Of a stretch of DNA of 64,000 nt, positions 1 to 64,000 are shown in pieces (the stretch's first letter is position 1; each line of letters starts with the position of its first letter). Location of the stretch: assembly GCA_963706325.1 (NCBI GenBank), contig CAVPLT010000004.1, positions 320,001-384,000 of the forward strand, read 5' to 3'. Source of the DNA: an uncultured Nitrospiraceae bacterium. Lineage in GTDB: Bacteria > Nitrospirota > Nitrospiria > Nitrospirales > Nitrospiraceae. The notes below the pieces were generated by a model. The model saw only the letters and a program-made list of their open reading frames with translations. It did not search any database and was not told where the DNA came from. The translations under genes and the position numbers were made by a program.

Positions 1-2
1 TC

Positions 3-1955
3 GAAGGCCTTTCGAAGGAGCAAGCGTCTGCCATGAAAGAGGCCATGGGACCATCCAAGGCGGTGGCGTTCGACCAGGTCGGCCAACCCACTAGGGCAGC
101 GATCGGCTTTGCCGCCGGCCAGGGCATTCCGGTTGACCAACTGCAAGTGCGTCAGACCCCAAAGGGCGAATATCTCTTCGCGGTAAAGCAGGAGCCGGGA
201 CAGTCGACCCCTACGGTGTTGACGCAAGCCCTGCCGCAATTTCTCGCCAAACTGTCATTTCCGAAGGCCATGCACTGGAACCAGACCGGCGTTCGTTTCG
301 CCAGACCCGTGCGCTGGTTGGTGGCGTTATGTGGCGGGAAGGTCCTTCCGATTGAGTTCGCGACAGTTAGGGCCGGCGATGTGACGCATGGCCATCGGGT
401 ACTGGGCGCCAAGGTGTCCAACTCGAAGGGTTTTGTGGTGAAGTCAATTGCGCATTATCTACTGGAGACCGAACGCCACAGTGTGATGGTGGATCCGAAC
501 CGGCGGCGCGATTTAATTTTAGAGCAGCTGGCGTCGCTCGCGACATCCGCCGGCGGACATCTACATCAGGATGACGATTTACTCGAACAGGCCATTTACA
601 TGGTCGAGAACCCCCATACGATCTTGGGTTCGTTCAAGCCGCACTATCTCGCGCTCCCTAAAGAAATACTGATGACCTCCATGAAGGAACATCAAGGCTA
701 CTTCTCATTGATCGATCAGAAGGGGGCATTGCTGCCGCATTTTCTCGCCGTCACCAACATGAAGTTGACGAACATGCAGTTGATCCGCGAGGGAAATGAG
801 CGGGTGCTTGCGGCGCGTTTGGCTGATGCGAAGTTTTTCTTCGATGAGGATCGCAAGATCCCACTGGCCGACCGAGTGGCCAAGCAACAGGCTGTGACCT
901 TTCATCAAAAGCTCGGCAGCCTCCACCAAAAGACCCAGCGCGTGATCGCCATGGCGGCACATGTCGCGGAGCAACTGGGTGAGGAACAACTGGTTAGGGA
1001 TTGCCGCCGAGCGGCGGAGCTCAGCAAGGCGGACTTGCTCACCGGGATTGTCGGTGAGTTTCCAACTCTGCAAGGGATCATGGGCGGGGAGTACGCCAAG
1101 CATGACGGCGAGTCACCGGTGGTCAGCGCGGCGATCCGCGAACAGTACATGCCTCGCGCGATGGAAGGGGAGTTGCCGGAGTCGTTGGCCGGAAAGGTCC
1201 TTTCCCTTGCCGATCGACTGGACAGCATAGCCGGGTTCTTTCTCGTCGGCTTAGTCCCCAGCGGATCCGAAGATCCTTTTGCCCTCCGTCGCCATGCTAC
1301 GGGGATCGTACGCATTCTGGTTGAGGGTACGCTGCGGTTGAACCTTGCACAGGCGGTACGACATGCGCAGGAGGTGCTCACTGGTCAGCAGATCGCCGCT
1401 GCGTCAGACAGCGGCAAGGGTGGGCCGCCTGATGTCATCGGCTTCCTGTTCGAGCGTGTGCGCTTCTATGGCAAGACCACGCGGCAATTCCGCGACGATG
1501 TCATGGAGGCGGTGCTGAAGTCGGTGGATCGCCAGACCATCGACCTCGTTGACCTTTTTGACAAAATGAAGGCGCTCCAGCAGATCACCGTGAGAGCGGA
1601 ATTCGATCCCTTGATTGTCGGATTCAAACGCGCGCATCGACTCACTGAGAAAGAACAGTGGGATCGGAAGCCGGTGGATGCCGCTCTATTCCAGGAGGCT
1701 GCCGAGTCTGCATTGTACCAGATGCTGCAGGCCGGCCAGCAGGAGTATTCCGCCGCCATGGCCGGCGGAAACTATGGTCACGCGCTCGACGTGCTGGTTC
1801 GGATGAAAGGGCCGATCGACGACTTTTTCAACGCCGTCATGGTCAATACCGACGATCCCGCCGTGCGCGGAAATCGTCTGTCCCTCCTGAAGGCGGTCGA
1901 TGATTTGTTCATGTCGTTCGCTGATTTCTCTCAGATTATGGTACAAGGGACTTAG
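3..1955 (+). CDS. glyS: Glycine--tRNA ligase beta subunit (5' end outside window)
   Basis: Motifs FxRPVRWLVAL, GNERVLAARLADAKFFF, EFPTLQGIMG, GSEDPFALRR and C-terminal DALR-like region; frame open back to window start. Confidence 0.95.
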   Translation, partial: EGLSKEQASAMKEAMGPSKAVAFDQVGQPTRAAIGFAAGQGIPVDQLQVRQTPKGEYLFAVKQEPGQSTPTVLTQALPQFLAKLSFPKAMHWNQTGVRFARPVRWLVALCGGKVLPIEFATVRAGDVTHGHRVLGAKVSNSKGFVVKSIAHYLLETERHSVMVDPNRRRDLILEQLASLATSAGGHLHQDDDLLEQAIYMVENPHTILGSFKPHYLALPKEILMTSMKEHQGYFSLIDQKGALLPHFLAVTNMKLTNMQLIREGNERVLAARLADAKFFFDEDRKIPLADRVAKQQAVTFHQKLGSLHQKTQRVIAMAAHVAEQLGEEQLVRDCRRAAELSKADLLTGIVGEFPTLQGIMGGEYAKHDGESPVVSAAIREQYMPRAMEGELPESLAGKVLSLADRLDSIAGFFLVGLVPSGSEDPFALRRHATGIVRILVEGTLRLNLAQAVRHAQEVLTGQQIAAASDSGKGGPPDVIGFLFERVRFYGKTTRQFRDDVMEAVLKSVDRQTIDLVDLFDKMKALQQITVRAEFDPLIVGFKRAHRLTEKEQWDRKPVDAALFQEAAESALYQMLQAGQQEYSAAMAGGNYGHALDVLVRMKGPIDDFFNAVMVNTDDPAVRGNRLSLLKAVDDLFMSFADFSQIMVQGT

Positions 1956-1969
1956 CGAATGGTGAGCCT

Positions 1970-2488
1970 TTGGACTCCACTGCAGCGAGTGTCCCTGAGC
2001 GGACCGAGGCAGAGGCCGCGGCCGAGCTGAGGGCCAAGAAAGTCCGACGGTTTGCGTCCGGCATCAGCGTCGTCATGATGGTGCTGTGCAACGCGGTGTT
2101 CCTCTTCGGCATCTGGGTGACCGGCGTCAACTTCGAACGGCTGGTGCGGACACCGGATAGGTATGATTCCAAACACGACATCTGCTTGCGGCTGGCCTAT
2201 CAGCACATTCCGGGCGCGGACAACCCGGTGCAATTCTGTTCGGAGTGGCTCAACCTCTCCGATGAGACCGGAAAGACCCATACGTTTCAAAAAGAGACCG
2301 AGATCAAACAGGGAGCAGACGGGAAGTTTTATTTCGATTACGGACCGTTCGTGGACTACCGGTTATTTGCGGTCGGCGCGTTCGTGGTGGGGATTATCGT
2401 ATGCGGCATTCGTGTCACCAGGCACGTCGTAAATCGCTACCGTATGCGATTGGAAGCCGCCGCCCGGCATTCGGTCCCAAGTCATTGA
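1970..2488 (+). CDS. Hypothetical membrane protein (two hydrophobic segments)
   Basis: Tightly packed ORF between glyS and ppdK with two predicted TM stretches. Confidence 0.7.
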   Translation: MDSTAASVPERTEAEAAAELRAKKVRRFASGISVVMMVLCNAVFLFGIWVTGVNFERLVRTPDRYDSKHDICLRLAYQHIPGADNPVQFCSEWLNLSDETGKTHTFQKETEIKQGADGKFYFDYGPFVDYRLFAVGAFVVGIIVCGIRVTRHVVNRYRMRLEAAARHSVPSH

Positions 2489-2513
2489 CCTCATAGCAGA
2501 AGGAGAGCGTCGC

Positions 2514-5378
2514 GTGGCCAAGAAATACGTCTATTACTTTGGAGATGGCAAGGCCGAAGGCACCGGTACGATGAAGGAGCTCCTCGGAGGCAAAGGCGCC
2601 GGCCTGGCCGAGATGACGAATCTCAAGGTCTCGGTTCCCCCGGGCTTCACGATCTCGACGGAAGCCTGCGTTGAATACTACAAACGCAACAAGGCCTACC
2701 CCCCCGGCATGATGGACGAGGCATTGCAGGCGCTCAAGCGAGTCGAGCGGTCGATGAAGGCCGGCTTCGGCGATCCGGACAATCCTCTCCTGGTTTCGGT
2801 TCGGTCAGGCGCGCGTGCCTCCATGCCCGGCATGATGGACACGGTCTTGAACGTAGGACTGACGACGAAGAGCGTGCACGGACTGGCTCTCAAGACTAAG
2901 AACGAACGATTTGCGCAGGACAGTTACCGCCGTTTTATTGGCATGTTCGGCAGCATTGTGATGGGAGTCAATCGCGAGCATTTCGAGGATATTCTCAAGC
3001 ACAAAAAGCGGGATCTGGGGGTGACGGAGGACACGCATCTTGACGCGAAGGCGCTCAAGGAGCTGGTGGTCCGTTTCAAGGAGCTGGTCAAAGAAGAGAC
3101 CAAGCGGGATTTTCCGGACGATCCCTTGGAGCAGTTGCGCATGGCGATCAATGCGGTGTTTTCATCCTGGTATGGCGCCCGCGCCGTGACCTATCGACGA
3201 CTCTACGATATTCCCGAGACATGGGGCACAGCCGTAAATGTCGTGGCCATGGTATTCGGCAACATGGGGGAGACCAGCGGCACCGGTGTGGCATTCACGC
3301 GCGATCCGGCCACCGGTCAGCGGAACTTCTTCGGTGAATGTTTGACGAACGCGCAGGGCGAAGACGTCGTAGCCGGCATCCGAACCCCGCTTCCGGTTCG
3401 TGAGCTCGAGAAGTACATGCCGCAGGCCTACAAGGAGCTCGAAGCGACCTACAAAAAACTGGAACGCCATTACCGCGACATGCTCGACCTGGAATTCACC
3501 ATCCAGGAAGGCAAGCTCTACATGCTGCAAACCCGGGTTGGAAAACGCACCGGTGTGGCAGCTGTCCGGATTGCGGTGGATATGGTGAAGGAAGGGCTGA
3601 TTTCCAAAAAAGAGGCGCTCCAGAGGGTTGGGCCTGATCAGCTCTCGCAGTACCTCTATCCTATTTTTGACGCGAAGGAAGAATCGCGCTGCACCGCGCT
3701 CGGAAAAGGCTTGCCGGCCGGCCCAGGAGCCGCCGCAGGTAAAATCGCTCTGACCGCGGATCGTGCAGTGGAGATGAAGGCCGCGGGGACCCGTGTGGTG
3801 CTCGTTCGCCAAGAGACCAGTCCCGATGATATTCACGGCATGAACGCCGCCCTGGGGTTCCTGACCGCACGTGGCGGTATGACGTCGCATGCGGCCGTGG
3901 TCGCGCGGCAGATGGGAAAAGTGTGCGTGGCGGGATGTGATGCCATCGAGGTGCTAGATAACCAAACGGTGCGAATCGGGACCCAAACCTTTCGCGAAGG
4001 TGATTATCTGTCGGTGAATGGCTCGACCGGCAATGTGTATGGTGGCGATATTCCGGTGGTGGAATCGGAAGTGATCCAGGTGCTGCAGGGAAAAATGGAC
4101 GCCTCGGCGTCCGAAAAGTACCAACTGTTCGAGTCGGTCTTGAAGTGGGCCGACGGGGTGCGTCGCTTGAAAGTCCGCTCGAATGCGGACGTGCCGGATC
4201 AAGCCCGTATCGCGAGAAGTTTCGGAGCGGAAGGGATCGGACTCTGCCGGACGGAGCATATGTTCTTCGCGGAAGACCGTATCCAAATCATGCAAAAGAT
4301 GATTCTGGCGCGGAAACGTGAAGAGCGGGAAAAGTATCTCGACCAACTGTTGCCGCTGCAGAAGCAGGATTTCATCGGCCTCTACCGAGAGATGAAAGGC
4401 TATCCGGTCACGATCCGGCTCCTCGATCCGCCGTTGCACGAATTTCTGCCGAAGCGTGAAGACCTGATGGTTGAAATTGCCCAGCTCGAACTCACCAGCG
4501 GCGCTCCGGCGGTGCTCGAAGAGAGGAGACGCCTTCTCGCACGCGTGGAAGAACTCCACGAATTCAATCCCATGCTGGGTTTGCGCGGGTGTCGCCTCGG
4601 AATTACGATGCCGGAAATCACGCGCATGCAGGCTCGCGCCATCATCGAAGCGGCGTGTGAGCTGGCGAAGGAGGGTACGAAGATCGTTCCTGAGATCATG
4701 ATTCCATTGGTGGGCATGGTCTCAGAGATGAAGGCCCAGAAGGATCTGGTTCGCGAAGTCGCCACAGAAACGATGAAGCGGTACAACGTGAAAATCTCCT
4801 ACCTCGTCGGGACCATGATCGAACTCCCGCGGGCCGCCGTGACGGCCGATCGCATTGCGGAGGAGGCCGAATTCTTCTCCTTCGGCACGAACGACTTGAC
4901 GCAGACCACGTTCGGATTCTCCCGTGACGATGCGGCGAAATTCATTGATTTCTACAAGACGGCCAATATCCTCGAAACCGATCCCTTTGCGGTGCTCGAC
5001 CGGGAAGGGGTCGGGTCGCTCATGCGCACAGCCATCGTGGGAGGCCGGAAGACCCGCCCCACGATCAAGCTGGGCATCTGCGGCGAACATGGCGGGGACC
5101 CGAGTTCGGTCGAGTTCTGTCATCAGCTAGGCCTGGATTATGTGAGTTGTTCGCCCTATCGGGTCGGGATTGCGAGATTGGCCGCTGCGCAGGCAGCGTT
5201 GGCCGAAGCCGAGGCGGAAAAAGCCAAGCCGAAGAAAGCGGCGCCGAAAAAAGTCCAGTCCAGCGCCGCGACACGAATGAAGCCCACCACAGCTAGGAAG
5301 GCCACGACCCGCGCGTCCGAGAAGGCGAAGCCGAGCAGCAAACGCGTTGTCGGCCGATCTAAGCGTACGAAGCGGTGA
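2514..5378 (+). CDS. ppdK: Pyruvate, phosphate dikinase
   Basis: LLGGKGAGLAEM, VSVRSGARASMPGMMDT, GGMTSHAAVVAR (phospho-His), GIGLCRTEHMF, FSFGTNDLTQ, GICGEHGG; RBS AAGGAG. Confidence 0.97.
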   Translation: MAKKYVYYFGDGKAEGTGTMKELLGGKGAGLAEMTNLKVSVPPGFTISTEACVEYYKRNKAYPPGMMDEALQALKRVERSMKAGFGDPDNPLLVSVRSGARASMPGMMDTVLNVGLTTKSVHGLALKTKNERFAQDSYRRFIGMFGSIVMGVNREHFEDILKHKKRDLGVTEDTHLDAKALKELVVRFKELVKEETKRDFPDDPLEQLRMAINAVFSSWYGARAVTYRRLYDIPETWGTAVNVVAMVFGNMGETSGTGVAFTRDPATGQRNFFGECLTNAQGEDVVAGIRTPLPVRELEKYMPQAYKELEATYKKLERHYRDMLDLEFTIQEGKLYMLQTRVGKRTGVAAVRIAVDMVKEGLISKKEALQRVGPDQLSQYLYPIFDAKEESRCTALGKGLPAGPGAAAGKIALTADRAVEMKAAGTRVVLVRQETSPDDIHGMNAALGFLTARGGMTSHAAVVARQMGKVCVAGCDAIEVLDNQTVRIGTQTFREGDYLSVNGSTGNVYGGDIPVVESEVIQVLQGKMDASASEKYQLFESVLKWADGVRRLKVRSNADVPDQARIARSFGAEGIGLCRTEHMFFAEDRIQIMQKMILARKREEREKYLDQLLPLQKQDFIGLYREMKGYPVTIRLLDPPLHEFLPKREDLMVEIAQLELTSGAPAVLEERRRLLARVEELHEFNPMLGLRGCRLGITMPEITRMQARAIIEAACELAKEGTKIVPEIMIPLVGMVSEMKAQKDLVREVATETMKRYNVKISYLVGTMIELPRAAVTADRIAEEAEFFSFGTNDLTQTTFGFSRDDAAKFIDFYKTANILETDPFAVLDREGVGSLMRTAIVGGRKTRPTIKLGICGEHGGDPSSVEFCHQLGLDYVSCSPYRVGIARLAAAQAALAEAEAEKAKPKKAAPKKVQSSAATRMKPTTARKATTRASEKAKPSSKRVVGRSKRTKR

Positions 5379-6502
5379 GGTCGTCCGCGCGCGATCTGGA
5401 GTACATGACCCTGGCCCTTCGTCTCGCGGCGAAGGGGCGGGGCTTCACCAGTCCCAATCCCATGGTCGGTGCCGTCGTTGTCACTCGAGGTCAGGTTGTC
5501 GGTCAGGGTTCCCACCGCAAGGCCGGGGGGCCGCATGCCGAAGTCATTGCTTTAAGCCAAGCCGGCTTGCGCGCCAGGGGCGGCACCCTCTATGTCACAC
5601 TCGAACCCTGTAGCCATCTCAAAAAACGCACCCCACCCTGCGTACCACTCATCCTCAAGTCAGGAGTCCGCCGCGTTGTCGTGGCGATGGTCGATCCCAA
5701 CCCGCAGGTGAAGGGCAAAGGCATTTCGCAACTGAAACGAGCCGGCATGAAGGTCGAGGTCGGTTGCGGCCAGTCCACGGCCACGCAACTCAATGAAGCG
5801 TACGTCCATCGTGTGCAAACCGGTCGCCCCTTTACTATCCTCAAAGCCGGGATGACGCTAGATGGAAAAATCGCCACAGCCAGCGGCGAGTCCCAATGGA
5901 TCACCGATGAGACGTCGCGAGCTCAGGCGCACCAGTTGCGCGCCGGCGTTGACGCGGTCTTGGTCGGTATCGGCACGGTGTTGCGCGACAATCCCACACT
6001 GACCGCCAGACTGGCTCACGATCCACCGCGGCTTGCTCTGCGCCAGCCATTACGCATCGTGGTGGATAGCCGGTTACGCATTCCTCTCAAAGCCGCCGTT
6101 CTTCAACATCAACAAGCCGCGCATACGTTGATTGCCACGACGACTGCGGCTTCAGGCCGCAAGATCGAGTTACTCATGAGGCGAGGGATCGATGTGCTAG
6201 TCCTGCCCAAGCTCGGCGATCATGTCAGCTTGCCTACGTTGTGGACGAGGCTTGGGCAATTGGGCGTGACCAGCTTGCTGGTTGAAGGTGGAAGCGAGAT
6301 CAACGCAGCGGTGCTTCGCGGACAGCTCGCCCAGCGGCTCACATGTTACGTCGCGCCACTTCTTCTCGGTGGGCAAGAGGCCAAGGGGCTTATCGGTGGA
6401 CGCTCGCCGCGCCGACTTCGGGACGCCGTGCCGCTCAAGAATCTACGCATCGAACCGGTGGGGCGTGATATGCTGATTCAGGCGGACCTTTCGACTCATT
6501 AG
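5375..6502 (+). CDS. ribD: Bifunctional riboflavin deaminase/reductase
   Basis: PNPMVGAV, HAE, TLEPCSH..TPPC zinc deaminase motif; LDGKIAT..GESQWIT and LLVEGG reductase motifs. Confidence 0.95.
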   Translation: MRSSARDLEYMTLALRLAAKGRGFTSPNPMVGAVVVTRGQVVGQGSHRKAGGPHAEVIALSQAGLRARGGTLYVTLEPCSHLKKRTPPCVPLILKSGVRRVVVAMVDPNPQVKGKGISQLKRAGMKVEVGCGQSTATQLNEAYVHRVQTGRPFTILKAGMTLDGKIATASGESQWITDETSRAQAHQLRAGVDAVLVGIGTVLRDNPTLTARLAHDPPRLALRQPLRIVVDSRLRIPLKAAVLQHQQAAHTLIATTTAASGRKIELLMRRGIDVLVLPKLGDHVSLPTLWTRLGQLGVTSLLVEGGSEINAAVLRGQLAQRLTCYVAPLLLGGQEAKGLIGGRSPRRLRDAVPLKNLRIEPVGRDMLIQADLSTH

Positions 6503-6509
6503 GAGCGTC

Positions 6510-7829
6510 GTGCGATTTCTCTCCCGGCTCTGGCTACGATTGTATTTCCCGGCTCTTTTCCTGCTCGTCTTCTCCAGCATCCTGTATGTTCCGACTTCGA
6601 TGCTCCATGGCGCGGAAGAGGCGCCTGAGTCCCAACTTGGCGCGCTGGTGTGGCAGTACATCGCAACCGAGGATAGCGAGCATGCCCGGGCATTGCTTGG
6701 GTCGATTCTGCCGCGACCGGACGCGACGGTGCAGACGCTTCAAACTCTCCTTCGAAAAGGTCCCCCCCATAGCCTTCAGCCAGTAGGTCTATTACCAGAT
6801 GAGCAGGTCGTCGTACGTGACCGGACCTATCGGTACAGCCTCTCAGTCCCCGAACGGTACGAACCGAACCGAGACTATGCGCTAGTCGTCTGTCTGCACG
6901 GCGCGGGGTTCACCGGCGAAGCCTACCTAGATCGATGGAAGACCAGATTGGGGGAGGGGTACATTCTCGCCTGCCCAACCTATCCTGCCGGCGCCTGGTT
7001 TACCAGGCGCGCTGAAGATCTGGTGCTGGCGACGGTGCGGGCCGTGCAGCAACGTTATCGGATCGATCCCAACCGAATTTTTCTCACCGGCATGTCGAAC
7101 GGCGGCATCGGCGCTTGGCTGATCGGCATGCATCACGCGCCCCTGTTTGCCGGGGTCGCACCCATGGCGAGCGGGATCGACGATGTGCTGTTTCCGTTCC
7201 TTGAAAATCTCCGTACGACGCCGGTCTACATCATTCACGGGTCGCAGGATCAAGTAATGCCGGTGGAGCTAAGCCGCAAACTGGCGGGCGAACTCAAACA
7301 CCTCGGCTCTCCGTTTGTCTATCGCGAACATGACCGGACTCACGTCATGGCCGGTGGCCACTTCTTTCCACGTGAGGAGTTGGCCGACTTGGTGAAGTGG
7401 TTCAACGCTCAGCATCGGGCTCCTGCTCCGAAGGCTCTCACGGTCGTGCGCGACGCCAGTCATTTGCTGCCGTTCGGGTGGGTGCGCATCGATGGGACAG
7501 ACGAGATCGCGTCGTTCTCGGAGGATTTGATCGACAAGCGTGACGCCAGCATCCGGCAACGCAGCTATGCCAGATTGATTGGCGAGATCACCGGACCCAA
7601 TCGGATCGAGGTGCAGGCCGACCGGGTACGACAGTACACGCTGTTTCTGAATGAAGACCTTGTCGATCTGTCGAAGCCGATCGTGGTCACTACGAATGGT
7701 CAGGTATCCTTCGAGGGCGCCATCACTCTAGAGCCTGAGACCCTGCTGCGGCAAGCCCGACTTCGACAAGACTTCGGACTACTTTTTCCCGCCCACCTTA
7801 CGCTCTCCGTTCCACAGCCGTCTTCATGA
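6510..7829 (+). CDS. Exported alpha/beta hydrolase (esterase/peptidase-like)
   Basis: N-terminal hydrophobic segment, VVCLHG, nucleophile elbow GMSNGG, IIHGSQD. Confidence 0.75.
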   Translation: MRFLSRLWLRLYFPALFLLVFSSILYVPTSMLHGAEEAPESQLGALVWQYIATEDSEHARALLGSILPRPDATVQTLQTLLRKGPPHSLQPVGLLPDEQVVVRDRTYRYSLSVPERYEPNRDYALVVCLHGAGFTGEAYLDRWKTRLGEGYILACPTYPAGAWFTRRAEDLVLATVRAVQQRYRIDPNRIFLTGMSNGGIGAWLIGMHHAPLFAGVAPMASGIDDVLFPFLENLRTTPVYIIHGSQDQVMPVELSRKLAGELKHLGSPFVYREHDRTHVMAGGHFFPREELADLVKWFNAQHRAPAPKALTVVRDASHLLPFGWVRIDGTDEIASFSEDLIDKRDASIRQRSYARLIGEITGPNRIEVQADRVRQYTLFLNEDLVDLSKPIVVTTNGQVSFEGAITLEPETLLRQARLRQDFGLLFPAHLTLSVPQPSS

Positions 7830-8632
7830 ACCTGCCTCAATTGGCCGCCAGACGGACCTCTGCACTTGTGCTTGTCATGATGGTCGGGGTGACTACCTTG
7901 CTCTCCCACGGTCTAGCCGAATCGGACAGCTGCGTGTTTCCTTCGCAACATGCCGGAGTTATGTTCCCTGTGGATCAGATGGACACCAGATGGGCCTGTC
8001 GGCTGAACCCGATCACCAGTCATTATACGACGGCCACGAAAATCGGACCGATGCGGACGCCATTACCGGAGCATATATTTCTGTATCTTTTGGATCATCC
8101 GGTGATGGCAGCCGCTCTGCTCAATCGCCTCGATTTGGGGCTGTATAAGGCTGAGGTGCGCGAGCCGGGAGAATTTTGGGCCACCGACGGTGAGGGCACC
8201 GAGGGGATCATCCATCCGGTCATTCAGGAAGGCACGACGCGGGTGTATTTTGCGCAAGGCAGTCATGACGGAAGGCTGTTGCCTAAAGTAACCGGCAAGG
8301 CGGTCGTGTTGCTCAGGTTGAGCCCGGTCACGGACAGCCGTGGGATTGCATCGATCGACAGCACGCTGGTCGCGTATCTGCGACTCGACAATCGGGTTTT
8401 GTCGGGGATCCTGTCTTTGCTTCGTCCGTTGATCGGCAACGTGGTGAACCGGCAATTGCTCAAAGCCTTCGATGCGGCGCGTCTCTTGGGCGGCGCCATG
8501 CGAGAGCATCCCGATCGAGTCTTGTTTGAGGCGACCGATCCACCATCCCTGCCTGATGAAGACGTGGCCTTCTTGAAAGCTGCGCTCACAAGCCTGCACA
8601 ATCCCATCTCATCGCCGCGAGCCACACCATAG
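7826..8632 (+). CDS. Hypothetical exported protein
   Basis: ATGA overlap with upstream gene; signal-peptide-like N-terminus. Confidence 0.65.
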   Translation: MNLPQLAARRTSALVLVMMVGVTTLLSHGLAESDSCVFPSQHAGVMFPVDQMDTRWACRLNPITSHYTTATKIGPMRTPLPEHIFLYLLDHPVMAAALLNRLDLGLYKAEVREPGEFWATDGEGTEGIIHPVIQEGTTRVYFAQGSHDGRLLPKVTGKAVVLLRLSPVTDSRGIASIDSTLVAYLRLDNRVLSGILSLLRPLIGNVVNRQLLKAFDAARLLGGAMREHPDRVLFEATDPPSLPDEDVAFLKAALTSLHNPISSPRATP

Positions 8633-8642
8633 TGAGACGCCC

Positions 8643-9818
8643 GTGACTACCTCTCGTAGCTTTTTCTACCTCTGCACCCTCGGCGTGTTTTGTTTCATCA
8701 GTTACAACCTTGTCCGCATGCCGGTGCTATCCCTATTCGCCGAATCATTGGGCGCTGGTCCGGAACGGATCGGGTTGATTGTGTCCGTCTCGACTATTAC
8801 CGGCGTGCTGCTGAAATTGCCCTCGGGAGCCCTCTCCGATATCTACGGGCGCAAGATGCTGCTACGCATCGGTGTGGTGGCATTCGGGCTCCCGCCGTTC
8901 ATCTATCCGTTTATCACGGACCTGAATGCCCTGACGGGATTGCGATTCGTGCACGGCCTCGCCACGGCGATCTTTGCGCCGAGCGCCCTAGCGACGGTGG
9001 CTGATCTGTACAAGGAACGGCGGGGGGCGGCCTTGGGCACCTATACGGCCTGTACCCAATCGGGCTCACTTCTTGGACCCTTTCTTGGAGGCTGGTTGGC
9101 CTATGAGGCGGGATTTTCTGCCGCGTTTGTAACCGCCGGGATGTTCGGCTGCATCGCCATCCTGATTTTTTTCAGCCTCCATTTGGATGAGCCGCCGCCC
9201 CGTGTGCGAGAAAAGGGCTTAGCGCAGGTCCTCGCCGAAATGGGCAAAGGTTTCCTTGCAGTGGCCCGCAATCGACGCGTGTTGATTACCAGTTCCACCG
9301 ATGCCGCCAAAATGATCGCCAACGGAGCCTTAATGGCGTTCCTGCCGCTGTATGGCCTCTCCGTTGGACTCAATCCGGGTGAAGTGGGCCTGCTGTTCAG
9401 CGTGCAGGCCGTGACCTCATTTTTATCCAAGCCAATCATGGGGCGCGTGTCGGATCGCGTGGGCCGGCAGCCGTTGATCGTGATCGGGCTGGTGATTTGT
9501 GCGGCGACCTTTATAAGCATGCCCTATGTGGGTTCGTTTACGGTATTGTTGGTGCTGTCGTCAGGATTCGGTTTTGGAGAGGCGGTGGTGTCATCGTCTT
9601 CCGCCGCCCTGGTGGCTGACAGTTCCGAATTCAAACGGTTGGGCGCGGGGATGGGCATGCAGGGCACGGTGATGGACATCGGACATGCCAGTGGCCCGCT
9701 GCTGGCCGGTTTGCTGATCGCCCATGCCAGCTACCAGAGCGCCTTTGCTGTCATTGCCGGTCTGCAAATACTGGCCGCCATCGCCTTTTGGGCTACGATG
9801 AGGACGATCCCGCGGTAG
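8643..9818 (+). CDS. MFS transporter
   Basis: About 12 hydrophobic segments; motif A twice (GALSDIYGRK, GRVSDRVGRQ). Confidence 0.9.
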   Translation: MTTSRSFFYLCTLGVFCFISYNLVRMPVLSLFAESLGAGPERIGLIVSVSTITGVLLKLPSGALSDIYGRKMLLRIGVVAFGLPPFIYPFITDLNALTGLRFVHGLATAIFAPSALATVADLYKERRGAALGTYTACTQSGSLLGPFLGGWLAYEAGFSAAFVTAGMFGCIAILIFFSLHLDEPPPRVREKGLAQVLAEMGKGFLAVARNRRVLITSSTDAAKMIANGALMAFLPLYGLSVGLNPGEVGLLFSVQAVTSFLSKPIMGRVSDRVGRQPLIVIGLVICAATFISMPYVGSFTVLLVLSSGFGFGEAVVSSSSAALVADSSEFKRLGAGMGMQGTVMDIGHASGPLLAGLLIAHASYQSAFAVIAGLQILAAIAFWATMRTIPR

Positions 9819-9993
9819 TGTTATAATGCCGCCGAAATTTCTCCGACGAATTGACCAAATTTTTGAGAAGGATGCTGGGAACGATGGATACGGATTTTAT
9901 CGAGATGCTGCAGCGCGGCATAGCCGCAGTCGGGGCCATTGGGTTACTGGGCTTTTGCCTGTATCTCCTGAACACTCGCAAAAGGAGTTAGCC

Positions 9994-10650
9994 ATGTTCA
10001 GCGGTATCGTGGAGGAAATGGGCGCCGTCTCAATCCTGAATAGGGGACTGGCCGGTACGCGCCTGACCATCATTGCCTCGACCATCCTGGGCGACCTCGT
10101 CATCGGAGCGAGCGTGAGCGTGAACGGCACATGCCTGACCGCGATAGCGAAGAACGACCAAGATTTCTCCGTCGATGTCTCGCCGGAAACCCTTCAGGTC
10201 ACGACGCTCGGCAGTCTCACATCAGGCTCGCCTGTCAACCTGGAACGCGCCATGAAACTCAACGACAGGATCGGCGGGCACATGGTATCCGGGCATGTCG
10301 ATGGAATCGGGACCTTGCGCAGCAGGCATCAAGACGGCAATGCGCTAGTTCTTGAACTGGAAGCTCCTAAAGATATTTTGCGTCTTTGCGTCGCGAAGGG
10401 GTCGATCACGGTCGATGGGATTAGCTTGACGATCAACGAGGTCACCGAACGCTCATTTGTTGTCTCGATCATTCCACATACCGCCAAAGCCACCACGTTG
10501 GGACTGAAGCAGGTGGGCGACCGGGTAAATCTGGAGTCGGATCTTATCGGCAAGTATGTGGAACGCCTGCTTCAAGAACGCGGCATCCTTCCGCCGAAAC
10601 CAGCGCCGGTCATTGATAAGGATTATTTGAAAAAGCGAGGATTGATCTAG
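9994..10650 (+). CDS. ribE: Riboflavin synthase (alpha chain)
   Basis: MFSGIVEE N-terminus after RBS AAAGGAG; SVNGTCLT, VNLERA, GGHMVSGHVDG, KGSITVDGISLT. Confidence 0.95.
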   Translation: MFSGIVEEMGAVSILNRGLAGTRLTIIASTILGDLVIGASVSVNGTCLTAIAKNDQDFSVDVSPETLQVTTLGSLTSGSPVNLERAMKLNDRIGGHMVSGHVDGIGTLRSRHQDGNALVLELEAPKDILRLCVAKGSITVDGISLTINEVTERSFVVSIIPHTAKATTLGLKQVGDRVNLESDLIGKYVERLLQERGILPPKPAPVIDKDYLKKRGLI

Positions 10651-10771
10651 CGGGATGCTGAAAAAGGCCGCCAGCGGCCTTCTCATCACTCAGACCCTCA
10701 ACGTACTCAGAGGGTACGCCTCGGGCCTTCACTCGCTGCGGCTTTGCTGAACGGCCTTTTTGAGCATCCCG
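10651..10771. repeat. Short intergenic element with terminal inverted repeats (REP/MITE-like)
   Basis: CGGGATGCTGAAAAAGGCCG (10651-10670) and CGGCCTTTTTGAGCATCCCG (10752-10771) are 19/20 inverted repeats. Confidence 0.75.
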
Positions 10772-11351
10772 TGTATTTCGCTAACGGGCGAAGGCACTTG
10801 AAGATTTGCAGGTTCTGCCCGTGAATTGGCAGCTGCGTCTGAAGGGGGGTCGAAAGGGCATCAGCGGCGAATCTCCCTCGTCTGGACCGAGGGCGATGCC
10901 TGGCATGCAGTTCAATCAATGAAATTGCAGTTGGTCTTTGTAAACGCATTGATTTCGTCTTTGAGCAGTTCAATTTTTTCTGCCGCGGATACTCTTCCTT
11001 CCTGCTTCAGACTTGCTATTTTTGATCCATCCTAGGGACCTTTGCCACCAATTTCATGCACCGTTCTTTGTTCGCTTGGCGTTGGGCCTGATAGAAAAGA
11101 TCGTGCTGTGCTGCATGGGCCGTTTCCCCTTCGGATGACCCTTTCAGGTGCTACACTGCTTTCGTCAGTTTAATGATGGCCTCAGACGGGTGCAGCTGCA
11201 TCCTGCGAAACTCAGTGTTCTTCCTCCAAGCTATGGGCTCGGACGGATGGTGGGGCCAAGAGTAGGGCTGGGATAAGGAAGTGATCAGAAGCATGGTTAT
11301 CCCTTGAGCCACCGGGACAGTCAGGAGGTATGTCGTTGAGCATAGGAGTGC

Positions 11352-11897
11352 TTACTTCACCACGAAGACTTTGGAATCCTCTCCCGAGGCAGTGGTCACC
11401 GTGAGCATGGTCAGGCCTTGGCGTTTGCCGCTTGGCACGGCGGCGGTGATCTGAGTAGGACTATCCAGCTTGAACCTCGCGGGATAGCCGGGACCGAACG
11501 ACAGTGAGCGCAGGCATTCGGCTGGGCCGAAGTTTCTTCCGGAGATCGTTACCTTGTCCCCGGCTTTGCCTTCATCCGGCATCACGGACTCGATCTTCGG
11601 CGCTTCGCCAAAACAGGCCTGTGCCTGAGCCGCTGTTTCTGCCGAGTTATATTTGGGCGCCGGACCCGTGGGTTTCACGACTGCAGACGATTTGGTTTTC
11701 TGGGTTCCGCTCTTCGCGGCTGATTTCTTTTCGGGAGCTTTCTTTGCCGCGGGCGTCTTGCTCGCTGCGGGCTGCGTTGCCTGCCCCGCCGGCTTCTTGG
11801 CCTCTTCTGCCGCGGCGGCATAGGACATTCCGCCCAGTAATATCAGCCCGATCGCCGTCGCGACCATGACACGTTTGTTGTCTTTCAACCTCTGCAT
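11352..11897 (-). CDS. Exported protein with Lys/Ala-rich linker and IPT/TIG-like domain
   Basis: GGAGG RBS before ATG 11897; signal peptide; PKIESVMPDEGKAGDKVTISGRNFG IPT-type pattern. Confidence 0.7.
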   Translation of the reverse strand: MQRLKDNKRVMVATAIGLILLGGMSYAAAAEEAKKPAGQATQPAASKTPAAKKAPEKKSAAKSGTQKTKSSAVVKPTGPAPKYNSAETAAQAQACFGEAPKIESVMPDEGKAGDKVTISGRNFGPAECLRSLSFGPGYPARFKLDSPTQITAAVPSGKRQGLTMLTVTTASGEDSKVFVVK

Positions 11898-11952
11898 GAC
11901 CGGCCTCCCTGCACATCGTAAAAGATTGCCCACTGACTGAATACCAATCGTC

Positions 11953-13842
11953 TCAGTCTTCAATGGTCGAAATATCGCCTACATCCTGTCCCAATTCCTT
12001 GGCCTTCAGCACGCGACGCATGATCTTGCCGGAGCGTGTTTTCGGCAACGATGAGACAATGTCGATTTCCTGGGGGACGGCGATTTTCCCCAACTCCTTT
12101 AACACCTGATCTTTGAGCCCTTGCACCAGTTCCTTCGAGTCCTGGTAACCCTGCTTCAGAATGACAAAGGCCTTGATTGCTTCCCCGGCGGTGCGATGCG
12201 GTTTGCCGATGACCGCTGCTTCGGCCACGGCCTCATGACTGACAAGCGCGCTTTCGACTTCCGCGGTGCCGATGCGATTGCCGGCTACTTTAATCACGTC
12301 GTCTGCGCGGCCCATGAACCACATATATCCGTCGGGATCTTTTCGGCAGACATCTCCTGCCGTGTAACAGTTGGGAATTGTGTTCCAGTAGACTTTGTAG
12401 CGCTCGGGATCTTTGTAGATCGTCCGCATCATGGACGGCCATGGCTTCTTGATGACGGCAAACCCGCCGGCGTTGCTGGGGAGACTCTTGCCTTCCTTGT
12501 CCACTACGTCGGCCTCAATGCCGAGAAATGGGCGAGTGGCGGAGCCAGGCTTCAGTGGCACGGAGGGGAGGGGCGTGATCAAGATCGAGCCGGTTTCAGT
12601 CTGCCACCAGGTGTCCATGATGGGTTTGTCGCTACCCGTTACGCGATAGAACCATTCCCAGGCTTCCGGATTGATGGGTTCGCCCACGCTTCCGAGAATA
12701 CGGAGGGTAGAGAGATCGTACTTCTTGGGCCAGTCCTCGCCGTATTTCATGAGTAGTCGGATGGCCGTCGGCGTGGTGTAGAAAATTGAGACGCCATAGC
12801 GCTCGATCAGGTCCCACCAACGGCCCGGATTGGGATAGTCTGGCTTGCCTTCGGCCATGAGGATGGTTGCGCCGTTCAGAAGCGGGCCATAGACAATGTA
12901 GCTGTGTCCGGTGACCCAGCCGGGGTCAGCCACGCAGAAATAGACGTCTTCTTCCTTGAGATCGAACACGTATTTTGTCGTGATATAGGTGCCCACCATG
13001 TAGCCGCCGTGGACATGCACCACGCCTTTAGGTTTTCCGGTGGTTCCCGACGTATAGAGAATGTAGAGCGGGGTTTCCGAATCCAGCGGCTCGGCCTGAC
13101 AGACTGCCGCTTGTCCCTTCAACCACTCACGCCAATCGATTTCTTTGGGCTCTGCGAGGGCGACCCCCAGCGATTCACGCCGCACCACCACAATTTTTTC
13201 TACGGAGGGACAGGCTCGCACGGCATCATCGACGACGCTCTTGAGGTTGATGGTTTTCCCGCGATCATATCCGACGTCGGCCGTGATGACGAGGCGCGCT
13301 TCGGCATCTTGAATGCGGCTCGCCAGGGCGGGGGCGCTGAAGCCGGAGTAGATCACGCTGTGAATGACACCGATGCGGGCACAGGCCAGCATGGCGACGA
13401 CTTGTTCGGGAATCTTCGGGAGATAGATGGTGACCCGGTCGCCCTGTTGTAGGCCCAATGCCTTGAGCGCGTTGGCGCAGCGATTCACCTGGCGTAAGAG
13501 TTCTCCATAGGTGAAGATGCGTTCCTCGCCGTTCTCTCCAACCCAGATGATGGCAACTTTATTGCGGCGCCAGGTGTTCGCGTGGCGGTCCAAGCAGTTA
13601 TAGGCGATATTGCAGGTGGCGCCTACGAACCACTTTGCCCAGGGATAGTTCCACTCGAGCACTCGATTCCATGGCGAAAACCAATCGAGTTCCTTGGCCA
13701 CGTCGCTCCAGAACGCTTCCGGATCGGCGATGGAGGCCTTATAGGCTTGGTCGTAATCCTGAATATGCGCCGCCGCTTTCGTTCGAGCGGTCGGCTGTAT
13801 GACGCGACCCTCCTTTACCAGGGTATCGATCTTTTCATCCAT
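11953..13842 (-). CDS. acs: Acetyl-CoA synthetase
   Basis: YILYTSGTTGKPKG, DTWWQTETG, GRADDVIKVAGNRIGTAEVES, LPKTRSGKIMRR; start chosen from GGAGG spacing. Confidence 0.95.
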   Translation of the reverse strand: MDEKIDTLVKEGRVIQPTARTKAAAHIQDYDQAYKASIADPEAFWSDVAKELDWFSPWNRVLEWNYPWAKWFVGATCNIAYNCLDRHANTWRRNKVAIIWVGENGEERIFTYGELLRQVNRCANALKALGLQQGDRVTIYLPKIPEQVVAMLACARIGVIHSVIYSGFSAPALASRIQDAEARLVITADVGYDRGKTINLKSVVDDAVRACPSVEKIVVVRRESLGVALAEPKEIDWREWLKGQAAVCQAEPLDSETPLYILYTSGTTGKPKGVVHVHGGYMVGTYITTKYVFDLKEEDVYFCVADPGWVTGHSYIVYGPLLNGATILMAEGKPDYPNPGRWWDLIERYGVSIFYTTPTAIRLLMKYGEDWPKKYDLSTLRILGSVGEPINPEAWEWFYRVTGSDKPIMDTWWQTETGSILITPLPSVPLKPGSATRPFLGIEADVVDKEGKSLPSNAGGFAVIKKPWPSMMRTIYKDPERYKVYWNTIPNCYTAGDVCRKDPDGYMWFMGRADDVIKVAGNRIGTAEVESALVSHEAVAEAAVIGKPHRTAGEAIKAFVILKQGYQDSKELVQGLKDQVLKELGKIAVPQEIDIVSSLPKTRSGKIMRRVLKAKELGQDVGDISTIED

Positions 13843-14068
13843 GGCTATCATGCCTCCACAAAGCACAGGCCTTTCCTGTGTACCTTCATTGGTCGGTCGC
13901 ATTATGCGGATGGGCGAAAAGAACTGCAACCATTTGTGCGGTACAGTGCCCAAGTCCAAAAGTGACGAAGGCCGCATGGCGCAAGGTGAGGAGTGGCCGG
14001 GCTTTCTTGACAGTCGGGACGGGACGAGGGTAGGCTGAACGAGTCGCACTTCACTGGATTCACGCTCG

Positions 14069-15454
14069 ATGTCATCACTTGTCTCTCCCCCGGTATGTCG
14101 AACCTTCGCTCTCTTTTTTGCTCTCTCTGTTGCTGCAATGTGGGGCGACTCATTCTCAGCCCATGCACAGCTAGGAAAACCAGAGGGACTCTATTACAAG
14201 TCGTGGGCCGTGGTCGTCGGCATTGAAAACTATCTCGTGGCGCCAAAGGCTCCTGGCGCATTGGAAAGCGCGCATGGGGTGGCCGCGGCGTTGAGAGAAC
14301 TCGGTTTCGATGAAGTAATCGAGCTCCAGGACAAGGACGCAAGCTTTAAACGCCTCCTGCAAATTCTCAATGACTATTTACCGCGCAAAGTGGGACGACA
14401 AGATCGAGTAGTATTTTTCTTCGCAGGGCACGCTGGGATCGCACAAGACTCTCAATCCAAAGAGTTGGGCTACTTAGTTCCCTGGGACGCCCCCCTGACT
14501 CATGCCAGCAAAACCATCACACTTGATCATATTAAAGAGTTTAGCCGGCGCTCGGCATCGAAGCACATCCTCCTGCTGTTCGATGCCAATGTTCGAGGAT
14601 GGGAGATCACCGCCTCGCAACCATTATCGTTGGAAGGTCGACTATCACCAGAAGACGACACTGAGAAGCGCGCGGTCCAAGTTCTGACAGCTGCTGAAAA
14701 GGATGAAAAGGTGGCGCACGTTCCTGGGGTGAGCCCATTTGTGGAGGCTGTGGTCGCCGGTCTGAACGGCGCCGCTGATCTCAATAAGAATGGGTGGGTC
14801 ATGGCCAGTGAATTGGCGGCGCAGGTAAGGCAGGACGTAGAGACCGGTACCAAAGGGGCGCAACACCCGCAGTTTGTTCAGTTGGAAGGCGACGGGGATG
14901 TTGTGTTAGTCGAAGGCAAGAAAGGCTTATTTCACCTCGGGAAGGAGCCAACGAGTGAGGCGGACCGCATGAAGGAGGCCCGCACTCAATACGAACAAGC
15001 CTTTGCATTGCTGCAGCAACAAAAGTCGGCGGAGGAGGCTCTGGAGCGACTGAACCGCGCCATCGCCTATGATCCGTCATTCGGGGATGCGTACATTCTG
15101 AAGAGTTATGTTCGCCTGGAAGTCTTGCCCGATTTGGAGGAGGCCTTAGGGGCGGCGCAAGCGGCCGTGCAGTATGCGCCTCAGAATCCGGATTCGCATT
15201 ATTCGCTCGCGCTCGTACTGGAGGCCAAGGCCCGATACCACGATGCCGAGCTGGCTATGCAGCAAGCGCTCACCGTCAATCCGGCCTATGCGGATGTGTA
15301 CTTTTCACTGGGCGTGCTGTATGCGGACCACATGAACGAACCGCAGAAATCGGTTGACGCCTTCCGGCGGTATCTAGAATTAGGAGGGCAGAGCGAGCGT
15401 GCGACCCGCTCCGTGCAAGGCAGCAGTCCCCCTGCTGAGAAGCAAGGCCCTTAG
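14069..15454 (+). CDS. Exported caspase-like (C14) domain protein with C-terminal TPR repeats
   Basis: AVVVGIENY, FFFAGHAG, LLFDAN, GAADLNKNG..ASEL, QHPQF; TPR-like helices in C-terminal third. Confidence 0.75.
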   Translation: MSSLVSPPVCRTFALFFALSVAAMWGDSFSAHAQLGKPEGLYYKSWAVVVGIENYLVAPKAPGALESAHGVAAALRELGFDEVIELQDKDASFKRLLQILNDYLPRKVGRQDRVVFFFAGHAGIAQDSQSKELGYLVPWDAPLTHASKTITLDHIKEFSRRSASKHILLLFDANVRGWEITASQPLSLEGRLSPEDDTEKRAVQVLTAAEKDEKVAHVPGVSPFVEAVVAGLNGAADLNKNGWVMASELAAQVRQDVETGTKGAQHPQFVQLEGDGDVVLVEGKKGLFHLGKEPTSEADRMKEARTQYEQAFALLQQQKSAEEALERLNRAIAYDPSFGDAYILKSYVRLEVLPDLEEALGAAQAAVQYAPQNPDSHYSLALVLEAKARYHDAELAMQQALTVNPAYADVYFSLGVLYADHMNEPQKSVDAFRRYLELGGQSERATRSVQGSSPPAEKQGP

Positions 15455-15856
15455 TCCTTTCCCCCGCCTTTGAGATACCCCAGTCCGATCTTCATTGCCC
15501 GTCTAGTAATTTCTGGCCATCGCACCTGAGGATACTCCGCGAGCACCGCCGCGGCTTTGGGATCTTGGATATCGAGTTGCACGACTTTGATAATCCCGTC
15601 TTCAATTTGAACATCAGCCATGTGCTCATACTCCTTACTGGTAATCCCGGTTCTCTTCGATCAATTGTGACGTCAACAGAATAACCGGTTGTGCGTTGAC
15701 AGTCTTTAGGGTGCATGTTAGCATAAAATCCTGAATTTTCGCGCAATTGTGTGCTCTGTCACAATTGAACTTGACACGCCTGACACCGTCATCTTGCTCT
15801 CGCCGCACGCAACTGAGCCGTCAGCTCTCACATGCGCCACACCAAGGAGGAATCGT

Positions 15857-16423
15857 ATGAGCCGAGTAGAGGGGGCTTTTTCGAGGTTTGCCGGGAGCGC
15901 GCTGGCGCTCATGTTGTTGGTTGGGCTGGCTGCTTGCGGTGGTCCCCCAAACTGGGTCAAAAATGGATCGGGCGCCCTCAATGAGAAGAACGACAAGTCA
16001 TTCTATGGAGTCGGCTCCGTGGTCGGTGTGCGCAATGAGCCGTTGGCGTGGGACACGGCGGAGAACCGCAGCCGCGCAGAAATCGCCAAGACTTTCGAAA
16101 CCTACACCGCCTATCTTATGCGGGACTATGCCGCGTCGACGACCGCGGGTGATTTCTCACGCAATAGCGAAGAACAGAACATCGAACGGGCGGTAAAGAC
16201 CTTCTCGGCAGTGACATTGAACGGGGTGAAGCCCATGGCCAGGTATCATGATGAAAAATCGGGCGCGTACTATGTGCTGACGAAACTGAGCCTCGAAGAC
16301 ATGAAGAACAACCTGGAGCAGGCGAAAGAATTGAACGGCCAGGTTCGCGATTATGTGCGGAAGAATGCCGACCGGTTGTTCGACCGTCTCGAAAAGGAAG
16401 AGGATAAGCGGGCGACCCAGTAA
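15857..16423 (+). CDS. Lipoprotein, LPP20-like
   Basis: RBS AAGGAGG; lipobox LAAC followed by PNWV; AENRSRAEIA. Confidence 0.7.
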   Translation: MSRVEGAFSRFAGSALALMLLVGLAACGGPPNWVKNGSGALNEKNDKSFYGVGSVVGVRNEPLAWDTAENRSRAEIAKTFETYTAYLMRDYAASTTAGDFSRNSEEQNIERAVKTFSAVTLNGVKPMARYHDEKSGAYYVLTKLSLEDMKNNLEQAKELNGQVRDYVRKNADRLFDRLEKEEDKRATQ

Positions 16424-16461
16424 TACGACAACGTTCATCTGTCAGGCCGGGAGGAGATGGC

Positions 16462-17091
16462 ATGATCCAGCAGTGGAAATGTTCGATGGGCCGGGCAGTA
16501 GCCGGTGTACTGTTGGTTGGCGCAGGCGTCGCACCCATCGGCTGCGGGCACGAAACGAAGGTCACCCGTGTCGATACGGGTATCGTCACGGATTTGAGTG
16601 GACGTTGGAACGACACCGATTCCCAAATGGTCGCCGATGCGATGGTCAAAGAAGCATTGGCCAACCCGTGGCTTGGCAACTTTACCAAAGGGAAGAATCG
16701 CGAGCCCGTGGTCATTGTCGGCACGGTGCTGAACAAAAGTCATGAGCATATCAATGTTCAGACATTCGTGAGCGATCTGGAGCGGGAACTCACGAATTCG
16801 CAGAAGGTCAGCTTCGTCGCGGGTAAAGGCGAACGAGAAGAAGTGCGCGACGAGCGGCGCGAACAAGCCGTGCATGCCCGCGAGGATACGCAGAAAGCCC
16901 CGGGTAAGGAGGTGGGCGCCGACTATATGCTGCGGGGGAGCATCGCCACCATTCTGGACGAGCAGGACGGTGCAAAGGCGGTGTTCTATCAGATCGACCT
17001 TGAGATGGTGGATATGGAGAATAATGTGAAGGCATGGTTCGGGCAAAAAAAAATTAAGAAAGTCATCGAAAGAAAACGAACGGTTTTTTAG
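16462..17091 (+). CDS. LpoB-like lipoprotein (penicillin-binding protein activator family)
   Basis: Lipobox-like PIGC; DLSGRWNDTDS, NKSHEHIN, GADYMLRGSI. Confidence 0.75.
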   Translation: MIQQWKCSMGRAVAGVLLVGAGVAPIGCGHETKVTRVDTGIVTDLSGRWNDTDSQMVADAMVKEALANPWLGNFTKGKNREPVVIVGTVLNKSHEHINVQTFVSDLERELTNSQKVSFVAGKGEREEVRDERREQAVHAREDTQKAPGKEVGADYMLRGSIATILDEQDGAKAVFYQIDLEMVDMENNVKAWFGQKKIKKVIERKRTVF

Positions 17092-17105
17092 CCCTGCGTA
17101 TTCTG

Positions 17106-18602
17106 TTGCGACCGCACCTCCCATCGACCACGGCCTCCTTTCAGGGAGGCCGTTTCATTTCGCCCCCTTCTGTGGTTCTCTTCATCATTGGACTGCTCGG
17201 GACGCTCTCCGGTTGTGGCCTTCCCACGAATCATTACCTGCTCATCGACCAGCGTTTGCTGGCGAACGATCCTCGTGGAGCCGATGCCGTCATGGCCAAG
17301 GCTGAGTCTGAGTACGGGTCGCGCAACCGTCTGCTGTACAGCATGGACCGAGGCATGACGCTCCACCTGGCGGGCGACTATGTCCAGAGTAATAGCCAAC
17401 TCGAAAATGCCGCGCTGGAGGTCGAGCGGTTATATACCAGAACCGTCCGGACGGAAACCGCCGGGTTCCTCACGAATGACAACATGTTGCCCTACGAAGG
17501 GGACGCCTATGAACATGTCATGGTCAACGTCATCAAAGCGTTGAATTATGCCGCCATGGGACAACTGATGGAGGCGGTCGTTGAGGCGCGACAGATCGAC
17601 CATCGCCTGAACGTCTTGTCGGACAAGGTGAAGGAAACGAACGGGTATCGCGAGGATGCGTTTGCCCGCTACCTCACCGGCGTATTGTACGAGGCGACAG
17701 GCGACATCAATAACGCCTTCATCGCGTACCGCAAGGCCTACGAGATTTACGATGCCACACGCGCCTGGGCTCGCACTCCCATGCCGTCGATGCTCCATGC
17801 GGATCTGCTTCGGACGACCGAGGCGCTTCACATGACCACCGAGTTCGAGGAGTACCGACGCCAGTTTCCCGAGACTCGCTGGGTCTCCACTCTCGAGCAT
17901 CCTGAGCTCGCTCAACTGGTCGTGATCAGTTATAATGGCCGCGCGCCGCACAAAGAGGATAACTATCTCGACCTTCCGGTTAGCCTGAGCGCGCTTCAAT
18001 TGGTGCTGCTGAATCGGGGCGTCATCCACGCGTCCAATCGGCAGGAGCGGCGGGCGGCGGACAGCGTGTTGTATGGCTTGAACGGACGCGTCGTCCGGGT
18101 GGCACTACCTCGGCTCATCCCCCAAAAGACACAAGTGCTCTATGAAGGTGTGACGTTGATACCGCGAGGCGGTGAGGCGATTTCTGGAAAATCCGAATTA
18201 ATGTACAACGGCACGGCGTTGGCGGAGAAGTCGTTGTCCGATCGGATGCCGGGTATTACAACGAAGGCACTGGCTCGAGCAGCCATCAAGTTTGCGGCTG
18301 CAGAGGGCGCGACACGCGGAGCACAGCACGCCGTGAATAAAGGTGATGCGCAGTGGGTTGGCCTTATCGTGGGACTGCTCGCTCATGGGCTGACCATCGC
18401 ATCGGAAGAGGCTGACAAACGCAGCTGGCGAACCCTGCCCGATGAAATTCAGATTTCGCGCCTGTGGGTGCCGGCGGGCGAATATGAGACCCGGACTCAG
18501 ACCGTGACTCGGACCGGTGGCGCGCCGCGCACCGTCGATACACGTCCGCTGGTCCTACGCGCGGGTCAGACCCTATTTGTGATCGAGCGGGTGGTGCTAT
18601 GA
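17106..18602 (+). CDS. Lipoprotein, COG3014-like
   Basis: Lipobox LSGC; YEGDAYE..VNVIKALNY, EEADKRSWRTLP; located next to the lpoB-like gene. Confidence 0.7.
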   Translation: MRPHLPSTTASFQGGRFISPPSVVLFIIGLLGTLSGCGLPTNHYLLIDQRLLANDPRGADAVMAKAESEYGSRNRLLYSMDRGMTLHLAGDYVQSNSQLENAALEVERLYTRTVRTETAGFLTNDNMLPYEGDAYEHVMVNVIKALNYAAMGQLMEAVVEARQIDHRLNVLSDKVKETNGYREDAFARYLTGVLYEATGDINNAFIAYRKAYEIYDATRAWARTPMPSMLHADLLRTTEALHMTTEFEEYRRQFPETRWVSTLEHPELAQLVVISYNGRAPHKEDNYLDLPVSLSALQLVLLNRGVIHASNRQERRAADSVLYGLNGRVVRVALPRLIPQKTQVLYEGVTLIPRGGEAISGKSELMYNGTALAEKSLSDRMPGITTKALARAAIKFAAAEGATRGAQHAVNKGDAQWVGLIVGLLAHGLTIASEEADKRSWRTLPDEIQISRLWVPAGEYETRTQTVTRTGGAPRTVDTRPLVLRAGQTLFVIERVVL

Positions 18603-19741
18603 CCCCGGGTCATGCGCTTGCGGGAAGTCGTCTGGCACATGGATGGGTGTTAGTCTTCATCGCGCTGGCTCTCGCCGGGTGCGGATGGTTGGCCGGGCCT
18701 TCGCGTCCCCTCTGGATCGATGGCAGGGGCGATCAGTTTCCTTCTGCGCAATTTCTGTTGGGCATTGGCCAAGCCGATTCCCGCCCACACGCCACCGAGC
18801 AGGCCTATGCCGCCGTGTCCAGGATTTTCAAGGCGGAGATTACGGCGCAAGCCAAAGACTGGGAATCCTACCTGGTCGTGGAAACCCGCGGCCGTTCACG
18901 CACAGAGCATCGATTGACCTTAGACAATGTGACTCGCGTCACCACGGATAAGGTGCTGGAAAACGTACAGGTACTCGACACATGGTTTGACCGCAAGACG
19001 CGACAGTACTATGCTCTGGCAGGCATGAACCGGGCACAGGCGGAATCGGCGATGGTTGAACGCCTCGCTGAACTGGATCATACGATTCAGACCGAACTCA
19101 CGGAAGCACATCAGACTGCAGACAAGCTGACCCACGTCCGAAATCTCAAACGTGCAACGAAACATCTTGTACTGCGTGAGGCTTACAATGCGGATCTTCG
19201 CGTCATCCGGTCGAGCGGTCAGGGTGATCCCGCTGTCTATCGCGTGGCCGAATTGACCGCGGAATTGGAGCAGTTCTTAGCCGCGAATCTCGGCTTGGCC
19301 GTGGAGATGTCCGGTGATCAGGCGGATCCGGTCGAGCGGGCGCTCATCGATGGGCTGACCAAAGAAGGGTTCGTGGTGGTCGAGAGGGGCGCTGGTTCAA
19401 GTGCCGTTCCTGTGGAATTGTTGATCAAGGGGACGGTGAGGCTGTGGCCCATTGACGCGCATGATCCGCAGTTTCGATACGTGCGATGGTGCACGGACGC
19501 GGTGGTTGAAGACCTGTCCTTGCATCGAGTGATCGGCGCCGTCTCGAAGGGCGGGAGGGAAGGCCATGTGACGGAGCGCGAAGCAGCGGCGAAAGCGGTG
19601 CGAATCATGCAGCAGGAATTTTCTTCCGATCTCGCACGGTCCGTGGCCGCCCATGTCTATGGCGACAGGGACCTGCCGATTTTGGATTCCGTGCAATCCG
19701 GTTGTCCGCGGGAGGCGGCTGTGCCGCCATCGAATCATTAG
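18599..19741 (+). CDS. Lipoprotein, LPP20-like
   Basis: Lipobox LAGC, PLWIDG, FLLGIG; ATGA coupling to previous gene. Confidence 0.65.
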   Translation: MTPGHALAGSRLAHGWVLVFIALALAGCGWLAGPSRPLWIDGRGDQFPSAQFLLGIGQADSRPHATEQAYAAVSRIFKAEITAQAKDWESYLVVETRGRSRTEHRLTLDNVTRVTTDKVLENVQVLDTWFDRKTRQYYALAGMNRAQAESAMVERLAELDHTIQTELTEAHQTADKLTHVRNLKRATKHLVLREAYNADLRVIRSSGQGDPAVYRVAELTAELEQFLAANLGLAVEMSGDQADPVERALIDGLTKEGFVVVERGAGSSAVPVELLIKGTVRLWPIDAHDPQFRYVRWCTDAVVEDLSLHRVIGAVSKGGREGHVTEREAAAKAVRIMQQEFSSDLARSVAAHVYGDRDLPILDSVQSGCPREAAVPPSNH

Positions 19742-19771
19742 GGTCGGAGTCAATCACAGAGAGGAGAGGGG

Positions 19772-20020
19772 ATGCGTAAAACAGGGACCGGAAAGGATAC
19801 CGATCAAGGCAGCGGCGGACACCGCTTATCCAGCCAAGCGATGAAAAAACGTCTGAGAGAACGTCTCGCTGCAGATACGCAACGCGTGCTTCACAGCGAC
19901 ATCGTGAGCATCTTTCGCAAGCAGGGGTACTATGAGGAGTTGCCGCTGGATGAATTACAGGACCGGCTCTCCAAGCTCCAATCGCCGTTGGCCGCCAGTC
20001 TTTTGAAGGGAAGGGTGTAG
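19772..20020 (+). CDS. Small protein, putative antitoxin partner of downstream PIN protein
   Basis: 82 aa ORF with RBS, ending 1 nt before the PIN-domain gene. Confidence 0.5.
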   Translation: MRKTGTGKDTDQGSGGHRLSSQAMKKRLRERLAADTQRVLHSDIVSIFRKQGYYEELPLDELQDRLSKLQSPLAASLLKGRV

Positions 20021-20021
20021 G

Positions 20022-20468
20022 ATGCCGTACTACTATTTTGATTCGACTGCGCTCGTGAAGCGGTACAGCATGGAGCGGGGGACGCGCGTCGTCAACAAGC
20101 TCATGGTGAAACGCGGGAAAGTGGCGATCGTGCCCATGTGGAGCGTCGCCGATTTTTATTCCGCCCTCTCGGTTCGCGCGCAGCAGGGAGAAATCACCCG
20201 AGACGATTGTTATTCGGTGCTCTACAAGTTCGAAATGGAAGCCGCGCAAGGGCTGTTTCAGTTTATCTCCCCGACGATGGAAACCTACTTGTCGTCGAAG
20301 GAACTGATCCTTGATTATCCGGCGTTACGCTCGATCCAGTTGCAGCACCTGGCTCTGGCGTTGGAGCTCAAGCCCCTGCGTTTGACGGTGGTCAGCGCCG
20401 ATAAGCAGTTGCTGGCGGCCTGCCGCCCCGCCGGGTTGCATATCATTAACCCGGAAGACGATAACTGA
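20022..20468 (+). CDS. VapC-like PIN-domain protein
   Basis: YYFDSTALVKRY..E.GT, HLALA, VSADKQL, IINPE. Confidence 0.8.
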   Translation: MPYYYFDSTALVKRYSMERGTRVVNKLMVKRGKVAIVPMWSVADFYSALSVRAQQGEITRDDCYSVLYKFEMEAAQGLFQFISPTMETYLSSKELILDYPALRSIQLQHLALALELKPLRLTVVSADKQLLAACRPAGLHIINPEDDN

Positions 20469-20557
20469 GATTATTGGCTACGCTATCCCATATCGAGGAT
20501 GTTCTAAAAGGCGTCCCGCGGGCGTGAAAAAGAAGCCGTAGGTCTTGTTCCCTCGAG

Positions 20558-21157
20558 TTATGCCGGGCATTGGAACTCAGCCCGCATCGAGCTGAGTATA
20601 ATCGTCCAATCTTCCGCGGACTGCTGAACAGGCTTTAGTCGCGGGTGCGTGGCGCTTTTCTGAACCGCGTCATCCGTTTGCTCCAGCCCTGCCTGCGCGT
20701 GGTTCAATTCGAGCTGCGCAAGCTGAAGACTGCCGCACACGCCGGCCGAAGCGGGTAATTCTCCGCCGGCTCGGCGGAACAATGCAACGGCCCGATAGCC
20801 ATGCTCCTGGGAGCGGTACAGATGTTCGGTTGCCGTAAATACTTGCTTTGAAGCCGTGTCTGTCTGGCGTTTTGCCAACCGCGCCGCCATCATGGCCGCG
20901 CGTCCCATGCTCATGGCCGCACCTTCCGCATCCTCATGACCCATGGCCTCTTCTGCTTTTGTTCTGAGTCGGTCGAGTTCCGCCTCCTCCCCCATCACCT
21001 GTGCCTGAGCGGGGAGCGCGAAACAGGCACAAAGCACCATGACGCAAACAAGGGCGATGAGGAGACGGGCGAGGATGTGTGATTCGCCGTGTTCGGCAGG
21101 GTGGGGAGCGAGGGCTATTGGACATACTCCCAGGTGTCGATTTGCTTGATACTCCAA
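20558..21157 (-). CDS. Hypothetical exported helical protein (start uncertain)
   Basis: Signal-peptide-like segment ending AQA; ORF follows the HEAT protein. Confidence 0.6.
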   Translation of the reverse strand: MEYQANRHLGVCPIALAPHPAEHGESHILARLLIALVCVMVLCACFALPAQAQVMGEEAELDRLRTKAEEAMGHEDAEGAAMSMGRAAMMAARLAKRQTDTASKQVFTATEHLYRSQEHGYRAVALFRRAGGELPASAGVCGSLQLAQLELNHAQAGLEQTDDAVQKSATHPRLKPVQQSAEDWTIILSSMRAEFQCPA

Positions 21158-22224
21158 TTGACGGCTTCTTTCAATTTGACGAGGTTCGGATCCGCATCAC
21201 TTTGGTGGACATGGTACAGCGATTTTTGAAGATTAAATAGTGGTTCGTAGGCTCGTCGGTCGGGTAATTTGCCGAGGGCCCAGGCCACCTCGGTTTTTAA
21301 CGCCACATCATCGGTGGCCAAGGTTTCCAGCAAGGGATCCACGATCGTGAAATCGCCGTGCAATGCCCCGACGATTCCTAAAGCTTTCGCCGCTGCAGGA
21401 CGCAATTCCGGCGCTCCGGATTGCATCGTCTTGATGAGTACCGGAATCGTGTCCTTTTGACCTATATTTCCCAGGGCCAGGGCCGAGGCTTTGGCGATGC
21501 TGCGATCCGTTCCATTCAGTCCAGACAGGAGGCGCGGCACCGCCTGCACAGAGAAGAGATCCCCGAATAGTGCGATCAACTTCACCTTGCGTGCTACGGG
21601 CGTCTTCGGATCGTCGTAGAGACGAAACAGCCGTTCCTCCTGTCCCCATTCGGCCGTGATGAGAGCCGGAAAATCATACTCTTCGAGCCGGGCTTTCAGC
21701 TTGGACATCGTATAGGCCATCGGATCCGCGGCCTTCGCGAGGAGGGCCGCAGCCTGCGGGTCGTCGAATTCCGTCCGGACTTCCTTGCGCCATGCCATCT
21801 TCTTGCCATTGAGAAAATAGCCAAGTTGGCAGGCCGGTCCTTTCCAGATTCGTGAGGGCGAGTCAGGGAGGTCGGCGTCGCTCCCCATCGTTGTGCTACC
21901 TTCCCAGGTCTTACGTAGCTCGCACTTGATCTTCAGCTCCACGTCATGTGGCTGTGCCGGATCGGTGACGGTGGTATAGCCGAACTCTTTCATACGATTG
22001 GCCACCACCTCCACCAGGGGTCCGGGATCGACAGCGCCTTTGTCCGATAGGGCGAGGACCTCGATTAAGACCCGATCGATGCGTTCCAGCTGATTCTTCT
22101 GCTCGGCGGTCAACGCGTCGCGGCGTGCCCAGCTGACATCACTTACCAGGAACAGCGCGGCCAGAATGGTCAGCGTGACGATGCGTCTCATATCTGCTCC
22201 GTTCTGCTGAAAAAAGTATCGCAA
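21115..22224 (-). CDS. Exported HEAT-repeat protein
   Basis: Signal peptide; repeats ASALALGNIG, AAAKALGIVG, EVAWALGKL. Confidence 0.8.
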   Translation of the reverse strand: MRYFFQQNGADMRRIVTLTILAALFLVSDVSWARRDALTAEQKNQLERIDRVLIEVLALSDKGAVDPGPLVEVVANRMKEFGYTTVTDPAQPHDVELKIKCELRKTWEGSTTMGSDADLPDSPSRIWKGPACQLGYFLNGKKMAWRKEVRTEFDDPQAAALLAKAADPMAYTMSKLKARLEEYDFPALITAEWGQEERLFRLYDDPKTPVARKVKLIALFGDLFSVQAVPRLLSGLNGTDRSIAKASALALGNIGQKDTIPVLIKTMQSGAPELRPAAAKALGIVGALHGDFTIVDPLLETLATDDVALKTEVAWALGKLPDRRAYEPLFNLQKSLYHVHQSDADPNLVKLKEAVNWSIKQIDTWEYVQ

Positions 22225-23654
22225 AATTGAAGACTTTCCACTCTATACAACTCGTTCCGGCGGTTGCAAGTTGCTCCGGCTAATCGGTCATTGGAACGAG
22301 TATTGGTGAAGCGACCAACAATTGCAAACCGTATTGGCGGGTACTTAAGACTTGATGAAAAAGGAAACCGCCCTCCGAGCCGAATTATTGTGCGCTACAA
22401 CACCTACCGAGGGTGGCAGGACGCTAAGTGCAGGCGTCAGGGCGTGCTCACCCATCGTTGAAAGTTGTGCAGGTCTGCACCTGCTTCTCCTGGGTTAATC
22501 GGCCCTTTCGAAATTCCTCCGTCCGGAGAGCGTACCACTCCAGCATGGGAGCCCGTACCGGTCTTCCGTTTCTTCCGTGATCTGTCAAAAATCGACATAG
22601 GATCGGAGTTGTCCGACGACAAGCTCTTCCAATCGGCTTCACTAAAGAAGCCAACGTACGAGCACACTGTTCCGCTCGATCCTCCTTGAGCTCTACTACT
22701 CACCGGACGCCATACTCTTGCCAGTTTTCTAGTTCCTTGCTTTGGATTTCCAACCGTTTGTCATAGATGCTGAAAAGCTCTGGCTCTGAGGTCTGCCGAA
22801 ATACAGGGTCTCGCCATTACTGGCACTGCTGCCGTAAGTGGCGTCGAAGGCAATATGCCGGACCTGGAACGCACGCGTCACATATTGACCGGCTGACATC
22901 GCCTCTCAAGCGGTCGCCACGGGGACTGATTCGGTCCGATCGTTCAGCGCACAATCGATTCGAGTCACATGCTCCTATTGTGCATGGACCCATTTCAACA
23001 GCATAGCGATCTGCTCCAAGTCAACGCAGAGGCAAGCGCCCCAGACAGATCGACATGGATTTCATTCGGACGACGAGGAGCATTGTTCTCCAGTCTCCGA
23101 CCCCATGCAGTCCGTCTGATTTGACATCCAGGACAGGATAGTCTCGAAAGCCTTCTTTTCGCCTTGCTCCAGTCTCCACCCAGCACCGGCATGGCGACCT
23201 GCGGAGTACTCGCCAAAACCGTAAACGCGGGCCAGTCAATGGAGAGGGTGAAGACTGAATCCATGGAACCTATCGAACCCATGTAAGGAGCGCTGTGGCG
23301 AGCGCCCGCGTGTTACCAGGACGAGAGCCATTCCGCTCCGCACCCCGGCCTTCCGGCATGGGCGCGGACCGGCTTTACCGCTTGATGGTGAGACGGAGAA
23401 TCCTGTTTTCAGCGGCCTTCCTGAGCCGGTCGAGTTAGTTTCTGTCGCACGACGACGAACGCCTTTCCTCCGACTTCTCTGGTCACACTTTATCGCGTCC
23501 ATCCTGCCATCACCATGCTCATCAAACAGCCACGGGAACATACTCCGAGACGGTCGTCCCTACCTCTGGGTACACTTCTCAACCAGCCTGCGTTCCTGCT
23601 CCGTGACTTTGAATTGTAGCGTTCAGTTTTCGTGTCGTCCTGTGTCATGTGCGT

Positions 23655-23910
23655 CCGGAGCTGATCGCCAACCGGTTTATGACTTGGTGTGAGGACTGGG
23701 GTATGGAGCCGCGGCATATCCTGCCGGGCAAGCCTGATCAGAATGCCTTCATCGAGCGTTTCAATCAAATTTACCGGGCCGAGTACTGAATGCCTATGTG
23801 TTTGAGTCGCTAGCCCAAGTCCAGGAGATCAGTGCTGAATGGTTGCGGAGTTATAACGAGAGCGACTCCATGATGCATTGGCAGGCTCCAGCCCGCTACG
23901 TATCGAGCCA
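23655..23910 (+). mobile_element. IS3-family transposase remnant (integrase core C-terminal part, frameshifted)
   Basis: Translates as PELIANRFMTWC..ILPGKPDQNAFIERFN..YR / LNAYVFESL..V......W...YN..HDAL, the IS3 orfB C-terminal pattern. Confidence 0.8.
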
Positions 23911-24048
23911 ATAAAAAGGGAGGATTGGCCTTGTCATTGACGACCAAGATTGGCTGATCCGGTTGTTGTCAGGGTAACTAGGCGGACAGTGGAGAGGGTC
24001 TACTTACTGAAAACACTAAGTAGACGACCGCGGTTAAGCTAAGTTGCT

Positions 24049-24567
24049 CTACCTGGCTCGAAACCCAGTTATTCTTGAACCTAAGATATCTTCGATCACT
24101 CTCGCCTTCTCATCAAAAAGACCCTCCTTGTCCCTGTCCAGCTGGTCGTCAATGTTGTGACCATTTTTAAGCATATAGGACTCGTAGTATCGGGTGAGTC
24201 GCTCTGAAAAACGCCTTTATTTCTCATGTATTGGCATGTCGCAATTGTTTTTCGTGTGCGGGAAATAGGCATGTAGTTTCGACCCGATGACGCAAGTGTC
24301 CACTCTCCATTGTTTATAGATGCGATTCAACTCGTCCTCAAGAATATGGCTATTCCTGCTTTGGTGTGCGTGACCGGCATTGAACATGTAAACGGACATT
24401 ACCATTGTCATCACCAGTTCACTTATCTCGGCAATGAGTGCTGTTTTGATGCCTGAATCTCTTTGTGTTTCTTGCCACCGCCGTGTAATCCATGGGACGA
24501 GTAGCGCAAGAGCAACTGGGACCAGAACGATGTCTAATACGTCTTTTAACGAATCAAAACCCATCAT
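24049..24567 (-). pseudogene. Hypothetical membrane-anchored protein interrupted by an in-frame stop
   Basis: After TAA at 24219-24217 the same frame stays open for 55 codons to TAG at 24051-24049. Confidence 0.55.
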
Positions 24568-24942
24568 AATGTTGAGTGACTATTGCAGATTACGTACCCA
24601 GCAAAACGTCTCGCTGGAAGACCACTGATGGGTGGACGTGTGCCACTTCAATGCAACGTGTCTCATAACAACACATAGTTGCTAATCGGGAAATACCACC
24701 AAATTATTTTTTACGCTCGAGCATAATTGTGGCCAAGAATGCTTTACTACAACGAGACATTTCGATACAAACACACCCTCCTAGATGTCCCGGTCAGCAT
24801 CGCTGCTTCCAGAGAAAAAACGAATGGCTACAGAAAGATGAACAATCAGTAATGCGGCGTTGTGAATCCATCCACGGTCTGACCTTTCTAGGATAGTAAA
24901 TGTTTGTCCACGTCAGTGTTGCCAAAGAGAGACCGGCTGATT

Positions 24943-24958
24943 CGGCATAATGCTTGCT
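24943..24958 (+). promoter_or_regulatory. Putative sigma54 -24/-12 promoter of the activator gene
   Basis: CGGCATAATGCTTGCT = GG-N10-GC with GGCA..TTGC; GGAGG and ATG 24987 shortly downstream. Confidence 0.6.
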
Positions 24959-24986
24959 GCTTTTCCCTCTGCAGGAGGGTGCAAAC

Positions 24987-26315
24987 ATGTCCTGTAAGCG
25001 CACACCTGTACAAAAGATCTTGTTAGCCAGGCTAACGAATACCCTATCCGAAAAGTCGACGCAGCAGCTGTCGCGTATCGGTGTAATAACAGTTCCGCCA
25101 CAGCTAGAGGCTGATATTCGTGATGCGTTTGAGAGCCAGTCGCGCAAGATCACCGATATTTCTCTTCGGCCGGAGTTAGCAATAAGAACCCTGACTGACA
25201 TCCATCAGCAAAACCCACATCTCATAATTATGATGATCATTGGTGGAGAAAACCCCGAGGAATGTTCGGAGTTACCTGTCGAATCCTATGCGAGTGGCGG
25301 TACAACTTCTCCCAGCCCGAATGAAAGGACGGAACCCGTACTGCATCATCGCTTAGGGGTGACTAGAACAGATTCCGGTGGTCGCGGTCTTACGGGCGGA
25401 GAAAATCTGATAGGGAACAGCTCGACCATGGCACGCCTGCGAGCATTTGTGGCGAATGTTGCCAAAACGGAATGCAACGTCCTAATCACGGGAGAGACGG
25501 GGACAGGAAAGGAATTGGTTGCAGATCTCATTCATAGAAACGGTAGCCGGATGGGAAAACCCTTCGTGAAGGTCAATTGTGCAGCGATCCCTGACTCCTT
25601 ACTCGAAAGTGAAATATTCGGTTATGAGCGAGGAGCGTTTACAGGTGCATATGCTAGAACGCAAGGTAAGCTTGAACAGGCAAATACTGGAACTATTCTC
25701 TTCGATGAAATAGGCGACATGAGTCCCTACGCTCAAGCCAAAGTTTTGAGATCTATTGAATCTGGTGAAGTGACTAGGCTGGGCGGCCGTACCCCCACTA
25801 AATTGGATGTGCGGATACTGGCCGCAACCAATCGGGATTTGGAATCAATGGCCATGCAGGATCACTTTAGAAAGGATCTCTTTTTTCGGCTCAACGTCGC
25901 ACGAGTCCATTTGCCACCGTTACGAGACCGGAAGTCTGACATCTCGAAAATTGCCGAGCATTACCTGGATCATTTTAATGTTACGTTTGGAGCTGAGGTA
26001 ACAGGCCTGGCTCAAGATACACTCGAAGGTTTTCTTACTCATGACTGGCCAGGAAATGTGCGTGAACTGAGGAATCTCCTCGAAGGTGTATTCGTCGTAA
26101 AGCGTTCGTCACAGATCACAGCTGCTGATTTGCCAGATTGGTTTTCCGAGCGTCTCAAGAACAAATGTTCTGTCATTCATGAATCAAGCAAGATTCTGTC
26201 CGTTCTGCTAGCGACGAACTGGAATAAGTCAAAGGCAGCCGGCGAGCTTCATTGGTCGCGTATGACGTTGTACCGCAAGCTCGCTAAATACAACCTTCAT
26301 CATGTATCGAACTGA
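24987..26315 (+). CDS. Sigma54-dependent transcriptional activator (bEBP; AAA+ and Fis-type HTH)
   Basis: Walker A GETGTGKE, GAFTGA, LFDEIG, AATNRDL, WPGNVREL, C-terminal NKSKAA..L..SRMTLYRKL; atypical N-terminus. Confidence 0.95.
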   Translation: MSCKRTPVQKILLARLTNTLSEKSTQQLSRIGVITVPPQLEADIRDAFESQSRKITDISLRPELAIRTLTDIHQQNPHLIIMMIIGGENPEECSELPVESYASGGTTSPSPNERTEPVLHHRLGVTRTDSGGRGLTGGENLIGNSSTMARLRAFVANVAKTECNVLITGETGTGKELVADLIHRNGSRMGKPFVKVNCAAIPDSLLESEIFGYERGAFTGAYARTQGKLEQANTGTILFDEIGDMSPYAQAKVLRSIESGEVTRLGGRTPTKLDVRILAATNRDLESMAMQDHFRKDLFFRLNVARVHLPPLRDRKSDISKIAEHYLDHFNVTFGAEVTGLAQDTLEGFLTHDWPGNVRELRNLLEGVFVVKRSSQITAADLPDWFSERLKNKCSVIHESSKILSVLLATNWNKSKAAGELHWSRMTLYRKLAKYNLHHVSN

Positions 26316-26741
26316 AAAGGAACAGAAATAGCGAGATCGAATTGCCCCTAGTTTCTGTAATAACCATTCACAACGTCCTCCCTCTCGCTAGTGCCCGACA
26401 TATCAGGTCCCGAATCATTCTAATCCGCGGAAGCTAGCTGGTGCGTTGGTCCTGTCTCGACAACGGCCGCGATCCTAGACTTAACTGCGCTCTAGGTAAG
26501 CGACTTTCAGAATGAAGCCTGCTAGTCGTGGTTCTGCATGTTTATGTAAGCGTGCCAGCTGCCTTGGTTTCCTTTCCATGTCCACGTTGCACAGGTGTAT
26601 TTCACGTGTTTGCCTTCTTCAGTTCTCCTTGCTGTATCGTTACCGAGTTTTGTTACAAGCTCAGTGACACCTCCCGCTTGTGAAGTAAATCCACAATTCC
26701 TCTCGACTTACACACTTTGAGGAGCGGGTTGTGTACCACCC

Positions 26742-26762
26742 TGTAACAGTTAGGGCGTTACA
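26742..26762. promoter_or_regulatory. Candidate upstream activator sequence
   Basis: Inverted repeat TGTAAC-N9-GTTACA about 95 bp upstream of the putative -24 element. Confidence 0.4.
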
Positions 26763-26854
26763 CTTTTGCATTCTTAAGCCTGATCAGAACGTCACATTCC
26801 CTTACACGCGCGCAGATGAGGCGGTTTTTATCGAGTTGGGAATACCATTCGACT

Positions 26855-26871
26855 CTGGTCTCTGAGTTGCA
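26855..26871 (+). promoter_or_regulatory. Putative sigma54 -24/-12 promoter of the structural operon
   Basis: CTGGTCTCTGAGTTGCA = TGG-N10-GC with TTGCA; RBS and ATG 26906 about 35 nt downstream. Confidence 0.55.
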
Positions 26872-26905
26872 CAGTAGGAATTCCGTTGAAGGAAGGAACA
26901 ATGCA

Positions 26906-27160
26906 ATGCAGCCAGAAGGTGTTCAGAGGGGCGATAAGGACCCAATGCCGTATCGGTATAGCAACTACTTCAAGATTGGATACAACAGAGAAGAGTTTCT
27001 AATGGATTTTGGTCAACTGTATGAGGGGAGCGGAAATGGCCCCATGCATACCCGATTGGTCACCCTGCCTGTTATTGCCAAAGCGCTTCTCTCAGTACTT
27101 GCCAAATCCGTGCGTCAGTATGAGGAGAAGTATGGTGCCATTCAGGAAGACAAGGAATAG
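26906..27160 (+). CDS. DUF3467-like small protein
   Basis: YSNYFKIGYNREEFLMDFGQ...RLV..P..AK.L..VL..SVRQYEEKYGAI pattern; RBS GAAGGAAGGA. Confidence 0.75.
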   Translation: MQPEGVQRGDKDPMPYRYSNYFKIGYNREEFLMDFGQLYEGSGNGPMHTRLVTLPVIAKALLSVLAKSVRQYEEKYGAIQEDKE

Positions 27161-27204
27161 CGACTCTGGAGTCATAAACGCGGCGTTCCCGCAGAAACGC
27201 TGAT

Positions 27205-28143
27205 TTGGAATCAGGATTAGTGAGTAAAGGGTTATTTCAAGTGAATGAAACGAAGAATGACGCGAAACCGGTCGGATCGTGTCGCTGCAAGACCGCAATG
27301 GGTTTTGCTGGCGATATGAAATCCAGATCGGGTTGCGAGCAAGCCTTCCCCACGCAGAGACATACGTCGGCGCCGTTTACACCGCCGAAGATCTCTCTCG
27401 GGCATATCCCAGCGGGTTGGCTTGGAACGCAAAAAACGGTTGAGCATGTACAGGCGCTGATTCGAGCCGGAGCGAAAGATTTTTATGTTCGCCAGAAGGC
27501 CATCGACATCTTGCTGGAGAAGCAAGTCAAGCCCAAAGACTACCTGGCCGAGATCAAGGCCCTCTTCGAGTGGGTCCAGCAACATATCCGTTATACCAAG
27601 GATACGTTTCAGGTGGAGGTGCTTCATTCCGCTAAGCGCATGCTGGAGTTACGGGCCGGCGATTGCGACGACATGGCCATCCTACTGGGGGCGATGTTGG
27701 AGGCAATCGGACATCCGGTGCGGCTGGCGCTCAGCGGACCAAACCCATTCCGACAGGACCTCTTTACCCATATTTATCTGGAGGTGTTTCACAAAGGTCG
27801 CTGGATCCCGTTGGACGCCACCATGTCCTACCCGATGGGCTGGGCGCCAAGAACATTGGTGAAAAAGATCATCGCGATTGAAAGGAGGTCGAACATGATG
27901 GCCGAGGATATGGAACTGCAAGGCATCGACGGTGTCGGGGCCGTACCCGACTGGCTAAAAGGATTGCTTCGGACGGTACGCACGGAGGCCGTGCAGCCAA
28001 AAGATGCGCGGATCAAAACGCTATGGGATCTGTTACGGCAACGGCAATTGCTGCGCCGAAGCCCATGGCTCAAGGCGGTACTGCGCCGGATCTGGGACCG
28101 CGGGCTGTCCGCCGGCCTCACCCGCGTACAGCGAGTCGGATAA
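27205..28143 (+). CDS. Transglutaminase-like cysteine enzyme (putative protease); start uncertain; C-terminal extension probably frameshifted
   Basis: LFEWVQQHIRY, GDCDD (Cys), FTHIY (His), WIPLDAT (Asp). Confidence 0.85.
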   Translation: MESGLVSKGLFQVNETKNDAKPVGSCRCKTAMGFAGDMKSRSGCEQAFPTQRHTSAPFTPPKISLGHIPAGWLGTQKTVEHVQALIRAGAKDFYVRQKAIDILLEKQVKPKDYLAEIKALFEWVQQHIRYTKDTFQVEVLHSAKRMLELRAGDCDDMAILLGAMLEAIGHPVRLALSGPNPFRQDLFTHIYLEVFHKGRWIPLDATMSYPMGWAPRTLVKKIIAIERRSNMMAEDMELQGIDGVGAVPDWLKGLLRTVRTEAVQPKDARIKTLWDLLRQRQLLRRSPWLKAVLRRIWDRGLSAGLTRVQRVG

Positions 28144-28354
28144 AACGGGAGCTGCGGCTTTGGAGAATTTTGCCACCGAAACCAGTGAGTGCGACGACGG
28201 CGCATCGCAATTCAATCATCAGCTCTGTACGGCGAGCCGCTGTCCAAGCGGGTCGGCCCGTGACGCTCACACCAGTCGCGTCGGTGCGGCGTGCGCCGAT
28301 GCAGCTGGTACGGCCGGTACACATGCAACCAGTTGGCGCGAGAGCGGTAAGAAG

Positions 28355-28720
28355 ATGAACTGCCGTTGCGAAGTATGTTGCAGGGATGGCAGCGACAATA
28401 CGTCGCTCATGAGGCAAACCTTCGAAGCTATGCCTGTTCAATACATGCGGCGCGGGATTGGCCTCTATTATGCGTTCAACGGTTTTGAACCGTCCCGCGT
28501 AATGAAAGTTCATCATCACAGGCTCATCCCGTCGATGGTGGTTGAACTGGGTGAACTGGTGGCTCTGATGTATCGCTCAGACAAAGGACGGCCTGGTCAA
28601 CCGCGTACCTACATTCATCGGATGGAAAATCCACCGCGCCTGGTGAGCAACATCGAAGGGACGCAGCTCTACATCGTGGGCGGAAGCTACCAGGTCACTC
28701 CACGAGGGATCGAAGGCTAG
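28355..28720 (+). CDS. Hypothetical protein of the structural operon
   Basis: ATGA-coupled to upstream frame; globular-looking C-terminus YIH....PRL....QLYIVGGSYQVTPRGIEG. Confidence 0.65.
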   Translation: MNCRCEVCCRDGSDNTSLMRQTFEAMPVQYMRRGIGLYYAFNGFEPSRVMKVHHHRLIPSMVVELGELVALMYRSDKGRPGQPRTYIHRMENPPRLVSNIEGTQLYIVGGSYQVTPRGIEG

Positions 28721-28787
28721 AGGGACCGGCACCCATGTTGGCCAATTTGCGCGCGGCTGATCCGCCGACACAAGCAGGGGGAATGAT

Positions 28788-29105
28788 ATGCGAAAGGACC
28801 AACAGCTCGGGCTGGATGAGTTGATGATTGTGAACCCCAGTTCATCGGGGACAGAAGCCATGTTTCTTGGCGAAGACGGCACTGTGTATCAGGTACAAGG
28901 CCTGGGTGAAGACAATACACAGCAAGGAATGGGGCAATACTTTCTGGGCGGAGATGGTTCGCTGTATCAAGTGCAAGGCTTCAAAGAGGGCGGTTCAGCC
29001 GGGCCCGCCAAAAGTTCAGACGAAAACCTGGGAGAAGAGGACGGCCCTGCCCTTGGCCGGTACTTCCTTGGGGCCGACGGTGCGCTCTATGAGGTGGTTC
29101 GATAG
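28788..29105 (+). CDS. Small acidic protein with three FLGxDGx(L/V)Y(Q/E)V repeats
   Basis: FLGEDGTVYQV, FLGGDGSLYQV, FLGADGALYEV; purine-rich RBS. Confidence 0.75.
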   Translation: MRKDQQLGLDELMIVNPSSSGTEAMFLGEDGTVYQVQGLGEDNTQQGMGQYFLGGDGSLYQVQGFKEGGSAGPAKSSDENLGEEDGPALGRYFLGADGALYEVVR

Positions 29106-29134
29106 GCAGTGATTGTTAGGAAAAAGGAGGCGTT

Positions 29135-29800
29135 ATGGCAAAAGTTCAAGGTGTGCAAGAAAAACTTCATTCCCCCCTCTACGATTGTTTCTTCGTGAAG
29201 GAAGAATTCAAGGAGCAACAAAATCCAAAAAAATTCACAGACTTTATGACCGATCCACGGGTGATTCGCTTCTTTGTGGATATCCAGAGTAAGACCAAGT
29301 TGGAAACGAACCTTCAAGCTTCCGGTGTCCTACCCAGTCTGAATAGGTTCGAGGCGAGGGCGTTGCGCGTGGTGGTGTCGAACCTGCGCCCCAAAGAGTT
29401 TGGAGACACTACGGGGCCAGGCAAAAGTCCCCGCTCCCCCGCCAATGAAAGTGCGATCTTGGCGGACCTAATCTACAACTCGGTGACCTCGTTGATAGTG
29501 GGGGAAAAGATCATGATCGAGATGCCCACTTTCTGGTTTCCATCAGGCGCTGGTGTCAGTCCGGGCCTCACCGTCTCCAACCACGGCGAACCTGATCCGA
29601 CTGCCACATTTCGTTTCGCCGAGCCGGTGTATATCGAGCCACAGCAGAACTTTCGTGTAGAGATGGCGTTCCCTCAGGGAGTACCTGGAGTAGCCGCCGG
29701 AGTAATTACAGCAGATGACACAAGGAAGTTGGCTCACGTGACGGGTCCGCTCCGCATCTGGGTCGTCCTGGACGGCTATCTGACACGCGATGTCCAGTAA
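29135..29800 (+). CDS. Putative single jelly-roll major capsid-like protein
   Basis: Strong RBS AAGGAGG; beta-strand-like pattern PLYD..FF..TNL..G.LP...F...ALRV...PVYIEPQQNFRVEM...IWVVLDGYL; CDS secure, fold is inference. Confidence 0.55.
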   Translation: MAKVQGVQEKLHSPLYDCFFVKEEFKEQQNPKKFTDFMTDPRVIRFFVDIQSKTKLETNLQASGVLPSLNRFEARALRVVVSNLRPKEFGDTTGPGKSPRSPANESAILADLIYNSVTSLIVGEKIMIEMPTFWFPSGAGVSPGLTVSNHGEPDPTATFRFAEPVYIEPQQNFRVEMAFPQGVPGVAAGVITADDTRKLAHVTGPLRIWVVLDGYLTRDVQ

Positions 29801-29828
29801 TCGATGAAAACCAAGAGGGAGGCAAACC

Positions 29829-30809
29829 ATGCGGAACTTAAGTGAAGACCAAGCGACCCAGATGATGGGTATCGGCTACCTCGGCGAGGTGCGCCAGGGG
29901 CCGGATGGGAATCTCTATCAATATGTGCAAGGTGTGGATGGTCTGGGCAATCCCATCGGTGCTTGGTGGAAGCGATTAGTGCGTCGGGCACTACCCCTGG
30001 CCCGACAATTCGCCCCGTTTATTCCGGGCGGGGCTGCGGCGCTCACAGCAGTGACTCCGTTTCTGAAACAGGCCGGCGTGGAAGGGTCTGAGGAGCTGGG
30101 GGCTTTTCACGGACTGGCGGCGGGTGAAGAGCTTCAGGGTATAAGCGACGACGCCATGACCCAGCTGATGGGTGTCGGCTACCTCGGCGAAGTGCGCCAG
30201 GGGCCGGATGGGAATCTCTACCAATATGTGCAGGGTGTGAATGGTCTGGGCAATCCCATCGGCGGCTTTTGGAGCAGAATGAAGCGTGGACTAAAGGCCG
30301 TTCATAGCTTGGCTCAACGAGGGGCATCGTTTATCCCCGGCCCCTATGGAGCAGCGATAGCAACGGGTCTCAAGCTAGCGACCCCACTTCTGCAAAAAGC
30401 CGGTGTTGCGGGTCATGACGGGATGGGCGCGCTCTACCAAGCTCCAGATGGTTCGCTCTACCAGGGCGTTTCGGAGAATGAAGCATTGCAAGGACTTGAT
30501 GACGACGCGGAACTTCGGGGGCTAGAGGCGGATGACGAGTTGCATGGACTCAATGATGACCCGGAACTGCGTGGCTTCGATGAGGGCGAAGAACTGCGTG
30601 GTCTGAACGATGATATGGAGCTGAGGGGGCTGGATGATAGCGAGGATCTGCGAGGTTTCGATGCCGAGCCGGAGATGCAGGGGATGGAAGGTTACGTTCG
30701 ACAGGACGGCGTTAGCGGACTGGAAGCCTTCGTGCCGCAGGAGCCGCCGCAGACGCGTTGGCACGTGGTACCCGGCCAGACGCCAGAGGTATGGAAACCA
30801 TTGTGGTAA
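29829..30809 (+). CDS. Repeat-rich Gly/acidic protein (putative scaffold/core polyprotein)
   Basis: RBS GGGAGG; duplicated ~100 aa module; eight 9-aa acidic repeats. Confidence 0.8.
   Translation: MRNLSEDQATQMMGIGYLGEVRQGPDGNLYQYVQGVDGLGNPIGAWWKRLVRRALPLARQFAPFIPGGAAALTAVTPFLKQAGVEGSEELGAFHGLAAGEELQGISDDAMTQLMGVGYLGEVRQGPDGNLYQYVQGVNGLGNPIGGFWSRMKRGLKAVHSLAQRGASFIPGPYGAAIATGLKLATPLLQKAGVAGHDGMGALYQAPDGSLYQGVSENEALQGLDDDAELRGLEADDELHGLNDDPELRGFDEGEELRGLNDDMELRGLDDSEDLRGFDAEPEMQGMEGYVRQDGVSGLEAFVPQEPPQTRWHVVPGQTPEVWKPLW
29855..30262 (+). repeat. Intragenic direct repeat (29855-29959 and 30158-30262)
   Basis: Two near-identical 105 bp copies offset by 303 bp, encoding TQxMGxGYLGEVRQGPDGNLYQYVQGVxGLGNPIG. 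Confidence 0.95.
30477..30692 (+). repeat. Eight degenerate 27-bp tandem repeats (xxELxG[L/F]xx)
   Basis: NEALQGLDD DAELRGLEA DDELHGLND DPELRGFDE GEELRGLND DMELRGLDD SEDLRGFDA EPEMQGMEG. Confidence 0.9.
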
Positions 30810-30899
30810 GCCGAGCTGCTAGATTTCCATCGCGGATGTCGCCTGCGCATTCCGCAGGTACAACTAGGCGCTTAGGATACGAGTGTGGAGGTAATGACC

Positions 30900-31559
30900 A
30901 TGCGATTAGGGCTTAGTCAAGACCAGCAACAGGTACCCGTTCGTTCAGCGTCGGACATCATGCCGCTGCCGATTGCTGTGCCTACCACCAAAGAGATTCC
31001 CTACGACTATGTGGCCAAGTTCACGTTGCGAGGAATACGCGGCAATCGTGTACAGGATGTGATCAACATCAGCATCGAAGGTGGGTTTGTGACTGTGGCG
31101 ATTGGGTATAGCTTCATCCCGGCTAAGTTGCAAACTTCGAATACGGGAACTGCAAGTGTACTCAGCTCAGCGGCAAGTGACGGCGTGAGCGGGCTGATCA
31201 ATAGCATCCTATCTTTGGAGAACGATCCACGCATGCTGGCGCAATGCCTGCTCGTCCGACTCTGTGGAATCGATTTCAAGTACAGCATCATCGATAGCGG
31301 GAGCGGCCGTGAGTTGCAGAATCAGCCGATTCACAATATCGCCGGGCTGGGAGAGGCGACCGGCGAGCGGCCTTTCCGTCCACTGGCTAAACCTATGCTG
31401 TTCATGCCCCGCTCGACTATCCGTATTGAAGTTGAAGAAATCTCGGAGGGGCTGATTTATGGTTACGAGGACACGGTGACCAAACAGCGTGTTGGTGCTG
31501 AGCTTTTCATGGTGTTGCACGGCTACAAAATACTGGGGTACGGAACGGGGTTGTCATGA
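30900..31559 (+). CDS. Second putative jelly-roll structural protein
   Basis: GGAGG RBS; PYDY..F, FKYSIIDSGSGRELQN, PMLFMPRSTIRIEV, LFMVLHGYK echo the layout of 29135-29800; fold is inference. Confidence 0.5.
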   Translation: MRLGLSQDQQQVPVRSASDIMPLPIAVPTTKEIPYDYVAKFTLRGIRGNRVQDVINISIEGGFVTVAIGYSFIPAKLQTSNTGTASVLSSAASDGVSGLINSILSLENDPRMLAQCLLVRLCGIDFKYSIIDSGSGRELQNQPIHNIAGLGEATGERPFRPLAKPMLFMPRSTIRIEVEEISEGLIYGYEDTVTKQRVGAELFMVLHGYKILGYGTGLS

Positions 31560-32062
31560 ACTTGAACCATGCTTGCGATGTCCATCGAGACATCGGTTAT
31601 TCCAACGTCTGCCAGGTCTGCGGCGTTCCCTTAGATGCCGGGTATTTCGATGTCGCCAGCATTAAAAAGGCGCCACAAAATGTCGGAGATGAAGTCGAAG
31701 TCGCGCGCTACGAGCTAAACTCCCAGTATTGCGGCACCTTGCTCTATTTCACCCAGTATGCGGAACAAGAAACATCCAAGCAGCAAGTGATTCCCCATAC
31801 ACCTGGTTATGAGTGGATTGTTCTCTGCAACAACCAGCCGCGGGCTCCCTACCTGCCCACAAGTCTGATCTTGAACCCTTGGGGCGCCACCAACCTTTCT
31901 ATCGACCTCAGATTGGAAGAGGGATGTACCGTGAGGTTGGTGGTTAGAAAAGTTACGCCGGGAGCGGATGAAACAGAGGTGAAATTGTCTCAAGTAGGAG
32001 GCCGACTCCTGGGTCGCTCCTGGTACAACACCATCTATGGAGGCACGCCAAATCGCTTGTAA
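31556..32062 (+). CDS. Third putative jelly-roll (penton/minor) structural protein
   Basis: ATGA coupling; beta-rich pattern ending LRLEEGCTVRLVV...GGRLLGRSW; N-terminal CQVC. Confidence 0.45.
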   Translation: MNLNHACDVHRDIGYSNVCQVCGVPLDAGYFDVASIKKAPQNVGDEVEVARYELNSQYCGTLLYFTQYAEQETSKQQVIPHTPGYEWIVLCNNQPRAPYLPTSLILNPWGATNLSIDLRLEEGCTVRLVVRKVTPGADETEVKLSQVGGRLLGRSWYNTIYGGTPNRL

Positions 32063-32159
32063 AGAATAAGAGAGTGTTTAGATGAGAAGCATACGTTAAG
32101 CGCAGACAACATATCTTGGGAATTACGCCCATCGTGTGTACCGGAATTGCACTCCTAGA

Positions 32160-32321
32160 GCTCTATCTCATGCTGGCAATTGCCAGCCCAATGTATGCTG
32201 CAGGGGAATCCGTAGATGTAGCTGCATACCGACACAGGGCTCGGATGGGGCATTCCACGATTCAAATCGCAGAGTTAAATATTTTTCCATGACACATCAA
32301 CACTATCCATGAAACTCAACG
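32160..32321 (+). pseudogene. Degenerate duplicate of the leader and 5' end of the 34214 gene
   Basis: Aligns by eye to 34160-34317; ATG TAT changed to ATG TAG at 32216-32221, plus indels. Confidence 0.85.
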
Positions 32322-32440
32322 AGGATGTTGGAGTGAATTCCTCACCTGGCATGCTAAGACGATGATGAATGGTCTATTACAAGATTAACTCCTCAATCGA
32401 CCTTAACTTTAAGAAGACTACAAAGCCGGAGGATGACACC

Positions 32441-34117
32441 ATGTATGTTGCAACTGGCCTGGGAGAACGGCGCAGACCTCTATGCACAGGAAAGTCCAGC
32501 AACATGGTCCTGTCGAGCAATCCCCGACCCGGTGAGCGTTGGCATTTGTCGGGGCCGGCGCCGAGTTACCGGCCACCCATCGACAAGGGCGGACAGCCCG
32601 TCGACGACAGCCACGGCCATCATTTGCTCACGATTCTCGCCGGACCGTCGCGTTGGCAAACCTACCTGACACAGGCGATGGCCAATCGTGCGACGACGGT
32701 TCCGAGGAACTTCTTTCGAGTCGTCACGAGCCCAAACCAGGTCCCCAAGCACCTGCGGCATCTCTTTAGGCTCAGAAGCGACGGCAGCATGGTCGGCGGG
32801 ACGATCGACCGTTGGACGCGCACGATCTACATGGTTCCCGCGCCCGTCCTCCGGCAGGAAACACGGCTTGAATACGCGCTGCACGAAGCGGTGCACCTGT
32901 TCGCGGATCCGCATGCGCCGACAGAGGTGGCGTGCGCGGCGCCATGCATCGGGACCTTCCAGCGGCGGTACGGCGAAGGCTTCGGCGAGGGCCTCACCCA
33001 GGTGATCACCGAGGACATCATGAATGCGCAAGGCATTAGCCGTTATTATCGCGATCACCCCTATGACGTGTTCACCGCGCCAGTGCGGGAAGTGATCAGG
33101 ATCTTTGGTGTCGATCTGATGGCCCGTGCCTATTTCTTTGGCGACAAGGCTTCGTTGGAGGCGGCCATGAAGGCGCGCTGGAGTGATCGGTGGCAGCAGG
33201 TCGCGGGGCTGACGACGGTCAAAAACTCGAATGGAGCGCTCGCAGAGATCAAGAGGCTCGAAACCGCGTATGCCGCTGCCGCACGCCTGCGCCAGATGAT
33301 TCAGCAGGGACCGAGGGGTGATTTCCCGACGCCGTCGCGGACCCGGATGTTTGCAGGTTTTGGTTTCACGCCCACGCCCCGGCGCTTGAGCCCGCAGCCG
33401 CAGCCGCCGCGATTGAGCATCCTCACGATCGACAGCTTTGATGTTCAAAAGTCCACAATTAAGCCCGAGATGAGACCTGCGCTGGCTGGATTCGTCGATC
33501 ACGTGAAGGCGAGCTGGCAGTCGACGGGCCAGTCGATCGGCGTCGTGTGCCTGAAGGGACACACCGATTCAACCGGCCTCGAAGCGTTCAACCGAGGTCT
33601 TGGCGACCGGCGCGCGGAGGCGGTGAAACAACAAATCCTTGCGTTGCTCGGGCCGTTCATCAATCGAGTGCTTGTGGAGATCGAGGCCAGCCCGGGAAAG
33701 ACGCAGCCGAGGGCGAACAATAGCACCGCTGCCGGGCGCGCCGCGAACCGGCGCGTCGAGATCTTCATCGAGGGGCCGATTCCTTCTGCGTCAGATTGGC
33801 CGGGAGGGAAGGAGAAGACCACCAGATGGCCGCCTGACATTCCCGATCCCGACAAGGGCGAGGCGTGGGATCAGTTCCGGTTCAAGCGCGGCATCCCCGA
33901 AGATGCGCTAGGGGGAAGATCGGTCCAGGATTTCCTGACGAATCTCTGCGCGCCTGTGTTCGGGAAGCGCTGCAAGGGCTTCATCGACAAGGCCGTCGAC
34001 AAGGGATGCGAGGGCATCGCCGCGCTGCTTGAGCAGCTCGGCGGGCGTGTCACCGGGGCGCAGAAGGAAGAGGTCATGCAGCGGTGCCGCGAGGCGGCGG
34101 GCAGACGCGTGCGCTAG
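32441..34117 (+). CDS. HEXXH zinc-metallopeptidase-like domain fused to OmpA-like domain
   Basis: GGAGG RBS; ALHEAVHLF and downstream GEGLT; GHTDSTG..FN..L..RRAEAV..NRRVEI; starts MYVATGLGE. Confidence 0.8.
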   Translation: MYVATGLGERRRPLCTGKSSNMVLSSNPRPGERWHLSGPAPSYRPPIDKGGQPVDDSHGHHLLTILAGPSRWQTYLTQAMANRATTVPRNFFRVVTSPNQVPKHLRHLFRLRSDGSMVGGTIDRWTRTIYMVPAPVLRQETRLEYALHEAVHLFADPHAPTEVACAAPCIGTFQRRYGEGFGEGLTQVITEDIMNAQGISRYYRDHPYDVFTAPVREVIRIFGVDLMARAYFFGDKASLEAAMKARWSDRWQQVAGLTTVKNSNGALAEIKRLETAYAAAARLRQMIQQGPRGDFPTPSRTRMFAGFGFTPTPRRLSPQPQPPRLSILTIDSFDVQKSTIKPEMRPALAGFVDHVKASWQSTGQSIGVVCLKGHTDSTGLEAFNRGLGDRRAEAVKQQILALLGPFINRVLVEIEASPGKTQPRANNSTAAGRAANRRVEIFIEGPIPSASDWPGGKEKTTRWPPDIPDPDKGEAWDQFRFKRGIPEDALGGRSVQDFLTNLCAPVFGKRCKGFIDKAVDKGCEGIAALLEQLGGRVTGAQKEEVMQRCREAAGRRVR

Positions 34118-34213
34118 CGCCTTCCGCGCCGCCTTGCGGTCTAAGAAAAAAGGGTCGGTGCTCTATCTCATGGTCACAGCTGCCAGCCCAGTGTAGGTGC
34201 AGGAGAATTGAAA

Positions 34214-34951
34214 ATGTATGTGCGTACCGACACAGGGCTCGGATGGGATATTCCGCGATTCAAATCGCAGAGCGAAATGTTCCATGAACACATCAAGGCT
34301 ATCCATGAAACTCAACGTGGAGTTTCGTTAAGCCATGATCAATATCCAATTACTCGAAGGGACTCGAAAACAGGGATTGTGAATGCACACAATCGGTGGC
34401 TGTTTACTCCAAGCCGTCAAAATTTCAAAGGGTCAGGCGAAAAAGAAGGTAGTTTCTGCCTAGGGACAGCAAGAGGAATGGCATTCAGAAGCGTCTTTGG
34501 TCTCGAGCTACCAACATATCGCAAAGTGCTTATGGAGTTAAGAGAACGTATAGATACTGCAAAAAAGGATAAGGACATTAAGAAGGAGGCTGATGCACTC
34601 ATTAGCCGCACAGTTAGTCATGTTCATAAACGCGGAAGCATTGAACAATTTAATGCAGATTTAGAATCCAGATATGGCATCAAGAATGCGAAGATTAAGA
34701 GCAGCGAGTCATTAAAGGAAGCCCTCGATGCACTTAAAGCGGGCGCGCCAATCTTGGTGGACCTGAATGGCGGATGGCATTGGGTTGTAGTTCACAGGTC
34801 GCCAGACGGAAAGTTATGGAGTAATGACCCTTTAGAGAGCCGTGTAAAACCAATATCACCTAGTGAATTCGGCTCACGTTTCGAGATCATTGTAGATGCC
34901 AACACGGGTAAACCAATAACGCCAGATAAGGCGAGCAGTTATAAAAACTAG
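34214..34951 (+). CDS. Papain-like (C39-type) cysteine hydrolase
   Basis: AGGAG RBS; FCLGTA (Cys), L..G.PILV, WHWVVV (His), NDP; AT-rich; starts MYVRTDTGLGW. Confidence 0.65.
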   Translation: MYVRTDTGLGWDIPRFKSQSEMFHEHIKAIHETQRGVSLSHDQYPITRRDSKTGIVNAHNRWLFTPSRQNFKGSGEKEGSFCLGTARGMAFRSVFGLELPTYRKVLMELRERIDTAKKDKDIKKEADALISRTVSHVHKRGSIEQFNADLESRYGIKNAKIKSSESLKEALDALKAGAPILVDLNGGWHWVVVHRSPDGKLWSNDPLESRVKPISPSEFGSRFEIIVDANTGKPITPDKASSYKN

Positions 34952-35254
34952 AGTGCTGATAGATAGGTAATAGGGTTGGATGTGATTAATTCGCCTGTTC
35001 AGGCCTTGTAAGAAGCAAGTCGTCGACAGGGAAGCCGACTCAATACCTTCCCAATGACTGACAAAGCAAGCTGCGCTTGCCGGTTCGGCAGGTTACAGGC
35101 TGCGCTAAGCTCTCATGGACGCTCAATACACGTCGCTTGTTCGGAACTGGATGAACTCATCGTGTGATCTTCGTGGCTCTATAAACGCAGATGGGGATGT
35201 GGAGCGGGAGCGTCAGAGCGGCATTCAATTGGCGATTTAACCAAAGAGGCAGTC

Positions 35255-36340
35255 ATGTACGCGCTGATCGGTTTAGGAGAGCCCCAACCCACAGTCTCTT
35301 GCAGGGGGTGGGAAAAGGATCCGGAGAGCTTCAGTAAACGGGTGGCGGAACACTATGCGCGGACGGTGCTGGGAAAGTCCATGAGCGCAAGGCGGATCGT
35401 GCCGTATTATCCGTCCGGAGATAAGAGATTTATGGAGGTGCAATTTGCACCCGACCTGGCAGTAGGCGTCAGCTTCGTGAAGATCCCGGATTACGTCATT
35501 GCCCTTCGTTTGCGCGCACAGCCGCCCGGGCCCGCTCGCTACTACACGTATTCGTGCACGCCGGACGGAAATCTAATTCTGAGCGAGCAGAAGAAGCCCT
35601 CCGCCGTCCCAGCAAGCCCTACAATGCGGGTGGCTCCAGGTAACGCTGGGCGAACCGTTGGATGGTTGGGCGAAACAGCCCCGCAGTCGATCGCCCCAGC
35701 GTTCCGCTTTTTGTGCCCTCCTGGGTGCGCGCCGAACGCGACGAACGCGTGCATCGGGATCGTTCGCCGCGCGATTCAAGACGCGATTTGGCTGGCCGAG
35801 AATGCCGCCGAGCAACTTACGGCCCGCGACGATGAAGCCGTACGTCTATTCCGTTCCTTCTTTGGAGATCCAGAACGTCTCGTTCCCTGGGCAAACAATC
35901 GGCCCGCTGCCGATCTTGTCGCCGGTCGCTTCCGTGCCGTGGGCCGTGGGTTTCGGACGCGCGTGCCGCACATTCGCTGCGCAGTGGTTGGCCCTGGAGT
36001 AGAACAATGCGCCGGTGAAAACGCTTTTGCGCTGCCGCGTAGCGTGCCAACCGCTACCCTTCCGCTTCCGCGGAACACGATCCACCTTTGTCCGCCGTTT
36101 TGGAGCGTCGCGCCAGCAGGCACTGTCTCCAGATTCTGGCGGGCCGCCATCTTACTTCACGAAATGCTTCACCTGCTTTTCTGGGAATTTTTCGGGCACC
36201 AGGCAAATCTGCCTCGCACGGGTGATCCTGAAGAGCGGCGTCGAGACAATTCCCATTGCTACGAGGCATTTGCCCTACGCGTGGCCAAACAAGGAGCCGA
36301 TCCTAATGATGTCACGGTGTGCAATGAAAGGCCTTTTTGA
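35255..36340 (+). CDS. M35/aspzincin-like metallopeptidase with extra N-terminal domain
   Basis: TIHLCPPFW, ILLHEMLH, DNSHCYEAFA; starts MYALIGLGE. Confidence 0.7.
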   Translation: MYALIGLGEPQPTVSCRGWEKDPESFSKRVAEHYARTVLGKSMSARRIVPYYPSGDKRFMEVQFAPDLAVGVSFVKIPDYVIALRLRAQPPGPARYYTYSCTPDGNLILSEQKKPSAVPASPTMRVAPGNAGRTVGWLGETAPQSIAPAFRFLCPPGCAPNATNACIGIVRRAIQDAIWLAENAAEQLTARDDEAVRLFRSFFGDPERLVPWANNRPAADLVAGRFRAVGRGFRTRVPHIRCAVVGPGVEQCAGENAFALPRSVPTATLPLPRNTIHLCPPFWSVAPAGTVSRFWRAAILLHEMLHLLFWEFFGHQANLPRTGDPEERRRDNSHCYEAFALRVAKQGADPNDVTVCNERPF

Positions 36341-36605
36341 TTTCGCCATTCAAAGCATCGACGAGCGGACGAAAGCGCAGCCGAGGAATCAAATGGAGCC
36401 AGTATTCATTTCCCACCATGTTGCTGAGGACAACTTCAAGCAGAGCCGATGGCAGACAACAAAACCAGCGACGGCCGTGCGCAGAATCGTAGAGTGGAAG
36501 TCTTCATCACGACCAGACCTCTCTCGCCGCTCCACAGCCTCCGTCGCCGGTTCCTTCGCTTTGGCGAGATAGCGTTACAACTTAGGAATTAGAAGGAGGT
36601 TTGCC

Positions 36606-37781
36606 ATGTACGTGGGGACGAGAGATGCGTTAGGGCGACTCCCAACGTCATACATTTATGATTCTTCGATAAAGGGTATCGGACAGATATCGCCAACACC
36701 GATCCTTCTGCGGAAAGCTCTCCATTCGGAAACTGGCCCGTGGGATCCGGCGAGTGAGATCGAGCAGGCGCTAAAGGCCAAAAATTGGGGGAAGGCGTTG
36801 GAACTGGCGATCGAAGCGGGCCAGCGTGACGAGGTCGAACTGACAAATCTGATTTTATTCGCGCAGAATCCACAATTGCTTCGCACGTCGCTGGATCCGA
36901 AGGCGAAGAACTTCAAGACCCTGAGCGGGCAGTGGCGCACGATCCTGACGAAGGACGTGCGTTCGGCGATCGAACGGATGTCGGTGGACCATGACATGGC
37001 TGTGCACGGCAAGTTCGTCGCGGAGCGAGACCCGCAGTTTTGGGGACTCAATGGGAAAATCTTTCGTGACATCGTGCGATCCGTGGCCGCGGAAGTGGAT
37101 CTGAATCCGGGCTTCTTGTCTGCCGTGCTGCTGGCAGAGGTGGGGAGCGCCGCGCCGTACTTGAAGACGGGTCCGGTGTTCTCTTTCTTTACAGGAACGG
37201 ATGACTTCTTCGCCCAGCAGGAGCGACTGAAAACGCACGTTCCGGCGTTTGCCAACGTGCATTTCGACAAAACGAAGACCTTTGAAAACATCAACGAGAC
37301 GGGCCGAAAGGTAAAAAGCATCTTTTTTGATACCGGCAAAGATGCGGCGCGGGCGACGGCGGTCTATCTAGCGTATGCACGGCTCAAGTTACAGGTTGCG
37401 GCGAAGACGAATGGCGGAGATTTCGATACCCTGCCTGTGCAAGTGCAATTCGCGCTGATGCGGATTGCGATGGCAGCCGGGCACGGGGGAATCGATTTAA
37501 ACGGTAACTTTGTCTGGTTCCTGAAGAAGGATGGCAAATCCCTGCAGGTCAAGGCTGGGACAAAAGGGGCTGTGTTGGTTGGCGTCGCGCGTTGGCTGTA
37601 TCGCGTCCTGAAGGGTGAGGATATCTTTGTCCGAGACTGGACAGGCCGCACATTTCCGAGCACCGCAAAAGCGACGTCGCGAAACGCAACGATTCTGGTC
37701 GCGCAGGCGCTTCATTTGTCGGACTGGCATTTTGGGATTTCTTTGGTGCAGCGGCCGAAACGGCCGGTGCGTCCCTGGTAG
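36606..37781 (+). CDS. Putative lysozyme/transglycosylase-fold protein
   Basis: AAGGAGG RBS; IVRSVAAEVDLNPGFLSAVLLAE resembles SLT motif I with catalytic Glu; starts MYVGTRDALG. Confidence 0.5.
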   Translation: MYVGTRDALGRLPTSYIYDSSIKGIGQISPTPILLRKALHSETGPWDPASEIEQALKAKNWGKALELAIEAGQRDEVELTNLILFAQNPQLLRTSLDPKAKNFKTLSGQWRTILTKDVRSAIERMSVDHDMAVHGKFVAERDPQFWGLNGKIFRDIVRSVAAEVDLNPGFLSAVLLAEVGSAAPYLKTGPVFSFFTGTDDFFAQQERLKTHVPAFANVHFDKTKTFENINETGRKVKSIFFDTGKDAARATAVYLAYARLKLQVAAKTNGGDFDTLPVQVQFALMRIAMAAGHGGIDLNGNFVWFLKKDGKSLQVKAGTKGAVLVGVARWLYRVLKGEDIFVRDWTGRTFPSTAKATSRNATILVAQALHLSDWHFGISLVQRPKRPVRPW

Positions 37782-38341
37782 ACGAAGACACCACTTATAC
37801 GAGAGCGGATCAGCTTGGAGCGAGAGTCCGCCAAATAGGAGAGGTCGACCTCGTCCTCGTCTGAGCCGAAGCTGGCATCAACCGCAGACTTCATCCCAGC
37901 GAAACAGGTGATGTAGGGAAAGGGAGAAGACGTATGACAACGATGGCTTCATCACCGCATGGTGCGAAGGTATGGAGGCACCTGGGCATAGGGAGTGCTG
38001 CCCGCAGGCGGTAAGCCGTTGGTGCCCATGTATACTCGTCCCACACGCTGCGAGGGCCGTGCACATGTATCAGGCAGTACGCGCCAACCGCGTGGGTGAG
38101 CTTGGTACACGCTCGAGTCTCAGCTAGGGTAGCCGGTTCTGTCCTAATCGATGTTCCTATGCGTCGCATCGGGTGTTTGGCAATCGGGCTGGCCGATCTG
38201 CGCGACTGGACTCAATTCAAAATGTTCTGCCGTGGGAGTTGTATGTCGCGCACGGGTCGCTCAAGTATCGGGGCTTGAATGGAAAAGTGACCGTTCTCGC
38301 GTCGGCGTAGGATGCGCCCTCCTACGAAGTGGAGGTTAAAG

Positions 38342-39928
38342 ATGAGCAACGAAACAAGAGATTCTGGTCGTACAGTATCCTCTAACGCTCGAGTCACCTG
38401 TCACTTCATCTGGCCACTCAGCAACAGCGCCACGCCCGACGAAATGAATACGTCCTATGGTCCGCGTATTGACGCTGATCGCTGGGACTTTCATGACGGC
38501 ATCGACCTGCCCGCTCGTGTTGGCACACCGGTCCATGCCATGGCGGATGGCGCGGTGCATCGCGCTGGGCCGGCGGATAAGACGGGCCCGGTCAGGGTTT
38601 CGGCTCAACGCATATCCTTCTTAAAGTCGTCGATCCAACGGACGGACAGCATGATCTATTTCTTGTCTACCTGCATCTCGACAGCATCGCGGATGGTGTG
38701 ATCTCCAGGCGTACCGGTGCATCAGGGTGACGTGATTGGCGCGGTGGGTCAGGAAGACGCGACCTATCCCCATCTGCATTTCGAGTTCAGGAAAGGCGGG
38801 CCACAAGAACGGCGCAGTGTTCACCCGCTACACTATCTGCCCTACCTCAATACGGCGAACTTTAGGCAGCTCCGTCTGGATCGCTGCAATTTTTACCGCG
38901 ACGACGATGGCGAGAAACGGATCGTGAGGCTTGGCTTTGCAGTCCGGAACCGCCGGGAAGGTGATCTACAGGCTGTTCATGTGGAATTGATCGGCGACGG
39001 TGTCGCAACCACGCGAACTGCACGTCGACTTCGATGATCGGGAAACCATCAATAGTGACAAAGGAGATGACCAAGCCTTCAAGAACGGAATTGCCGTGGA
39101 AGGCTACCAGAAATCCAATCTGAAAGGCGAAGGCTTGAACGATCTGCAGTATGGCGTACTGATCGAGGATATTCCTCCGCAATACGATTCCGTCAAACTT
39201 CGAGTCCAGGATGTTAAGAACAGAGAAACCGAAAAGCGCTGAGTTTCCTCTTCCCAAACTCGACGTCGGCAAGCAACCCGTCAATAGTCGTGCGGGTTTT
39301 GAAGGTCAGATATTTCCGCCGCCGGGGTGGGAATTGAATCTCTTACCGGGCAATGTCTGTCGGCCGGACCCAGCCGCCGCTCTCGCAGGTTCGCAGGGCC
39401 TACTCTGTCAGGACCTCCAGAGTGTGCAAGGGACACTGATCCGCGCAGGGCTGCGTTTCGCCTTGCCAGTCAACCGTTTGCCTGTCCGCTCCCATGTCCT
39501 GGCGTCTGAGGGCAGATATCAAGCCAGCAGAATTGCAAGTGGATGAAGGATTGGTGATTCATCCTTTGGCTTTCTTGGCAGACAGCAATTTGGTGGCTGC
39601 CGCCTGCCTGCGGAAGATCAGAGGCGATAAATTCGTGACGGGTGTTCTCATTCGAAGCGCAGACGGTTTGTTCAGGGAAAGAATCGATGTGAACGAGGGA
39701 GAAATTTTAAGGAATGTGCCGGTTAGGTGGGAACTTGAGGTGCTCAGAGTGGGCACCAGGCAAACAACCGCCGTAGTGCGACTGAACAACAATGTGATAG
39801 CCCGCATCAACGGCGACACCAGAAGCGTCGAGCCCGATTCTGGTTGTGCGGGGATTTTGCATAAGCACAGCGGGTTACAGATTAGCCTGCACATCGATCA
39901 ATTGCTCCTGACGGAAGCGCCTCGGTAG
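38342..39928 (+). pseudogene. M23 peptidase-domain gene broken by several frameshifts
   Basis: WPL, YGPR, FHDGIDL, GTPVHA, VYLHL, QGDVIGAVG, PHLHFE spread across consecutive overlapping frames. Confidence 0.8.
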
Positions 39929-40289
39929 ACGTGGCGTGAGCTCACGCAGGCCGAACACCCGTCGACACCTGCGTTGACGGACAATAGGGTTAGAACATTT
40001 CAGCAAAAATTAGCAGTTGATCATGATGTTGGTCTTCGGCGCTCCATCCGTTGCAGTGAACAATGAGACGTTCACGTGCGCTCGGGGTAGGCGATCCTCA
40101 ACTCTGCTTGATATTTCCAGGACGCAGAGGTTTTTTGACAGCTTTGCGTTGGCATAATCTTAGGCGCCGTCCGCCAGCCTCCCGACTTGGCGAGCATGTC
40201 CCCTATAGTTAGAAAGAATTCTTTGAAGTTATGTGGCGCGATTCACGGATTCCTTCAGACCCGTTTTCTCCCACTGTTGTTTACTTCAC

Positions 40290-40659
40290 CATGTACGGTG
40301 AGTAGCCGGGAAGCGTGCGGTCCAGCTTTCCCTCAATGCAATGTGAGCGGCTGTTTTCGCATCGTTTGGTGTTCGCAGATAGGCACTCGTCAACAACTCG
40401 ACCGGGCGACCGATCCTCGATTCTCCCTTGTGAAACGTCTCCCAAAACAGATCGTCGGCGTTGGACGCTGCCTCGCTTCGTGTTGCAAGGGCTTCTTCTT
40501 TGGAGCAGTCATCACGGCGATGTTGTCGCCCAAGGCCCATGGGCCAATGCCGATGACGACTATCGTCAGGGTGAAGGCAAAGCCTGCAAAAAATTCCCCT
40601 CTGCTGGCGATGACAATCTGACCCACAATGAATGTCGGCCTTGTGCTTATTCTCGACAA
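40290..40659 (-). pseudogene. Possible fragment of an exported hypothetical protein
   Basis: Hydrophobic leader in one frame (..APKKKP) appears to continue in another (TRSEAASNADDLFWETFH..LTSAYLRTPNDA). Confidence 0.3.
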
Positions 40660-40973
40660 CTTCCGATTGTTTGATTAAGCAGAAAACGTCGACTCGTTTT
40701 GGTAAGCCATCGGAACCTGCACGACGGTGGCACTCTGAATTCACCGCCCCACAGGGGTGGAGCCTGAAGCCGGCGGTTCCAACACAGATTGAAACCTGGG
40801 TCTCATGCGAAGCGCTATTCACTCCTCAACCTACAAATTGTAATCCCGATGTACGCCGATTCTGCTCGCCTACCCAAATCCGAAAGGCTTTCGTTACATC
40901 CCAAGGACTATCGGTTTCTGTTGCGCTGTCGGTCGTAGACCCATCAGCAGGCTGCCGTTCTCCGGGTGCATGT

Positions 40974-41486
40974 TCAATGGATTACAGCAGCATTCAGTAG
41001 CGTCTGGATAGAGTCGAGATCCTGTTTTAGCGCATTCAACTCGCTGGAGAGGTAGGCCAAGGTTTGATCATTTTTCGTAGACTGGTGAACGAGGCGTACG
41101 AGCAACGCTATGCGTTCTTTCAGCGTCCGAATTGAGACAGCCAAGCCGGTCTCGAGCCCCGCTGTTCGACGCACCAACAGATCCAGCGCCGGACCGATTT
41201 CGGCTTGGTTTAGACAAAATGTCACGGGGAGATCGGCCATCGCATTCCTGGGCATATCGGGATACTCCGCCTCGGCAGGACTCTGGACGATCGTCAACCC
41301 ACCGGCCTCATGCACCGCCCGTAGCCCAACTGTGCCGTCACGCAATAAACCGGTGAGAATCACGCCAATGACGCGGTTCCCATATTCCTTGGCCGCGGAC
41401 TCGAAGAGGGCGTTAATGACAATTAAGGGAGCCGTTCCTTTCCGATAGGGAGCGAGTTGGAACTTTTGACCATCCACCAACATCAT
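40974..41486 (-). pseudogene. CheB-type methylesterase, N-terminally truncated
   Basis: LFESAA..YG..VIGVILTG...DG..GL..V..AGG.TIVQ.P..AEY.DMP; the GxSxGG catalytic-Ser region is absent. Confidence 0.7.
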
Positions 41487-41488
41487 AT

Positions 41489-43624
41489 TTAGCTGGAAAC
41501 CTCCTCTGACGGCTTGTTCTCATCCAGCACGAGTAGCACAAGCGAGCGGTCTGTCAGTAAATACTGCGCTCCCATCTTAAAGGTCTGGTCATGACGTCCC
41601 TCTGGCAGATTGGTATCAAGGAGGAGGGACCAGGCTGAAGAGCCGACATAGGGGGGAAGTGTAAACTGGACAGGCTCATGATGGCCATTGATAAGGACAA
41701 GAACCGTCACATCCTTCCCCGGCTGACGCACCCCCGTAGTCGGCGCCCGCCCGTCCAGCAGCATGCCAAAACAATGTAATGTCGTGTCGAGCCAATGTTG
41801 CTCCTCCATCGGGACGCCGCTGGCGTTGATCCACGTCACATCCCGAACGTCGGAGTTTTCGACGGGTTGTCCCGTCAAAAAGAGATTGCGCCGTAAGATC
41901 GGGTATCGGTGACGGAGTGCGACTAACTGTTGGACGAAGTGAAAGAGCATCGATCGCTTGTCCAAAAGCGTCCAATCCACCCAACTGATCTCATTGTCCT
42001 GACAATATGCATTGTTGTTGCCCTCTTGGGTACGGCCAAATTCATCCCCCGCCAGCAACATGGGGGTACCTTGGGCGAGCAGTAAGGTCGCCGCAAGGTT
42101 TCGCATTTGGCGCTCCCGCAAGGCGTTGATCCCGGCATCCTCGGTCGGCCCTTCTGCGCCACAATTCCATGAACGATTGTTTGAGGACCCGTCCTTATTG
42201 TCCTCCCCGTTCGCCTCGTTGTGTTTCTCGTTAAACGTCACAACATCATGGAGCGTAAAACCATCATGAGCCGTAATAAAGTTCACGCAGGCCCAGGGCC
42301 GTCGACCTTGATGATTAAAAACAGAAGCCGATGCGCAGAGCCGCTCGGCGAGTGTCGTCGCCGGCAATTCGCCGCGCCAAAAATCGCGCACATCATCCCG
42401 GAACTTATCGTTCCATTCGGCCCATCCCGGAGGGAAGGCCCCGACCTGATAACCGCCCGGCCCACAATCCCACGGCTCGGCGATCAGTTTCACCGTGGCG
42501 AGCACTGGGTCTTGACTACACACCTTTAAAAACCCACTTTGGGTATCAAAGCCGTTAGGCTCGCGCGCGAGGATCGTACCGAGGTCGAACCGGAACCCAT
42601 CTACGTGCATCTGTTGCACGGCATAGCGCAAGCTGTCAGTGACCAATTGAATGACGCGGGGATGGCTCAGATTGAGAGTATTACCCGTGCCCGTATCGTT
42701 AATGTAATAGCGCTTCTGCTCTGGTTGGAGACGGTAATAGCTGGCATTGTCGATACCCTTAAACGACAGCGTGGGACCAAGTTCATTGCCTTCGGCGGTG
42801 TGGTTGTACACCACGTCGAGAATGACCTCGAGGCCCGCGTCGTGCAGCCGGGCGATCATTTCCTTGCATTCTCGAACGCTGTCAGGTCGATTGGCCGCAT
42901 AGCGGGGATCCGGAGCAAAAAACCCAACACTGTTATAGCCCCAATAATTGGTGAGCCCTTTTTCCAACAGATGACTGTCGTTGATGAAGGTATGGATTGG
43001 GAGGAGTTCGACGGAGGTGACGCCTAAAGATTTCAGATATGCCAGTACTTCAGTGGTGGCCAGTCCCTCGTAAGTGCCTTGGAGATTGGGCCGCACCGCC
43101 GGATGGCGTTTGGTGAAACCCCGCACATGCATCTCATAAATAATCGTGTCATCCCACGGCACTGTCTTGCGTCCCCGAGGTCCAGACCAGTCGAAGTTCT
43201 GATCGACCACGGTGCATTTCGGCATGAAAGGCGCGCTGTCGCGTTCATCGAAGGTCTGATCATCTCCGGACTCCATGTGATACCCGAATAGAGCAGGATT
43301 CCACTGCAGCTCGCCCATATGGGCGTAGGCGTATGGATCGAGCAGTAGCTTATTGGGGTTAAAGCGATGGCCAGCCTCGGGCTCATAGGGACCATGGACG
43401 CGGTACCCATACGGCGTCCCCGGCTGAATACCAGGCAGATAGCCATGCCAAATCTGATCGGTATATTCAGGCAAGGAGATCCGTTCGACTTCTTTTTCCC
43501 CTGTCGCATCAAAGAGGCACAGTTCCACCTTTGTTGCATGAGCGGAAAAGAGGCTGAAATTAGTCCCATTGCCATCCCAGGTTGCGCCACGCGGGGTGGG
43601 ACGGCCTTCTAACGCGTCTGTCAT
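41489..43624 (-). CDS. glgX: Glycogen debranching enzyme
   Basis: NFSLFSAHA, NYWGY, DVVYNHTAEG, DGFRFDL, LIAEPWD, NFITAHDGFTL, GNNNAYCQDN. Confidence 0.97.
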   Translation of the reverse strand: MTDALEGRPTPRGATWDGNGTNFSLFSAHATKVELCLFDATGEKEVERISLPEYTDQIWHGYLPGIQPGTPYGYRVHGPYEPEAGHRFNPNKLLLDPYAYAHMGELQWNPALFGYHMESGDDQTFDERDSAPFMPKCTVVDQNFDWSGPRGRKTVPWDDTIIYEMHVRGFTKRHPAVRPNLQGTYEGLATTEVLAYLKSLGVTSVELLPIHTFINDSHLLEKGLTNYWGYNSVGFFAPDPRYAANRPDSVRECKEMIARLHDAGLEVILDVVYNHTAEGNELGPTLSFKGIDNASYYRLQPEQKRYYINDTGTGNTLNLSHPRVIQLVTDSLRYAVQQMHVDGFRFDLGTILAREPNGFDTQSGFLKVCSQDPVLATVKLIAEPWDCGPGGYQVGAFPPGWAEWNDKFRDDVRDFWRGELPATTLAERLCASASVFNHQGRRPWACVNFITAHDGFTLHDVVTFNEKHNEANGEDNKDGSSNNRSWNCGAEGPTEDAGINALRERQMRNLAATLLLAQGTPMLLAGDEFGRTQEGNNNAYCQDNEISWVDWTLLDKRSMLFHFVQQLVALRHRYPILRRNLFLTGQPVENSDVRDVTWINASGVPMEEQHWLDTTLHCFGMLLDGRAPTTGVRQPGKDVTVLVLINGHHEPVQFTLPPYVGSSAWSLLLDTNLPEGRHDQTFKMGAQYLLTDRSLVLLVLDENKPSEEVSS

Positions 43625-44214
43625 TGTGACCTGCTCCTTTTGTGATCTGAACGATCAATCTGATGATCAGCCCTTAGACTTGATGGATCGGAACACATAT
43701 CTGCTCTCAATTCCGATGGTGGCCGGCCTTCACAAGGCTAGCGGTCAGCGCCGTCACAGTATAGAAAGACCCGACGTCTGCAGGCGGTGGAGCTAAATTA
43801 CCACTTGTTGATTCGGTGGCATGCTAGGCAGCCCCCTTGCGGTGGTTCCTTTCCGGTGGTAATCCATTCTCTTCTCGCACGGAAGCCACGACGCTAGTCT
43901 CTGACATACAGGTGGGTGTCTTTCGCAGCAGGGAGTCAAGGCGGTAATTCCTCGATTATCTCGAGAGAAGGTATTGCAACGCTTCCGTGTCATCGGAGCT
44001 GAGGTCAAACGACTCCACTTTATTATGCTCGTTCAGCCAGACGACGTGATAGCCTGCGTCAGCGGGATCAATTCGCACGATGCGATTGACGTTGATGTAG
44101 CCCTTGCCGCGCTGAATAAATTGCATGACTTGGTTGTATGCCTGTGTGACTCTGCCGCAGGGCCGCTTCCGTCCCCTGGTGACGATGCTGGAGGCGGAAG
44201 CGGTGGCAGTCTCG

Positions 44215-44712
44215 CTACCCTCGGCCCTTAGAGGCCTTCTTTTTTGGCCCGCCCGTTGTTCCTTTGGTTAGGAGGGCTTCTTTGCGTTTCATCACCGTCG
44301 TCTCTAATTTCTCCCAGTCAATATCGCTCTTTTCAGCCTTCGGCAACATCTCGCCTTCCTCTTCCTCAATGTGGTGCTTCACCAACTCACCAAGAACCTT
44401 GAACTTGGCCTCAAATATTTCGTCGGCTGGTTTGAGTTTTTTGAGTTCTTTGATCAGAACGTGCACAAGATGGTGTTCCTCGACTGCCTCGTTCATCATA
44501 TCGTCTTCATCGATTTCTTCACGAATAGCCGGATAAATGAGCTTTTCCTCCAGCTCGGCATGGATCTCAAGTTCCATGATGGCCGTAGCTGCGATTTCTG
44601 CGGCCTCACTTCCCTCCGCCGATTCGAATTGCTCGAAGAGATCTTTCACTTTCTGATGATCCTCTTTCAACATCTCTATCACGCCCGATGCAAATGCTGC
44701 TTTGCTAGCCAT
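44215..44712 (-). CDS. Hemerythrin/HHE cation-binding domain protein
   Basis: LKEDH, HAELEE..YP, EEH, HHIEEEE. Confidence 0.85.
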   Translation of the reverse strand: MASKAAFASGVIEMLKEDHQKVKDLFEQFESAEGSEAAEIAATAIMELEIHAELEEKLIYPAIREEIDEDDMMNEAVEEHHLVHVLIKELKKLKPADEIFEAKFKVLGELVKHHIEEEEGEMLPKAEKSDIDWEKLETTVMKRKEALLTKGTTGGPKKKASKGRG

Positions 44713-45418
44713 AGTGACCTCCCATGTATTGATATAGCGTGAATGACACGAACCCTACATACGAAGACTGCGGGTTGTTTTTTGACTTCAGCTGTAGTGA
44801 AATCCTCAGGAGGAGTGTATCGCAGGAAACGGAATGTACGAACCTGGGAAAATCCCTGGACACTTAGCAGGCGGTGGGATCAACCCGCGGAAGAACGCTT
44901 CGGCCAAGCTGCCTATCGAGGTCCAGGAAGTCGGTGGAATATTAATTATCGGAATGTCCATCTTGGGTGATTTGCGTTCACGTGCGGAGACGGATTAGGT
45001 CATATTCAGCCCTGTTCAAGTCAAAGATCATTTCTCTTATTTTTTAGAAGTTAGCGCACTCAATGGCAGTTACGCGCCCTCTCTTCATAAACCTAGTACA
45101 TCGATGTGCTGCCACCTCGTTCATGAGAAGGCAAGGACTGAAGCCATTTGATGTATGCTGGTGAGGAGTGCGATCGTAAGTTTCGGTTCAAGCGCCCGCG
45201 CGCCTGCTTATTCTCGCTTTGGCTCAGATGCTCGTACGGGCCGCCCTGGTTATGTTGAGGCGCTGCCATCGATATAATAATTGAAGCGGCCGGCCCGTAT
45301 GCGGTTTTGTATGGACTCAGTCTCCGCAGGGGACAGGCCTGAGTGAGGGTGAAGGCAAAGCGTGTTGATCAGAACCGGTAGAACATGACGGTGACCTAGT
45401 ATATCGAAAAAGGTCTGT

Positions 45419-45763
45419 TCAAGTTCCACGCACCGACCGCATCGGTCGCACGGAGGATTGTTCGTCGATTCCCAAGTCCTCTTGGCAAATTCGTGACGCG
45501 GCCGCTGACTTGATCCTGTCCATGATCCCCTTCGACACAAGTAGCTGCTTCAATTGGTCTGGAGTGGGGAGGCTATCTAGCACGACGGCGGGGCAGACCG
45601 AGAGGGTGCGCTCCACTTGATTGTTAAGAATAATCTTAAACTTCGTGTCGGCTAACGGATCTCTGAGGGGTAACACAGTTTCGACGATGTAAGGCGCTTG
45701 AAACTCGGCATCAAGAAATTCTCGGATCACCTGTGTTTTTCTTTGAGAATAATTGTCGCTCAT
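45419..45763 (-). CDS. Hypothetical protein
   Basis: 114 aa ORF with AAAGGA RBS. Confidence 0.45.
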   Translation of the reverse strand: MSDNYSQRKTQVIREFLDAEFQAPYIVETVLPLRDPLADTKFKIILNNQVERTLSVCPAVVLDSLPTPDQLKQLLVSKGIMDRIKSAAASRICQEDLGIDEQSSVRPMRSVRGT

Positions 45764-46074
45764 CGTGGATCGTTCCTTTTCTTTCCGCCAACCTTTCTTG
45801 ATAGTGCAGCGTTGCGGCGCACTCTGCCGAGATCGTACGCCAATCGGGGGGAATGCGGCAAGACACTACATGCCTTGGGGCAGCCGTCGCTTGTCTCCTA
45901 TCGAGGCGAGCCAACTCGCCTCAGCCCGCTCACTGCAATTGCTGCAGATCTCCCGCATGGAAGCGAGCGGCCCTTGTTCATAACCCTTCAGGGAGCAAAG
46001 GACTCTGCACTTCGAACAAATCCAGGATCCATCAGTAAGACGCATTCAGATCTCCTTTGGCGTTCCGCGATTTG

Positions 46075-47307
46075 CTACACACGGTCTCCGATGGGATCCC
46101 ATTCGTGGTCGCGTTCGACGGCGTCGATCAAACGTTCGAAAATATCGGGAATTGCGCCGGTGACTCGACTCCAATTCGAAATCATCGGTACCCCCAAGGG
46201 ATCGTCCAAAAACGTTTCGGTGGCGATCTTCATGCCCTTCAAAAATACTTCGACTGCCATCCGCTCCTCGTGTCGGTCGAACTGGAGGCTGTTGATGGCG
46301 GCATCATTTTGGTACCGGGTGATGGCCTCCTGCGCGGTCTGCAGATACGTGGCCCGCAGCGCCTTGAGGACCGCTTCCGATAACACCACGCCTTCGCTCG
46401 CAAGGTTTCGGAAGAGCGACTTGGTGATATCCACACACATTTTCTGCAAGCCCTGATCGGCATTATCCGCCGACAGAGCCTGGTGTTTGTGCTCGTAGGC
46501 GTCGGCGATATCGGCTTGGCAAATTCTTCTGAGCGCGCAGTTTCGATAGATTTCTGCGAGGACTCCGACTTCCAATCCCCAATCGCCTGGAATCCGGTTG
46601 ATCCAGGCCAAGTCCCGCACCATGGCGAACTCCCCTGCGAGGGGATAGCGGAAACTATCCAGAAATGTGAGCAATGGATGCGACCCTGCGACTTGTTGAA
46701 GACTACGGATCAATGGCGTGAGGTACAGTCGTGTCACTCGTCCATGGAGACGATTCGTGACCCGACTGTAGTACCCCTTGCAAAATTCGTAACCCAGATT
46801 GGGGTTCATGACCGGATAACAGAGCCTGGCGAGGTATTCCCGGTTGTAACTGAGTATGTCGCAGTCATGGAGCGCGATCACATTGCTTTGTCCACGCGCC
46901 AAGACGTATCCAAAGGCCATCCAACATCCGCGGCCCTTGCCCTGCAATCCTGTATCGATTTCGGCGTGGGCTAGCAGTTTAAGGATGTCCTGGATACCTG
47001 CTCCATCGTTATAGACGATCCGGACTCGCTGCGGCAGTACTGAAAAAAATTGTTTAGCCAGACGAAACTCCAGCGCCGAGGCCCGATCCAGCGAGATCAC
47101 AATCTCGTTGACGTAAGGAATGTCCTTTAAGACCTGCACGATATGCTTGAGCGCAGGATTTTCCAATTCCGAATAGAGCGATGGGAGCACCAGGGCGATG
47201 GGATTGGTCGCCGCATGCCGTTCCAGCTCTTTTTCCAACAGATCGAGGTTGGATGCACCCAGACGGTGGAGCACCGTCACAAGGCCGTTCTGATGAAAAT
47301 CCGACAT
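46075..47307 (-). CDS. Glycosyltransferase, glucosyl-3-phosphoglycerate synthase-like
   Basis: GKG..W, HDCDI (DxD), FCKGYY.R, GRVTRL, RYPLAGE, WGLEVG, YEHKHQ. Confidence 0.8.
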   Translation of the reverse strand: MSDFHQNGLVTVLHRLGASNLDLLEKELERHAATNPIALVLPSLYSELENPALKHIVQVLKDIPYVNEIVISLDRASALEFRLAKQFFSVLPQRVRIVYNDGAGIQDILKLLAHAEIDTGLQGKGRGCWMAFGYVLARGQSNVIALHDCDILSYNREYLARLCYPVMNPNLGYEFCKGYYSRVTNRLHGRVTRLYLTPLIRSLQQVAGSHPLLTFLDSFRYPLAGEFAMVRDLAWINRIPGDWGLEVGVLAEIYRNCALRRICQADIADAYEHKHQALSADNADQGLQKMCVDITKSLFRNLASEGVVLSEAVLKALRATYLQTAQEAITRYQNDAAINSLQFDRHEERMAVEVFLKGMKIATETFLDDPLGVPMISNWSRVTGAIPDIFERLIDAVERDHEWDPIGDRV

Positions 47308-47428
47308 AGTCCCTCCAGTACAGGGTTCGAGCAGATGGTGAATGACGAACGGCGGTACCTGGAGATCTCAAAGCGAGATGCGGAGGCGCCTGGCGCCGAA
47401 CGCAGAATCTGCTGAGGGAGATCCGCTT

Positions 47429-48724
47429 CTACTGAGCCGGAGGCATAGCCTTGCTGGTCACCACCGACTTGACGATCTTGGCTCGTTTGACGGATTCCAG
47501 AAAGCGGTCCGGAGGTTCCGGCTTCGGCAAGTTGACTTCCACGGAGTACCAGCCTGACTTCATCGGCCCTTTCTTGATGCCGTTCAGTTCCTGAACCAAT
47601 TCCTCGATACTCTTTTCGGTGGTGCCATCTTCGAAGGCGACCCAAAACATGAAAGCTTGACGGTCGGCTTCGCGAAGCCCCTCCGCCACCGTCGTCGGCA
47701 CGGCTGCATCTTTTGCGGTGTCGCTCTTGGCCAACACCGTAGGTTTCGGCGTGGCGTTGGCCTTGGCCACTTCCAGGGAGGTGAGTGCCAAGCGCGCATG
47801 CAATTCTCGATTGCGACTTTCCAGCAGGGCGACTTGCTTGATCAAGGTTTCATTGACCGATTTGATCGTCTGCAGATCCTGACGCACCAATTCTCGATCT
47901 GCCTCGACCGCGTTGACCGCGACACGCATGCCGTTCTGAACTTCCTGTGCCACGTCGGTCTTGACGGCATGGAGATCCTCCTGCACCGCCAGGACTTGCG
48001 TGTTCAATTTTTGTTGGGCATGGGTGACGGTATCGACGAGATTATTCAATTGCGCGATGCGTTCCTGCTCAGCACGCGAAACGGCCACAGTCGCCGTCTG
48101 CGCCTCCACCAGCTGCGCGAGCTGTTGATGCATGCGATCGATTTGTTCTTGGGTGGATTGCCGGGCTGCCAGTTCTTCCTCGAGCTGATGCGCCCGGTCG
48201 TCCGATCCCATCCAACTCGGCACCCGTTCAGCCAGCAATGCCACCACGCCCACGGCCAGCACAATCTGGGCGAACGCAGTCGTCATCGTCCAGATGGAGG
48301 CCGCGCTTCTAGATGGCTTGGATGATCCTAACGGCATGCGGATCGCAGCGGACACCTGGGACCACCAACGGGGAGCCGGTTCATACCGCATCTGGAGGGA
48401 CCCGCCGTCGAAATGGTTGTGGAGCTGAATGATTGCAGCGCCCTTACCGATCGGCACACGCACATCCTTGTGGCCGGCTTCAGGCGCAACGCACCCTCCG
48501 ACCAATACCCCCGACTCACTCCGAAGTTCCAAATGTTGGATACTTCGGTCGCGGACGGTAAGGGCAAAGGAAGGATTAGTCCGCGCGCAATTCAACGTCC
48601 CGACGCGTTCGTGATTGACGAGCACCTGGAGAAGTCCCGGGCGTTCTGCAGCCGCGTGTCTCGGCTGATCATCCAGGGCGTCAAGCAGAAGTTCGCGATA
48701 GTCGTTGAGCTCTGGTGCTTCCAT
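47429..48724 (-). CDS. Single-pass membrane protein with long coiled coil
   Basis: GGAGG RBS; one TM segment; heptad-rich central region. Confidence 0.7.
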   Translation of the reverse strand: MEAPELNDYRELLLDALDDQPRHAAAERPGLLQVLVNHERVGTLNCARTNPSFALTVRDRSIQHLELRSESGVLVGGCVAPEAGHKDVRVPIGKGAAIIQLHNHFDGGSLQMRYEPAPRWWSQVSAAIRMPLGSSKPSRSAASIWTMTTAFAQIVLAVGVVALLAERVPSWMGSDDRAHQLEEELAARQSTQEQIDRMHQQLAQLVEAQTATVAVSRAEQERIAQLNNLVDTVTHAQQKLNTQVLAVQEDLHAVKTDVAQEVQNGMRVAVNAVEADRELVRQDLQTIKSVNETLIKQVALLESRNRELHARLALTSLEVAKANATPKPTVLAKSDTAKDAAVPTTVAEGLREADRQAFMFWVAFEDGTTEKSIEELVQELNGIKKGPMKSGWYSVEVNLPKPEPPDRFLESVKRAKIVKSVVTSKAMPPAQ

Positions 48725-49652
48725 GGTGCCGGCCTCCTCGACCCCCTCCAAAGAGAGCTAAAACGCCTCCCTTTTTCAGTGGATGGATATGGAGATTGAC
48801 GTGCGGCTTCAACCCGCTGCTGACATCGGTTTGCCGGCGATCTGCCACTTCCAGAAAACAATCGCGGCAGAAGGCCAAATGCCAGACGCGGTAGTCGTGG
48901 CCGTAGTCATCGTGAAATAATTGACCCCACTTCTGTTCGGACAAGCAGGGGTAATGCTCCGGTTCACTCTTTCGATAGTGCGACTGCAAGACCGGCATCA
49001 ACCGGTCGACTTCGTGGTTCAGGTGGTCGGGCCGGGTGCGTAACTCCTGGTCCAGCACCTCGATTTCAGACCCGCTCAATCCGGTTTCGTTCATCGTTCG
49101 TTGCCAGCCTGTTTGGCGCCACCGCTCGAAGTTTTTATAGACCCGCTGGCTTTCCGCCTGGCCGAAGCCGAGCAGCTTCACCACGTGGGCCTGACTGAAC
49201 CCATAGAAATGGTAGAACAGGGCTATCAAGGCGTCTCGGCTGACAACGGCCCGCGAGGCTAGGCCGTCAAGAAACCGCCCCACCGGCGTCAACAGCTCCT
49301 TGTGATAACAGAGCGGGTCCGGCTGGCTGAACGATTTAGCGATCAAACTATCCAACAGGAAGAACGGTCGACAGGGTACTTCGGTGCGACCGAGGACCAC
49401 AAACCGTTCCACCAATTCATAGCCCCATCGGAGCGCCAGCTTCTCATGCGTAATGTCGTCGCCCCATTGGTTCGTTTCACGGAGAAACCGTCTGGTTTGA
49501 CCTGTCGCCCGGTCCAACAATTCCGGCAACGATTTTGCGACCAGTTCGTCGAACTCTCGCTCGGTGGTCACGACATTGTTGAGTCTTGCCGAGAAAATCT
49601 GACCGTCTCGCATAGTCTTTCCATCGGGTAATTTCGACGACATAATGGTCAC
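48681..49652 (-). CDS. Hypothetical regulator: sigma region-4-like HTH plus HxxxCxxC motif
   Basis: FYGFSQAHVVKLLG HTH-like segment; WHLAFCRDC. Confidence 0.55.
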   Translation of the reverse strand: MTIMSSKLPDGKTMRDGQIFSARLNNVVTTEREFDELVAKSLPELLDRATGQTRRFLRETNQWGDDITHEKLALRWGYELVERFVVLGRTEVPCRPFFLLDSLIAKSFSQPDPLCYHKELLTPVGRFLDGLASRAVVSRDALIALFYHFYGFSQAHVVKLLGFGQAESQRVYKNFERWRQTGWQRTMNETGLSGSEIEVLDQELRTRPDHLNHEVDRLMPVLQSHYRKSEPEHYPCLSEQKWGQLFHDDYGHDYRVWHLAFCRDCFLEVADRRQTDVSSGLKPHVNLHIHPLKKGGVLALFGGGRGGRHHGSTRAQRLSRTSA

Positions 49653-49832
49653 ATCCCCATGAAATTACAATTCGACAAGTGCACTCGTAGAAGACCACAT
49701 TTGTCTACGGAGGGTCAATGGGGCGGGCGACCAGAAGGCAGCGCTGTAGGAGGCTAACCCAGGTCTGCCGACTGCCTTGAGGGGATGGCAACTCGGACAA
49801 GCGGAGGACAGAATTGCCCAGAACGGAACCCG

Positions 49833-51485
49833 TTAAGGGCGATCGGTGGAGAGTCGTTTGGCCAGCCGTCGTGCCAAGCGCATCATGGCTGGTGAGCGGT
49901 CGGCCGGATCGAGCAGGACATTGATGACATAGGGTTGGCTGGAGTCGGCTAAGGCTTTGGCCAGAGTCTGCACAAATTCTCCGTGCGTGGCCACTCGCGA
50001 TCCCTGTCCGCCGCCGATAAGCTCGCAGATTCGTTCATAATGCCACTCGTGGATGTCATTGAATGGCCCTTCCAAAATCTCGCGTTCCGTCGAATACCCG
50101 CGATTGTTCAGGACGATCACCACCGGCGCCTGCTTGTAGCGAACCGCAGTCGACAACTCCGATCCGGTCATTTGGAAGGCGCCATCTCCTACCAGCACGA
50201 TTGGACGCAGGGACGGATCCGCGAAGCTGGCTCCGATGGCGGCGGGGACGGCAAACCCCATCGACGTGTAGTATGCGGGGGACAAAAACTCAAAACGGCG
50301 GTGAACGTGGAGATCGACCGACGCAAACAAGGATTCTCCCACGTCGGCGATGACAAGGGTATGCTCATCCAACACCGTGTCCAGGTGACGGAAAACCCCC
50401 TGAAGCGTCACGGAAGCATGCGCCGGCGGGAGTGGTTCCTCGAAGGTTTGCGCCGACGGCAACTGCGGGGTTGAAAATGAAGGGAGGTGAGCCCCCGCCA
50501 GCCCCTTCACGAAATCTTCAAAGCGGATGGAGTCGTACCGGTGATGTTTAATGGCGACGCGATCGGCCGTGGCATGGATCGTATGACCATCGGAGAACAG
50601 CGCGCTGCGGGCATCCAAATCTTCCACATCAGAGAGAATCGAGCCGAGAATGAGCAGGCAATCGGTTTGGTGCACGAATTCTTTCACTTCGTCGCGGGCC
50701 ACCAATCCGCTATAGACCCCCACGTAGAGCGGATGGTCTTCACGAATGATCGACTTTCCCAGGAGTGTCGAGGCGATCGGAACATTGAGGCGTTCTACGA
50801 GCTGGGTCAACTCGTCGTGGAGCCCGAACCGCCCCACTTCAGCTCCGGCCAAGATCACCGGCCGCTTCGCCGATTCCAGCATGCCGCGCACTTCGGCTAA
50901 GGCTTCGGTCAGGGCGGCATGGTCGGTCGGTTCATCCTGTACACCGATCGAGGGAGAGGTTGCGGCCAGGGGCACATGCACCATGTCGCGTGGAATCTCA
51001 AGATAGATTGGGCGCCGGTAACGCAGCAGGGCCGCGAAGGCGCGATCCATTTCCCGTTGGGCCGTGACCGGGTCTTCCAAGCTGACCGCCGCTACGGTCA
51101 TTTTTTCGAAGACTTCCCGTTGCGTCGAAAACTCCCTCACCATGTGGTGGAGGTAGGGATTGCGCGCGCGCTCCGACAGCCCCGGCGAACCGGTCAGTAA
51201 CACCACGGGCGATCGCTCAGCATAGGCGCAGGCGATGGCATTCACCGTATTAAGTCCTCCGACACAGTAAGTGACACAGAGGGCGCCGATGCCGTTGATC
51301 CGCGCATAGGCATCGGCGGCAAAACCTGCGCAATCTTCCCGGGTGGTGCCGACGTGTTGAATCGGGGAGGATTCCATCAGTTTGTAGAGACCGAGCACGT
51401 AGTCGCCGGGGATACCGAACATGTGTCGTACGCCGAGCTGGTGCAGTCGATCCAATACCGCGGTTCCGATGGTCTGTCTGGTCAT
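49833..51485 (-). CDS. Thiamine-diphosphate alpha-keto acid decarboxylase (indolepyruvate/pyruvate decarboxylase family)
   Basis: FGIPGDY, AGFAADAYAR, LHH, GDGAFQMT...NNRGY. Confidence 0.92.
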   Translation of the reverse strand: MTRQTIGTAVLDRLHQLGVRHMFGIPGDYVLGLYKLMESSPIQHVGTTREDCAGFAADAYARINGIGALCVTYCVGGLNTVNAIACAYAERSPVVLLTGSPGLSERARNPYLHHMVREFSTQREVFEKMTVAAVSLEDPVTAQREMDRAFAALLRYRRPIYLEIPRDMVHVPLAATSPSIGVQDEPTDHAALTEALAEVRGMLESAKRPVILAGAEVGRFGLHDELTQLVERLNVPIASTLLGKSIIREDHPLYVGVYSGLVARDEVKEFVHQTDCLLILGSILSDVEDLDARSALFSDGHTIHATADRVAIKHHRYDSIRFEDFVKGLAGAHLPSFSTPQLPSAQTFEEPLPPAHASVTLQGVFRHLDTVLDEHTLVIADVGESLFASVDLHVHRRFEFLSPAYYTSMGFAVPAAIGASFADPSLRPIVLVGDGAFQMTGSELSTAVRYKQAPVVIVLNNRGYSTEREILEGPFNDIHEWHYERICELIGGGQGSRVATHGEFVQTLAKALADSSQPYVINVLLDPADRSPAMMRLARRLAKRLSTDRP

Positions 51486-51708
51486 TGCGCCTCGATGTCG
51501 AAAGGTCGTCGAGCGGGCGTGTCATCCGCCTTCAGTCTGCAGCAAACCATAGGTAGGGGGGAAGGTCAAGCAGGCGAACGATCGTCGCGCTCACGTGGCC
51601 GCGGGTTGCTTCGCAGAATGATTTCAGGCACCCTCGTGGGCCATTCCCGCGGCGTTTGATGTGATCAAACCGAACAGTGCTCTAGTGCTCTATGGACTGA
51701 CGACTACT

Positions 51709-52905
51709 ATGACACAGACCGCCACCGTTCCCATCGCCAGGATACGCCTCATGCCCGAGCGCGAGAAGCCGCGATATCATGGCCACCTCTGGATTTTTGA
51801 CGGCCATATTGCTGAGGTGCTCGGCACTCCCGGTCCCGGAGACCTTGTGGACGTGTATACCCATCAAAAACGATTTTTCGGGCGCGGCTTCTACAATCCC
51901 CACTCCAAAATCCGCGTTCGCCTGCTCACCTTTCAAGAGGAGCCGATCGACGACGCCTTTTTTGCGGCGCGTCTCCGGGCTGCGGCGGCCCTGCGGAGAA
52001 CCGTGGCCTGTCATACCAATGCCTGCCGGCTCGTCCATGGAGAAAGCGATCTCCTGCCAGGGTTGGTCGTCGACCGGTTCGCTGATGTGGCGGTGATGCA
52101 GGCTCTAAGCTACGGCATGGATGCGCGAAAAGAGTTGTTGGGGGAGTTCCTCATACAGGAATGCGGGGTGCGGAGCGTGTACCTGCGGAATGATGCCAAG
52201 AGCCGAACATTGGAAGGCTTGCCGCTGTCAAAAGGATTTCTCCGCGGAGACAGCGCGACGACCGTGAACATTCATGAGGGAACCGCCCGATTCATGGTGG
52301 ATATCGCCGAGGGGCAGAAAACCGGATGGTTCTGCGATCAGCGAGAGAATCGATTGGCGGCGGTTCCTTTCGCCAAAGGGAAAACAGTCTTGGAAGCCTT
52401 TTGCCATACCGGCGCGTTCGGTATACAGGCTGCTCTGGGCGGTGCTCAGTCGGTCGATGGGTTGGATGTGAGTGCGGCGGCCGTGGCATTGGCTCAAGCC
52501 CATGCCGTCCACAATGAAGTCGCGCCACGTTGTCGTTATCGTCAGGGCGACGCCTTTGAGGAGTTGCGGGTGCTCGAACGGAGCAAGCAACGGTATGACC
52601 TCGTCATTCTCGATCCGCCGGCGTTCGCGCGAAGCAAAAAAGCCGTGCCACATGCCTTGGCTGGATACAAAGACGTGAACCTTCGTGGGCTCCGTCTGTT
52701 GCATCCCGGCGGGGTATTGGTGACGTGTTCCTGTTCGCAGCCGATCAGCGATCACGATTTTTGGATGATGCTGCAAGCGGCGGCTCGTGACGCGCGCCGG
52801 CAAATTCGCCTGCTTGAACAGCGCGGTCAGGGACCGGACCACCCGGTGCTTGCTGGTATGCCGGAAACCCGTTATCTCAAATGTTTTATCGTTCAAGTGT
52901 TCTGA
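51709..52905 (+). CDS. RlmI-like SAM-dependent rRNA methyltransferase
   Basis: PUA-like N-terminus, ESDLLPGLVVD, GQKTG, DQRENR, ILDPPAF, TCSCS. Confidence 0.88.
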   Translation: MTQTATVPIARIRLMPEREKPRYHGHLWIFDGHIAEVLGTPGPGDLVDVYTHQKRFFGRGFYNPHSKIRVRLLTFQEEPIDDAFFAARLRAAAALRRTVACHTNACRLVHGESDLLPGLVVDRFADVAVMQALSYGMDARKELLGEFLIQECGVRSVYLRNDAKSRTLEGLPLSKGFLRGDSATTVNIHEGTARFMVDIAEGQKTGWFCDQRENRLAAVPFAKGKTVLEAFCHTGAFGIQAALGGAQSVDGLDVSAAAVALAQAHAVHNEVAPRCRYRQGDAFEELRVLERSKQRYDLVILDPPAFARSKKAVPHALAGYKDVNLRGLRLLHPGGVLVTCSCSQPISDHDFWMMLQAAARDARRQIRLLEQRGQGPDHPVLAGMPETRYLKCFIVQVF

Positions 52906-52909
52906 GGAC

Positions 52910-54907
52910 ATGATGCGCGATCACGAGGCTCCTCCGGAGAACGTCGACGGGCCTCTCATCCCTGCCTCCGTGACGCTTCCTGAAATCACCCCCAAGGCGG
53001 TTGTGCTGTCTATCGTCCTCGCCGCCGTTCTGGCCGGCGCCAATGCCTATTTGGGCCTATTTGCCGGCATGACGGTCTCTGCGTCGATTCCAGCTGCCGT
53101 CGTGTCCATGGCCGTGCTGCGCCTGTTCCGTCACTCGAACATCTTGGAGAACAATATTGTCCAAACTGCCGCCTCGTCAGGCGAAGCGTTAGCGGCCGGT
53201 GTGATTTTCACTATCCCCGGATTACTCCTCATCGGGCATTGGACGTCGTTCGACTATTGGCAAACCTTCACCGTGGCGCTCGTCGGCGGGATACTCGGCG
53301 TGTTGTTTACCATTCCGCTTCGGCGAGCCCTGATTGTCCATGCCCGGCTGCGTTTTCCCGAAGGAGTGGCCACGGCGGAGGTCTTGAAGGCCGGAGCTTC
53401 GACGGATGCCGGCGCCGGAGCCAGGTTTCGAGTGTTATTGGGGGCTGCGGCCATGGGCGGCTGCTTTAAGTTTGCCGAGGGAGGGCTGAAACTTTGGAGC
53501 GAATCGTTGGAAGGGGCCGTGCAGTTAGGCCGCGCGACGTTCTACGGAGGACTCAACCTGTCACCAGCCCTGCTGGGCGTGGGATATATCATCGGTCTCA
53601 ATACAGCCGTGGTCGTCTTTCTCGGCGGCGCGATTGGGTGGTTGGTCTTGCTGCCGCTGTATCAATTCCTCGGCGACCAGCCTGACGTGCTGACCGGCGT
53701 GGCGGCGGCTAAGATGACCTGGAGTGGGCAGATTCGATACATCGGTATCGGCGCGATGTTGGCGGGAGGGGTGTGGACGCTGTTTCAGGTTCGGGGGCCG
53801 ATTCTGCAGAGCCTGCGCCAACTTATTGCGCTTTACGGTAGGCGCCAACAGCGTGGGCCGCAATCTGTTCTGCCGCGCACCGAGCGTGACGCGGGTGTCG
53901 CCTGGTTGATCGGTCTGACCGTGGTGTCTCTGGTCCCTATGGTGACGCTGTATCAGAGTTTGTTGGGCCCCAATATCTGGGGTGGAATCGGGCTGACCCT
54001 CTTAATGGTCGTCACGGCCTTCCTCTTTTCTTCCGTGTCCGGATACATGGCCGGGCTTGTCGGGAGTTCGAGCAATCCGGTATCGGGCGTTACTATTGCG
54101 ACGATCATGCTCGCCGCGCTGCTCTTGTTGGGAATCTTAGGACGGGACAATCCTGCCGGTCCGGCGGCCGCCTTGCTGGTGGGTGCAGTCGTCTGTTGCG
54201 CTGCCGCAATGGGGGGCGACAATCTCCAGGACTTGAAAACCGGGCATCTGGTCGGCGCGACCCCTTGGAAACAACAGGTCATGCAGGTCATTGGAGTGGC
54301 AACCGGCGCCGTGGTCATCGTGCCGGTGCTTTCGCTGCTGCAGGCCAAGTATGGCCTCGGCGAGGTGACGGAGGCCCATCCCCATCCGCTCACTGCGCCT
54401 CAGGCCACCCTCATGGCGAATCTTGCGAAAGGTGTGTTCGGCGGATCCCTGCCCTGGCATCTAGTCGCAATCGGAATGTTGTTGGGAATCGTCGTGATAG
54501 GCCTCGACATACGCCAAGGACGCCGGGAGTCTACCTTTCGCCTGCCTGTCTTGGCGGTTGCGCTCGGCATGTATTTGCCGCTCAAGCTGTCTGCAACGAT
54601 CATGTTTGGCGGCCTGCTGGCAGAGTATGTGCGGGCCGGCAGGAGATCTGTCGGCTCTCCACCCGACGGTCATGGCCTGCTCTTCGCCGCCGGATTGGTA
54701 ACCGGTGAGGCGCTAGTCGGAATTCTGTTAGCTCTTCCGATTGCGTTTACTTCTTTCTGGCCGGCGTTGTCAGGGGATCCCTTTCAATTGTTTGCTGGTC
54801 CACCATATGGAGGCTGGCCAGGACTTTGTGCGCTGCTGCTTGTTGGCCTGTTGCTTGTGCGCGCTGCGCAAACGACAACGTCTTCCAAGGAGGGGTCGTC
54901 CGGGTAG
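52910..54907 (+). CDS. OPT family oligopeptide transporter
   Basis: NAYLGL.AG.TVSASIP, ENNIVQT, FPEG.A, SNPVSG, QDLKTG, APQA. Confidence 0.93.
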   Translation: MMRDHEAPPENVDGPLIPASVTLPEITPKAVVLSIVLAAVLAGANAYLGLFAGMTVSASIPAAVVSMAVLRLFRHSNILENNIVQTAASSGEALAAGVIFTIPGLLLIGHWTSFDYWQTFTVALVGGILGVLFTIPLRRALIVHARLRFPEGVATAEVLKAGASTDAGAGARFRVLLGAAAMGGCFKFAEGGLKLWSESLEGAVQLGRATFYGGLNLSPALLGVGYIIGLNTAVVVFLGGAIGWLVLLPLYQFLGDQPDVLTGVAAAKMTWSGQIRYIGIGAMLAGGVWTLFQVRGPILQSLRQLIALYGRRQQRGPQSVLPRTERDAGVAWLIGLTVVSLVPMVTLYQSLLGPNIWGGIGLTLLMVVTAFLFSSVSGYMAGLVGSSSNPVSGVTIATIMLAALLLLGILGRDNPAGPAAALLVGAVVCCAAAMGGDNLQDLKTGHLVGATPWKQQVMQVIGVATGAVVIVPVLSLLQAKYGLGEVTEAHPHPLTAPQATLMANLAKGVFGGSLPWHLVAIGMLLGIVVIGLDIRQGRRESTFRLPVLAVALGMYLPLKLSATIMFGGLLAEYVRAGRRSVGSPPDGHGLLFAAGLVTGEALVGILLALPIAFTSFWPALSGDPFQLFAGPPYGGWPGLCALLLVGLLLVRAAQTTTSSKEGSSG

Positions 54908-54964
54908 TGACCAAAGGTGACAAAGGCGATAAATGGTGGTGATGGGAGCGACGTTGAGGCGGCG

Positions 54965-55435
54965 TTAATCACTCGGCGGTTCGAAGTGTCCCGGCGGGCG
55001 TGATTGCCAGGGCACGGTCGCTTGCTTGGACTGCTTGACGAGACTCCGCAAACTCACTTCCGCGGCTCGAAGCAATTTAGGATCGCTGCTATGCAATAAT
55101 GCAGTGAGCAGCACGTAGAGGGTTCGATCGTGTCCTGCTGCCAAAAGAATTTTCTCTAGCACGGGATCGGCTCCCGTTAAAGTGGAGAGAGCCGGCGGCT
55201 CGTCATCATCTCCCTTGCAGAGGAGATCAAACTCCGAGGGGTGGATGAAGAGCCAGGGGAGGGGGATCCTGAGGGCGCCGGCTAATGCTTCCAATATGGA
55301 TGCATTAGGATCCGCTTGTTCTGATTCGAGATTTTGCAATAGAGCGGATGGAATTCCTGCGCGTTCGGCAAGGGCATTCTCGGAACACTTTTGCGAGACT
55401 CGCCATGCGCGAACGAATATTCCGACGTGAGGCAT
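54965..55435 (-). CDS. XRE-family HTH protein
   Basis: N-terminal LAERAGI....LQNLE....P....L..LA.AL. Confidence 0.75.
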   Translation of the reverse strand: MPHVGIFVRAWRVSQKCSENALAERAGIPSALLQNLESEQADPNASILEALAGALRIPLPWLFIHPSEFDLLCKGDDDEPPALSTLTGADPVLEKILLAAGHDRTLYVLLTALLHSSDPKLLRAAEVSLRSLVKQSKQATVPWQSRPPGHFEPPSD

Positions 55436-55611
55436 TCCCGATATTACAGTATCCGTTTCGGCGTCTGCAATGCCGGTGTTTAGAAACCTTGGCAGTCCGT
55501 GCTTGCAATATCAACAACTTATGCATCATTCTCCTAAGTAGAACAAAGACGTCGAAATCGGGTAGAATGAGGCTCTCTGTTGGATAGACTTGATGTGAGG
55601 AGGATCAGCCG

Positions 55612-55953
55612 ATGTTAGGAACCGACATTCGCGGCATTATGGCCGAAGAGGAAGAAGTTCAGCGGCGGCAGGAAGCCTTGCAGTCACTGATGTCGATGCG
55701 GGAGAGATTGCTAAAGGAGTCGCTGGAGGCGCGAATCAAGCGCGCACGTGGAACCGGGGATTGGACCAACTTGTCGCCGGCCGAATGTGCCAATATTTAC
55801 AAAGAAGAACGCGTCCATTTGCGAGCTCAGCTCGAACGACTGAAGGCCGAGCGAGACCGTACCCGCGGGAAACTGTCGGCTCTCAAGCGGGCCAAAGTGC
55901 GGGCGCAGCGTATCCGCGCGGCGGAAGCTGCTTCCGGTAAGAAGCGTAAGTAA
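55612..55953 (+). CDS. Hypothetical coiled-coil protein
   Basis: Strong RBS GAGGAGG; charged helical sequence. Confidence 0.7.
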   Translation: MLGTDIRGIMAEEEEVQRRQEALQSLMSMRERLLKESLEARIKRARGTGDWTNLSPAECANIYKEERVHLRAQLERLKAERDRTRGKLSALKRAKVRAQRIRAAEAASGKKRK

Positions 55954-56022
55954 GTATGTGGCGAGGAGACCGTGCTGATCTAGCACGGTCTCCTCGCAGT
56001 GTCGCTCACCTCTGGGTAACTG

Positions 56023-56841
56023 TTGACCTCCTCACCTCGCACCGTTTCCCGTAACTTTCTCTCGCACATACGTGATGTCGCCAAGACGAAGCGCACGCGT
56101 GACCGCGAGCGGGTGTTCGTGCTCGAAGGGACAAAGCCTATCGTGGAACTGTTGCAGTCGGCGCCGCAACAACTGGTCTGCCTCGTAGTCGCTCCAAATT
56201 TCCTCGATAAACAATCGCCGGAAGTCAGGGAACTAATTGTGAGTAGCGGATGTACCATTCATCGCTGTCCGGAGCATATGCTGGCTCAATTGTCCGATGT
56301 CGAAACTTCCAGTGGCGCACTGGCCATCGTTCATCAGCCGACGTGGAACCAGGCTGCTCTGCTCGCTGAACCAAGAATCTTCGGCCTTTATGGCGATATG
56401 CTTCAAGACCCGACGAATATGGGCACAATTATTCGGACGGCGGCAGGACTCAGCGTCACTGCAATGTGGCTGGCGCCCCATTCAGTCGATGTGTTTAATC
56501 CGAAGGTCGTGCGGGCAACCGCCGGTGCGCTGTTTCAACTGCCCATCTTCCCTCACACCAGTCTTGAAGAGCTGCTGAGGCTGGGCTCCGTGATCATCGC
56601 AGCCGCTGCTGGGACAGGCGACGACAGGGTGCCTATTCGGACGATTCAGTCCATTCCCCCGCGGACCATTCTCGCGATTGGTAGTGAGAGTCGAGGATTG
56701 TCTGAGGCCACTCTCAACGCGGCGAAACTCCGCGTTACTATTCCTCTAAAATCGGGTGTCGAATCCCTGAATGCCGCTGCAGCCGCTGCTATCGCGATCT
56801 TCCATCTGTCCGGTTTACCTGTGGAATCCAGGACTAGTTAG
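56023..56841 (+). CDS. TrmH/SpoU family RNA methyltransferase
   Basis: LQDPTNMGTIIRTA, GSESRGLS, IPL...VESLNAA. Confidence 0.9.
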   Translation: MTSSPRTVSRNFLSHIRDVAKTKRTRDRERVFVLEGTKPIVELLQSAPQQLVCLVVAPNFLDKQSPEVRELIVSSGCTIHRCPEHMLAQLSDVETSSGALAIVHQPTWNQAALLAEPRIFGLYGDMLQDPTNMGTIIRTAAGLSVTAMWLAPHSVDVFNPKVVRATAGALFQLPIFPHTSLEELLRLGSVIIAAAAGTGDDRVPIRTIQSIPPRTILAIGSESRGLSEATLNAAKLRVTIPLKSGVESLNAAAAAAIAIFHLSGLPVESRTS

Positions 56842-57216
56842 CTCGGACGGTTTTATAGCGCCCAACCTTCCTTTACGGCTTTACAGGCTATTCAATTCCA
56901 GCCTAGTTGTCATCAGGGACATTCGTGAGTTCGCCAAGCTCACTGTTGTGTGTCAGGGAAGATCAGAGATGGAGCCATCGTCGCTCTGGGCGAAAACCAC
57001 TTCCCGATAGATGGCTTCCCCTGGTTTGTCAGGCCGCAGCCCGTCGATGTTTTAAAGTCCCCTCTGACCGACTTCAAAGCATATCGTCCGTGATCAATTT
57101 CCGTCTGTGTTGGGATCCTACCGGCGAAACATCGGCGGTGAGCCTCCTTCCTTTTTCTCTGTCCTTTCCTTTACGATGCCGTGGATAGCGTGCAGTGGTG
57201 AGCGGAGGCAAGAGTA

Positions 57217-58578
57217 ATGAAGACCAAGACAACTTTTCATTGCCAAGCATGCGGCCATCAGGCGCCACGATGGCTCGGACGTTGCCCCGACTGCGGAGGT
57301 TGGAACACGCTCAAGGAAGAACGCCTGCCGGCAGCTCCCAAAGGCCGCCAAGCCGCGCTGAAAACGGCGATCGCCGTTGCGACGCCGATCTCGGAGATTG
57401 AAATCGTAGGTGAGCCTCGGCACAGCACGGGGATGGGTGAGTTTGATCGCGTGTTGGGTGGTGGGGTCGTACCGGGTTCCGTGATGTTGATCGGCGGCGA
57501 CCCCGGCATCGGCAAAACTACGCTGCTCTTGCAAGCTTTGCCGCTGCTCGCGAGGCCAGGTGAACAGGTGCTGTATGTCTCGGGTGAGGAATCTCCCCGG
57601 CAGATCAAGATGCGAGGCCAGCGCCTCGGCATCGATGGCAAGCACCTCTTGATTCTAGGCGAAACCTCACTCGAGCAAATCCTCAAATCGATCCAAGAAG
57701 TCCAGCCGGCGGCGGTGGTGGTGGATTCGATCCAGACGGTCTACACAGAACAGTTGACGTCGGCGCCAGGAAGTATTAGCCAGGTGCAGGAAGTGGCGGG
57801 GCAATTGATGTGGTTTGCCAAGCGCAGCAATGTACCGGTGTTCATCATCGGGCACGTCACCAAGGAAGGCGCCATCGCCGGTCCCCGCTTGCTGGAACAC
57901 ATCGTGGATACCGTGTTGTACTTCGAGGGAGATAAGAGCCACAGCTTTCGCATTCTGCGGGCGGTCAAAAATCGTTTTGGATCGACGAATGAGATCGGGG
58001 TGTTTGAGATGAAGGACGGCGGGCTGGAGGAAGTCAGCAACCCATCCGAATTGTTTTTGGCAGAGAGGCCGCTACGCAGCACCGGTTCCGTGGTGGTGTC
58101 CAGCTTGGAGGGAACGCGGCCCATTCTCGTTGAACTTCAGGCGCTGGTGTCCGGGACTAATTACGCAATGCCCAAGCGAATGGCGAACGGCGTGGAACCC
58201 AACCGCCTCTCCCTGCTCCTAGCGGTGATGGAAAAGCGCCTCGGCATGCATCTCTCCGGGCAGGATGTATATGTGAACGTCGTGGGCGGCATCCACATTG
58301 ACGAGCCCGCGATTGACCTGGGCATTGTCGCGGCTATTACATCAAGTTTGCGCGAGAGCCCGATCGATTTTACAACACTTGTGATGGGCGAGGTCGGGTT
58401 GGGCGGCGAGGTCAGGGCAATCAGCCAGGCGGAGTTGCGGATTCGCGAGGCGGCCAAGATGGGATTCAAGCGTTGTCTATTGCCGGAGCGGAACGTCGCG
58501 AAACTCGAACCGATCGAAGGGATTGAATTGATCGGCATTCACGAAGTCGGAGACGCATTGGATGCAGTGCTGGCGTAA
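57217..58578 (+). CDS. radA: DNA repair protein RadA/Sms
   Basis: C4 zinc finger, GGDPGIGKTT, KNRFG, Lon-like C-terminus. Confidence 0.97.
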   Translation: MKTKTTFHCQACGHQAPRWLGRCPDCGGWNTLKEERLPAAPKGRQAALKTAIAVATPISEIEIVGEPRHSTGMGEFDRVLGGGVVPGSVMLIGGDPGIGKTTLLLQALPLLARPGEQVLYVSGEESPRQIKMRGQRLGIDGKHLLILGETSLEQILKSIQEVQPAAVVVDSIQTVYTEQLTSAPGSISQVQEVAGQLMWFAKRSNVPVFIIGHVTKEGAIAGPRLLEHIVDTVLYFEGDKSHSFRILRAVKNRFGSTNEIGVFEMKDGGLEEVSNPSELFLAERPLRSTGSVVVSSLEGTRPILVELQALVSGTNYAMPKRMANGVEPNRLSLLLAVMEKRLGMHLSGQDVYVNVVGGIHIDEPAIDLGIVAAITSSLRESPIDFTTLVMGEVGLGGEVRAISQAELRIREAAKMGFKRCLLPERNVAKLEPIEGIELIGIHEVGDALDAVLA

Positions 58579-59416
58579 GGCCAACCATGTTATCGGTGCC
58601 CTGCTCCTCGTCCTCGTGACGGTCGGGTCGTTGCCTGGTTGCGCGCTCTTCGGGCCATCCGATACCGCGCCGCTCCAGCATGCGACGGCTGAGCAATTGA
58701 CCGCGCTCTTGCAGGAGCAGGCGGAAGAAGTTCGGACGATCAAGGGGTTGTTCAGCGCCAAGATCACCGGCGGCATCCTGCCGATCGGCCAACGAGTTCA
58801 AGGCACCGTGTTTTATCAGCGTCCGAATGCCATCAGGCTACGCGGTTTCACGGCGGTGGGGAGCGAGTTGTTTGAGTTCGTGCAGCTCGAAAATCAATTT
58901 AAACTACGTCTGCCGACCATGGGTCGTGAGGTGGTCGGTCGCCCATCTGAAACGGATCGGCTCGGCCAGCTCACCCGCCCATTTCAGTTGAGCGTTTGGG
59001 CCATGAGCGGGATTACCGGGACGCAGGTGGTCGGGCCGCAGGAGCAGGTACGGTTGACGGAAGACGGCGACCGCTATCGGCTGGATGTGCTGACTGGCTC
59101 GGAACATAACGGAGCAGCCCCGATCGTGACAAGGCGTATTTGGTTCGACCGGCGCAATCTGCTCGTCGTGAAAGAAGAGCGAGTGTCTCCGGCCGGCGAG
59201 ATTGAGGCGACCATGCAGTTTGACGACTATCGCGCGGTTGGGGCTTTGGAGACGGCCGGAGCCTTCTCCATTCAGGAGCCCGCTGCGTCCAAGCGCATTC
59301 TGCGGCCCTTTGCCATTCGTATGACCGACGGGCAAGGTTCGGGCAGCTTACAGGTGACATTTATAGAATTGATTCCCAATCAACCAATCAAACCGAGCGA
59401 GCTGGGGGGCGTATGA
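58562..59416 (+). CDS. Lipoprotein, possibly LolA/LolB-like fold
   Basis: Lipobox LPGC; beta-rich; overlaps radA and tsaB. Confidence 0.6.
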   Translation: MQCWRKANHVIGALLLVLVTVGSLPGCALFGPSDTAPLQHATAEQLTALLQEQAEEVRTIKGLFSAKITGGILPIGQRVQGTVFYQRPNAIRLRGFTAVGSELFEFVQLENQFKLRLPTMGREVVGRPSETDRLGQLTRPFQLSVWAMSGITGTQVVGPQEQVRLTEDGDRYRLDVLTGSEHNGAAPIVTRRIWFDRRNLLVVKEERVSPAGEIEATMQFDDYRAVGALETAGAFSIQEPAASKRILRPFAIRMTDGQGSGSLQVTFIELIPNQPIKPSELGGV

Positions 59417-60237
59417 AGTTCCCATCAGCCCGGTCTATGCTGGCGATTGAGACGGCGACGGCTTGGCAAAGTGTCGCGCTCATGCAAGACGAGCGGGTGC
59501 TTGCCCTGGCCGAGCAGGATGCCGACGGCTCGCACGCGCGTTCGTTGATGGGCGCCATCGATCGAGTCTTGCGGGAAAGCGGTTTCCATATCCGGGATGT
59601 GCAGCACCTGGCGGTCTCGATCGGGCCTGGATCGTTCACAGGATTGCGCGTGGGGCTTGCCACAATGTTGGGTTTCCGCGCTGTCTTGGGGACTGCTATC
59701 GTGCCGGTGCCGACCCTGGAGGCCATGGCGTGGAATCTGCGCGGGAGACAGGGGCTCTTGGTGCCGGTCCTCAAGAGTCGGCACAATGAAGTCTATTGGG
59801 CCGCTTACGAGTGGCTGCCGGATTCAATCCTTCATACCCGAATTGCCGAGCAGGTGGGACCTCCCGCTACCGTCGCGCAGGCGCTACAAGGCGCCGAGAC
59901 TGCGACGTTGTTTGGAGATGGGTGGCAGGCCTATGGGGCTGACATTCGCCAGGCCATCGAATCGGTTGGCGGCAACATTCAGGAGGTGGCGCCGGAACAG
60001 CAGCGTTCCTCGGCCGTCGGTGTGGCTTTGGCCGCCCGGCGACGCCTTGAAAGTGGATGGGTGCCGGAAGTGAGTATCGTCCCGCTGTATGTGCAGCGCA
60101 CCGAAGCCGAAATAAAGTTCGATGAGCAGCAGGGGGTCTCGGCGTTGGAGCGGCGGCGAGAACGGGTGGCCAAGAAGATGGCGCAGGGTCGGCGGCAAGG
60201 CAGTCGGGAAGGTGGTAAGCCACGTGCAAAGAAGTAA
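59413..60237 (+). CDS. tsaB: tRNA threonylcarbamoyladenosine biosynthesis protein TsaB
   Basis: LAIETAT, GPGSFTGLRVG, VPTLEA, PLYV. Confidence 0.92.
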   Translation: MKFPSARSMLAIETATAWQSVALMQDERVLALAEQDADGSHARSLMGAIDRVLRESGFHIRDVQHLAVSIGPGSFTGLRVGLATMLGFRAVLGTAIVPVPTLEAMAWNLRGRQGLLVPVLKSRHNEVYWAAYEWLPDSILHTRIAEQVGPPATVAQALQGAETATLFGDGWQAYGADIRQAIESVGGNIQEVAPEQQRSSAVGVALAARRRLESGWVPEVSIVPLYVQRTEAEIKFDEQQGVSALERRRERVAKKMAQGRRQGSREGGKPRAKK

Positions 60238-60254
60238 AAAAACTGCGACCACCT

Positions 60255-60800
60255 ATGCTGAAAAATAGTGACAGAATGACTCCGGACAGGGTGACGATTG
60301 AGCCGGCGACCGCGGAGGCGCTTGATGAGGTGTGGGCCATCGAACAGGCTTGCTTCTCTGCCCCCTGGACGCGCAAAATGTTGGCAGCTGAACTGTCTGG
60401 GAATCCATTTGCGCACTTCCTGCTGGCGAAGTGCCCCGATCCGCTGTCGGGGCCCCTCGTCATTGCAGGCTATTTTTGTTTTTGGATCGTCTTTGAAGAA
60501 GTGCGGTTGATGAACCTGGCGGTGCTGGCTCCCTTTCGTCGGCAAGGCGTCGCGACGCGGCTGGTCTGTAGGGCGCTGCGAACGGGGTTAGAGCGTGGGG
60601 CGAATCGGGCGATGCTGGAGGTTCGGATGTCGAATCAGGAGGCGCTGACGCTCTATGATCGGCTCGGGTTTCGGCACACGGCCACCAGGACTCGCTACTA
60701 CACACAGCCTGATGAAGATGCGGTGCTGATGGAGATGGCGCCGCTTCAATTAGGGATGCTTTGCGAGCCGCCAGTCGAGAGCACGGCTGGAGCCGAGTAA
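60255..60800 (+). CDS. rimI: Ribosomal protein S18 alanine N-acetyltransferase
   Basis: IEQACF..PW, NLAV...RRQG, LEVR.SN..A..LY...GF..R.RYY...EDA. Confidence 0.9.
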   Translation: MLKNSDRMTPDRVTIEPATAEALDEVWAIEQACFSAPWTRKMLAAELSGNPFAHFLLAKCPDPLSGPLVIAGYFCFWIVFEEVRLMNLAVLAPFRRQGVATRLVCRALRTGLERGANRAMLEVRMSNQEALTLYDRLGFRHTATRTRYYTQPDEDAVLMEMAPLQLGMLCEPPVESTAGAE

Positions 60801-60846
60801 CAGGATAACTGTCAATGGTCCGGTGTAGTCACCCAGGAGGTGCGAT

Positions 60847-61062
60847 ATGCAGGCTGAGACTGCGATCACTGATCGGTTACGGCAATCCAACACAGAATTC
60901 AGAACCCTTGAAGCGTCCCACCATCGCCTCGATACGGAGTTGGCGGATTTACAGCGACGACATGTCCTGACCCCTGCCGAAGAAGTGCTGAAGAAACAGT
61001 TACAAAAAGAAAAACTGGCCGCGAAAGACAGAATGGCCGAACTCATTCGCACCTCGCGTTAG
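60847..61062 (+). CDS. DUF465/YdcH-like small protein
   Basis: AGGAGG RBS; F..L...H..LD...LT..EE...L.KEKL..KD. Confidence 0.75.
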   Translation: MQAETAITDRLRQSNTEFRTLEASHHRLDTELADLQRRHVLTPAEEVLKKQLQKEKLAAKDRMAELIRTSR

Positions 61063-61132
61063 CGAGTGCCGGAGGGTTCCCCGGGGCCGGCCCCATCGCG
61101 GTGACCGGGAGCCTGACCATCGATCCAAATAC

Positions 61133-61906
61133 GTGATGCTCGCACCACTGGCCGCCCATATTCAGTCGCTCAAGAAGCGGCTACTGATCATCGCGGTGAC
61201 ATTGGGTGTCGCGTTCGCGACGGCCTTTGCCTACTCCTCAGAGATGGTCGCCTGGCTCAATCGCCCATTCCCTAACCAGCTTGTGTTCTATGGACCTACC
61301 GAAGCGCTGTTTGCGTCCATTAAAGTGTCGTTCCTGGCGGGCATCATCCTGAGCCTGCCGATGATTTTTTATCACGTGTGGAAGTTCATTGCTCCGGCGT
61401 TGCTTCCCAAAGAGCAGCGTTGGGCGATTCCCTTGTTTCTACTCGCCGCCTTTCTGTTTGGGCTGGGGCTGGTATTTTGTAACCTCGTGATCCTACCGCT
61501 GGTCATCGACTTCTTCGTCAGCTTCGGTATGGATCGCGATATTACCCCGGCGTTGGGCGTCGGTACGTATATCGATTTTAACGTCAAATTCCTTCTGATC
61601 TTCGGCTGCGCCTTCGAGTTGCCGCTGGTCCTGACCTTGTTGGCGCGGGCCGGCATCGTTTCGTCGGCGACGCTGGCGCATTATCGCAAACATGCCATCA
61701 TGGCAGCGCTGATCATTTCAGCCATCATCACACCGGATGCCACGTTGTTCACCATGCTGCTGATGGCGGTGCCACTGATGGTGCTGTATGAGATCGGCAT
61801 TATCGGCGCGAAGATATTTGGGCGGGCAGCCGGGCCGACGACCGGCATGAATTTGCCGCTGGATCCTGATATACCGATAGGGACTGCCGGCCATCGAGTC
61901 CGTTAA
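61133..61906 (+). CDS. tatC: Twin-arginine translocase subunit TatC
   Basis: PTEA, WKFIAPAL..E, FELP, AIITP D, LYEIG. Confidence 0.9.
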   Translation: MMLAPLAAHIQSLKKRLLIIAVTLGVAFATAFAYSSEMVAWLNRPFPNQLVFYGPTEALFASIKVSFLAGIILSLPMIFYHVWKFIAPALLPKEQRWAIPLFLLAAFLFGLGLVFCNLVILPLVIDFFVSFGMDRDITPALGVGTYIDFNVKFLLIFGCAFELPLVLTLLARAGIVSSATLAHYRKHAIMAALIISAIITPDATLFTMLLMAVPLMVLYEIGIIGAKIFGRAAGPTTGMNLPLDPDIPIGTAGHRVR

Positions 61907-61942
61907 CGTATCGCCAACGATGTGCGTAAGGAGGGTCCGGCC

Positions 61943-63019
61943 ATGACGCGTCACCTACTGGTCTTGACGGCACTGGCCCTTGGTTGTCTGCAGGGAATCG
62001 CTCACGGAGTGTCGGCTCCGAGCGGGAACGCAGGCAGTGGTGCTCCGGGGCTGGAGCAGGCTCACCCCGGCGCAGATCCTGCCGGACCGGCCGATATCGG
62101 TAATACGAGTATTCAGGCGTTAGCCGTTGGAACCGGAGGAGTCGTCTATGCGGGGTCATTCGGGATGGGCATTTTTCGAAGCGCGGATCGAGGCGATACC
62201 TGGTCGTCGGTCAACGACGGACTGACGGATCCCTTCGTGCTCTGTCTCACCACGGCGAAAGACGGCGCCATTTATGCGGGCACGTTTCGCGGTGGTGTGT
62301 TCCGGTCGCGTGACGCGGGTAAGAGCTGGCACCCGGTCAACAAAGGACTCAAGCGTTTGGAAATCAAAGCATTGATGATGGATTCGAAAGGGCTGTATGC
62401 CGGTACTGGCGACGGCGTGTATCTGCTGAATGCCGCGCAGGATCAATGGAAAGTCGTGACCACCGGCCTGGATGAGATTTTGGTGCATGCGCTGGCGCGG
62501 ACCACCGACGGCACCTTGTACGCCGGCACCTCCGGCAAAGGGATCCATAGTTACAAGGAGCGCACGCCCGGATGGACGCGTCTCCGGCAAGGATTGCGTG
62601 ATCATGAAGGATTGGTGGAGAACTTTATCCGCGTGCTGGCGGTGGACAAGGAACAGGGCGTGTATGCCGGCACGTTCGACGGCGGCGTCTTTCGCAGCGG
62701 CGACGGCGGAAAGACCTGGTTGCCGATCAGCCGGGCCTTGCCGAACGATTCGATTCGCGGGCTCATCAGCAACGACCGTGGGGTCTACGTGGCGACGGGC
62801 CGGGGAATTTTTAAATCCGTCGACAAAGGCAGGCAATGGATGCCTTTGAATAAGGGACTCGGCAATTTGTCGATACAAGTGCTGATCGAGGGCGAAAAAG
62901 GCGGCTTCTACGCCGGCACCAGTTCAGGCGTCTTTCGCAGCGATGATGATGGCCTCACCTGGACGGCGGTGAGTCAAGGGTTGGAAGGGGAAACTATAGC
63001 GCCCTTCCGATTTAACTGA
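61943..63019 (+). CDS. Exported beta-propeller protein (BNR/Asp-box repeats)
   Basis: Repeats YAGT..GVFRS.D.G.TW. Confidence 0.85.
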   Translation: MTRHLLVLTALALGCLQGIAHGVSAPSGNAGSGAPGLEQAHPGADPAGPADIGNTSIQALAVGTGGVVYAGSFGMGIFRSADRGDTWSSVNDGLTDPFVLCLTTAKDGAIYAGTFRGGVFRSRDAGKSWHPVNKGLKRLEIKALMMDSKGLYAGTGDGVYLLNAAQDQWKVVTTGLDEILVHALARTTDGTLYAGTSGKGIHSYKERTPGWTRLRQGLRDHEGLVENFIRVLAVDKEQGVYAGTFDGGVFRSGDGGKTWLPISRALPNDSIRGLISNDRGVYVATGRGIFKSVDKGRQWMPLNKGLGNLSIQVLIEGEKGGFYAGTSSGVFRSDDDGLTWTAVSQGLEGETIAPFRFN

Positions 63020-63036
63020 GCAGGAAAGGATATGAG

Positions 63037-63546
63037 ATGACGGCACAACCGGGTTCCACACAAGCGACCATCAGCGTGACATCGAAGAATGAGCCGTGGG
63101 GCCAGATCGTGCTCCGCTTGTTCGCCGACGTCGCGCCTAACCATGTGAAGAATTTTGTCGATCTGGCGAAGCAGGGGTTCTACGACGGCACCACGTTCCA
63201 CCGAGTGATTCCGGGGTTTATGATCCAGGGCGGCGATCCGAACAGCAAGAATTCAGACCGAGGCTCGCATGGCATGGGCGGTCCGGGGCACAAGGTGAAG
63301 GCGGAGTTCAGCAGCAAGCCGCACAAGCGCGGCACCGTGTCCATGGCGCGCGCGAATGATCCGGACAGCGCGGGATCACAGTTTTTTATCTGCGTGAACG
63401 ACGCGAATTTTTTGGATTGGCAATATACGGTCTTCGGAGAAGTGCAGAGCGGCCTGGAAGTCGTCGATAAGGTGGTCGGGGTCAAGCGCGACGGGCGGGA
63501 CAATCCATTGGAGCGCGTCGAAATGACGGTGACGATCACCGAATAG
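63037..63546 (+). CDS. Cyclophilin-type peptidyl-prolyl isomerase
   Basis: FYDGTTFHRVIPGFMIQGGDP, SMAR..PDSAGSQFFI, YTVFG. Confidence 0.95.
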   Translation: MTAQPGSTQATISVTSKNEPWGQIVLRLFADVAPNHVKNFVDLAKQGFYDGTTFHRVIPGFMIQGGDPNSKNSDRGSHGMGGPGHKVKAEFSSKPHKRGTVSMARANDPDSAGSQFFICVNDANFLDWQYTVFGEVQSGLEVVDKVVGVKRDGRDNPLERVEMTVTITE

Positions 63547-63586
63547 CGTGAGGGTATGCCGTGAAGTGCCAGGAGCGCATATCGCA

Positions 63587-64000
63587 ATGAGCGTAGCCCG
63601 GCTCTTCCTGCGCTTCACGTGTCACGTTTTACTAGGGATAGTCCCGTGCCTCTGGGTTGCCGGCTGCGCCATTCCGCAAGTGCCCTCACGCACGGTGTAT
63701 GAAGATCCCGTCAACTTTGTCAGACTTGAAATAGATGACAATGTGCTGCCGGAATGGCCGCCTGGCCATTTCAGCCATCCAGTTCGCCTGTCGCCCGTGC
63801 AGGTGCGGCGAGTCCTCATGGGGCTCACGGTACAGGAGCATCGAGCCGCGGTGCAACGCTGGATTGGTGACGACTCACGGCGGCTTCCGATGTTTCACGA
63901 TGCGGAGATTGTGACGCTGGTGCCGCAGTTGGTGGAAGCGCTACGCATGGCTCGTGACAACGAGCGCGTGACGTACTATATGAGCCAGCCGCAAACGTCG
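63587..64000 (+). CDS. Lipoprotein, runs off the window end
   Basis: AGGAG RBS; lipobox VAGC; frame open to end. Confidence 0.6.
   Translation, partial: MSVARLFLRFTCHVLLGIVPCLWVAGCAIPQVPSRTVYEDPVNFVRLEIDDNVLPEWPPGHFSHPVRLSPVQVRRVLMGLTVQEHRAAVQRWIGDDSRRLPMFHDAEIVTLVPQLVEALRMARDNERVTYYMSQPQTS

Follow-up and report, generated by a model that had tools for sequence, protein, structure and literature searches.

Proteins A, B and C, encoded at 29135..32062 of the window (the whole 64,000-nucleotide stretch of DNA analysed), are the core of a larger chromosomal operon of ~13-15 kb, in which it looks as if soil and water bacteria have kept the shell genes of a virus minus its DNA functions, giving an undescribed protein-carrying particle. 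The reading that we favor, with modest confidence, is a jelly-roll particle, domesticated by bacteria and loaded with tagged effectors, that would parallel eCIS and encapsulins but come from another viral lineage. A fuller version, to which we would give slightly less than an even chance, is a widespread bacterial extracellular delivery system: a tail-less icosahedral particle derived from a vertical single jelly-roll virus, matured by a transglutaminase-fold protease, with an N-terminal tag of ~10 residues that loads interchangeable antibacterial enzymes.

To our knowledge, the virus-derived particles known in bacteria, namely tailocins, eCIS, T6SS, GTAs and encapsulins, are of tailed-phage origin. 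If true, the present reading would add to these bacteria-kept particles one from the tail-less jelly-roll lineage. The available part of PMC8987985, which covers some of that list, contains neither "jelly" nor "Varidnaviria". The operon is undescribed in the literature searched, with subscription journals and bioRxiv supplements outside its reach, and the Charybdis preprint (10.1101/2025.08.03.668216), as far as its available part goes, deals with different elements.

Layout and distribution of the operon

The gene order is transglutaminase-fold protein, small proteins, A, repeat protein, B and C, with a variable array downstream of C. The features in the window are as follows.

24954..26315, + strand: sigma-54-dependent activator (PF00158, E 7e-65), probable regulator of the operon
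26816..27160, + strand: DUF3467 protein (PF11950), accessory; tblastn match in 1/64 loci
27205..28358, + strand: transglutaminase-fold Cys-His-Asp protein (PF01841), candidate maturation or leader-cutting protease
28355..28720, + strand: conserved ~120-aa protein of viral origin (55/64 loci; HHalign to viral cluster)
28788..29105, + strand: small acidic protein with YQVQG(LG) repeats in its sequence, candidate inner scaffold (28/64 loci)
29135..29800, + strand: A, 221 aa, single jelly-roll major capsid-like protein by predicted fold and viral homology
29829..30809, + strand: 326-aa protein with sequence repeats, candidate scaffold or membrane binder (40/64 loci)
30900..31559, + strand: B, probably another shell protein (second major or minor component of the capsid); jelly-roll fold judged from sequence
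31556..32062, + strand: C, 168 aa, penton-like single jelly-roll protein by predicted fold
32441..34117, + strand: cargo 1, 558 aa, leader MYVATGLGE, RBS, HExxH sequence motif, OmpA-like domain (PF00691)
34214..34951, + strand: cargo 2, 245 aa, leader MYVRTDTGLGW, RBS; no Pfam match
35255..36340, + strand: cargo 3, 361 aa, leader MYALIGLGE, RBS; M35-like zinc metallopeptidase (PF14521, E 0.003, below cut-off)
36606..37781, + strand: cargo 4, 391 aa, leader MYVGTRDALGR, RBS; no Pfam match
38312..39928, + strand: M23 peptidase gene at the array end, without leader, in several frames here (PF01551 on two pieces)

The operon occurs in at least nine phyla. Among 64 related loci, the gene order is kept in 49 of the 49 that hold all four markers, and a sigma-54 activator lies on the same strand in 28. 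Presence is patchy (11 of 301 family genomes), and there are signs of transfer. A, B and C are under purifying selection, with dN/dS of 0.09-0.20 in 17/17 pairwise comparisons. Promoter and terminator scans gave signal at chance level, and a sigma-54 pattern had the wrong spacing.

The predicted shell proteins

The three open reading frames picked out by the first-pass annotation exist and are real genes, and all six motifs that it quoted are in their translations. The strong RBS claimed for the first is the AAGGAGG right upstream of the ATG of A. A 19-residue hydrophobic stretch is absent from A, B and C (maximum KD 1.14, 1.39 and 1.13); none of the seven core proteins has such a stretch above KD 1.46. 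Missing from that trio was the 326-aa repeat gene (29829-30809) between A and B.

A has 2291 relatives at E<=0.001 and, as with B and C, no family in Pfam or PHROG. Its predicted model (pLDDT 83.7) is a single jelly roll or beta-sandwich, and the best solved fold match is SPV1 6oj0 (rmsd 3.6, 135 aligned) at Z = 7.6, middling on the tool's scale. SPV1 is the top solved match in both fold searches (Foldseek E 3.7e-4), with 6oj0 chain names assigned from length, and A also matches VP17 and the HCIV-1 and SH1 capsid chains at Z 5-6.2. HHalign finds full-length homology of A to a gene family of uncultured tail-less viruses (97.8-98.2%, E 4e-14), where the homologue is a conserved capsid-like gene on complete contigs of 33-45 kb. 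The top BFVD match is I1ZBH9 (E 2.4e-5, 211 aa), which from its length would be SSIP-1 gp46, with I1ZBI0 as gp47; a sequence profile comparison of A with gp46 gives only 3.7%, and that of the viral A-like family with gp46 gives nothing. A finds nothing in INPHARED phages or PLSDB, and profiles of A, B, C and the viral family have no sequence match in the PDB. IMG/VR scans by A alone, by B and by C found nothing, and a scan by the A alignment found one locus. A carbohydrate-binding protein or enzyme was also considered for A; PHM/PNGase-type jelly rolls rank under the capsids (Z<=5.9), and this identity was dropped because of the viral homology.

The model of C (pLDDT 84.3) is a beta-sandwich whose best match, 6h82_b (Z = 10.1, rmsd 2.7, 111 aligned; runners-up Z 7.3-7.4), is HHIV-2 ORF22, the penton. 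The jelly-roll fold proposed earlier is supported for A and C, the best solved matches of their models being vertical single jelly-roll capsid proteins and a penton. To viral relatives, C aligns weakly (16.5%, score 27 versus <=18.3 in 20 shuffles); its profile has no significant hmmsearch match among the viral ORFs, and comparison with the 264-aa ORF of G084 gives nothing. A BFVD search by C returned generic, nameless matches.

The ORF for B, 30885-31559, encodes 224 aa from a GTG, and a GGAGG site favors the ATG at 30900, for 219 aa. B is found in 62 of the 64 loci and falls in the same ESM clusters as A. The three proteins had been called paralogues: the A-B alignment is weakly positive (HHalign 39%, E 3e-4, 53 columns), whereas HHalign finds nothing for A-C or B-C, and therefore C is tied to the other two by fold only. 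B also aligns with a viral family (HHalign 46.6-46.8%, E 2e-4; shuffled controls <=0.44) that is multi-copy and lies downstream of the A-like gene. The proposal of two capsid-like proteins and a penton is supported for A and C by predicted fold; B is a candidate second major capsid protein, with viral relatives that are multi-copy. The A+B complex prediction scored 0.00, which is no evidence either way. An icosahedral shell would be the likeliest product, and assembly of a shell seems to us quite probable.

The same fold searches bear on whether the tagged enzymes might be displayed on a non-closed jelly-roll structure such as a surface lattice, vesicle coat or fibre, which we consider improbable. 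Exosporium ExsFA/BxpB and Ena fibre proteins are among the lower-ranked matches of A and C (Z 5-6.5), and the 326-aa protein, in which YQYVQGVxGLG repeats occur beside amphipathic helices of basic character and acidic LxGL repeats, has the top hydrophobic moment among 13 operon proteins. However, capsid and penton proteins rank top, A is homologous to the viral family over its full length, and the penton-like gene is in 55/64 loci, with gaps mostly at contig ends.

Viral relatives and chromosomal setting

The IMG/VR tail-less viruses of 33-45 kb (L065-L077; G001-G005) have homologues, in the operon's order, of the transglutaminase, the 120-aa protein, A and B, as well as a weak one of C; those of the first four are the only ones of 22 viral gene clusters that match bacterial loci. 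The transglutaminase-fold protein matches its viral cluster at 97.5% and SSIP-1 structural protein gp34 at 98.5% (E 4e-15). The 120-aa protein, whose listed ORF is 28004-28720 and whose start at 28355 is taken from an ATGA overlap, matches the C-terminal domain of a viral cluster (HHalign 96.0%). The viruses also carry a resolvase, methylase, helicase, Arg-rich protein and membrane-anchored proteins, unlike the operon.

The locus is a chromosomal operon and very probably no provirus. Comparison of 81 upstream proteins with NCBIfam gave no phage family match, and 12 tblastn queries of low sensitivity for integrase, resolvase and ATPase had zero matches in the 64 loci. The contig has no tyrosine integrase between 2,376 and 596,582, and the 64-kb window has no tRNA. 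Neither spike, holin nor membrane-anchored protein was identified in the operon, and an FtsK/HerA-type packaging ATPase was found neither among its genes nor by three viral tblastn queries, again of low sensitivity, in the 64 loci. As a Walker-A packaging ATPase was not seen in the viral relatives either and SPV1 lacks one, the absence of an ATPase cannot separate operon from virus.

A cryptic provirus, or a satellite that encodes its own capsid and exploits or disrupts a helper virus, would account for four genes of viral ancestry, the patchy spread with signs of transfer, and the lower GC and IS-like remnant at the left edge. We rate it as very improbable: integration and replication genes were not detected near the 64 loci, the window is without tRNA, selection is purifying, and a quick tree (phylum clustering, long branches) sets 53 operon copies on a single branch apart from 6 viral rows. 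The Helvetiavirae-type virus implied by the first-pass annotation is likewise not supported: the operon is chromosomal, a packaging ATPase, integrase, replication gene and membrane-anchored protein all went undetected in it, and tagged variable enzymes follow its core.

The likeness to Halopanivirales (SH1, HCIV-1, HHIV-2, P23-77; Helvetiavirae, Singelaviria) lies in the single jelly-roll penton, matched by C at the fold level, and in A, which fits the vertical single jelly-roll capsid fold, the B-A sequence link being weak. Profile comparison of A, B and C with HHIV-2 VP4, VP7 and penton, in contrast, finds nothing, and neither packaging ATPase, virus-coded membrane proteins nor an own replicating or integrating dsDNA genome was detected. 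SSIP-1 has a bacterial host, an internal membrane and two major capsid proteins, according to the available part of PMC6356626. Its gp34 is homologous to the operon transglutaminase and I1ZBH9, of gp46 length, is A's top BFVD match, but it is a true virus of 43.8 kb that encodes Walker-A proteins and a large number of membrane-anchored ones. SPV1, or Sulfolobus polyhedral virus 1, of the Portogloboviridae, forms hexamers of single jelly-roll VP4 and pentamers of VP10 (PMC8459092) and has, in the available part of PMC8812541, no packaging ATPase. A and C both have fold matches to 6oj0 chains; SPV1 is, however, archaeal, with a Sulfolobales host, a 20-kb circular genome, nucleoprotein and an inner lipid layer, none of which was identified in the operon, and the operon sits in bacterial chromosomes. 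The viral models assemble on a membrane, whereas the operon has no identified membrane-anchored protein.

Putative cargo arrays and the GLG leader

The arrays downstream of C are variable; they encode peptidoglycan hydrolases, proteases, lipases and proteins without known family, which have in common an N-terminal leader, MY-x(2-12)-GLG. By this pattern, written after inspecting these same sequences, 60 of the 396 ORFs that follow C on the same strand have the leader (33/55 loci), as against 3/224 opposite-strand and 2/539 upstream ORFs. Genome-wide it is on 18 of 7251 ORFs, 5 of the 18 within this operon. The 60 tagged proteins form 23 clusters and have no signal peptides, an N-terminal hydrophobic stretch occurring in 0/60 versus 584/2118 genome ORFs. 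Of 92 hand-picked array proteins, Pfam matches 42 (among them 21 that act on or bind peptidoglycan, 12 proteases and 3 lipases) and leaves 50 without a family. A chitosanase is also among the cargo, and array genes without leader include M23 and methyltransferases. The viral relatives put a similar N-terminal tag, Y..G[LM]G (13/350; opposite strand 0/212), on membrane-anchored proteins, with a C-terminal hydrophobic stretch in 12/13 tagged viral proteins versus 2/46 bacterial ones.

The leader is probably a loading or processing tag, although it may serve solely as a protease site or bind a partner other than the shell. That the tagged enzymes act outside the producing cell we regard as likely. 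The hydrolases might instead stay in the producer, in an encapsulin-like nanocompartment for timed lysis, wall remodelling or differentiation. The same shell and leader evidence would serve, no spike, holin or membrane protein was found, and the own cell wall is a possible target of many cargo families. We judge this unlikely, though, given that close relatives differ in cargo (the 60 tagged proteins form 23 clusters), that proteases, lipases and a chitosanase belong to it, that the patchiness suits conflict systems more than housekeeping, and that a penton-like vertex protein is retained.

A GTA-like carrier, enclosing host DNA without an ATPase by means of Arg-rich tails, with tagged hydrolases as entry enzymes, also carries little weight with us. 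The transglutaminase-fold protein does have a basic tail, a second subtype has Arg-rich ORFs after C, SPV1 manages without a packaging ATPase (PMC8812541, available part), and one viral relative has a tagged lytic transglycosylase. Yet the Arg-rich protein adjoining the viral capsid gene in 13/13 viral loci has no homologue in bacterial loci, and entry would need fewer than these arrays of unrelated enzymes.

In the favored reading, a domesticated particle with tagged effectors, the operon would be the trimmed structural module of an SSIP-1/SPV1-like tail-less virus, making a genome-free, protein-carrying particle. A would form the lattice, C the five-fold vertices and B a minor or second shell component, with the GLG-repeat proteins as putative inner scaffold. 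The downstream enzymes would be loaded through the leader, inherited from viral particle proteins, and the transglutaminase-fold protein would probably cleave at or near it during maturation. The regulator would control production of the particle, which, once released, may supply other cells with peptidoglycan hydrolases, proteases and lipases, in the manner of eCIS but without a tail.

Encapsulin cargo is loaded through short peptides; the operon's candidate cargo shares a short terminal leader, whose part in loading is putative. Encapsulins, which hold cargo proteins, and GTAs are virus-derived icosahedral shells kept by cells, according to the available part of PMC8987985. They have the HK97 fold of tailed phages, whereas A and C are modelled as beta-sandwiches with jelly-roll matches. 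Terminase and portal are absent from the operon's Pfam/PHROG matches. eCIS, in the available part of PMC8213781, are phage-derived chromosomal operons of environmental bacteria with 3'-end toxins and adjacent regulators. The variable genes at the operon's 3' end, predicted to be effectors, are similarly placed, but eCIS have a contractile tail, and the operon shows no sheath, tube or baseplate in Pfam or PHROG matches, its vehicle being capsid-like. A contractile sheath family is encoded elsewhere in the genomes of 3/5 carriers, which leaves room for the tagged enzymes to be delivered in another way.

Some carriers have been cultured, namely Methylomonas methanica NCIMB 11130, a Streptomyces and Leptolyngbya JSC-1, so that the reading is testable at once. 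Two points about the related viruses would also become testable in a simple host: whether a shell of this kind can form in the absence of membrane-anchored proteins, and whether the transglutaminase-fold protein acts as maturation protease for the GLG tag. The leader gives a search rule for candidate antibacterial enzymes, many without known family, and might serve as a short, portable tag for loading a protein nanoparticle.

The Cys, His and Asp of the transglutaminase-fold protein are present in 54/57 (Cys), 55/57 (His) and 55/57 (Asp) rows. Its basic, amphipathic C-terminal tail is encoded in another frame here; the change of frame near 28113 probably reflects an error in the assembly, and the gene is continuous into the tail in 4/4 runs. 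The several frames of the M23 gene are probably assembly errors also: it is a single 531-aa ORF in L005, and other runs have single-base differences at four places.

Capsid-like genes and their predicted folds

The first-pass annotation read three ORFs as probable single jelly-roll paralogues, two capsid-like and one penton-like, of a Helvetiavirae-type icosahedral shell. All three are present in the window sequence with the motifs quoted for them, and the strong RBS claimed for the first is borne out. The window lies within a 1.14-Mb contig of a 4.2-Mb genome, and the operon reads:

27205-28358, transglutaminase-fold gene, followed by a ~120-aa protein and a small acidic protein
29135-29800, + strand, A, 221 aa
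between A and B, a 326-aa repeat protein
30900-31559, + strand, B, whose start is most likely 30900
31556-32062, + strand, C, 168 aa
32441-37781, cargo 1-4, genes bearing an N-terminal leader
38312-39928, M23 gene

No Pfam or PHROG family was found for A, B or C. Searching with A yields 2291 relatives (E ≤ 0.001), of which the closest with names come from Nitrospira; dN/dS against Nitrospira-type copies is 0.09-0.20 in 17/17 pairs.

The model of A, built on a 101-row alignment (pLDDT 83.7), was compared with 48,161 chains. The best match of this predicted structure is SPV1 6oj0_T (Z = 7.6, rmsd 3.6, 135 aligned), where Z < 8 is middling on the search tool's own scale, followed by satellite panicum mosaic virus (6.2), P23-77 VP17 (6.2), PHM (5.9) and HCIV-1 (5.8). 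Foldseek again puts SPV1 on top (E = 3.7 × 10−4) with SH1 third, and BFVD gives I1ZBH9 (E = 2.4 × 10−5), which has the same length as SSIP-1 gp46, with SPV1 VP4 third. The predicted structure of C (44-row alignment, pLDDT 84.3) matches 6h82_b, HHIV-2 ORF22, at Z = 10.1 (rmsd 2.7, 111 aligned), with following matches at 7.3-7.4; ORF22 is the penton according to PMC6414509.

The proposed paralogy holds in part. HHalign joins B to A weakly (39%, E = 3 × 10−4; 23.6% with a wider alignment against ≤2.2% in 10 shuffles), and sequence comparison finds no link of C to A or B. Among the three nearest ESM clusters listed for B, two equal A's in size and length, and the nearest named families are PM2 P2 domains, scores under 0.8 being leads only. 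The predicted folds of A and C, with the viral homology described next, favor shell genes, and a non-shell lattice seems unlikely.

Viral relatives

The alignment of A finds one contig in IMG/VR. The 42-protein family of its A-like protein matches A over 179 columns (98.2%, E = 4 × 10−14) and leads to 13 viral loci (L065-L077, genomes G001-G005), apparently a still undescribed group of tail-less viruses of bacteria, 33-45 kb in size. Their genes include a single, conserved A-like one for a capsid protein, B-like genes in several paralogous copies, and genes for Arg-rich proteins and for a transglutaminase with a membrane anchor. The five records inspected, all rated complete, span 35-45 kb. 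Three have direct terminal repeats, two have resolvases, others have methylase or helicase domains, and a tyrosine integrase occurs in none. These relatives showed no Walker-A packaging ATPase. Only 4/22 viral gene clusters match bacterial loci.

Viral gene clusters with matches in bacterial operon loci (cluster; loci matched; HHalign)
Transglutaminase; 55; 97.5%
120-aa domain; 26; 96.0%
A; 61; 97.8%
B-like; 11; 46.6%

The viral cluster at C's position matches C weakly (16.5%, score 27 versus ≤18.3 in 20 shuffles), and among the 22 clusters the Arg-rich and membrane-anchored proteins have no operon counterpart. In the cultured phage SSIP-1 the structural protein gp34 is a homologue of the operon transglutaminase (98.5%).

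One genome from the window's family contains a virus-like region (L096, G084:C3:17000-36000, minus strand) with an A homologue (92%) and then a B-like ORF (17%). Its transglutaminase-like, A-like and B-like ORFs are ordered as in the viruses; the region may point to a host or be a mis-binned contig.

Distribution of the operon

Scanning GTDB species genomes gave 64 loci in at least nine phyla, with cultured carriers including Methylomonas methanica, Streptomyces, Mycolicibacterium vaccae and Leptolyngbya. All four marker genes (transglutaminase, A, B, C) are found in 49 loci, in the same order in 49/49; the other 15 are short or end near the gene, apart from L044, which has A alone (L044:10001-10984, with no transglutaminase, B or C inside 10 kb to either side). 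Presence is patchy, at 11/301 genomes of the window's family, including one weak match in a virus-like region. In a quick tree with long branches, the 53 rows from operons form one branch and the 6 viral rows stand apart from it; sequences of Cyanobacteria, Chloroflexota and Actinomycetota cluster by phylum, and those of Pseudomonadota and Nitrospirota are intermixed. In the transglutaminase, Cys is conserved in 54/57 rows, His in 55/57 and Asp in 55/57. Since its frame break reads continuously in 4/4 runs and the M23 gene frame breaks also differ among other runs, the operon is probably intact.

In a second subtype (L035-L063, L097), A has a 70-200 aa insertion, and a ~460-aa protein consists of two B-type domains in tandem, plus another B; if the fold holds, the tandem protein would be a double jelly-roll-like fusion. 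Five loci of this subtype (L049, L053, L057-L059) have two A paralogues.

A cryptic provirus or satellite would fit the viral ancestry of four genes, and we rate it as quite improbable: twelve integrase, resolvase and ATPase queries gave zero matches in 64 loci, the neighborhood of the window is free of tyrosine integrases and the window itself of tRNAs, and NCBIfam places 0/81 upstream proteins (203 called) in a phage family, its matches there being to ordinary enzymes, transporters and regulators. A GTA-like carrier is also improbable. A sigma-54 activator is on the same strand in 28/64 loci; in L003, L010, L012, L013, L022 and L023 it lies not upstream but 3' of the cargo array, with a small receiver-domain gene.

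Leader and candidate cargo

Genes 3' of C vary between loci and, among the matches listed, often start MY-hydrophobic-x(2-12)-GLG. This pattern, drawn up after viewing the sequences, was counted in ORFs within 7 kb of C: it occurs in 60/396 same-strand downstream ORFs, in 33/55 loci, against 3/224 on the opposite strand and 2/539 upstream. The whole genome has 18/7251, including 5 in the window operon, whose four leader genes each have an RBS at the leader ATG. Once the first 30 residues are trimmed off, the 60 proteins fall into 23 clusters, and none has an N-terminal hydrophobic stretch, versus 584/2118 long genome ORFs. Two core proteins contain YQ..GLG repeats.

With a looser pattern than in bacteria, 13/350 viral ORFs have the tag (opposite strand, 0/212). 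A C-terminal hydrophobic stretch is found in 12/13 tagged viral proteins at KD ≥ 1.2 (7 at 1.6) and in 2/46 bacterial ones (1/46 at 1.6). Because the tagged viral proteins are mostly membrane-anchor-like and the bacterial ones rarely so, the tag looks, from sequence, to be inherited from viral particle proteins and transferred onto soluble enzymes.

Of 92 proteins picked by hand, 89 of them from downstream and 3 from elsewhere, 42 have Pfam matches and 50 none. Peptidoglycan-acting or -binding proteins make up 21 of the 42 (amidase, M15, VanY, M74, M23, M14, extensin-like, serine hydrolase, PG-binding, OmpA, GH75); the rest are 12 proteases, 3 lipases, 2 methyltransferases, 2 regulators and 2 with a DUF only.

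Proposed mechanism and comparison with known systems

Computation supports the fold of A and that of C, homology to viral genes, a conserved gene order, selection on the genes, the enrichment of the leader and the families of the cargo. We lean slightly toward an operon whose shell proteins would assemble into an icosahedral particle without a genome, load leader-tagged enzymes, mature them through cutting by the transglutaminase-fold cysteine enzyme, and deliver them to other cells; assembly, loading, cutting and external action are all four what we infer. Against this reading, neither a spike nor a holin nor a membrane anchor was identified that would account for release and entry, the model viruses assemble on membranes, and a sheath family occurs elsewhere in 3/5 carrier genomes checked.

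The operon would work in a mode like that of eCIS (PMC8213781) or encapsulins (PMC8987985), yet it fails the structural tests that define each. An intracellular compartment is rather doubtful as an alternative. The operon's parts resemble those of SSIP-1 (PMC6356626), SPV1 (PMC8459092; PMC8812541) and Halopanivirales (PMC12643093; PMC6414509), the last placed in realm Singelaviria by PMC12714852. On packaging ATPase, membrane proteins and a genome of its own the operon fails the comparison and is not placed among these viruses. The earlier reading stands for shell genes and not for a virus, and B is at most a putative second major capsid protein. The literature searched holds no published description of such an operon, although one may exist in papers beyond it.

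Minor features

At 23600-23900, the left edge of a lower-GC region (24000-28000), lies a short stretch that we take to resemble an IS3-type transposase remnant. Upstream of cargo 1, 32216-32325 repeats the beginning of cargo 2 over a short length (tblastn 74%, 23 residues), putatively left behind when cassettes were exchanged at the leader. A fragment at 37900-38300 resembles a leader-bearing family that is whole in L001:17313-18017 and L016:15244-15948, and may be one more cargo gene, the fifth, that is broken or mis-assembled. In the L042, L046 and L097 arrays, a recurrent SAM-dependent methyltransferase without leader often adjoins genes at whose start the leader has a Cys-rich extension, GCGxxCxC.
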